Shown: in pieces, positions 1 to 33,493 of the stretch | How positions within the stretch are numbered: position 1 is the first letter of the stretch | Layout of the letters: each line of letters begins with the position of its first letter | The notes under the pieces: model-generated | Told to the model about the DNA's origin: nothing | What the model saw: the letters and a program-made list of their open reading frames with translations, nothing else | Databases searched by the model: none | Program-made: the position numbers and the translations under genes | DNA from: an uncultured Candidatus Saccharibacteria bacterium | GTDB taxonomy: Bacteria > Patescibacteriota > Minisyncoccia > Phycocordibacterales > UBA6899 | Length of the DNA stretch: 33,493 nt | Assembly: GCA_964409985.1 (NCBI GenBank) | Contig: CAYPEZ010000004.1 | Span: 1-33,493 of the forward strand | Reading direction: 5' to 3'

Positions 1-107
1 CCTTTGGGGTTGCGTAAAAAGGTTTCAAGACGCTTTTCTGGGTCAGTATATTGGGCAACACCCCTTTGAACTATTAGCTCTACATGATTATGCTCTTTTT
101 CGCTCAT
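1..107 (-). CDS. partial CDS (N-terminus only), possibly tyrosyl-tRNA synthetase
   Basis: A minus-strand ATG at 105-107 opens a frame that runs off the window: MSEKEHNHVELIVQRGVAQYTDPEKRLETFLRNPK. The ELIxxRGVxxxxD...L pattern resembles TyrRS N-termini, but only about 35 aa are visible. Confidence 0.3.
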   Translation of the reverse strand, partial: MSEKEHNHVELIVQRGVAQYTDPEKRLETFLRNPK

Positions 108-215
108 AGGCCGCATCGTACCACAAAAAACCACCTTTCGTCACAATGTGGAAGTAACGCAAATCTGTGTGCACCACATCTTCACACCACCATCCTCGTG
201 GTACGATTAATCATC

Positions 216-2723
216 ATGCGTCACAAAAAAAACCGACATATATTCACACGCATCATTTTGTGGGTGGTGGGGGTGGGCTTTACTCTCACTCTTTTTGGTG
301 TCGGAGCACTTCTGTTGTGGGCAAGCACCCTTGATCTTCCTGATTTTTCATTGTTTAACGAACGAAAGGTCGCTGAGTCAACAAAAATCTATGACCGGAA
401 TGGGGTGCTTCTATATGACGTATACAAAGATGTTCGTCGAACCATTATTCCATTTGACCAAATTTCTATTAACATCAAAAATGCCGCTGTCGCAATAGAG
501 GATGACACATTTTACGAACACCACGGTGTGCGTCCCCTGGCTTTTCTTCGAGCGCTTCTAGCGAATTTTCAGACTGGGCGTTTTGGTCAAGGAGGGTCAA
601 CAATCACACAACAGGTGATTAAAAACGCATTGCTTTCTCGCGAAAAAACAGTTTCTCGAAAAGTAAAAGAGTGGATCCTTGCGGTAAAACTTGAACAGTC
701 ACTTAGTAAAGAAGAGATTCTTGGTCTCTATCTTAATGAGTCTCCGTATGGTGGCACTATTTATGGTGTTGAAGAAACTTCTCTTGCGTTTTTTGGGAAA
801 CACGCCAAAGATGTCACCTTAGCAGAAGCGGCATATCTTGCGGCACTTCCACAAGCGCCGTCATACTATTCACCATACGGCCCACACAAAGATGCGTTGG
901 ATACACGGAAAAACCTTGTTCTTGAACGCATGCGTACCCTACACTTTATCACCTCAGAAGAATACGAACAGGCAAAAAATGAGCAGGTGCGTTTTGTCCC
1001 AATTGAAGACCGGAGTATTAAAGCTCCGCACTTTGTTATGTTTGTACGAGATGAACTCACAAAAAAATACGGTGAGGATATTCTCACTTCGGGGGGGTTG
1101 AGGGTGACAACAACACTGGATTACACCCTACAAGAAAAGGCGCAAGAGATTGTCACAACATACTTAACAGAAAACTCAGAGCGCTTTAATGCTGGAAACG
1201 GTGCGCTTGTCGCGACTGACCCAAAAACTGGGCAGATTCTTGTTATGGTTGGGAGTCGAGATTATTTTGACACCGACAATGAGGGAAATTTCAATATCGC
1301 AACAGCAAAGAGACAGCCTGGTTCTTCGTTCAAACCTTTTGTCTACGCAAAAGCGTTTGAGAAGGGGTATACACCCGAAACCGTGGTGTTTGATCTCCCA
1401 ACACAATTTAATGCGAATTGTGATGCGTTTGGGAAACCCCTCACACCCAGCACACCAGAAGATGCGTGTTATATGCCTGAAAACTATGACCACACTTTTC
1501 ATGGTCCCATGACCCTCCGAGATGCTCTGGCACAATCTGTAAACATTCCTGCCATTAAAACCTTGTATTTAACAGGAATTAAACCAGCAATAGAGTTTGC
1601 CACACGTATGGGCATAACAGGACTCACTGACCCAAATAGGTATGGTCTTACCCTTGTCTTGGGTGGTGGCGAGGTATCACTTCTTGATCTCACAAGTGCC
1701 TATGGGGTATTTGCAAACGACGGAAAACACAACCCCACCACCGCAATTCTGAAGATTGAGAACTCAAGCGGGGAGGTTCTTGAGGAATACCAACACCAAG
1801 AAGAGCAGGTTATTCCTGCCCAAGTGGCTCGCCAAATAAGCGACGTGCTTTCTGATGACACAGCGCGAGCGCCAGCGTTTGGATCAAACTCGTTTCTTGT
1901 TGTTCCAGGAAAAACAGTTGCCGTGAAAACAGGAACAACAAACGATTATCGTGATGTGTGGATTGTTGGATACACACCATCACTATCCGTTGGTGCATGG
2001 ATGGGAAACAACAATAATACGCCAATGCAAAAACGTGTTGCTGGGTTTATTGTTGCACCAATGTGGAATGAGTTTATGAAGGCGGCACTTGGATCAAAGG
2101 ATGATGAACCGTTTGAAAAACCAGAGCCAGCACCAAGTGATATTAAGCCTGTTCTTCGGGGGATTTGGCTTGGGGGACAAACTTTCTACATCGATACCAT
2201 CTCTCAAAAACTCGCAACACCAGACACTCCTGATGAGTTTCGTGAAGAAAAAGTTATTCCAAACATTCACGATATTCTCCATTGGGTGAACAAGGATGAC
2301 CCCCGTGGTCCAATCCCCACACACCCAGAAAACGACCCTCAATACAGTCTTTGGGAGACACCAGTGTCCCTTTGGGCACAAAACCAAACAGCGACAGTCA
2401 CACTCCCGACTGCCTATGATGACGTTCACAGAGAGGAATTTTTCCCAAAAATAACCATTCAATCCCCAACAGCATCTAGTAGTATTTCCTTGAATGAAAA
2501 AGTTTTTGTTATTTCACAAATCACCTCAACATACCCTATTCGATCTCTTGATGTCACCCTTGGTGGGAAATATCTTGGTACTTCTCAAAAATTCCCTTAT
2601 CTTTTCTCGTTTATTCCTGGTGATTCAGGGGTATTAGTTGGAACAACAACGCTAGAGGTTCTTGCCACAGATTCAGTTGGAAACAAGAAAGGTATCTCAA
2701 TTCCACTTTTTGTTACACCATAA
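216..2723 (+). CDS. class A penicillin-binding protein (bifunctional glycosyltransferase/transpeptidase) with a C-terminal extension
   Basis: The ORF spans 84..2723, and the likely start is the ATG at 216 (MRHKKNRHIF) just before a TM anchor (IILWVVGVGFTLTLFGVGALLLW). GT51 motifs are EDDTFYEHHGV and GGSTITQQ. Transpeptidase motifs are SSFKP (SxxK), SVN (SxN) and KTGTT (KTG). Confidence 0.9.
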   Translation: MRHKKNRHIFTRIILWVVGVGFTLTLFGVGALLLWASTLDLPDFSLFNERKVAESTKIYDRNGVLLYDVYKDVRRTIIPFDQISINIKNAAVAIEDDTFYEHHGVRPLAFLRALLANFQTGRFGQGGSTITQQVIKNALLSREKTVSRKVKEWILAVKLEQSLSKEEILGLYLNESPYGGTIYGVEETSLAFFGKHAKDVTLAEAAYLAALPQAPSYYSPYGPHKDALDTRKNLVLERMRTLHFITSEEYEQAKNEQVRFVPIEDRSIKAPHFVMFVRDELTKKYGEDILTSGGLRVTTTLDYTLQEKAQEIVTTYLTENSERFNAGNGALVATDPKTGQILVMVGSRDYFDTDNEGNFNIATAKRQPGSSFKPFVYAKAFEKGYTPETVVFDLPTQFNANCDAFGKPLTPSTPEDACYMPENYDHTFHGPMTLRDALAQSVNIPAIKTLYLTGIKPAIEFATRMGITGLTDPNRYGLTLVLGGGEVSLLDLTSAYGVFANDGKHNPTTAILKIENSSGEVLEEYQHQEEQVIPAQVARQISDVLSDDTARAPAFGSNSFLVVPGKTVAVKTGTTNDYRDVWIVGYTPSLSVGAWMGNNNNTPMQKRVAGFIVAPMWNEFMKAALGSKDDEPFEKPEPAPSDIKPVLRGIWLGGQTFYIDTISQKLATPDTPDEFREEKVIPNIHDILHWVNKDDPRGPIPTHPENDPQYSLWETPVSLWAQNQTATVTLPTAYDDVHREEFFPKITIQSPTASSSISLNEKVFVISQITSTYPIRSLDVTLGGKYLGTSQKFPYLFSFIPGDSGVLVGTTTLEVLATDSVGNKKGISIPLFVTP

Positions 2724-2727
2724 AGAA

Positions 2728-2985
2728 CTACTGGATGCGAGTAATATATTGAAGTTCTTTTGTTTGAGCAAAGCGCTCAAGAATTTGGTGTTGGAAAAGA
2801 AAAATTTGGTGTTTTAATGATTGATCCCCAGAGATAAAACAGGTGTCTTTTTGAACACGAACAATATCTGGTGACACTGTGGTATGAAGAATATCTGAAC
2901 AAATCCCTGCGGCAAGAATTTTTTTTTGCTCAAAACGAAGGTGATTCGAAAGAAATCGCGAAAAAAAACCAGATATGTGCTCCAT
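2728..2985 (-). CDS. small DUF721-like protein downstream of dnaN
   Basis: An 85-aa ORF begins 16 nt after the dnaN stop. The segment ILHTTVSPDIVRVQKDTCFISGDQSLKHQIFLFQHQILERF follows the DUF721 pattern (HT.P..i..g.L.v.v.s......l......il..l), and this is the usual genomic position of DUF721 genes. Confidence 0.45.
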   Translation of the reverse strand: MEHISGFFSRFLSNHLRFEQKKILAAGICSDILHTTVSPDIVRVQKDTCFISGDQSLKHQIFLFQHQILERFAQTKELQYITRIQ

Positions 2986-3000
2986 GAAATACGTGGTTGT

Positions 3001-4107
3001 TTACTCCGTCGCACGCATATACTTCACAATATAGGAGAATTTTGTGTCAGGGATTGGTTTAATCAGTATTGTTTTTGATTTCTCATCAAACAAAAGTTCA
3101 ATGCTGTCAGAGGAAAGAGCCCCTAAGACATCCATAATATATCGATAATTAAAACCCATTTCTACGCTTTCACCTTTTATTGTCGCATCAACACGTGTCA
3201 CAGACTCACCAACATCCTCTCTTTTTGCTTCAACCTCAAATAACTTTTCTTCTGGATACACCTTAAACAACACCTGTTGTTGTTTTCCTGAGAATAAGCC
3301 TGTAAGCCGCATAGTTCGCAATAAATCCGCTGAGAGTATGGTGACTTCGCTGGTTTTTTGTTTTGGAAAAATCTGTCGATAATCAGGAAAAGTTCCATCA
3401 ACAAGCCTTGAAGTAATATAAACTCCATCCCCTGTGATTGAGACTTGTGTTTTAGAAACAAGAATAGTGATCTCCTCTTTTCTCCCCTCAAGCAAAGTAA
3501 GGATTTGTGTAGCGTTTTTAAAAGGAATAAGAAATGGTTGAATGTTCGGGTCTGATTTTAATACAATGCGTTTTTCAGCTAAACGCGACATGTCCGTTGC
3601 CACAAAAACAAGTTCTTTTCCCTGAGAATAACAATACACACTATTAAATTCAGGTTTTACATCAGAGTGAGATGCGCTAAAAATTACACTACGAATCCCT
3701 TCAATAAATTTCACTGAATCAACTGTAAATGGTGTTCCTTTTTCAATAACCGGGATAGTGGGAAAATCTTCATATGAATACCCTTTCATCATTGTGACAG
3801 ATTTACTACTGGACACACTCATGTTTCCGTTTACAAGTTCAAGTGTGATGTTTTTTTCTTCAGGAAGATTCCCTAAATACCCACCAAGAAGTTCACCTGG
3901 AATAGCGACAACGCCTTCTGTGTGGATTTTTGCTGGAATAGTAAATTCAACACCAAGATCAAGGTTTGTTGCGCGAAGTTTAACTGTATTCTCTGTTGCA
4001 ACCAAAAGAACCATACGAAGAACTGGAAGGGATAGGAGTTTTCCTGTGACACGCTCGGCTGCAACAACAGCATCTTTGAGTTTTTGTTTTCCACATTCTA
4101 TTTTCAT
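3001..4107 (-). CDS. dnaN: DNA polymerase III beta sliding clamp
   Basis: The 368-aa product starts MKIECGKQKLKDAVVAAERVTGK..LPVLRMVLLVATENTVKLRATNLDLGVEF, a typical beta-clamp N-terminus. The length is right and the gene lies directly downstream of dnaA. Confidence 0.93.
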   Translation of the reverse strand: MKIECGKQKLKDAVVAAERVTGKLLSLPVLRMVLLVATENTVKLRATNLDLGVEFTIPAKIHTEGVVAIPGELLGGYLGNLPEEKNITLELVNGNMSVSSSKSVTMMKGYSYEDFPTIPVIEKGTPFTVDSVKFIEGIRSVIFSASHSDVKPEFNSVYCYSQGKELVFVATDMSRLAEKRIVLKSDPNIQPFLIPFKNATQILTLLEGRKEEITILVSKTQVSITGDGVYITSRLVDGTFPDYRQIFPKQKTSEVTILSADLLRTMRLTGLFSGKQQQVLFKVYPEEKLFEVEAKREDVGESVTRVDATIKGESVEMGFNYRYIMDVLGALSSDSIELLFDEKSKTILIKPIPDTKFSYIVKYMRATE

Positions 4108-4363
4108 ATCGTAGGTTTTTTCTAATACATACTAGTTAATGGTGTGGATATCTGGAAAAACCAATACACCCTTATTTATAACTATATCTTCTTTGTTTAA
4201 GAAAAGATAGTCTTGTGGTTATGGTGTGTATAAGTTGTAAAAACACACAAAAACCAAAAATAATGTGGAAAGACAGAGTATTTACAAAGATGTTATATAC
4301 AGGTTTTTGTATAGGTTATTCTTTATCTATCCACATAGTAATACACTAAGTTTTTCACAGTCT
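4108..4363. promoter_or_regulatory. AT-rich dnaA-dnaN intergenic region with DnaA-box-like 9-mers (candidate oriC module plus dnaN promoter)
   Basis: The boxes are TGTGGATAT at 4143-4151, TGTGGTTAT at 4214-4222, TGTGGAAAG at 4264-4272 and CTATCCACA at 4327-4335 in the opposite orientation. The consensus is TTATCCACA / TGTGGATAA. The surrounding sequence is AT-rich. Confidence 0.55.
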
Positions 4364-4397
4364 AAAAAACACACCGTATTTCGGTGTGTTTTTTTTT
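4364..4397 (-). terminator. rho-independent terminator of dnaA (bidirectional hairpin)
   Basis: The stem AACACACCG (4368-4376) pairs with CGGTGTGTT (4382-4390) around the loop TATTT. It is flanked by an A-run and a T-run and begins immediately after the dnaA TAA stop. Confidence 0.75.
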
Positions 4398-5754
4398 AGA
4401 ACAATGCTCGAATTTGTTCTATTTCCTGAGCGAGAATTGAATCAAGTTTAATATCACGTTTGATTTTTTCACAAGAGTGAATGACTGTTGTGTGGTCTCT
4501 CCCCCCGAGTTTTTGCCCAATTAAAGGAAATGAAATATTAAAGTCTTCACGGAGGAGAAACATGAGTACTTGTCTTGGTTTTACAACCTCCTTTCTTCGT
4601 GTTTTTTCAAAAATAAAGCGTTCCTCAATGTTGTAAAAATCGGTTACGGTCTTCACAATATCTTTTATTGATACAGGTTTTGTTGGTTTGGTGTTGTTTT
4701 TGATAAGTTGTTTAACTTCCGCTAGTGATAGTGGTTTGTTTTTGAGTTGAATTTGGCACACAACCAAATTAAAGGTTCCCTCAAGCTCACGAATACTTGA
4801 TTGAATGGTGAAAGCAATAAACTCGACAATTTCGTCTGGTACATGAACACTCAAGGACTCCATTTTATGCTTTAAAATAGCCATTCGAGACTCGTATTCT
4901 GGAGGAGTAATCTCAACAATCATCCCCGCCCCAAAACGTGATCGAAGACGGTCTTCAAGGTTGTTGATATACATGGGGTGGCGATCAGAAGAGAAGACAA
5001 TCTGTTTATTGTTGTCGTAAAGAGTGTTGAAGAGGTGGAAAAGCTCTTCCTGGGTCTTTTCTTTTCCTGAAAGGAATTGAATATCATCCATAATGAACAC
5101 GTCATACTTTCGATATTTTTCCTTGAAGTCGTGAACCTTATTGTTTTGAAGTGCGTTTACGTAGTCTGTCGCAAATTTTTCTGACGTAATGTATTGAATC
5201 CGCCGAGATGGGTTTTGTTTTTTAAGCTCGTTTCCGATTGATTGAATGAGGTGTGTTTTTCCATACCCTACCCCACCATAAATAAATAATGGATTGTACA
5301 TAATACCCGGCTTCTTGATGACTGCTTGTGCCGCTGCGTGAGCAAGCTCATTGAATGGCCCGATCACAAAAGTATCGAACGTATATCGAGGGTTCAGGTT
5401 GTCTTCCTTGCTGACATAGTATTCATGAAGAGGAAGCTCGTTGGTGTATGGAAGCGGAAAATCCTTTCGGATAATCATGGTATCGCGGTGAGGCTCGTCT
5501 TTTGCAACAATATACTCAATACCACGAATATCGTCAGCGAGGTTTCGGAGAGTTTTCAAAATTGTTGAGTGATACTTGTTTGCTAGCCACTCTTTTACAA
5601 ACTCATTTTGAACTCCAAGCTCAATTGTTCCTGCGTCAAAGCGTACAATACGTGTGTTTCGAAACCAAGTACTAAAGTTTGCCTTCGAGACTAATAGCTC
5701 GATCTCTGCGAGAGCTTTGTCCCAAATTTCTTTCGTATCAGTCACTGAACTCAT
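4396..5754 (-). CDS. dnaA: chromosomal replication initiator protein DnaA
   Basis: The 452-aa product has Walker A GGVGYGKTHL, Walker B FIMDDIQFL, and the C-terminal DNA-binding helix motif IGQKLGGRDHTTVIHSCEKI. Confidence 0.96.
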   Translation of the reverse strand: MSSVTDTKEIWDKALAEIELLVSKANFSTWFRNTRIVRFDAGTIELGVQNEFVKEWLANKYHSTILKTLRNLADDIRGIEYIVAKDEPHRDTMIIRKDFPLPYTNELPLHEYYVSKEDNLNPRYTFDTFVIGPFNELAHAAAQAVIKKPGIMYNPLFIYGGVGYGKTHLIQSIGNELKKQNPSRRIQYITSEKFATDYVNALQNNKVHDFKEKYRKYDVFIMDDIQFLSGKEKTQEELFHLFNTLYDNNKQIVFSSDRHPMYINNLEDRLRSRFGAGMIVEITPPEYESRMAILKHKMESLSVHVPDEIVEFIAFTIQSSIRELEGTFNLVVCQIQLKNKPLSLAEVKQLIKNNTKPTKPVSIKDIVKTVTDFYNIEERFIFEKTRRKEVVKPRQVLMFLLREDFNISFPLIGQKLGGRDHTTVIHSCEKIKRDIKLDSILAQEIEQIRALF

Positions 5755-5848
5755 GGTGTGCAGGTGTGTAGATGAATAATCATCAAAACGTATTGCCCAT
5801 TATATCCGCGAACGAAAAACTTCCAAGAAAAGCGAACTGTGAACTTTC

Positions 5849-5868
5849 TGTGGATATCTTGTGGAAAG
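5849..5868. promoter_or_regulatory. pair of DnaA-box-like 9-mers between dnaA and rpmH
   Basis: TGTGGATAT lies at 5849-5857 and TGTGGAAAG at 5860-5868. The 11-mer TGTGGATATCT is identical to the one at 4143-4153. Confidence 0.5.
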
Positions 5869-5899
5869 AGTTTTACAGGATTTTTTTTGTACTGACAAG

Positions 5900-5927
5900 T
5901 TGAATTTTTTTTTGTACGTGGTATAAA
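5900..5927 (+). promoter_or_regulatory. candidate sigma70-type promoter of rpmH
   Basis: TTGAAT (5900-5905), a 16-nt T-rich spacer, then TATAAA (5922-5927). The rpmH ATG follows only 6 nt after the -10 box. Confidence 0.4.
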
Positions 5928-5933
5928 CAGGAC

Positions 5934-6074
5934 ATGTCACAAACATATCAGCCCAAAAAACGAAAGCGAGTGAAGACACACGGGTTTCGTGCAAGGACAA
6001 AGACACGCACAGGAAAGAATTTGCTCCGCCGCCGTCGCGCGAAGGGGAGAAAGAAACTCACTGTTGGGAAATAG
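5934..6074 (+). CDS. rpmH: 50S ribosomal protein L34
   Basis: This ORF is absent from the ORF track because it is under 60 aa. My own translation is [46 protein letters not shown] followed by TAG, a canonical L34 sequence in the canonical position upstream of rnpA. Confidence 0.93.
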
Positions 6075-6096
6075 TCCCCTCTCGTGTCTCTCTCGT

Positions 6097-6435
6097 ATGG
6101 TTAAAAGAGAAACACTTAAACAACGACTCTCGTTATTACTGAGAAAACACCCTCAAAAGGTGTTTTCTTCGTTGTATGCCACTATTCGAGTGTGGGAGGG
6201 GCTTCCCCACCAAAAAAAATCCATCGTCATGGTGCTGATATCAAAAAAAACAGCCTCGCGTGCTGTTCAGCGCAACCTTCTAAGGCGAAGATATAGGGAA
6301 ATATTAAGAAAAACCTTCCCCGTCGCACCCAAGAACCTCATTATTCAGTGCCAAATAAAAAAACAAGCAGTGAATGCACCATTTCAATCTCTTAAAAAAG
6401 ACGTCCAAGATCTTGTTTCAGCGCATGGGTTATGA
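6097..6435 (+). CDS. rnpA: ribonuclease P protein component
   Basis: Track ORF 5989..6435 is trimmed to the ATG at 6097 (MVKRETLK) so it does not overlap rpmH. It carries the motif SKKTASRAVQRNLLRRRYREIL, matching the RNR motif family. Its stop overlaps the yidD start as ATGA. Confidence 0.85.
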   Translation: MVKRETLKQRLSLLLRKHPQKVFSSLYATIRVWEGLPHQKKSIVMVLISKKTASRAVQRNLLRRRYREILRKTFPVAPKNLIIQCQIKKQAVNAPFQSLKKDVQDLVSAHGL

Positions 6436-6677
6436 AAAATACCCTTATTTTCATTATCTCTTTTTATCAGCGGTACCTATCGCTTGATCAGGGGTTCATT
6501 CGAAAATACATACGAGGTGGTGGGCCTGTGGTGTGTCGATATTATCCAACATGCTCTTCGTATACCAAAGAGGCAATTCAAAAATACGGTTCTTGGAACG
6601 GATGTATCATGGGGATACGGAGAATACTCCGGTGTCACCCATGGAGCACATACCCACACCACGACCCCGTGCCATAA
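6432..6677 (+). CDS. yidD: membrane protein insertion efficiency factor YidD
   Basis: The 81-aa product carries YQRYLS...CRYYPTCSSYTKEAIQKYG, the YidD signature, and lies between rnpA and yidC. Confidence 0.9.
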   Translation: MKNTLIFIISFYQRYLSLDQGFIRKYIRGGGPVVCRYYPTCSSYTKEAIQKYGSWNGCIMGIRRILRCHPWSTYPHHDPVP

Positions 6678-6778
6678 TTGTGGTCTGGTGATTATTGGTG
6701 GGATGATTTTTGTGTGGTTTTCATGCTTTGGCCTGATGGGATAGTGACTGATTGCATTCTATGCTATAGAATTGCCGC

Positions 6779-7528
6779 ATGTTAGCTTCCCTCTGGAACG
6801 TGGTGGTGTACGAGCCATTTTATAACGGGCTTATTTTTTTAAGCTCATTAATTCCAGCGCACGATGTTGGGATAGCTATCATTCTCCTAACAATCATAGT
6901 AAAGGTGGCACTCTACCCTCTTGCTCGGAAGGCTGTGGCCTCTCAACTAGAAATGAAGGCTATCGAGGGAGAACTCAACGCCCTGAAAGAAAAATATGGC
7001 ACCGATAGAGCAAAACTTGCCCAAGAAACAATGGCGCTATACAAAAAACATGGGGTTAATCCTGCGTCCGGCTGTCTTCCAATGTTGATCCAAATCCCCT
7101 TTATTATTGGTCTTTACACGGTGTTTTTGAAGGGGATTATGATTGACCCTACACATCTCTATTCGTTTGTTCCTCAACCAGAAAAACTCAACACTGTTTT
7201 TTTGGGGCTGGTCGAGCTTTCTGAAAAAAAGCACCTCCTGTTTGCTTTTCTTGCTGGAGCTAGCCAGTTTGTCCAAGCACATATATCTGCAAAAAACATG
7301 CAATCCCCTACTGGGCCTGCTAAAACAACACAGGAGGAGTTTGCACAAGCCATGCAAACACAAATGAAATATGTGTTTCCAGCAATGATTACTGTTATTT
7401 CATACCAGTTTTCTGTGGCAGTTGCGCTTTATTGGGTGGTGAGTAATATAGTCAGTATTGTTCAAGATGTGTGGACAAGACGATCTCTTTTGTCTAAAAC
7501 ACAAGCAACAACAGTCGCTCCGCACTAG
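6779..7528 (+). CDS. yidC: membrane protein insertase YidC (short form)
   Basis: The 249-aa polytopic protein has the motif KHGVNPASGCLPMLIQIPFIIGLY typical of YidC/Oxa1, with synteny to rnpA-yidD and jag. Confidence 0.9.
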   Translation: MLASLWNVVVYEPFYNGLIFLSSLIPAHDVGIAIILLTIIVKVALYPLARKAVASQLEMKAIEGELNALKEKYGTDRAKLAQETMALYKKHGVNPASGCLPMLIQIPFIIGLYTVFLKGIMIDPTHLYSFVPQPEKLNTVFLGLVELSEKKHLLFAFLAGASQFVQAHISAKNMQSPTGPAKTTQEEFAQAMQTQMKYVFPAMITVISYQFSVAVALYWVVSNIVSIVQDVWTRRSLLSKTQATTVAPH

Positions 7529-7533
7529 AATCT

Positions 7534-8016
7534 ATGTCTACATCGGTTACACAAATAGAAGAAATCATTCGCACCATCCTTACAAATTTAGGAGTTCAAA
7601 TCGAGAGTCTTACTCAGGATGTTGATGAAAAAATGAAAACAACGCGATTCCACATCACGTCCCCAGATTCCCGTTTGTTGATTGGCGAGCGAGGAGACCG
7701 CCTCCACGCACTCAACTATCTTGTAAAGAAGATACTTGAGAAAAAAGATGGTACAGAAACCCCAAACATCATGATTGATGTAAACAACTACCAAGCAAAG
7801 CACATCGAGGAACTCCGAGTGAAGGCAGGGATGCTCGCAGAGCGGGCGCGATATTTTAGAACCTCAATGCCTATGGAGCCCATGAGTGCATACGACAGAC
7901 TTATTGTTCATGCAGAATTTACTGATGTTCCTGATATTCGGACCGAGTCTTCTGGAGTGGGAAAAGATCGACACGTGGTCCTCTTTTTTGACGAAAAGAA
8001 AAAAGCTGGAATCTAG
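7534..8016 (+). CDS. jag: Jag/KhpB-type RNA-binding protein (KH + R3H domains)
   Basis: The 160-aa gene lies directly after yidC. It has a KH-like segment (LIGERGDRLHALNYLV) and a C-terminal R3H-like segment (MEPMSAYDRLIVHAEF). Confidence 0.8.
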   Translation: MSTSVTQIEEIIRTILTNLGVQIESLTQDVDEKMKTTRFHITSPDSRLLIGERGDRLHALNYLVKKILEKKDGTETPNIMIDVNNYQAKHIEELRVKAGMLAERARYFRTSMPMEPMSAYDRLIVHAEFTDVPDIRTESSGVGKDRHVVLFFDEKKKAGI

Positions 8017-8020
8017 CCCC

Positions 8021-9160
8021 TTACTGTATATAGACAGAAAAGTGGTTTCCTGTAATGTGGTTTTTGGTGTCTAAATAGAGGTTGTTTGACGAAACCCCAG
8101 CATCTAAAAGCGCATTGTAGAGGGCAGCATCCTTGGTTTCAAAGACCAACCGTAAACCAGCACTAGCAGCTGCTGCGATGGTTGCTTGGACTGTGGCAGT
8201 GGTATATCCCCCAGAGGCGAATGCTATGTCTGCTGACCTCCCGACCATTTGATCGTTTGAACAGTGGCCAATTCCGGCTGGGAATCCACCTGTAACCGTA
8301 AAAGGTGATACTCCTTGGGTACCATATACCCTCGCTAGGCGGCTTCCAAGGTCTGTGTTGAGTTGTCCGGATCCTCCTGGGGGTTGTGGAATTGCTGAGC
8401 ACTGATCGCACACAGCTGGGGCGTAGACACAACACACAGAACCGGTGGGTTTTCCTCCTGCGCATGAAGTGTCTGGTCCGGTATCTCTTGTAAATCCGCG
8501 TTGTGGTGCACACAAAGGATCTGTTGAACACCCTGCGCTGTTTGATGATCCCCAGCGACAGGTCGCTCCTTGGGGGCATGTCTCTCCATTCCCTTGTGCT
8601 AAAGGTTTGATTTCAAAGCATGGGCCATAGGTCCCTCCCTGCGGCAGAGGATTTTGGGTTTTAAACTGTTCACAAGCATCCTTTGTGGCGAAGCGAGCCG
8701 AGTAGCGCGTTGTTGTGTTGCGATTGTCTGTGGTTGCGATAAGTGTGTACCACCCAGGCTCTGCGGGTTGTGCGGGGAGCGAAGGAACGATTGGTGGATC
8801 AAATACTGGCTGTGTGAGTGTTGGGTTAATTCCCTCCAGAAGAACATACCCGGAGAGTGCAAGAAGAAGCCCCAACACAACCATCACAAGACAGTGTTTT
8901 GCGTGAGAACGGTTTTCTGAGCTTGGTGCTGTAACTAGTTCAAACCCACAGACGACTAATCGTATAACCCCAATAATTCCTGCAATACCAATCAAAAACG
9001 TTATCATGCTTTTGAGGTAAGGAACCAATCCTTGATCAGCAACAACCCCCTGAATTGGTGCTGAAACATTTACAGGGATCCCTTGAGCAGCTGTGATGAG
9101 TGGAAAAAGCACAAAGATCAGTACTGCCCCAATGGTGTGTGTATGAAAAAACGTTCTCAT
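8021..9160 (-). CDS. VirB2/TrbC-like pilin module fused to a Cys-rich extracellular region and a C-terminal globular domain
   Basis: The product has a signal-like N-terminus (MRTFFHTHTIGAVLIFVLFPLITAAQG). Two hydrophobic helices follow (LKSMITFLIGIAGIIGVIRLVVCGF and CLVMVVLGLLLALSGYVLL), which is the T4SS pilin topology. After a Pro-rich linker come 12 Cys in about 150 aa, then a Cys-poor C-terminal domain. The ATG at 9160 overlaps the upstream stop as ATGA; the track ORF extends to 9175. Confidence 0.55.
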   Translation of the reverse strand: MRTFFHTHTIGAVLIFVLFPLITAAQGIPVNVSAPIQGVVADQGLVPYLKSMITFLIGIAGIIGVIRLVVCGFELVTAPSSENRSHAKHCLVMVVLGLLLALSGYVLLEGINPTLTQPVFDPPIVPSLPAQPAEPGWYTLIATTDNRNTTTRYSARFATKDACEQFKTQNPLPQGGTYGPCFEIKPLAQGNGETCPQGATCRWGSSNSAGCSTDPLCAPQRGFTRDTGPDTSCAGGKPTGSVCCVYAPAVCDQCSAIPQPPGGSGQLNTDLGSRLARVYGTQGVSPFTVTGGFPAGIGHCSNDQMVGRSADIAFASGGYTTATVQATIAAAASAGLRLVFETKDAALYNALLDAGVSSNNLYLDTKNHITGNHFSVYIQ

Positions 9161-10428
9161 AGCTTCACTCCCCACAAAGATCCATCTTTTTTGTTGATAA
9201 ACACAAGGTACGCACCGTCAGCGCTCACCATTGGTTGAGTGATATCAACATCAACACCGACAACATCGTGTGGAATCAAAAAAAGTGAGAATTGCCCTGA
9301 CTCCAGTGAATATTGCCAGAGGGTGTCTGAAAAACGCACAAGGCCTTGATACCACTCATCAGGATATACTGCGCGCGGAGGGGATTCTGGGACTCCACAG
9401 AACACCAATGTGTTTGATGGGGCCCATGCACACTTCTCTGGTAATGTTGCTGGAACAATGGTGTTTGGAATACCACTCCCTTTGGTGAGTATCCCAAGCC
9501 CCATGGTTGATTTATTCGTTTGACCTACAAGGACCGCAGAGCCATCTGGAGCGCTTTTTGTGGTAAGACCAGGAAGATCACCTAGTACTGGTGTTGTGAG
9601 CCCGTTTTGAGGGTCTAGTGAGAAAAAATACCCCCCCACGAGACCAGATGGTCTTGTGGTGAGCCCAATGTGTTCAGGCCCAAACCATTCTGGAATCCAT
9701 TCCGAAAACGGAGAAGTGAAGACGGGTGATGACACCGCGTTTCCATCAAGACGCATAATAGACAACTCGTTCCCAACTCGAAGCGTGTGGACAAATCCTT
9801 CTGTGGGGTGCGCTGAAATGAACGCAATATTTTCTGGAAGAAATGATTGCTCAAGGATCGCTGGGGCTTCATCCCCTGCTCCAGTTGATGGGTTTGGGAG
9901 GAGTTTCCCTAATACACTAACAATCCCACCTTTGTCCGTTGCTGTGCGTAAGACCACTGATTGGCCGCGCATGTCCCAGACGGCCTCTTGAACACGCGGA
10001 ATGGTGTTGTTTGCGAGAATTCTACCCGCACGAGACTCCACAGTGTATTCATAGACATCTCCGTCTTCACGAAGGACATATCTCACCGCAAGAGATCCAT
10101 TTGGGAGAGTTTTAAAGACTGCTCCAGACACGGGTCCGTCAGCGATTTTCCACATTCTCGAGAGACCCGCCTCTCCTCCAGGGATACCCACATCTCCAAG
10201 TTTGTCGTTGTTGTTCGTGTTTTGGTCAACATTCACGTAATCAGCAATCCCAAAGGGAAGAATTGAACGTACTTTTTCTCCTACATTTCCGCCGCCCCCA
10301 AACACCACAACATAGAAAATAATTGCGGCAAAAATCAGAAACAAGACTCCGACCCCAACAAAAAGCACGACCTTATTTTTTGGGGTTTCTTCAGTGTTCT
10401 CGGGTGTGGGAATGGATGTGGGTTCCAT
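9157..10428 (-). CDS. N-terminally membrane-anchored extracellular protein, beta-rich (possibly TolB/PD40-like propeller)
   Basis: The 423-aa product has a single TM (VVLFVGVGVLFLIFAAIIFYVVVF) followed by a G/P/T/S-rich beta-type sequence that ends SADGAYLVFINKKDGSLWGVKL, which is PD40-repeat-like. Function is unknown. Confidence 0.6.
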   Translation of the reverse strand: MEPTSIPTPENTEETPKNKVVLFVGVGVLFLIFAAIIFYVVVFGGGGNVGEKVRSILPFGIADYVNVDQNTNNNDKLGDVGIPGGEAGLSRMWKIADGPVSGAVFKTLPNGSLAVRYVLREDGDVYEYTVESRAGRILANNTIPRVQEAVWDMRGQSVVLRTATDKGGIVSVLGKLLPNPSTGAGDEAPAILEQSFLPENIAFISAHPTEGFVHTLRVGNELSIMRLDGNAVSSPVFTSPFSEWIPEWFGPEHIGLTTRPSGLVGGYFFSLDPQNGLTTPVLGDLPGLTTKSAPDGSAVLVGQTNKSTMGLGILTKGSGIPNTIVPATLPEKCAWAPSNTLVFCGVPESPPRAVYPDEWYQGLVRFSDTLWQYSLESGQFSLFLIPHDVVGVDVDITQPMVSADGAYLVFINKKDGSLWGVKL

Positions 10429-10448
10429 GGTTGTGCGCGTCTCGTTTG

Positions 10449-11687
10449 TTATTGGTATGTAATGGTAATGCTCGACTTTGCGCTTTGAAGGACACGTTTC
10501 GGGTTATCTAGCGAGGCGTCAATTCTCGATGACCCACCTGTTGTGGGTTTGTGGAGTGTGACTGATTGATTAAGGCTCGGGATACTCTTTCCATTTTGAG
10601 ACCACCTCAAAGGAGCTGAACCGTCCTCAAGCTCCTCTTTTGAAGCAAAATATGGCTCCCCTTTAATCGTGGTTTCTTCGTTTGAGAGCATAAATGATTT
10701 TCCTAATGCTTCTTCGTATCGAAAACCAAAAAGTGGAGATCCTGCATACAGAAGAAGCTTTGGTTCAGTGATGGCAATGGTGACTTCGCGTTCGGTCTGT
10801 GCTCCTGAGTTCGGGTCACGAACAAGAAGCTTTAGTCGCTCCTCTTGCAACCCTCCCCCTGTTTCAAATGTAGCAGAGCGCTTCCCAAACCCTGATAACG
10901 ACTCTATGCTTCGATAATTCCGCTTCCACTCGTACAGAAGTTGATCAGGGGAGATGTTTTTTCCCTTCGATACAAGAGTTGGAAATGGAATCAGTTTCAC
11001 AGTGCTTTTATAGCTTGGAAGTGGCTTCCCTTTATAAAAAGGAGGAATGTATGTGTTTGCTTCCCATAAAATCGCAACATCACCAGGATTGACCACAAGT
11101 TCTTTTGAAAAAAATTCTCCAAGCTTTCGTGACATGACCGAAACAACGATTCTCGTTTCTTCCCCTATTCCTCGCATGGGTATGGTGATTGATGTCCCCC
11201 CAATTTGATCTTGGACAACAGCCCCGTTTACTGTCCATGTGATGCGGTCCTCAGCGAGATTTGTTGAGTAATTCGTGACACGAATTGTTGCTTCCTCGTA
11301 TGCTCGGGGAATTTCTGGAGTGACAGTGAGTGTGGTGAGGTTTTCTGTGACCTTATGAGCCTCCTGGGAAACATCAAATGTATATACTTGTCCATTAATA
11401 CGAAAGATAAGATTTTTTCCATCAAATGTTGGTTGAATACGAGAGGCATCTCCTATCCCAGCACGAATCAACTGATCCATTTGTTGGATAGAAGACTGAA
11501 CTACTTGCGGAGTATACTGTTGGCTAGTCACCGCTTGTTGCATTTGTTGGGATGTGACCGGAGGGAGAGATAGTGGTTGCCCAGGCAAACGGGTTTGTGC
11601 CCCTCCGCACAATGGAATAAGCAGAAAAGAAAGCAATAGTATCCAGGTATACAAACGACCTTTCTCTTGACGAGGCATATACTTCAT
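10449..11687 (-). CDS. secreted protein of unknown function with internal beta-sandwich-like repeats
   Basis: The 412-aa product has a signal peptide (LYTWILLLSFLLIPLCGGAQT) and a Q-rich linker. About three modules of roughly 100 aa follow, each ending in an alternating beta pattern (IVVSVMS, VTIAITEP, SSITITYQ). Confidence 0.6.
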   Translation of the reverse strand: MKYMPRQEKGRLYTWILLLSFLLIPLCGGAQTRLPGQPLSLPPVTSQQMQQAVTSQQYTPQVVQSSIQQMDQLIRAGIGDASRIQPTFDGKNLIFRINGQVYTFDVSQEAHKVTENLTTLTVTPEIPRAYEEATIRVTNYSTNLAEDRITWTVNGAVVQDQIGGTSITIPMRGIGEETRIVVSVMSRKLGEFFSKELVVNPGDVAILWEANTYIPPFYKGKPLPSYKSTVKLIPFPTLVSKGKNISPDQLLYEWKRNYRSIESLSGFGKRSATFETGGGLQEERLKLLVRDPNSGAQTEREVTIAITEPKLLLYAGSPLFGFRYEEALGKSFMLSNEETTIKGEPYFASKEELEDGSAPLRWSQNGKSIPSLNQSVTLHKPTTGGSSRIDASLDNPKRVLQSAKSSITITYQ

Positions 11688-11715
11688 AAGTATAACACCT
11701 ACCTTAGGTCATTTT

Positions 11716-13518
11716 TTAGTTTTTTCCCCCGTCAGCAAGGTCCATTTTTCCTTCTTTGATTGCCAGGAGTTGTGATGGGTCTGAGGTAATGATTTGCTCT
11801 TCTGTGTAAGAGGCGATGACTTTGATGGCGACATGCTTTAATCCCGCAAAAAAGAGTCCTTCTCCTACCCCAGACTCAAGCAAAAGATACTTTTCTTCAT
11901 CTGTGAGGTGAAAGGCGTTTTGGACCACATCGATTGTTGTCGGTGATTGTTTGAGGAGTATCTGAATTGAGGAGTTCGTTAAGATTGGAAGTCCGTACGG
12001 AGATTTCAAGAAATCGTTCACATCCTGGGTAATTGTCGCAACACCCAAGTAATACTTGCGGCCACGTTTTGCGAGACCGAAGAGGAAAGATGCTGTATCT
12101 TCTGATTTCATCATCCACCACGCCTCATCTACAACAAGAAGACGCTTTCGCAACTCTTTGCGAATTGCGGTCCAAATGTAGTGGGTAATGATGTACACTG
12201 CGACGGGCTTTAGCTCGTCTTCCATGTCACGGACAGAAAATACCGTAAATCGTTTTGTGATATCAACATTTGTTGGTTTGTTGAGAAAACCAGACCACGT
12301 CCCCTGGGTATATTTTTCTAGTCGTTGTAGGAGCGATGCTGTGCCATCCATACCACGAAGCACGAGTTCAAAGTCAGAAAGAAGCGGAGGTTCAATGTTG
12401 GTAAAATCTGATTCTCCAGTGATATCTTTGAGAGCATATGTTTCCGCAATAGCACGATCGACAATACCATCTTCTTCTGGAGAAAGTCCTCCAAGCATGA
12501 TGCGAAAGAGTCCTACAAGATAAATGATATTCGAACGAAGCACGTCTCCAGGAGACTCTTCTTCTCGGGGAAGAGGAAGATCAAAAGGGTTGATGTGGTG
12601 GTCGCTGGTGAGAGAAATATTGAAATACCGTCCACCAGTCGCGTCACAAAGGTATTCATATTCCCTTTCTGGGTCAATCACAATGACATCTGCATCAAAC
12701 ATGAGTGTTCGTAGAATCTCGAGCTTGGTCAGAAATGATTTTCCAGACCCCGACACAGCAAAAGTGACTGAGTTGTAGTTTGGCATCGAAAAACGATCAA
12801 AGAGTACAAGCGAAGAATTGTGACGATTGACACCCCAGAGAATTCCACGATCACTTGTAAGATCAAATGAGACAAAGGGGAAAATAGATGATAACGGCTC
12901 AGAATTGAGTTTGTAATGCACTTCAATTTCGTCAGTCCCCAGTGGGAGCACGCTCCGATATCCTTGTTCTTGCTGGAATATTGCGGGTTTGAGATAAACG
13001 AGCTTAGCGTCGAGTATGGACTTCAGTTCTGTCTCGACACGATCAAGTTCTGCCTTATCTCTGCCATAAATAGTGATGTAAATGCCGACATCAAAGAGCT
13101 TCTCTGTCGCTTGTTGAAGTTTATCGCGGAGATCTTCAAGGTCTTGATATGCGACATCAAGAACAGGATCTCGTACGAATCCTTTCTTTTCCCTGTCGTT
13201 AATCTGGCTTTGAACCTCCGCTACTTTTTTTTGGAATCCTCGAAGTGCTTGCTCGGTGTTCACCGGATGGATGATGATTGATACATCGTATACCTTGTCG
13301 AGATTAATCACAGGAGTGAACCAATCCTCTGAGAGGAACCGTGGGAAGGAAATCACAAAGAGTGTTCGAAGTACCTTGTCCCCAACATAGAGTTCTTTTG
13401 GTGTCACCTTTACTGCGGCAGGAGCTAGGACATCTTTGAGATTGAGATTTGTTGCCGAAAGAATATCGGGTGGAAGTAATACACTAGTATTAATAACATC
13501 GTATTGTTTATCCGCCAT
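11716..13518 (-). CDS. virB4: VirB4/TrbE-family type IV secretion ATPase (middle plus ATPase domains)
   Basis: The 600-aa product has Walker A AVSGSGKS (nt 12736-12759) and Walker B LLVVDEAWWMM with the VirB4-typical DEAW (nt about 12118-12129). Its N-terminal part (ELYVGDKVLRTLFVISFPRFLSEDWFTPV) matches the VirB4 middle-domain pattern. Confidence 0.88.
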   Translation of the reverse strand: MADKQYDVINTSVLLPPDILSATNLNLKDVLAPAAVKVTPKELYVGDKVLRTLFVISFPRFLSEDWFTPVINLDKVYDVSIIIHPVNTEQALRGFQKKVAEVQSQINDREKKGFVRDPVLDVAYQDLEDLRDKLQQATEKLFDVGIYITIYGRDKAELDRVETELKSILDAKLVYLKPAIFQQEQGYRSVLPLGTDEIEVHYKLNSEPLSSIFPFVSFDLTSDRGILWGVNRHNSSLVLFDRFSMPNYNSVTFAVSGSGKSFLTKLEILRTLMFDADVIVIDPEREYEYLCDATGGRYFNISLTSDHHINPFDLPLPREEESPGDVLRSNIIYLVGLFRIMLGGLSPEEDGIVDRAIAETYALKDITGESDFTNIEPPLLSDFELVLRGMDGTASLLQRLEKYTQGTWSGFLNKPTNVDITKRFTVFSVRDMEDELKPVAVYIITHYIWTAIRKELRKRLLVVDEAWWMMKSEDTASFLFGLAKRGRKYYLGVATITQDVNDFLKSPYGLPILTNSSIQILLKQSPTTIDVVQNAFHLTDEEKYLLLESGVGEGLFFAGLKHVAIKVIASYTEEQIITSDPSQLLAIKEGKMDLADGGKN

Positions 13519-13521
13519 ATA

Positions 13522-14157
13522 TTATTTTGCGATTGCAGCGTCCAGATCCCCTGGATTGAATTTGCGGTAAAACAGCTCAGTAATTTCCTCGGTAGCCAGA
13601 CGATGTGTACGGAGTCCGCATCGTGCGAGGCCTTGCTCAACTGCTGATACGCGTTGTTCGAGCTGAATACGATTTTCTTCAAAAGATTCGTCGCTGACTT
13701 TTTTTGAACTTTTTCCTGAACCAAAGAGGCCCGCAAGTGGTCCGACATTACTCTTGGCAACTGCTGCTCGTGGTGCATATGGGACCACAACAATAAAGGT
13801 TTTAGACATAATGTTTACCTGGTCTGTGAATCCCTTGATGAATTGAATGTATTCCATGACCTGAACCTTCATAATGTCGAGAAGCTGAGCCTTCTGGCGC
13901 TCTTCGAGGAGTAGGAGGTAAGGACGAATGTCAAAGCGTTTTGATTGAATAAAAATCTGTAGAGAATATTCAATTGAATTTAAAAAATCTTGGAATTGCG
14001 TAATAATCGCCGTTTGTTCCTCGCGACTCTTGAGTCCAAAATTAATCGATGAGGTCAGGAGAAGCATGCGATACGATCCATCCTTGAGAATAAGGACGCC
14101 ATTGCGAACATCATTAATAGGAACAAATTCCTGTGTGGGTTTTCCAGGAGCTGCCAT
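13522..14157 (-). CDS. stand-alone protein resembling the N-terminal domain of Gram-positive-type VirB4 ATPases
   Basis: The 211-aa product contains QEFVPINDVRNGVLILKDGSYRMLLLTSSINFGLKSREEQTAIITQFQDFLNSIEYSLQIFIQ. This follows the N-terminal pattern of long (about 800 aa) VirB4/TcpF/Orf16-type ATPases: ip..di.dGi....dg.y.k.l.v..iNf.l.s..eq..i...f..fln. It is in the same frame as the next ORF, separated only by TAA-TAT. Confidence 0.6.
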   Translation of the reverse strand: MAAPGKPTQEFVPINDVRNGVLILKDGSYRMLLLTSSINFGLKSREEQTAIITQFQDFLNSIEYSLQIFIQSKRFDIRPYLLLLEERQKAQLLDIMKVQVMEYIQFIKGFTDQVNIMSKTFIVVVPYAPRAAVAKSNVGPLAGLFGSGKSSKKVSDESFEENRIQLEQRVSAVEQGLARCGLRTHRLATEEITELFYRKFNPGDLDAAIAK

Positions 14158-14175
14158 AGCATCATTATAGGGGTT

Positions 14176-14646
14176 TTATCTTGATTCAGCCTGGGGATTA
14201 CGTTGTCCTCCCGGGTCAAGCTCGGTTTTGTCGTGAGTGTCGATTTGCCATTCAAGCACCGAAAGGCTATTTCCGGTTGCATGTGTTGTTTGTGCCGGTC
14301 CACCCACTTTTTTTGTCGGTTGTAATGCAGCAATTTCTATCTCAGGAGAAGTCTTTTTCTCAATACGCCGCCATACATACAGTCGTGGTGTGAGTGCATA
14401 TCTAAATCCTGCTTCGAGGAGATCAATAAAAGGGCGATTGTTGATTTTTACAAATGCAAGAGACACCCCGAGCCCCCCAAAGAGCGCCGCAGGAAAAATC
14501 GCAATAAATGTTGGAAGCCATGCAAAGGAAAGATAGACTGCGCCACCGCCTCCAGCAAGGTATAAGAACTGCTTTATTGAAAGCGGGCCTACAATTTTAT
14601 CTTCAACATCAATAAACTGAGGAACTTGATAGCGCATAGAAAGCAA
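14176..14646 (-). CDS. PrgI-family (VirB3-like) small membrane protein
   Basis: The N-terminus YQVPQFIDVEDKIVGPLSIKQFLYLAGGG, followed by two TM helices, is the PrgI/VirB3-like signature. The gene sits immediately upstream of the VirB4 ORFs. An alternative start is the ATG at 14637. Confidence 0.75.
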   Translation of the reverse strand: MLSMRYQVPQFIDVEDKIVGPLSIKQFLYLAGGGGAVYLSFAWLPTFIAIFPAALFGGLGVSLAFVKINNRPFIDLLEAGFRYALTPRLYVWRRIEKKTSPEIEIAALQPTKKVGGPAQTTHATGNSLSVLEWQIDTHDKTELDPGGQRNPQAESR

Positions 14647-14716
14647 AACGGATTACTCTGTATTTATACCACAAACCACACGCTCCATGTCGCCCACTCA
14701 ATGCGACACTGTGTGT

Positions 14717-15292
14717 TTATGCTGGTAATTCTCGGTAAGGATCGGTGGTTTGGGTCTGTGCCGATGGCGAGATTTGCGCCTCTGTGTGGTTGTAGGTTGG
14801 AACACCGACCTGAGGTGCCGCAGGGGCACGGAAGGCACTTCCAAGCTTTTGGTTAAGCATGGATGTCTCAGGTTGAACCTGGGGTTGTGGAGAGCTTTGC
14901 TCTCCGGGTGCTTTATACCCTACGGGGGCAGGTGTCTCTTGTTGTTGTTGCTGCTGCTGAGCAGCTTCTCCTAGTCCATGCACTTTCTTGAGGGACTCTC
15001 GTACGGTGTGAAGGATGTCTCGATTGACTTCTTGTGCGATAAAAGCAGCTTTGTCGCGAGGGATACCAAGCTTGTCCGCAAGCACTGGTACGTACTGCTT
15101 TGGTTCAACGAGTCCCATCATAAGGAACCCTGATTGGATTGAAAGTTCCTCACGTTGGTGGGCATCAAGTCCATATCGCGCTTGTATCTGGTTATACACA
15201 TCCATTGATGTGGGAGAAAAGATCGCATCCTGGAGATCCTCAGGGAGGGCGAGGTACATATCTTGGATATCTTGTGGGGAAAGTGTTGCCAT
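14717..15292 (-). CDS. hypothetical protein with a helical N-domain and a low-complexity Q/P-rich tail
   Basis: This 191-aa ORF has no TM segment. Residues 1-110 are helical-looking (LPEDLQDAIFSPTSMDVYNQIQARYGLD...), then comes a Q7 tract and a P/Q/A-rich tail. It starts 4 nt after the upstream gene. Confidence 0.6.
   Translation of the reverse strand: MATLSPQDIQDMYLALPEDLQDAIFSPTSMDVYNQIQARYGLDAHQREELSIQSGFLMMGLVEPKQYVPVLADKLGIPRDKAAFIAQEVNRDILHTVRESLKKVHGLGEAAQQQQQQQETPAPVGYKAPGEQSSPQPQVQPETSMLNQKLGSAFRAPAAPQVGVPTYNHTEAQISPSAQTQTTDPYRELPA
14939..14959 (-). repeat. CAA/CAG trinucleotide run encoding Q7
   Basis: On the plus strand, (TTG)4(CTG)3 at 14939-14959 encodes QQQQQQQ on the minus strand. 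Confidence 0.9.
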
Positions 15293-15296
15293 GAGT

Positions 15297-17846
15297 TTAT
15301 GTGTTGACGTTCTTGAGGTTACGAATTTCCTCAGCTAAAGTATTTCTTCGTTGAATGTCAGTATAGCTGGAGGAGCGTTGGAGATCAGCATACTCCTTCT
15401 CAAGATCAGCAATCTTCTGAGTTCTTTCTTTCTGTTCAGTTTCCGTTTGTGCTTTTTTTTGTTTTTCCGTTTGTCGATTTTGCCTTAAGTTTGCGGCAGA
15501 AGCTTTCGCACCTTCCTCAAGTTTCCTAAGCGCATCAGGAGAAACCATTGATCCAAGATCTTCTTTAAGCCGTTCATAATCCCTCTCCCTTGCTTCAAGT
15601 CGCTCACGGAGTTTAGCAAGTTCTGCACGGTCTCCTTTAGGATCCTGTTCGTTTTCACGGATGAGTTCTTCAAGCTCATTAACGGCGACAACAGACTTCG
15701 AGAAGCGTGAGCTTTTTGAATCATATAGACGTGTCCGCACAACATCGCTTTCCGCAACCTGATACCCAAAGTGATTCTTCTGTCCTTCAGGGCTTGCAAG
15801 ATATTCTTTTCCTTTATTATTCTCTGACTTTTGGATATTCTCATTGAGATTCTTCAAGATGTCTTGGTTTTGATATTTTCCATCTAGCCACTGCTTGTGG
15901 ATTTCACTCAGCACGTTTCTGTCAACAGTCTCAGCGAAGCCCTGTGAGGTAAGAATTTTTTCGCTGAAGCCAGCAATCGCACTTGGTCTGACTTGCTGTG
16001 ATGTTTTCTGAATGGTTGTCTTTGACTCTTGGATCGCTTTTTCAATAGTCTCAATGTCTGCTTTGAAGGTCTGTGTCATCGTCTCGTCCTCATTTCGAAT
16101 GGCTTCAGCAAGCTGCTTCCTCTTTTCGTCGAGTGTTGCCATTTGTTTGTCGAGATTACCAATCTCTTTTTCGAGGGACTTTTCTGTTTCTTTCTCGCGG
16201 ACCTTTCTGTTGATTTCTGTTCGAGCTGTTTGAGCGTCTTTGGATTTCAAATTGTCATAATTACTCTTCCCATCCCATGCCGTTCCCATATTATTCTTGA
16301 GGTAGTTTGCTTGCGCCGCAGGGTTGTCAGGAAAGAGTTCTTTTGCCCGCGCCACGTATTGCTCTTCCTTCGCTTTGGTGATCCCTCCTTTGTTTAAGAG
16401 TGTGTGTGAGAGAGAGTCTTCGATACCCCCCGACTTTTTAAATCCTCCCTCGCCACGAGTGAGGATACCAGGAACCTCTGCGTCTAGTTTCGAAATCGCT
16501 TTTGCGCCGTATTTACTTTGTGCAATATCCCATGATCCCTTTGCACCCTTCTCATATGCGCTAAGACGCATACGTGCAAAAGCTCCCCGCACGCCGCTTT
16601 CTTGGGCAGCGTCCTTCAACTTTTGATTGTCAGCACGCCATGCAGCAGTACGTCCGAGAACTTGTCGCCCTGCGAGTCCAATAGCCCCCGTACCGACACC
16701 AATTGCCGCACCGGTGACAATCTTTGTCCCCCAGTCGGCAAGCTTTGCCCCACTAGAGCTTGCCATTTCAAAGGCGAGTTCTGTTCCAGCGTACAAGAGC
16801 CCTATCACAAGGACAAAGTCCATAATGCTGGTATTGGGAGAGAGAAAGTTTGGAGATGCGATGATTTGGAAGATGAGATAAATAATAATCATGTAAAAAG
16901 GAGCCAAGAGGGTGTAGCTCGTCAGTTTTTTCCACCACTCATCAATAAAGTGTGAGGCTCTCCCGCTTGGAAATGCGTATGAGAGAAACGCAAGAGGAGA
17001 AAACATAATAAGGAACGCAAAGGCGATCATTCGGGAGATAAAATAGAAGGCCCCTTTGATGAAGATCGCTCCCGCCGCAATGTACATAATCCCTGTCATA
17101 AAAAAGAGCATCATGACCTGTTTGTTCCCAAGCTCTGCGCCCGTAGGGGTTGTTGCCAGACGGTTGATGTCCATGGCGTCCATGAATCGGTCAGCAATAG
17201 AACAGGGAGCCTGGGCACCGGGTTTTGAACACTGCGCTCCCCCAGTACGAGGTGTTGGGCTTTCAAGAATTTTATTGTAGAAGCCTATGGCAACAATATT
17301 TCCCGCATCGATAATCACCTTGGTGAAAAACGCACTAAAGTTAATGAGCAGAGCGACAACAATGACGCGTACGAGCATTTGCTTGGTGCTGTGATTCCCA
17401 AGTTGAAGGATGGTCTGGATGGCGATATAGAGAATGATGAAGATAAAGAAGAGGTTCGCAAAATCCCGCATGACTTCCCACCCGATTTGGATACCCCCAA
17501 ACCGCTGATCAAGAGGCTCGAAGGAATAGGTAATTGCTGTCGAGAGGCACCATGATCCAAATGCAAGGAACAGGCTCGCAACAAAGCGAAAAAGCTGCCC
17601 GATGTATTTGGGAATTGCCCACAGAAGGTTGTTCACCCAAGCAGCTGCTCCACTAAAGATTCCACTAAACCAAGAACTTTGCTGAGTATCATCTTGGATA
17701 TCGGCCCCAACGAATCCATTCGAGACCAAATCAACTGGTGATGACTGCGCATGTGCTGTTGGGACACCAACGGACGCAAAAAAACTCCCACTCACAACAA
17801 AGATGAGGGTCCAGATGAGAAAAAGTTTTTTTATCGTGGAGATCAT
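15297..17846 (-). CDS. VirB6/TrbL-like polytopic membrane protein with a roughly 400-aa charged coiled-coil C-terminal tail
   Basis: The 849-aa product has a signal peptide (FVVSGSFFASVGVPTAHAQ). At least 6 hydrophobic helices lie between about aa 70 and 400 (for example FANLFFIFIILYIAIQTIL, MLFFMTGIMYIAAGAIFI, LLAPFYMIIIYLIFQII). The K/E/R/Q-rich tail is heptad-like (EKETEKSLEKEIGNLDKQMATLDEKRKQLAEAIRNEDE...). Confidence 0.65.
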   Translation of the reverse strand: MISTIKKLFLIWTLIFVVSGSFFASVGVPTAHAQSSPVDLVSNGFVGADIQDDTQQSSWFSGIFSGAAAWVNNLLWAIPKYIGQLFRFVASLFLAFGSWCLSTAITYSFEPLDQRFGGIQIGWEVMRDFANLFFIFIILYIAIQTILQLGNHSTKQMLVRVIVVALLINFSAFFTKVIIDAGNIVAIGFYNKILESPTPRTGGAQCSKPGAQAPCSIADRFMDAMDINRLATTPTGAELGNKQVMMLFFMTGIMYIAAGAIFIKGAFYFISRMIAFAFLIMFSPLAFLSYAFPSGRASHFIDEWWKKLTSYTLLAPFYMIIIYLIFQIIASPNFLSPNTSIMDFVLVIGLLYAGTELAFEMASSSGAKLADWGTKIVTGAAIGVGTGAIGLAGRQVLGRTAAWRADNQKLKDAAQESGVRGAFARMRLSAYEKGAKGSWDIAQSKYGAKAISKLDAEVPGILTRGEGGFKKSGGIEDSLSHTLLNKGGITKAKEEQYVARAKELFPDNPAAQANYLKNNMGTAWDGKSNYDNLKSKDAQTARTEINRKVREKETEKSLEKEIGNLDKQMATLDEKRKQLAEAIRNEDETMTQTFKADIETIEKAIQESKTTIQKTSQQVRPSAIAGFSEKILTSQGFAETVDRNVLSEIHKQWLDGKYQNQDILKNLNENIQKSENNKGKEYLASPEGQKNHFGYQVAESDVVRTRLYDSKSSRFSKSVVAVNELEELIRENEQDPKGDRAELAKLRERLEARERDYERLKEDLGSMVSPDALRKLEEGAKASAANLRQNRQTEKQKKAQTETEQKERTQKIADLEKEYADLQRSSSYTDIQRRNTLAEEIRNLKNVNT

Positions 17847-17860
17847 TGAGGGTTATGCTA

Positions 17861-18757
17861 TCACAAGCCGTTGTCTAGAAGTTCATTGGTTAGTCGCATC
17901 ACAATACCGCTAAAAATCGCTTCCGCCAGTTCGTCCTGACCTGACAATTCTTCAAGAGAATGCCCAAAGACTTTTGACACAGCGTTAGATACATTTGAGG
18001 AAGAGATTTTGATTTCGTATCGTGCACATCCCCCACTTGGAGTTCGTTGTACACAGTATTTATTTGGCAGCATGCCTCCATACGACAAGAATTTTTCTTG
18101 CTCTAGTGCTTGTTGCTGCATACGTTGTTGTTGCGCAGCAACGACATCTGGAGCGAGAATGGGGTCGTCCGATGATCGTGCAGACATTTTAAGAATTGGA
18201 CCAAGTCCTCCTTCGGTCACAAAGCCTCCTGGTTGAAAATAATTTTCAATGACCCCACTTGTCACCGCTTCCTGAAGCTTACATTCGGTAATGCGTCTGA
18301 GTCCGGCGTCTGTTTGGTCGATGTCTTCTGCTGAGTCAATTCCACCGAGCGCTACTTTGATGCGTACGTCTGCTTGAAATGGAGTACACACGTCATTGAT
18401 GATGTTGTTGAGTCGGTCGGTGAATACATTGCTTTCATTCATGACGGTATTCAACGCAAAATCTCTTGGGTTTTGGATGAATGATGGCTGGCCATCAAAT
18501 CCGTTGCGCGCCCAATTGAGAATGCTTTGTTTCAGACGGTCTTGGATGCCGATCGAGATGGCTTTTTGGGCTGGATCAAGAACGTATTCCTTGATCCATT
18601 GTTGGTTCCCAAAAAACGTTTGCTGGACACTGTTGACGGCCGAGATGGTGTTCTGCACGAGGTTTGCCGCATCCACCCAAGCTGATGCTCGAAAAGGAGA
18701 AACAAGAAAGATTCCTGTCAAAACACATACCGAAATCTGACGTAAAGAATAATGCAT
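17861..18757 (-). CDS. secreted protein of unknown function
   Basis: The 298-aa product has a signal peptide (ISVCVLTGIFLVSPFRASA) and 4 Cys, and starts 14 nt upstream of the VirB6-like gene. I recognise no domain. Confidence 0.6.
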   Translation of the reverse strand: MHYSLRQISVCVLTGIFLVSPFRASAWVDAANLVQNTISAVNSVQQTFFGNQQWIKEYVLDPAQKAISIGIQDRLKQSILNWARNGFDGQPSFIQNPRDFALNTVMNESNVFTDRLNNIINDVCTPFQADVRIKVALGGIDSAEDIDQTDAGLRRITECKLQEAVTSGVIENYFQPGGFVTEGGLGPILKMSARSSDDPILAPDVVAAQQQRMQQQALEQEKFLSYGGMLPNKYCVQRTPSGGCARYEIKISSSNVSNAVSKVFGHSLEELSGQDELAEAIFSGIVMRLTNELLDNGL

Positions 18758-18793
18758 AAGTAATGTATCAAACGACCAATAATAAACCCCGAA

Positions 18794-19789
18794 TTATGGG
18801 GAACGACCTTCTAGTAATTTTACGGCAGCATCAGCATCAGTCCAAGGAATCGTCTGAAGCATAGGAGACGAAAAGAGTGTTTCTATGGTTTTTCCCATGG
18901 TCTCGGTTCTGGTCTGGAATTCTTGTAACAACAGAAGGTCTTCAATGGGGTTCACGACAGAGGTATTCCCAACACGATCCAAGATAAACACATTATCTGC
19001 AAGCGTGTTGATGAGAGTGAGATGGTGTTTTGCAAGCTCCGCCGGAGGTGTCAGGGGGAGAAGTTTTTGTATAAGAGCTTTTTCACGACTTGTCTCTCGT
19101 TGTGCCAAGGGAAGTCTTTGATTCACCTCAGGAGAAGTCCAAAGAAGTAAGAGCTCCTCTTTCGATAGTTGTTCGGTATCTGTAAGTGCGATTGTTGCGA
19201 GACCATTAAAATAGGCGCGGTACACCTCGGGTGTATCTACTGGACTCACACGGATATCATTGACGGAATACTGTGTGGTGATCTGGGGCATTCGCTTTCG
19301 TGCTTTCAGAACAAGCGAGTCAATGAGGAGGCCAATATTTTCATCACTGAGTTCGCCGCTCTGTTCAAGTGCTGCTGCTCCGGAAAAGAGGTCTCGACCA
19401 ATGATGTCTGTCGTCGTCAGCGTTGGGTCGTCATCATAATATGGCGATCGTGTGCTTGTTGCGGTCGCGGCATATTCTTTTCTATCATTCGGGCCCTTTG
19501 TTCTTGGGTCTCGTCCAATCCGCACTTCTTCTCCATCGGGAGTTCCATCTCCGTCGCTATCTGCGTTATTTGGGTCCGTTTTCCAAAGTTCTTCTTGCCA
19601 TGTCTCAAGCCCATCTGAATCAAGGTCTTGGTGTATGCCTGCTGGAACAACATCAGCAACCGAAACATCGTTCCGAAGATAGGTGTTCGGGGTATATGTG
19701 GAAAAAAATGCGGCGGCAACAATACACAACGCGATAAAGATACTTATCGCGACACGAGGACTCTGAAATATGCCTCTTTCATCTTCCAT
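18794..19789 (-). CDS. membrane-anchored protein with thrombospondin-type-3-like Ca-binding repeats
   Basis: The 331-aa product has an N-terminal TM (VAISIFIALCIVAAAFF). It then carries DLDSDGLETWQEELWKTDPNNADSDGDGTPDGEEVRIGRDP, the DxDxDG...TDPNNxDTDGDG repeat style. It is the first gene of the operon. Confidence 0.65.
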   Translation of the reverse strand: MEDERGIFQSPRVAISIFIALCIVAAAFFSTYTPNTYLRNDVSVADVVPAGIHQDLDSDGLETWQEELWKTDPNNADSDGDGTPDGEEVRIGRDPRTKGPNDRKEYAATATSTRSPYYDDDPTLTTTDIIGRDLFSGAAALEQSGELSDENIGLLIDSLVLKARKRMPQITTQYSVNDIRVSPVDTPEVYRAYFNGLATIALTDTEQLSKEELLLLWTSPEVNQRLPLAQRETSREKALIQKLLPLTPPAELAKHHLTLINTLADNVFILDRVGNTSVVNPIEDLLLLQEFQTRTETMGKTIETLFSSPMLQTIPWTDADAAVKLLEGRSP

Positions 19790-19831
19790 ATCAACAAGAG
19801 AGGGATATACTCCCCCACGAAATCTCGAGCA

Positions 19832-19843
19832 AGGAGTACTCCT
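19832..19843. promoter_or_regulatory. perfect 12-bp palindrome in a divergent intergenic region (candidate operator)
   Basis: AGGAGTACTCCT at 19832-19843 lies between the first T4SS-like gene (start 19789, minus strand) and the spermidine-synthase-like gene on the plus strand. Confidence 0.35.
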
Positions 19844-19976
19844 CCTTACCTTGAGATATATAGAGTATAGCGCCTTTATGTATATTTGAGTGGATATATT
19901 GAAAAATGTTGTGGATATGCGCCAAGGTCTTTTGCACTCCTTTCACAAGGTGTTCTACGGGTACTTTGAGTGTACA

Positions 19977-21485
19977 ATGACACACATGAATATACTCCAA
20001 GCATCTACCCTGTCATTTGTTGTCGGTGCTCTTGTGATGATTCTTGAAATTACAGCTGCACGCCTTGTTGCCCCACTGCTTGGGAGCACACTCTATACAT
20101 GGTCAGCAATTATGGGAACGGTCCTTGCGGGGTTATCGGCCGGTGCATATGTTGGGGGGAGGATGATTGACCAAAACCCATCCCTGACAACCTTATATCG
20201 TGCGTGTGTTGGTTCAGGTGCGTCAGTTTTTGTGTTGCCAATCCTTGCTCAAGGAGTAAAAACCCTTGTTTTACATCCTATGCCCACCCCACTCCTCACT
20301 CTCCTCGTGACGATGCTGCTCTTTTTTATTCCATCAGGGTTCTTGGGGTCTATACAACCCATGATTCTCAGGCTTTCTATCTCTACGACTGATATTCTTG
20401 GAAAATCTTATGGTGGGCTATCTGCTTTTTGGTCCATAGGGGGTATTGTTGGGGCTCTGTGCACAGGATACGGACTCGTCCCGTTTTTTGGGACGGAAAA
20501 AATCATCTATGGAATTTCCGTCGTTCTGTTTATGTCAGGATGGATCCTTGGACGAAAGCACGTCGCCTTGCTCGGCACAATAGTCGCTTCCCTATGCCTT
20601 TTGATGGTATCGCCAGCATATGGTCCACGGGTGTTGTACGCAAAAGAAACTCCGTATTATCTTTCGGTAGTCGCACAAGCCAACCTCGTCCATTTTGGCG
20701 AAAGCAAGATTCTTTTTCTTGATATGGGCTCACACAGTGTGGTGCGCGGCACATCAACCGCACCGCTATATACAGATATCACGCGTTTGTTTACTCAAGC
20801 TCTTCCAGAATCTTCCCAGACACTTTTCCTTGGTGGGGGTGCGTATGTTATGCCAAGTGATCTTGCGCGCACTCCTGGCACTTCTGTCACAGTATACGAG
20901 CTTGATCCTGAGGTTCCGTCCATTGCGAAGCAATATTTTTCACCGGATCCTCGCATCAATACTCTGATTGGTGACGCGCGAGTGTTGCTGCGTAGAGATG
21001 CTCATCAGTACGACCTCATTGTTGGTGATTCATTTCAATCGTTCCTCAGTATCCCGTGGCACTTATTAACGAAAGAATTTCATGATGAAATTGCTGAGCA
21101 TCTTACTCCAAAAGGGGTGTATGCGGTGAACATTGTTTCTGCTGTTGAAGGTGATAAGAGCATTCTTTTTCGCAGTGTGGTGCGCACACTTCAAGAGACG
21201 TTTCCGTATCTGACTGCATATCATTTTGGTGGAGATGCAAAGACGCAGCAAAATATTATGATCCTTGCGTCTCGACAGTCTCTTGATGAGTGGATTGAAC
21301 TCGGGAAAGACACTCAGATCCTTCCGGGAAAAAGTTTGGTTGAAGCATACCGTATCAAGAATATGCCCAGTCAGGATGGGGTGATGTTGACGGATAGTTA
21401 TGCGCCAACGGATACACTGCTGTCCTCGATGATTGGTGGCACACTTCGGCAATCAATCTTGATGTATCAGCAGTTTACTCGCTAA
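19977..21485 (+). CDS. fused polytopic membrane domain / spermidine-synthase-like (aminopropyltransferase-fold) protein
   Basis: The N-terminal half has about 7 TM helices (LSFVVGALVMILEITAARLVAPLLG...). The C-terminal half is methyltransferase/SpeE-like (TLFLGGGAYVMP...VTVYELDPEV...YDLIVGDSF). The track ORF starts at 19890, but the hydrophobic core begins after the ATGs at 19977 and 19986. Confidence 0.75.
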   Translation: MTHMNILQASTLSFVVGALVMILEITAARLVAPLLGSTLYTWSAIMGTVLAGLSAGAYVGGRMIDQNPSLTTLYRACVGSGASVFVLPILAQGVKTLVLHPMPTPLLTLLVTMLLFFIPSGFLGSIQPMILRLSISTTDILGKSYGGLSAFWSIGGIVGALCTGYGLVPFFGTEKIIYGISVVLFMSGWILGRKHVALLGTIVASLCLLMVSPAYGPRVLYAKETPYYLSVVAQANLVHFGESKILFLDMGSHSVVRGTSTAPLYTDITRLFTQALPESSQTLFLGGGAYVMPSDLARTPGTSVTVYELDPEVPSIAKQYFSPDPRINTLIGDARVLLRRDAHQYDLIVGDSFQSFLSIPWHLLTKEFHDEIAEHLTPKGVYAVNIVSAVEGDKSILFRSVVRTLQETFPYLTAYHFGGDAKTQQNIMILASRQSLDEWIELGKDTQILPGKSLVEAYRIKNMPSQDGVMLTDSYAPTDTLLSSMIGGTLRQSILMYQQFTR

Positions 21486-22271
21486 ACATTTGGTCAACCG
21501 CATCCAATCATCTGGATTCAGGGTTTCTGGCCGTGTTCCGGGATCGATCCCTGCTTGAGAGAGCAAGACGTACATCTCTTCCTTTGCATGGAGTGTTGAG
21601 AGTGTATTAAGAATCGTCTTTCTTTTTGAGCGAAAACCTGTTTTGACAATGTGAAAAAATATCTTTCGTTCCGCGTCATTCTCAAATGGGTCACGAATAT
21701 GTTGTATGTGAAGAATGGCTGAATCAACAGTTGGTGGCGGAACAAATGAGCCACGTGGGACCGAGGAAATAATTTTTGGAGATCCATATATTTTCACAGC
21801 AATCGACCCAACGCTTTCTTTGTGGTCACGCGCGACAATATCTTCCGCGACCTCTTTTTGAACGAGAATCACTATGTCTGCTGGACGAATCTTTGCGTCG
21901 AGAAATGTTCGTAAAATCAAACCAGTAATGTAGTAGGGAATATTTGCGATGAGAACCCATCGGGGTGGCAATATATTCGCAAGTGTTTCGAGCATGCTCT
22001 CCCCTACAACATCTCCATGGATGAGTGTGAGTTTCTTGTTTCTGATCTCTGTCTCAAACATGTTGGAAAGGATTGGGATGAGTCGATCATCCTTTTCGAC
22101 AGCAACGATATGGGCCCCAGTTGCAAGAAGTTTGCGAGTGAGCACCCCCTCTCCTGGGCCAATTTCGAGCACGGTATGGTGTTGGTCCAACACAACAGCG
22201 TTTGCCATGTCAGAAAGGGCACGTTCGTTCCTTAAGAAATGCTGCCCAAGAGATTTTTTAGTTGGGAACAT
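21453..22271 (-). CDS. rsmA: 16S rRNA (adenine1518/1519-N6)-dimethyltransferase
   Basis: Motifs are KKSLGQHFL, the SAM-binding EIGPGEGVLT, and NIPYYIT. The start is trimmed to the ATG at 22271 (MFPTKKSLGQHFL), 1 nt after the pcrA stop. Confidence 0.9.
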   Translation of the reverse strand: MFPTKKSLGQHFLRNERALSDMANAVVLDQHHTVLEIGPGEGVLTRKLLATGAHIVAVEKDDRLIPILSNMFETEIRNKKLTLIHGDVVGESMLETLANILPPRWVLIANIPYYITGLILRTFLDAKIRPADIVILVQKEVAEDIVARDHKESVGSIAVKIYGSPKIISSVPRGSFVPPPTVDSAILHIQHIRDPFENDAERKIFFHIVKTGFRSKRKTILNTLSTLHAKEEMYVLLSQAGIDPGTRPETLNPDDWMRLTKCLASKLLIHQD

Positions 22272-22272
22272 G

Positions 22273-24210
22273 TTAATCAAAAAAGACGAACTTCTGCTTG
22301 TGCTTTGGGGGTTCTGGCAAAAAAGTTGTATCAATGGCGATCAGTCGCTCATCAATATCTGACAGATATGATGAAGGGACACTGACCGTTCGTGTGCCAA
22401 AAATTGTCCGGAAGGATGCGTGTGAAAGAATAAGTTTCTTTTTTGCACGAGTCAGCGCAACATAAAAGAGTCTCCTCTCCTCCTCTTCTCGTTCTTGATT
22501 GCTTGCCTCGCCAGCACGTCGTTGTGGAAACAAATCTTCTTCGAGACCGACAATACACACGACATCAAACTCAAGACCTTTTGCTGCATGAACGGTCATC
22601 AAGCGCACTCCTTGTCGTTGATCTACCTGGTCTTGGTCGCTGGCAAGAGTAATATCTGAGAGAAATCGTTCCATTCCTTCTTCTGGAGGAAGGTGATCAT
22701 ATCGTCCCGCAATCGCAACAAGCTCTGAGAGGTTTCCAATGCGCTCAATATCATCTTGTGTTTCAAGGAGCGAAAGAATTCCTGATGCCGTATAGACTTT
22801 TGTGAGCACCTGAGATGGGGGTACTTGTGAAATCCACTCACGAATCTGCTGAAGAAGTGTAAGAAATCCTTTTACCGCCTCCCCTGTCTTTCCTTTTATC
22901 CCTTCGGTATTTCCTGAAAGCATGAGTGCTAAGGTTTTTTCCCCAATACCACGGCTTGGAGTACCCGCAGCCCGTGTGAGGTCAAGAGGATTCTCGGGAT
23001 GAAGTCCTGCGCGTAGGTATGCTAAAACATCCTTTACTTCTTTCCGGTCAAAAAAACGTGTTCCAGTAATCAGGTATGGAATTTGAGATGCAATACACGC
23101 TTCTTCTATGGCGCGAGATTGAAAGTTTGTGCGATATAACACCGCCATGTGTTCATACGGAACACCGCGCGTGTGTTCTTTTTGAAGTGCGTGGATGACA
23201 TATCGAGCTTCATCAACCTCGGAGAGTGCTTCGTATAAACAGATCGTCTCTCCTCCAGGTTGAGTAGTGAAAAGACGCTTTGGTTTCCTCTTCGGATTTT
23301 TTTCGATCACCGCATTTGCGGCGTCAAGAATAGTTTGTGTTGAGCGATAGTTTTGTTCGAGCGTCACCACACGAGCTCCAGGAAAATCATGTTCAAAATC
23401 AAGAATGTGTTCAATGTGCGCTCCTCGCCATGTGTAGATTGTTTGGTCACTATCTCCCACAACACAGATGTTGCGATCTTCTCCTACAAGAAGTTTGACT
23501 AGCGTGTATTGAAGTCTATTTGTGTCTTGATATTCATCAACATGAAGGTATCTCCACCTCGAATGAAGTGTGCTTCGCACGCTGGTATTTGTTCGAAGAA
23601 GCTCAACTGTTTTGAGAAGAAGATCATCAAAATCAAGAGCATGCGCTTCTCGCACTTTTTGTTCATACAAAAACCAGACTCTGCTGACAATGGAAGCGGT
23701 GTTTCCTTTTGCGTGTGCTGTATAGCTCTCATGTGTTTCTCCGTCTCCTTTTGCCCGAGAGATTGCTTCGGCTATTTTTCTTGGCTCTACGGTTTTTGGG
23801 TCGTATCCAAGGTGTTTGAGTGCTTGGCGTACAAACGATAAGCCATCATCACTATCAAGAATGGTAAATGACTTGGGGACATGTGCTTCTTCCCAGTATT
23901 CTCGTAGAATGTACACTCCTAGCCCGTGGAACGTCCCTATCCAAGGAAATGCATGTGATACACCAGCGTATTGAGGGGGTTTTCTTCCAAGAAGAGTTCC
24001 AACACGAGCAAGCATCTCCTTTGCTGCCTTATTGGTGAACGTTACAGCCAAGATGGACTCCGGTGATACTCCGGACTCGATAAGATGAAGAATTCGGTGT
24101 GTCAGTGTTTTTGTTTTTCCTGCCCCTGCCCCTGCCACAATAAGAAGTGGCCCATCCTTATGGGATACGGCATCACGTTGAGCCTCATTAAGTCCTTCAA
24201 GTGCAGACAC
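22273..24210 (-). CDS. pcrA: UvrD/PcrA-family ATP-dependent DNA helicase
   Basis: The 645-aa product has Walker A AGAGAGKTKTLTHR, motif II VDEYQDTN, LEQNYRST, and MTVHAAKGLEFDVV. Confidence 0.9.
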   Translation of the reverse strand: MSALEGLNEAQRDAVSHKDGPLLIVAGAGAGKTKTLTHRILHLIESGVSPESILAVTFTNKAAKEMLARVGTLLGRKPPQYAGVSHAFPWIGTFHGLGVYILREYWEEAHVPKSFTILDSDDGLSFVRQALKHLGYDPKTVEPRKIAEAISRAKGDGETHESYTAHAKGNTASIVSRVWFLYEQKVREAHALDFDDLLLKTVELLRTNTSVRSTLHSRWRYLHVDEYQDTNRLQYTLVKLLVGEDRNICVVGDSDQTIYTWRGAHIEHILDFEHDFPGARVVTLEQNYRSTQTILDAANAVIEKNPKRKPKRLFTTQPGGETICLYEALSEVDEARYVIHALQKEHTRGVPYEHMAVLYRTNFQSRAIEEACIASQIPYLITGTRFFDRKEVKDVLAYLRAGLHPENPLDLTRAAGTPSRGIGEKTLALMLSGNTEGIKGKTGEAVKGFLTLLQQIREWISQVPPSQVLTKVYTASGILSLLETQDDIERIGNLSELVAIAGRYDHLPPEEGMERFLSDITLASDQDQVDQRQGVRLMTVHAAKGLEFDVVCIVGLEEDLFPQRRAGEASNQEREEEERRLFYVALTRAKKKLILSHASFRTIFGTRTVSVPSSYLSDIDERLIAIDTTFLPEPPKHKQKFVFFD

Positions 24211-24423
24211 AGGAGCATCCTAGCACATACGTACGAGATATTGGAGACGCCCACGATAGTACATTAGAATATAATTTTACAATATGTCAAAAATGCCTCA
24301 TTTACAATCCAGCTCTTTGTAGGGCCGATTTCTGACCATTGTTTTGACATTTGTTCAAATTGGTATTGTTGTTTTCTTTTGAGTACACAAATCAATTATA
24401 ATAGTCTCACGGTTGTATGGGTG

Positions 24424-24439
24424 CTCAGCGATCGCTGAG
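24424..24439. repeat. perfect 16-bp palindrome flanked by 10-nt direct repeats
   Basis: CTCAGCGATCGCTGAG lies at 24424-24439. It is bracketed by GTTGTATGGG (24412-24421) and GTTGTACGGG (24443-24452). A TATAAT sits upstream at 24397-24402. Confidence 0.8.
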
Positions 24440-24663
24440 ATAGTTGTACGGGTAACTTACTTAGGCTTATTTCACAATTTGATCACCAGGATTCCACCGT
24501 TTTATATTCTCAAAACGGTCGGAGGACATTTCTTCCCCTCTACGGCAACGCTGTTGCGCGTTTTCGTGTTTTCTGGACGATTCTTGCCTTCTTCGTCCCA
24601 ATTTCTATTGCTTCAGCTGGAGTCCTTTCTTTCCTTGAGCACATTGCTGGCGCTGGAGTAAAG

Positions 24664-25560
24664 GTGTTTAGTCGTGTCACAACTTCTCAAAACACCCCAC
24701 TTCTTTCTGCTGTGGGAGGACCTGATACAGAACAGTCGCTCACGTACGAGCTCCCTATTGTTGAAGGAGAGGCTCTTTCCGCAGATGCAGGTCCTATTGG
24801 AACAATAGTTAATGTGGAGGAGGGTAATGCTAAGGGAATGATTAGTGCCTACGTGGTTCGAGAGGGCGACTCTCTTTCTCGTATAGCGCAAATGTTTGAT
24901 GTGTCCGTCAATACGATTCTTTGGGCAAACGGACTCACTCGCAATACTCCTCTTAAGGTTGGATCGGAACTTGTGATCCTCCCCGTCTCTGGGGTGAAAC
25001 ATTCTGTCAAAAAGGGAGACACACTTTCCTCTATTGCGAAGGCATATAAAGCTGATGCTGAGGATATTGCCCATTTCAATGGTATAGAAGACGACGCTCT
25101 TCCCGAAATCGGCGAAGTGATCATTGTTCCTAATGGACAGATTCAAGAGAAAAAATCAACAGTTTCTGCAGGTACACGTGTTACCTCACGGCTGCGTGGG
25201 GCGAACGGCCCAGCAATTGATGGGTATTATATTCGTCCAGTCGATGGTCGAAAGACGCAGGGCCTTCACGGCTATAATGGGATCGACTTCGGTGCCTCCA
25301 TTGGCACCCCAGTCTTTGCCTCTGCTGGCGGGCAAGTCATTGTTGCTCGTTCGTATGGGTACAACGGTGGATACGGGAAATATGTCGTCATCAGCCATGA
25401 TAACGGGACACAAACCCTATATGGGCACTTGAGTGCTGTCGGTGTTTCTGTCGGCCAATCCGTCGGTCAAGGCCAATATATTGGTGATGTTGGTAACACT
25501 GGACGCTCGACTGGCCCCCACCTTCATTTTGAGGTCCGTGGAGCACAGAATCCATTTTAG
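24664..25560 (+). CDS. LysM-domain M23-family peptidoglycan metalloendopeptidase
   Basis: There are two LysM-like repeats (YVVREGDSLSRIAQMFDVSVNTILWANGL and HSVKKGDTLSSIAKAYKADAEDIAHFNGI). The M23 motifs are HGYNGIDF (HxxxD) and TGRSTGPHLHFEV (HxH). The first canonical start is the GTG at 24664, but the frame is open upstream from 24439 (see findings). Confidence 0.85.
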   Translation: MFSRVTTSQNTPLLSAVGGPDTEQSLTYELPIVEGEALSADAGPIGTIVNVEEGNAKGMISAYVVREGDSLSRIAQMFDVSVNTILWANGLTRNTPLKVGSELVILPVSGVKHSVKKGDTLSSIAKAYKADAEDIAHFNGIEDDALPEIGEVIIVPNGQIQEKKSTVSAGTRVTSRLRGANGPAIDGYYIRPVDGRKTQGLHGYNGIDFGASIGTPVFASAGGQVIVARSYGYNGGYGKYVVISHDNGTQTLYGHLSAVGVSVGQSVGQGQYIGDVGNTGRSTGPHLHFEVRGAQNPF

Positions 25561-25571
25561 ACAAAACAACG

Positions 25572-26057
25572 TTAAGAAAGTCTCCGGAGAAGATTGTCAA
25601 AAATTTTGACAATCTTTTTTTCTTGATTATGAGCCCAAAGCACAAACAATGTATTCCATGGGAATATGCCAGCAAAAGGAATCATTTCAAGTGCTGCTGT
25701 TCCAAAAAATCTGATCCATAACTTCCCCAATACTTTTAGACCAGATTTCCTCCACCACCTTCCCCTGAAATGGAACATCATCCACAGTGCGATGATGACG
25801 GCAATCATGATGGATAGAATTTTTGTGACGATAATGAGGATAATGCTAAATTCTAGATTGTCGAGAATGTCTTTAATGAGCGCTAGACAAAATACTAAAA
25901 ACGGAAAACTCGCATGCCGCGGTGCCTCGTCGGTAGCAATTGACCCATTCTCAACCACAACATCAAAACCTTCTTTCTTGAAGGCAGCAACCACTTCATC
26001 AATAGACGTCTGAATATTCCTCCTCCGAAGAGATTCTGATGTGTTCATTGTTGCCAC
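25572..26057 (-). CDS. hypothetical membrane protein
   Basis: The 161-aa product has a soluble N-terminal segment of about 45 aa followed by 3 hydrophobic helices (FPFLVFCLALI, IILIIVTKILSIMIAVIIALWMMF, FGTAALEMIPFAGIFPW). Confidence 0.55.
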   Translation of the reverse strand: MATMNTSESLRRRNIQTSIDEVVAAFKKEGFDVVVENGSIATDEAPRHASFPFLVFCLALIKDILDNLEFSIILIIVTKILSIMIAVIIALWMMFHFRGRWWRKSGLKVLGKLWIRFFGTAALEMIPFAGIFPWNTLFVLWAHNQEKKIVKIFDNLLRRLS

Positions 26058-26100
26058 AACAAATGAAAGTATACCCCCGAACGCTTATTGATGGTATGTA

Positions 26101-27630
26101 TTACTGGAGGAATCCTTCCCGAGGTCTATATGAGAGCGCTTCCAAGATGTGTGATTTTTCGATATAAGCAGATGCTTCAAGATCAGCAATTGTTCTTGCG
26201 ACGCGGATAATCCTGTGGAACGCTCGAGGTGAAAGCCCAAGTGATTTTGCTGCAGACAGAAGTGTTGTGCGCACCTCATCTTTGAGTGTAATTGACTCAA
26301 GGAGTCTTGCACTGATCTCATGGTTTGAGTGAACACGAACATGCATTTTTGCAAAACGCTCTTGTTGGATTGCTCGAGCCCTCATCACGCGTTCTCGGAA
26401 CACCGCACTAGACTCCCCTGTAGTTTTTTTGGTGAGCAGCTCGTGTGAGACTCGTGGTACTTCAATCCATAGGTCAATGCGATCCATAATTGGTCCTGAA
26501 ACCTTCCGTCTATATTTATCAAGTGATGCGGGGCTACACGTGCATGGTTTTTCTCGATCTCCTCTAAACCCGCACGGACAAGGGTTCATTGCCGCAATAA
26601 GGGTAAATCGTGCGGGAAATCGTTCGCTTCCTTTTGATCTTGCGATGTGCACCTCTCCATCTTCGAGTGGTTGTCGTAAAGATTCAATCACTCGTTTATC
26701 AAATTCTGGAAATTCATCCAAAAAGAGGACTCCTCGATGTGCCAGAGTGACTTCTCCAGGTTTTGGGATTGCTCCACCCCCCACAACAGAAACATAAGAT
26801 GAGGTATGGTGTGGTGACCGATATGGCGGCTCCATGACAGCTTTCCCTCGAAGGGTTCCAGCATAAGAATGAATGGCCGTGACTTCGAGAATATCGTTGT
26901 GTGAGAGTGGTGGAAGAATCGTCTGAAATGCTTTTGCAAGCATGGTTTTTCCTGTGCCCGGAGGTCCAAAGAACATCAAGTTGTGTCCTCCAGCGGCAGC
27001 GATAAGCAGCCCTCGTTTTGCTGTCTCCTGGCTTTTGATATCAGAAATGTCATGCTCATAGTGAGGAGTAAGTGACTCAAGAGATTTTTGTTGATAGGGT
27101 TGAATGGTGTGTTTCCCTGCGCAATGATCAAGGAGTGTCCTAAGCGATTCGATTGGGTAGATGTTCAATCCATCAACCAACCCAGCTTCTTCTGCATTCT
27201 GATAAGGAACATATAACTCAGTGATTCCACGCAATTTCGCTTCTCGTGCTATCGAAAGGATGCCACGTACGGGCCTTACAGATCCATCAAGCGCAAGCTC
27301 TCCGACAAATAATTTTCCTTTGGGATCCATCCGAATATCTCCAACAGCAAGGAGATATGAGAGAGCGATGGGAATATCAAATAGCGCTCCTTCTTTTTTG
27401 AGTTCAGCAGGAGCAAGGGCAACAGTAACTTTCTGATTTTTTTGCTTGGGGCCTTCGTAGCCCGAATTTTTTATTGCTGCACTCACCCGATCCCGAGCCT
27501 CTTCCACCGCTTTGTCTGGGAGCCCTACAATAGAAAATGAAAATAGGCCCTTTGAGGTGTCTGTTTCAACCGCAATCACGTGTGCCCCACTCATGGTGGG
27601 TTGTGCGCCCTCGACGCGTGCAAATGCCAT
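26101..27630 (-). CDS. comM: YifB/ComM-family Mg-chelatase-like AAA+ ATPase
   Basis: The 509-aa product has an N-terminal Lon-like domain (VETDTSKGLFSFSIVGLPDKAVEEARDRV), Walker A FFGPPGTGKTMLA, Walker B VLFLDEFPEF, and the Zn-motif-like NPCPCG. Confidence 0.9.
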   Translation of the reverse strand: MAFARVEGAQPTMSGAHVIAVETDTSKGLFSFSIVGLPDKAVEEARDRVSAAIKNSGYEGPKQKNQKVTVALAPAELKKEGALFDIPIALSYLLAVGDIRMDPKGKLFVGELALDGSVRPVRGILSIAREAKLRGITELYVPYQNAEEAGLVDGLNIYPIESLRTLLDHCAGKHTIQPYQQKSLESLTPHYEHDISDIKSQETAKRGLLIAAAGGHNLMFFGPPGTGKTMLAKAFQTILPPLSHNDILEVTAIHSYAGTLRGKAVMEPPYRSPHHTSSYVSVVGGGAIPKPGEVTLAHRGVLFLDEFPEFDKRVIESLRQPLEDGEVHIARSKGSERFPARFTLIAAMNPCPCGFRGDREKPCTCSPASLDKYRRKVSGPIMDRIDLWIEVPRVSHELLTKKTTGESSAVFRERVMRARAIQQERFAKMHVRVHSNHEISARLLESITLKDEVRTTLLSAAKSLGLSPRAFHRIIRVARTIADLEASAYIEKSHILEALSYRPREGFLQ

Positions 27631-27671
27631 GTATAGCCCATCCTACTGACGAAGATGTTTTGCGCAAGTTT

Positions 27672-28589
27672 CTATGTGCTTGACGGAATATGTGAAACGA
27701 TTTGCATGAATGCCTGAATATTACCAGCGATAACAAGTGTTTTTTTGTTTATCCAACCATAAACTAGCCCGACCCGCCCATTCCCGGTAGTGAATACTCT
27801 GAGGTCATATCCTTTCCAAAGCTCCGCTCTCCAGGATCCATCTTCTGGTGCTGTGACAATTTCTGCGCGCAACGGATCAACAAAAGGATAGAGATCGTAA
27901 GGAAGGTTTTTTTCCCAATCAAGAAGTCCCACAACAGAATTTTCGTAATAGGTGGTGTGGAAGATATAATATCCTTTTGTCTCACCTACATTCACAAGAC
28001 CACCCTCGTAATCTCCAGAAAGTGAACGAGAGAGTATGTCCGGAATGGTTCCTTCAATGCTTTGAAAAAATGTTTTACGAGGGAGAGGTAGTGTTGTCGT
28101 TCCTGTTTTTGCGACAAAACCCATACGGATAATTTTACCTTGAGCAATTTTTTCTTTACGTGCCACCACCCTGATTCCATTCACCAGTTCTTGTCTCGTA
28201 AACTGGGAGAGAAAAACTGTGCGAGACTCCTCTCCTTGAACGGTGAATTCTTGTACTGCCCTTTCTTTGTTGATGGATGGAAAGTATGTTCCAGCGAGTT
28301 CATACAGGAGTACGCCTAACCCCAAGAGAAGAAGGAGGCCAGCAATATAGAGTGGAATGAGCGTTGCTTGTTTTTCTTCTACCCACACTGCAGACTCACC
28401 AAGCGCTCTCCGTCGCTCTTCTTCAGCAATGGCAACATGAGTACGGGTTATTTGTTTTTTTGCGATAAGCTCCTGAACATCCGCACGATAGGTTCGCACG
28501 TGTGAGAGATGTCCTTCCCCATCTTTTTTCTTTTGGAATGCTTCGGACGCTTTGCGCGCCTCTTCACCGCTAAAAGGAACTTCTTTCAT
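27672..28589 (-). CDS. hypothetical single-pass membrane protein
   Basis: The 305-aa product has a charged N-terminus, one TM (LIPLYIAGLLLLLGLGVLLY) and an extracytoplasmic domain of about 200 aa with no motif I recognise. Confidence 0.6.
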   Translation of the reverse strand: MKEVPFSGEEARKASEAFQKKKDGEGHLSHVRTYRADVQELIAKKQITRTHVAIAEEERRRALGESAVWVEEKQATLIPLYIAGLLLLLGLGVLLYELAGTYFPSINKERAVQEFTVQGEESRTVFLSQFTRQELVNGIRVVARKEKIAQGKIIRMGFVAKTGTTTLPLPRKTFFQSIEGTIPDILSRSLSGDYEGGLVNVGETKGYYIFHTTYYENSVVGLLDWEKNLPYDLYPFVDPLRAEIVTAPEDGSWRAELWKGYDLRVFTTGNGRVGLVYGWINKKTLVIAGNIQAFMQIVSHIPSST

Positions 28590-28635
28590 GATGTGTATTC
28601 TACCTCGATGGGTTCAGACAGAGAAGCACTGTTGG

Positions 28636-30744
28636 CTAGATCTTGCCGTCCTTTTTCTTGTCAAAGAAAATCGGATCCGCACGTTTGACTGAAAGATTGA
28701 TTCGCTCTTTTTCATCAATCTCCTTTATGACGACTGGGAGTACATCACCAAGTTTAACAAGATCTGTGACTTTGTTGACGCGCACTGGTGAAAGTTCTGA
28801 GATGTGCACAAGACCTTCCGTGTTTTTTCCAATTTTTACGAATGCCCCAAAATCAAGGATGCGCGTGACTTCCCCCTCAAACCGGTCCCCAGCTTTATAT
28901 TCACGCGTCATTTCTGCGATAATATCACGTGCTTTTTCTGCGGCTCCATTTTTCCCTGTCACATAGACTGTCCCATCTTCTTCAATTTCAATTTCTGCCC
29001 CAGTTTCTTCGCGAATAGCATTAATTGTTTTTCCTCCTGGACCAATAACAAGACCAATCTGATCCTGTTTTATCTTGAGCGATACGATCTTTGGCGCATA
29101 GGGAGAAATATCTGGACGAGGAGATGCGATTGCTGCTTCCATGGTTTTTAAAATATGCAGTCTGGCGAGTCTAGCTTTCTCAAGAGCTTCTTTAAGAATT
29201 TGAAGTGGCACACCATCAACTTTGACATCCATTTGGATAGCAGTGATCCCTTTTGATGTTCCTGCAACTTTAAAATCCATATCCCCGTGATGATCCTCAG
29301 GTCCCTGAATATCGGTGAGTACCTTGTACCGTGACGGAGATTCCATCATGAGACCAGATGCAATCCCTGCAACCGGACGAGTGATGGGGACCCCAGCATC
29401 TAATAGTGCGATTGTTCCACCACAGACAGATCCCATTGAGGTCGATCCGTTTGAAGCAAATGCTTCAGAGACAATTCTGATTGTGTACGGGAAGGCTTCT
29501 TTTGTGGGAATAACAGCTCGGAGCGCTTTTTCTGCGAGGGCACCATGACCAATCATGCGGCGATTGAGCCCTCCCATGCGCCCTGTTTCTCCTGAAGAAA
29601 ATGGAGGGAAATTATAATGATGCATAAATCGTTTTTTTCCTTTCTCCTCCATTCCTTCGATGGTCAATGCCTCATTTGGCCCCCCAAGTGTAAGAACGGA
29701 GAGCACGTGGGTGCCTCCTCTGTAGAATGTTCCTGTTCCATGAAGGACTTGTGAGATACCCCCTGCTTTGGCAAACAGTGGGCGGATTTCATCAAACCCT
29801 CGTCCATCAGGTCGCTTTCCTTCGTCAATTGCCTTTTTGTGGAGTAGTGTGTTTACCGCATCATCAAAATATGCACTCGCAAGTGCGGCATCCATTTCTT
29901 CGTGTGCCTCAACTTCTTTTTCCCACTCTTCTAAGAGTGCATATTCATTTGCCCTTCCCGCTCCAGAAAAAATTGTTTCTTCAAGTCTTGGTGCTATCTT
30001 TTCTGCAAACAGTGCTTTGATGTCATCTCCTACTTCTGGGAGTGCGAGAACACGCTTCTTTTTTCCAATATCTTTGATGATGTTTTCTTGAAATGCTTGA
30101 AGAGCCGCAATCGTCTTTTGTGCTGTTTGGAGTCCTGTCGCAACCACAGCTTCATCGATTTCATTCCCACCCATCTCGATCATATTGATGTTGCCATCCT
30201 TGCCGCACACCACAAGTTCGCATGTCTCGACAGTGTTGTCAGTGGGTGCATCAAGAAAGGTTTCGAACGATCCATTGTGGTGCGCGACACGAACTGCAGA
30301 CACAGGACCATTCCAAGGAATGTTGCTTGTCGCTAGTGCAAGTGATGCTGCGTTGACCGCAAGAATATCAGGATCTTCTTTATCAATTGCAAGAACAGTG
30401 ATCACGACTTGAACATCGTGTCGAATGCGTGAATCAAAAAGAGGGCGAATGGTACGATCAATGATGCGTCCTGACAAAATCGCTTGCTCGCTCGGCTTTC
30501 CTTCACGACGAACATACTGACTTCCTAGAATTTCGCCCGCTGCATAAAAGCGCTCTTCGTAATCGACAGTAAGCGGAAAAAAATCTCCACCCTCTTTTGG
30601 GTGTTTCCCCATGACCGCAGTTGCAAGTACTGCTGTATTCCCCATTCTCAGAATGACAGATCCATGGGCCTGTTCGGCGAGATTGGTAAATTCTGCAACA
30701 AGTGTTTTTCCGCCAATCTCTAATGAGTATGTTTTTGTTTCCAT
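28636..30744 (-). CDS. pnp: polyribonucleotide nucleotidyltransferase (PNPase)
   Basis: The product has two RNase PH-like domains (GKRPDGRGFDEIRP), a KH domain (IGLVIGPGGKTINAIREETG) and an S1 domain (GDRFEGEVTRILDFGAFVKI). The likely start is the ATG at 30744 (METKTYSLEIGGK); the track ORF begins at the GTG at 30765. Confidence 0.95.
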   Translation of the reverse strand: METKTYSLEIGGKTLVAEFTNLAEQAHGSVILRMGNTAVLATAVMGKHPKEGGDFFPLTVDYEERFYAAGEILGSQYVRREGKPSEQAILSGRIIDRTIRPLFDSRIRHDVQVVITVLAIDKEDPDILAVNAASLALATSNIPWNGPVSAVRVAHHNGSFETFLDAPTDNTVETCELVVCGKDGNINMIEMGGNEIDEAVVATGLQTAQKTIAALQAFQENIIKDIGKKKRVLALPEVGDDIKALFAEKIAPRLEETIFSGAGRANEYALLEEWEKEVEAHEEMDAALASAYFDDAVNTLLHKKAIDEGKRPDGRGFDEIRPLFAKAGGISQVLHGTGTFYRGGTHVLSVLTLGGPNEALTIEGMEEKGKKRFMHHYNFPPFSSGETGRMGGLNRRMIGHGALAEKALRAVIPTKEAFPYTIRIVSEAFASNGSTSMGSVCGGTIALLDAGVPITRPVAGIASGLMMESPSRYKVLTDIQGPEDHHGDMDFKVAGTSKGITAIQMDVKVDGVPLQILKEALEKARLARLHILKTMEAAIASPRPDISPYAPKIVSLKIKQDQIGLVIGPGGKTINAIREETGAEIEIEEDGTVYVTGKNGAAEKARDIIAEMTREYKAGDRFEGEVTRILDFGAFVKIGKNTEGLVHISELSPVRVNKVTDLVKLGDVLPVVIKEIDEKERINLSVKRADPIFFDKKKDGKI

Positions 30745-30853
30745 AATGACAGATCTCTTTACCACCAGATCATAGTCTTGAAGCCCAATACTTCAATCCT
30801 ATCCATCTGTTGGTAAAAGATGGTAATGAATAATGCTTCCATCATATAGAAAA

Positions 30854-30881
30854 CAAAAGCCTCCGCAAGGGAGGCTTTTTG
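30854..30881 (-). terminator. rho-independent terminator after the NYN-domain gene
   Basis: The stem AGCCTCC (30858-30864) pairs with GGAGGCT (30870-30876). A-rich and T-rich flanks surround it, and on the minus strand the hairpin is followed by TTTTGTTTT. Confidence 0.7.
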
Positions 30882-31418
30882 CTAGCGTCTTCGTGGTCTA
30901 CGACTCGGCTCTTTTCCAAGGATATACCGTGTCGGGTCGAGTGAAAGGTCGAAAAATTCATCCGCAGATTCTTTCAATTTTGAAGATGATGATGCTCCGA
31001 ATGACGCAACCTCTACCTGTACCCCGTGTGTATATTTGAGATATTCCACCAGAGGAACAAAATCTCCATCTCCAGAAACAATGATAATTGCGTCTACTTT
31101 GTCAGCAAGGCGCACCGCATCGATTGCGAGTCCGACATCCCAGTCAGCTTTTTTTGCTCCACCTGAGAATATTTGGAGGTCTTTGATTTTTGTTTCAATC
31201 CCCATGTTCTGTAGTGCGTCAAAAAATGGATTTTCGTCACCACTCTCTGTTGCAATCACATACGCAATGGCTCGAACGAGCTGACGGCCCATGACTGCAT
31301 CTGATAAGACGTTTCCAAAATGCACTCGTGCACCATGAAGATGTTTGGCACTGTGATAAAGATTTTGTGTATCAATGAACACAGCAACACGCTGGCTCGG
31401 ATGTTTCACTATTGGCAT
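30882..31418 (-). CDS. NYN-domain (LabA/DUF88-like) protein, predicted PIN-like nuclease fold
   Basis: Motifs are VAVFIDTQNLY near the N-terminus and AIIIVSGDGDFVPLVEYL (SGDxDF), with a basic C-terminal tail (SRRPRRR). The likely start is the ATG at 31418 (MPIVKHP); the track ORF runs to 31460. Confidence 0.8.
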   Translation of the reverse strand: MPIVKHPSQRVAVFIDTQNLYHSAKHLHGARVHFGNVLSDAVMGRQLVRAIAYVIATESGDENPFFDALQNMGIETKIKDLQIFSGGAKKADWDVGLAIDAVRLADKVDAIIIVSGDGDFVPLVEYLKYTHGVQVEVASFGASSSSKLKESADEFFDLSLDPTRYILGKEPSRRPRRR

Positions 31419-31467
31419 AAAAAATTTTGCACGAGATTCAGTATAAAAAAATGAAAACACAAGTACT

Positions 31468-31497
31468 GCCGCACCCTCACTCGTGCCGAGGTGCGGC
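31468..31497 (-). terminator. GC-rich hairpin between rpsO and the NYN gene (attenuator or processing site candidate)
   Basis: GCCGCACC (31468-31475) pairs with GGTGCGGC (31490-31497) around a 14-nt loop. The T-run is not immediately adjacent on the minus strand, so terminator function is uncertain. Confidence 0.4.
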
Positions 31498-31508
31498 GTA
31501 GCTGTGTA

Positions 31509-31772
31509 TTATTTCAAACCAACTTTCTTCACAACGTCCTTAAACGACTTTGTGTTTTTCTTTTCGAGATACTTCATGTGAGCTCGGCGGTCTGCAACGA
31601 GCTTAAGAAGTCCTCGACGTGAGTGAAGATCGTTCTTGTTTTCTTTGAGGTGGCGAGTAAGTTCGTTCACTCGTTCAGTCAAAATACTGATCTGCACCTC
31701 AGGAGACCCAGTATCTTTCTCGTGGCGTGCCACTTTCTTGATGACAGCCTGCTTTTTCTTTTTCGTAAGCAT
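31509..31772 (-). CDS. rpsO: 30S ribosomal protein S15
   Basis: The 87-aa product, read from the ATG at 31772, contains GSPEVQISILTERVNELTRHLKENKNDLHSRRGLLKLVADRRAHMKYL, a canonical S15 sequence. Confidence 0.93.
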   Translation of the reverse strand: MLTKKKKQAVIKKVARHEKDTGSPEVQISILTERVNELTRHLKENKNDLHSRRGLLKLVADRRAHMKYLEKKNTKSFKDVVKKVGLK

Positions 31773-31817
31773 AAATGGAGTATAGCACAGATATGATGAA
31801 ATTGCAAGCACCTACGC

Positions 31818-32141
31818 TTATGACGCTTTCTGCGTTTCGAGGAATGCTTTTACGTGTGTGTCTCGTCCATCGTGCCAGAAATCTGGTTCATTTTCTGGGT
31901 CATCATGAATACTTACTCCGTGCGCACCGAGTCCTTCCTTGATGCCATTACGTGTGAGTCCGTCTTCATTCGATGTGCGTGAAACCAGATCAAGAACGGC
32001 GTCGGTGTGCCCTAACACCGCCCCACTTTTCTCGAGGTTTCCAATGACCGCATCAGCACTCACTGTATCGGAGGCCTCTTCAGCTTGTATTGGTTCGTAC
32101 TCTATGCCATCGTTCATAGCCTTCACCCTACTCTTTTTCAA
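31818..32141 (-). CDS. small acidic hypothetical protein
   Basis: This 107-aa ORF is strongly acidic (D/E-rich), has no TM segment, and starts 7 nt after the upstream ORF's stop. An alternative start is the ATG at 32117. I recognise no motif. Confidence 0.45.
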   Translation of the reverse strand: MKKSRVKAMNDGIEYEPIQAEEASDTVSADAVIGNLEKSGAVLGHTDAVLDLVSRTSNEDGLTRNGIKEGLGAHGVSIHDDPENEPDFWHDGRDTHVKAFLETQKAS

Positions 32142-32148
32142 TGGAAAG

Positions 32149-32421
32149 TCAAAGACCTCCAGAATTTCTTAGTTGATCTGGATGAATATCTCCTTTCTGT
32201 AAATCACCTTCCTGCAAAGTAATCCATGGACCGCCTCTTTCTTCTGCCTCTGAATATACTTCTAGTGTTTCATCCCAACTACTCCCCTCGCGCATTCCTT
32301 CTGGAATATTTGGTACATCGCCAATTGGCTCAGATTCAAATCCTTCAGGAGGCATCATCATAGAGAAAATAAGTACCTTCATCGTATCATTTGAATGGAA
32401 AGGAACAAGCGCGTAGTTCAC
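32149..32421 (-). CDS. small acidic hypothetical protein
   Basis: This 90-aa ORF starts at a GTG at 32421, with an alternative ATG at 32382 (MKVLIFSMMMPPEG). It is acidic and I recognise no motif. Confidence 0.4.
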   Translation of the reverse strand: MNYALVPFHSNDTMKVLIFSMMMPPEGFESEPIGDVPNIPEGMREGSSWDETLEVYSEAEERGGPWITLQEGDLQKGDIHPDQLRNSGGL

Positions 32422-32476
32422 ATACTCTTTTGTCGAAAGAATATGTGCCCTGCTTTTCGTTCTATATAATAGAAGG

Positions 32477-33406
32477 ATGATAACAGTGTCTGAGCTTGCA
32501 AAGGATTTTCTTGCTTATGTTGAAGTGGAGCGAGGGCGTAGTGTGAAAACAGTTGAGAACTATGCACATTATCTTGAGCGTTTTTTAACACAGAGCAAGG
32601 TGAAACACCCAGAAGATATCACTGATGGAGTGGTAAGAGACTACCGACTCTGGCTCAATCGTCAGCCGGGAATCACGGGAGGTGCACAGGGGTCCACGAT
32701 GAAAAAGCGTACTCAGAATTACCACCTCATCGCACTCCGAGCGTTCCTCAAGTATTGTGTGAAACGGCGGATCCCTTCGCTCCCCCCTGAATCTATTGAA
32801 CTCGCAAAAACCCCTGAACGTCAGATTGATCTCATTACTCCCATTGAGCTTGAGCGTCTCATGAAATCGCCACAAGGATCCAGTATCCAAGCTCTGCGAG
32901 ACCGAGCGATTCTCGAACTCTTTTTTTCAACGGGGCTGCGTGTGTCAGAACTCTGTTCTCTACCTCGAGAGATTGACCTTACCCGCGATGAACTGTCAGT
33001 TCGTGGGAAGGGAGAGAAAGTTCGTGTCGTCTTTTTGTCTGATGGAGCCAAGCGGGCGGTGAAACAGTATCTCGACAAGCGTGACGACACCGATGATGCG
33101 CTCTTTGTGCGCCAGCGGATGAACCGAGAGAAATCGGATGGGAATGCGTCGCTCCGCCTTACTCCACGTTCTGTCGAACGGTTGATCAAACATTATGCGG
33201 TGAAAGCAGGCATTTCAAAGAAAGTCACCCCACACGTGATTCGCCACTCGTTTGCGACAGATCTTCTTGAGAACGGTGCCGACCTCCGATCAGTCCAAGC
33301 ACTTCTTGGTCACGCAAATATTTCGACAACGCAAATCTACACACACGTGACTGACGCAAAGCTTAAAGAAATCCACAAACAATTTCACGGGAAACGACGA
33401 ACATGA
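32477..33406 (+). CDS. XerC/XerD-type tyrosine site-specific recombinase
   Basis: The 309-aa product has an N-terminal SAM-like core-binding domain (FLAYVEVERGRSVKTVENYAHYLERF). The catalytic motifs are ELFFSTGLRVSEL (Arg I) and HVIRHSFATDLLENGADLRSVQALLGHANISTTQIYTHV (HxxR...Y). Confidence 0.9.
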   Translation: MITVSELAKDFLAYVEVERGRSVKTVENYAHYLERFLTQSKVKHPEDITDGVVRDYRLWLNRQPGITGGAQGSTMKKRTQNYHLIALRAFLKYCVKRRIPSLPPESIELAKTPERQIDLITPIELERLMKSPQGSSIQALRDRAILELFFSTGLRVSELCSLPREIDLTRDELSVRGKGEKVRVVFLSDGAKRAVKQYLDKRDDTDDALFVRQRMNREKSDGNASLRLTPRSVERLIKHYAVKAGISKKVTPHVIRHSFATDLLENGADLRSVQALLGHANISTTQIYTHVTDAKLKEIHKQFHGKRRT

Positions 33407-33493
33407 CTCACTGTGTCAGACGTTTGAGTTGCAGGTCGTCTGTCTCATATATTGATGACCAAGATGAGAACTGTATACTTCTCTTATGCGTAT
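33403..33493 (+). CDS. possible partial CDS translationally coupled to the recombinase
   Basis: The ATG at 33403 overlaps the recombinase TGA as ATGA, and the frame stays open to the window end (MTHCVRRLSCRSSVSYIDDQDENCILLLCV). Only 30 aa are visible, so this could be chance. Confidence 0.2.
   Translation, partial: MTHCVRRLSCRSSVSYIDDQDENCILLLCV

Follow-up and report, generated by a model that had tools for sequence, protein, structure and literature searches.

A chromosomal, non-conjugative type IV secretion cluster beside the replication origin of a Paceibacteria genome very probably belongs to the known Patescibacteria-clade T4SS

The stretch of DNA analysed here (the window, 33,493 nucleotides) carries on its minus strand, between positions 8021 and 19789, ten co-directional ORFs that run from g10 to g1 and are all intact (10/10). 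According to ORF calls on the window, the successive gaps from g10 to g1 are 36, 14, 4, 70, 18, 3, 28, 20 and -4 nt, and the coordinates confirm the ten co-directional genes with gaps of -4 to 70 nt described in an earlier note on this DNA. The start of g1 is taken as ATG (JGI call), with a GTG at 9175 as an alternative. The genes and the two modules of g1 are:

g10, 18794-19789, minus strand: operon's first gene; membrane protein with one TM segment, carrying calcium-binding DxDxDG repeats (TSP3-like) ahead of a helical domain
g9, 17861-18757, minus strand: secreted Cys-containing protein with a faint VirB5/TrbJ-like N-terminus, shorter than its homologues
g8, 15297-17846, minus strand: extended VirB6/TrbL-like membrane protein; polytopic part at about aa 1-370, then a long C-terminal stretch of charged coiled coil
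g7, 14717-15292, minus strand: cytoplasmic protein of no known family; roughly 100 N-terminal aa form a conserved domain, and the tail is rich in P/Q
g6, 14176-14646, minus strand: small membrane protein, PrgI/VirB3 family
g5, 13522-14157, minus strand: TrsD-like; N-terminal VirB4 piece as a stand-alone protein
g4, 11716-13518, minus strand: VirB4 ATPase body, monoderm CD1110 type
g3, 10449-11687, minus strand: three Ig-like beta-sandwich domains in tandem that form an exported or anchored rod, with a flexible N-terminal linker
g2, 9157-10428, minus strand: membrane protein with one TM pass and, outside the cell, a beta-propeller of TolB/WD40 type
g1, 8021-9160, minus strand: VirB2-like pilin module and C-terminal hedgehog/LAS-like domain
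g1 N-terminal module, 8804-9043, minus strand: VirB2-like T4SS pilin domain (signal peptide and two TM helices)
g1 C-terminal module, 8024-8377, minus strand: an unnamed, roughly 118-aa domain akin to the hedgehog N-domain / LAS (M15-type) zinc-peptidase fold

We found that g4 matches the NCBIfam model for CD1110 family VirB4 (NF045971) with 360 bits, above the cut-off of 325, over model positions 180-733, and also matches P-loop_TraG and AAA_10 of Pfam. Its Walker A (12736-12759) translates to AVSGSGKS and its Walker B, DEAW, lies at 12118-12129, so that motif translation and profile match together bear out the VirB4 ATPase that had been read from the letters. The neighbouring g5 gave weak NCBIfam matches to positions 2-119 of the CD1110 model and to TrsD, along with a precomputed Pfam match to PF26593 (TraC-like), and it is a separate ORF at 80/80 comparison loci, all of which were selected by VirB4 similarity. 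The PrgI/VirB3-like call for g6 is supported by a match to PF12666 (PrgI) above the gathering score (29.3 bits; gathering score 27) and a predicted TM hairpin, and the gene is present in 78/80 loci. The g8 protein has multiple TM segments and itself has no Pfam match; 13 of the 48 members of its family match TrbL/VirB6, homologues carry PF04610/PF19590 and the top PDB match of the family profile is R388 TrwI/VirB6 (E=1e-4), which upholds the VirB6/TrbL-like assignment at the family level. No VirB8-like protein was found.

Taken alone, g1 is below threshold for PF18895 (19.8 bits; gathering score 26.6). However, 23/26 of its homologues at the same locus match this model and some match TrbC/VirB2, so that the proposed VirB2-like pilin module also stands at the family level; an HMM made from the locus homologues scored the g1 ORF at 88 bits as its sole match within the window. 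For the C-terminal domain, a search of 1.8 billion library proteins gave 47 representatives, and in 32/42 the domain is fused to a T4SS_pilin domain. Its invariant residues are H299, D311, E341 and H373, and its profile matches the Sonic hedgehog N-domain (E=4e-4) across the HxxGxxxD motif. Because a Gln in g1 of the window is aligned to the HxxGxxxD histidine of hedgehog and most family members, this copy of the domain may be catalytically inactive. The pilin-like proteins that relatives encode at this locus carry NlpC/P60, CHAP, M15/M15_4 or SLT hydrolase domains. The claim that VirB1 is missing needs qualification: there is no SLT domain in the window, yet g1 ends in the hedgehog/LAS-like domain and a LysM-M23 peptidase is encoded at 24664-25560. 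Judged from sequence, g1 is a VirB2-like membrane or pilin module joined to a cell-wall-hydrolase-like domain, and the T4SS core consists of this protein with the split VirB4 (g5 and g4), PrgI/VirB3 and the extended VirB6.

The remaining genes, g2, g3, g7, g9 and g10, are a lineage-specific (Paceibacteria) accessory set. AlphaFold2 models g2 (pLDDT 88) with a TM helix (aa 17-42) and, after it, an all-beta region that Foldseek matches to WD40/TolB propellers; TolB profile matches are weak, and some homologues have an added PG_binding_1 domain. For g3 (pLDDT 86) the Foldseek matches are Ig arrays of the Hoc, SiiE, GhpA and Dscam type, its profile also matches Hoc and the gene occurs in 75/80 loci. 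The g7 protein has no TM segment and no Pfam, NCBIfam or PDB match, and its N-terminal domain is kept in 26/80 loci. A signal-like N-terminus is present in g9, whose TrbJ matches (E=0.011-0.059) are confined to aa 8-48, so that with E>0.01 a VirB5-like reading is faint; one relative matches DUF4141, and relatives typically have 520-600 aa with a coiled-coil tail. One TM segment (aa 13-31) and TSP3_bac/MtsD/CglD repeat matches were found in g10, and its family profile matches the calcium-binding region of biofilm-associated protein (3e-8) and lanmodulin. We conclude that g2, g3, g9 and g10 are exported or anchored envelope proteins that co-evolve with the T4SS core.

The gene order pcrA-rsmA-[cluster]-jag-yidC-rnpA-rpmH-dnaA-dnaN, with PBP1a after dnaN, recurs across 80 Paceibacteria species, in agreement with the earlier placement of the cluster between core genes near rpmH-rnpA-yidC-jag, and the chromosomal position is identical in every locus with flanks. 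Where both flanks are kept, g8, g6, g5, g4, g3 and g2 are present in 30/30 loci and g10 in 20/30. The g4 protein is 72-84% identical to its best 80 VirB4 relatives, all from Patescibacteria/Paceibacteria MAGs (species representatives), and in 50/50 loci VirB4 conservation exceeds that of DnaA, a contrast inflated by the choice of loci by VirB4 similarity. Profile searches found no T4CP (VirD4-type), relaxase, VirB11 or replication/partition genes in the window, as had been stated, nor any of these within 10 kb beyond either end, the search covering roughly 53 of the contig's 95.5 kb. Flanking att-like repeats did not exceed chance and the GC profile is ordinary. No integrase adjoins the cluster, again as described, although this must be qualified by a Xer-type tyrosine recombinase 12.7 kb from it (32477-33406); one relative (L056) shows this gene in synteny with core genes, so that it is not an ICE integrase. 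Since the order recurs in 80 Paceibacteria species, the locus is vertically inherited and is not an ICE. Profile matches, flanks and synteny thus all uphold the reading that a Patescibacterium with a reduced genome has here a chromosomal T4SS-like operon that is non-conjugative.

In homology and gene order the nearest relative is the monoderm MPF-FATA conjugation machinery (CTn2/CD1110 subclass, e.g. pCDC3875; pCF10 Prg/Pcf; pGO1 Trs) and not Helicobacter ComB, which had been put forward as closest in logic. The nearest plasmid VirB4s, at only 29-35% identity to g4, come from Bacillota and Actinomycetota, and the genes follow the order seen in Clostridium plasmid pCDC3875 (VirD4-x-VirB6-PrgI-x-VirB4-x-SLT hydrolase) minus VirD4. 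Shared features are a VirB4 that passes the CD1110 cut-off, PrgI and VirB6/TrbL homologues, a TrsD-like protein as in pGO1, and no outer-membrane core. Unlike MPF-FATA systems, the cluster has no VirD4, relaxase, oriT, PrgB-type adhesin or recognisable VirB8-like protein, divides VirB4 between two ORFs, has a VirB2-like pilin domain that is absent from Gram-positive systems, and is fixed at the chromosomal origin rather than borne on a mobile element. Helicobacter pylori ComB is likewise chromosomal, with VirB2/3/4/6-type parts and no coupling protein or relaxase, but it is a diderm system of a different VirB4 lineage built on ComB7/8/9/10 (VirB7-10), and membership was rejected because Pfam and NCBIfam searches of the window found no VirB7/9/10 core. 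Mycoplasma ICEs share a wall-less or monoderm setting and a small pilin-like membrane protein; g1 weakly matches the Mbov_0395 pilin-like model and the Mbov_0397 VirB4 model gave 253 bits for g4 and 28 bits for g5, every score being below the model cut-off, and these ICEs, in contrast, are mobile, with a DDE recombinase and DNA-processing genes.

It is very probable that the cluster is the chromosomal, non-conjugative Patescibacteria-clade T4SS known from the replication origin of Paceibacteria, which are ultra-small bacteria that depend on a host; the system was already described in 2023-2025. Its gene set, missing relaxase and origin-proximal site beside dnaA/dnaN/rnpA/ksgA/rpmH have been reported (Quiñonero-Coronel et al., 2025; PMC12102498), so that the earlier remark that T4SS-like clusters had been noted in Patescibacteria was correct and understated. 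In common with the Patescibacteria-clade T4SS, which includes Southlakia epibionticum SEML1_0006-0019, there are VirB4, TrsD-like, PrgI/VirB3, VirB6 and VirB2-like pilin proteins, a VirB4 nearest to those of other Patescibacteria, no relaxase or T4CP nearby, and the site reported for Paceibacteria. By Tn-seq the Saccharibacteria (Southlakia) T4SS and pilin array are essential, and neither a coupling protein nor a relaxase is recognisable there (Wang et al., 2023; PMC10633639); essentiality is established for the Saccharibacteria version only. Here, by contrast, a single pilin-like gene with a C-terminal hedgehog/LAS-like domain takes the place of the array, and the Paceibacteria-specific g2, g3, g7, g9 and g10 are added. 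Individual descriptions of these five are absent from published accounts, and the novelty is incremental: the g2 propeller, the g3 Ig rod, g10 calcium binding, the hedgehog/LAS-like domain of g1 and the pilin-hydrolase fusions of relatives.

The cluster descends from monoderm MPF-FATA conjugation machinery through loss of the DNA-processing module, and the split VirB4, PrgI/VirB3 and extended VirB6 provide a cytoplasmic-membrane translocon. What the machine does is far less certain than which system it is. A wall-spanning conduit or short pilus may be assembled with VirB4 power, while a g1-type hydrolase module would open the peptidoglycan in the role of VirB1/PrgK. An extracellular scaffold and host-contact part could be built from g2, g3, g9 and g10, replacing the VirB8 and adhesin components absent here. 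At the epibiont-host interface such a machine would act as a contact and translocation device required for growth on the host. We favour pilus or adhesin assembly with protein export toward the host over import, with belief and doubt in this about evenly balanced.

An integrative conjugative element in decay, with its mobility genes gone and the remnant being lost, would fit the MPF-FATA ancestry, the colinearity with a clostridial conjugative module and the nearby recombinase. It is contradicted by synteny and conservation, with ten intact ORFs, a VirB4 conserved across 80 species, one chromosomal position, no att-like repeats and a recombinase whose core-gene neighbours keep their order in a relative, and we give it almost no weight. 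Functional conjugation with a coupling protein and relaxase encoded elsewhere in the chromosome is somewhat less remote and still very improbable. Of 3,035 Patescibacteria genomes, 2,918 have VirD4-type homologues, most of them distant from virB4 (PMC12102498), so that a T4CP missing from the window does not mean one missing from the genome, where it may lie elsewhere, and our search spanned part of the contig. However, relaxases occur in only 103/3,035 genomes, the Southlakia T4CP homologue is non-essential while the T4SS is essential (PMC12102498), and the cluster keeps one fixed site across the class.

The main competitor to export toward the host is a ComB-like or Ced-like T4SS working in reverse, drawing DNA of host or environmental origin, or other macromolecules, into a nucleotide-auxotrophic cell, an idea already published (PMC11665869; conclusions of PMC12102498) that we regard as rather unlikely. 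The lack of a T4CP or relaxase near the cluster and a weak match between g4 and CedB, an ATPase of archaeal DNA import (E=9e-8), are consistent with it; the absence of the VirB7/9/10 homologues that define ComB is not. ComB passes DNA to ComEC, whereas Southlakia transformation requires ComEC and comEC is nonetheless dispensable (PMC12857230); with the T4SS essential, its essentiality is uncoupled from ComEC, and ComB-type feeding of the ComEC/com system is therefore not the essential role. A ComM/YifB gene 6 kb from the cluster would also suit import, but ComM is a general core gene; among the relatives, L056 and L046 alone show it, beside the M23 gene as in the window.

The ORF calls agree with the layout described in the earlier note, with ten co-directional minus-strand genes that span 8021-19789 and are separated by gaps of -4 to 70 nt. 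From g10, the first gene of the operon, to g1, the last, these gaps are 36, 14, 4, 70, 18, 3, 28, 20 and -4 nt, taking the ATG at 9160 as the start of g1, in line with the JGI gene call. The genes and our assignments are:

18794-19789, minus strand: g10, anchored protein with a helical domain
17861-18757, minus strand: g9, secreted protein
15297-17846, minus strand: g8, VirB6-like
14717-15292, minus strand: g7, cytoplasmic protein
14176-14646, minus strand: g6, PrgI/VirB3-like
13522-14157, minus strand: g5, TrsD-like
11716-13518, minus strand: g4, VirB4
10449-11687, minus strand: g3, Ig-like array
9157-10428, minus strand: g2, beta-propeller protein
8021-9160, minus strand: g1, pilin-like protein

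The GC content of the cluster (0.43-0.50) is not an outlier within the window. Promoter-like sites occurred at the frequency expected from shuffling, and terminator-like sites numbered 23 against 11.5 expected, none of which interrupts the operon. An Rfam scan of the window returned zero RNA families at gathering score.

We found that the reading of g4 as a VirB4 ATPase was correct: the Walker A motif at 12736-12759 translates as AVSGSGKS, DEAW is encoded at 12118-12129, and the protein exceeds the cut-off of the NCBIfam model for CD1110-family VirB4-like conjugal transfer ATPases (360 vs 325 bits); the JGI annotation already names it a VirB4 component. In PHROGs the sole match was of g4 to a family mis-named 'terminase', which we set aside as uninformative. 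The g4 match spans positions 180-733 of the CD1110 model and g5 aligned to positions 2-119. In addition, g5 gave a weak match to TrsD (E=1e-3) and carries a precomputed PF26593 (TraC-like) match, and judging by these similarities we take g5 to be the VirB4 N-terminus missing from g4, separately encoded. TrsD-like proteins encoded beside virB4 have been described as remote homologues of the VirB4 N-terminus (PMC12102498). The split cannot be put down to assembly, since g5 has its own ORF at each of the 80 related loci. The PrgI/VirB3-like assignment of g6 also held, PF12666 matching at 29.3 bits, above its gathering score of 27. When g8 was scanned alone there was no Pfam match; its homologues carry PF04610/PF19590 (TrbL/VirB6, TrbL_3), with TrbL matched by 13 of 48 family members each scanned singly, and the best solved-structure match of the family profile was R388 TrwI, a VirB6 protein, over the membrane region (E=1e-4). 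The proposal of a polytopic VirB6/TrbL-like protein is therefore supported at the level of the family. The C-terminal half of g8 is a long charged coiled coil, and the protein fits the 'extended VirB6' type (PMC12857230).

The pilin call likewise holds for the family, g1 on its own being sub-threshold: it scored 19.8 bits against PF18895 (T4SS_pilin), under the 26.6 gathering score, with an N-terminal layout of signal peptide and two helices. PF18895 was matched by 23 of the 26 g1 homologues at the locus, and an HMM built from these homologues gave 88 bits on the g1 ORF as its sole match in the window. TrbC/VirB2 was matched by one of the 26 locus homologues, and by 6/42 proteins of the family defined by the g1 C-terminal domain. 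The pilin-like gene lies between g3 and g2 in most relatives and downstream of g2 in the window, and the pilin domain is the only widely conserved part of g1. In relatives it is followed by C-terminal domains of several kinds, namely NlpC/P60 (loci L060 and L073), CHAP (L028), Peptidase_M15_4 (L067) and SLT. The C-terminal 118 residues of g1 itself form an unnamed domain with 47 representatives among 1.8 billion proteins, and 32 of 42 proteins with this domain also carry the pilin domain.

Residues H299, D311, E341 and H373 are invariant in the g1 C-terminal domain and are kept in the window copy. A profile of two sequences found no PDB match for the domain; 26 sequences were needed, and with these the Shh (Sonic hedgehog) N-terminal domain was matched across the HxxGxxxD motif (E=4e-4). 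We take the Shh N-terminal domain to be of the LAS/M15-type zinc-peptidase fold, and the zinc ligands in the motif are presumed from Shh. It can be seen from the alignment that the family consensus CHxxGTCVD pairs with LHYEGRAVD of Shh, and that the window copy reads DQMVGRSAD. The LAS/M15/hedgehog motif of HxxGxxxD plus a distal His is thus incomplete in the window g1, where, as in a subfamily, the motif His is Gln, so the activity of this domain is uncertain. When the g1 C-terminus was compared directly with the M15_4 domain of L067 by BLASTP, the two showed no similarity, and we therefore reject the idea that the domain is simply a divergent M15_4. On a conservative reading, the g1 module would occupy the VirB1/PrgK slot as a putative wall hydrolase anchored in the membrane by its N-terminus. 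The earlier note's statement that VirB1 is lacking would then be true by family, and probably not by function.

Most of the remaining proteins belong to the envelope. In the g3 model (pLDDT 86), three Ig-like domains in tandem follow an N-terminal anchor or signal and a flexible linker, and Foldseek matched the model to Hoc, SiiE, GhpA and similar Ig arrays. In the g2 model (pLDDT 88), a single transmembrane helix leads into a beta-propeller that resembles WD40 and TolB propellers by Foldseek and profile search, and in some g2 homologues a peptidoglycan-binding domain is added. These two uncharacterised envelope proteins thus have confident fold models. The g10 protein is anchored in the membrane and has calcium-binding DxDxDG repeats as well as a helical domain. 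The g9 protein is secreted and contains cysteine; about 40 residues of its N-terminus gave faint TrbJ/VirB5 matches (E=0.011-0.059), one relative matched DUF4141, and a PDB profile search returned only coiled-coil and low-complexity noise. In the window g9 has 298 aa as against typically 520-600 aa in relatives (L035, L050 and others), the half with the C-terminal coiled coil being absent, with no remnant ORF downstream. For the cytoplasmic g7, Pfam, NCBIfam and PDB profile searches detected no relatives beyond the lineage, PDB again giving coiled-coil and low-complexity noise.

Scanning GTDB with each species represented by one genome gave more than 585 VirB4 relatives, of which the best 80 all come from Patescibacteria/Paceibacteria MAGs at 72-84% identity, the closest among them being from Ca. 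Lloydbacteria. When all window proteins were searched against these 80 loci by tblastn (threshold 1e-5), the order pcrA-rsmA-g10-(g9)-g8-(g7)-g6-g5-g4-g3-(g1)-g2-jag-yidC-dnaA-dnaN-PBP1a recurred. Thirty loci retain both flanks; in all 30 of them g8, g6, g5, g4, g3 and g2 are present and the rsmA-to-yidC span is 10.7-17.7 kb, and the cluster occupies the identical site in every flanked locus. Both g10 and g9 were found in 20/30, g7 in 11/30 and g1 in 10/30, the last two being short, fast-evolving proteins scored at the 1e-5 threshold. Median identity was 74% for VirB4 as against 59% for DnaA (4396-5754), with VirB4 higher in 50/50 loci holding both, a contrast that is biased because the loci were picked by VirB4 similarity. 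With that selection kept in mind, the constraint on VirB4 is unusually strong for a secretion ATPase. The fixed order, presence and conservation indicate a vertically inherited, strongly constrained core locus. The placement between jag and rsmA/pcrA, by rpmH-rnpA-yidC-jag, that the earlier note had pointed out is accordingly a feature of the relatives too. The surroundings comprise:

Left of the cluster: jag, yidC, rnpA, rpmH, dnaA, dnaN, class A PBP
Right of the cluster: membrane spermidine-synthase-like protein, rsmA/ksgA, pcrA, LysM-M23 peptidase, ComM/YifB, PNPase, NYN protein, Xer-type recombinase
Within 10 kb beyond the left window end: tyrS, ruvC, yebC, ruvB, PilB-type ATPase
Within 10 kb beyond the right window end: phosphatase, CCA-adding enzyme, YraN, CheW-CheY-CheA
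24664-25560, plus strand: LysM-LysM-M23 peptidase
25572-26057, minus strand: small two-TM protein of no family
32477-33406, plus strand: Xer-type tyrosine recombinase, 12.7 kb from the cluster

Family searches found no relaxase, VirD4-type coupling protein (T4CP) or VirB11 in the cluster, in the window or in 10 kb on either side (about 53 kb of the 95.5-kb JGI metagenome contig that holds the window), which extends what had been noted for the 33 kb alone; a T4CP may be encoded elsewhere in the genome, as homologues mostly lie far from virB4 (PMC12102498). No tRNA gene was found in the window by tRNA search and there is therefore no tRNA-type integration site, and a search for att-site repeats around the cluster, the flanking sign of an integrative and conjugative element (ICE), returned only matches of 16-35 nt, at chance level. 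The same xer-NYN-pnp-comM order occurs in locus L056, which marks the Xer recombinase as a housekeeping enzyme and not as the integrase of an ICE. A conjugative T4SS or ICE is rejected on the absence of relaxase and T4CP across the ~53 kb and of att repeats beyond chance, and same-site synteny and the constraint on the core locus do not fit either an ICE or a decaying remnant of one. We conclude that the cluster is, as proposed, not a typical conjugative element.

The nearest plasmid-borne VirB4s, all from Bacillota or Actinomycetota, are 29-35% identical to g4. In pCDC3875 of Clostridium botulinum the order is VirD4(CD1115)-x-VirB6(CD1112)-PrgI-x-VirB4(CD1110)-x-SLT hydrolase, with which the window is colinear (g8-g7-g6-g5/g4-...-g1); however, the window has no VirD4, its VirB4 is split and there are extra envelope genes. 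Membership of the ComB type, an analogy already raised in PMC11665869, is rejected because the VirB7/VirB9/VirB10 core and VirB8 are absent: Pfam and NCBIfam gave no match to them among the ten proteins, nor was a VirB8-like protein recognised there, and by fold g2 is a propeller and g3 an Ig array.

This system has been described before. In a survey of 3,035 Patescibacteria genomes, Quiñonero-Coronel et al. (2025) found VirB4 in 2,417 of them, forming a monophyletic clade nested in MPF-FATA, with TrsD, PrgI/VirB3, VirB6 and VirB2-like pilins widespread near virB4 and relaxases in only 103 genomes; in Paceibacteria and Microgenomatia, virB4 lies in the neighbourhood of dnaA, dnaN, rnpA, ksgA and rpmH (PMC12102498). 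A 2025 T4SS nomenclature review also covers it (PMC12857230). By similarity, g4 appears to group with the Patescibacteria VirB4s of the monoderm MPF-FATA lineage, and the window holds what, judged from sequence, are VirB4, TrsD-like, PrgI/VirB3, VirB6 and VirB2-like pilin genes near virB4, at a site near dnaA/dnaN/rnpA/rpmH/ksgA with no local relaxase or T4CP. The original observation is thus confirmed and its interpretation essentially right, and the window shows the published Paceibacteria arrangement in clean form, not a new kind of system. Incremental additions are the six-gene invariant Paceibacteria core (VirB6, PrgI, TrsD, VirB4, Ig rod and propeller), the recurrent pilin domain-hydrolase fusions at the locus and the fold assignments of the accessory proteins.

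The translocon parts are homologous to known ones, the accessory proteins have envelope locations and folds, the locus is vertically inherited and it has no local DNA-processing module. A mechanism that would suit such a locus is one in which VirB3, VirB6 and the pilin-like protein are assembled, with energy from the split VirB4, into a short pilus or a conduit across the wall, peptidoglycan is opened by the hydrolase-like module of g1, and g2, g3, g9 and g10 form an extracellular scaffold and host-contact part. As to its direction, in Southlakia (S. epibionticum, Saccharibacteria), the only organism in which a need for the T4SS in epibiotic growth has been demonstrated, both the T4SS and its pilin array proved essential and neither a coupling protein nor a relaxase was recognisable, whereas comEC is needed for transformation and dispensable for growth (Wang et al., 2023; PMC10633639). 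This counts indirectly against a ComB-type uptake of DNA for delivery to ComEC. An import role is rather unlikely, since T4SS essentiality is uncoupled from ComEC in these data and the conserved accessory proteins resemble surface or adhesion modules. For the same reasons we favour a role in contact and export, which we hold with about even confidence. Going further, the Paceibacteria VirB2-like 'pilin' might be a membrane or pilus carrier of interchangeable wall-active domains (NlpC/P60, CHAP, M15, SLT, hedgehog-like) and not a plain pilus subunit, while the g2 propeller, g3 Ig rod, g9 and g10 might form an undescribed extracellular scaffold that replaces VirB8, the VirB7-10 core and the adhesin, breaching or gripping the host wall rather than the cell's own; this combined proposal we consider doubtful. 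Patescibacteria account for a large part of bacterial diversity, and the parts list of six-gene invariant core and pilin-hydrolase fusion could steer AlphaFold-Multimer, cryo-ET and genetics once a Paceibacterium is manipulable.

Two neighbouring genes may belong with the system. In several relatives the LysM-M23 peptidase gene likewise lies beside pcrA-rsmA, and in loci L056 and L011 it is immediately adjacent to the PrgI gene; its product is a second candidate for a VirB1-type helper. In L011 and L014, homologues of the small two-TM protein are encoded immediately between g3 and virB4, a position which suggests that its gene may be an eleventh T4SS-associated one that has been displaced.

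Four DnaA-box-like 9-mers (at most one mismatch to TTATCCACA) fall within 250 bp at 4087-4335 in the low-GC dnaN-dnaA spacer, so that oriC is likely to lie some 4 kb away from the T4SS cluster; a fifth such site lies at 5849-5857, upstream of dnaA. The 10-kb stretches past the two window ends (L081, 17724-20893; L084, 18144-19826) carry CheW-CheY-CheA at one end and a T2SSE ATPase of PilB type at the opposite end; together they make up a chemosensory/type IV pilus module, here in a CPR genome of reduced size. Finally, the class A PBP ORF (84-2723, plus strand) starts some 44 codons upstream of the JGI call (879 vs 835 aa), and translation probably does not begin at its first ATG.
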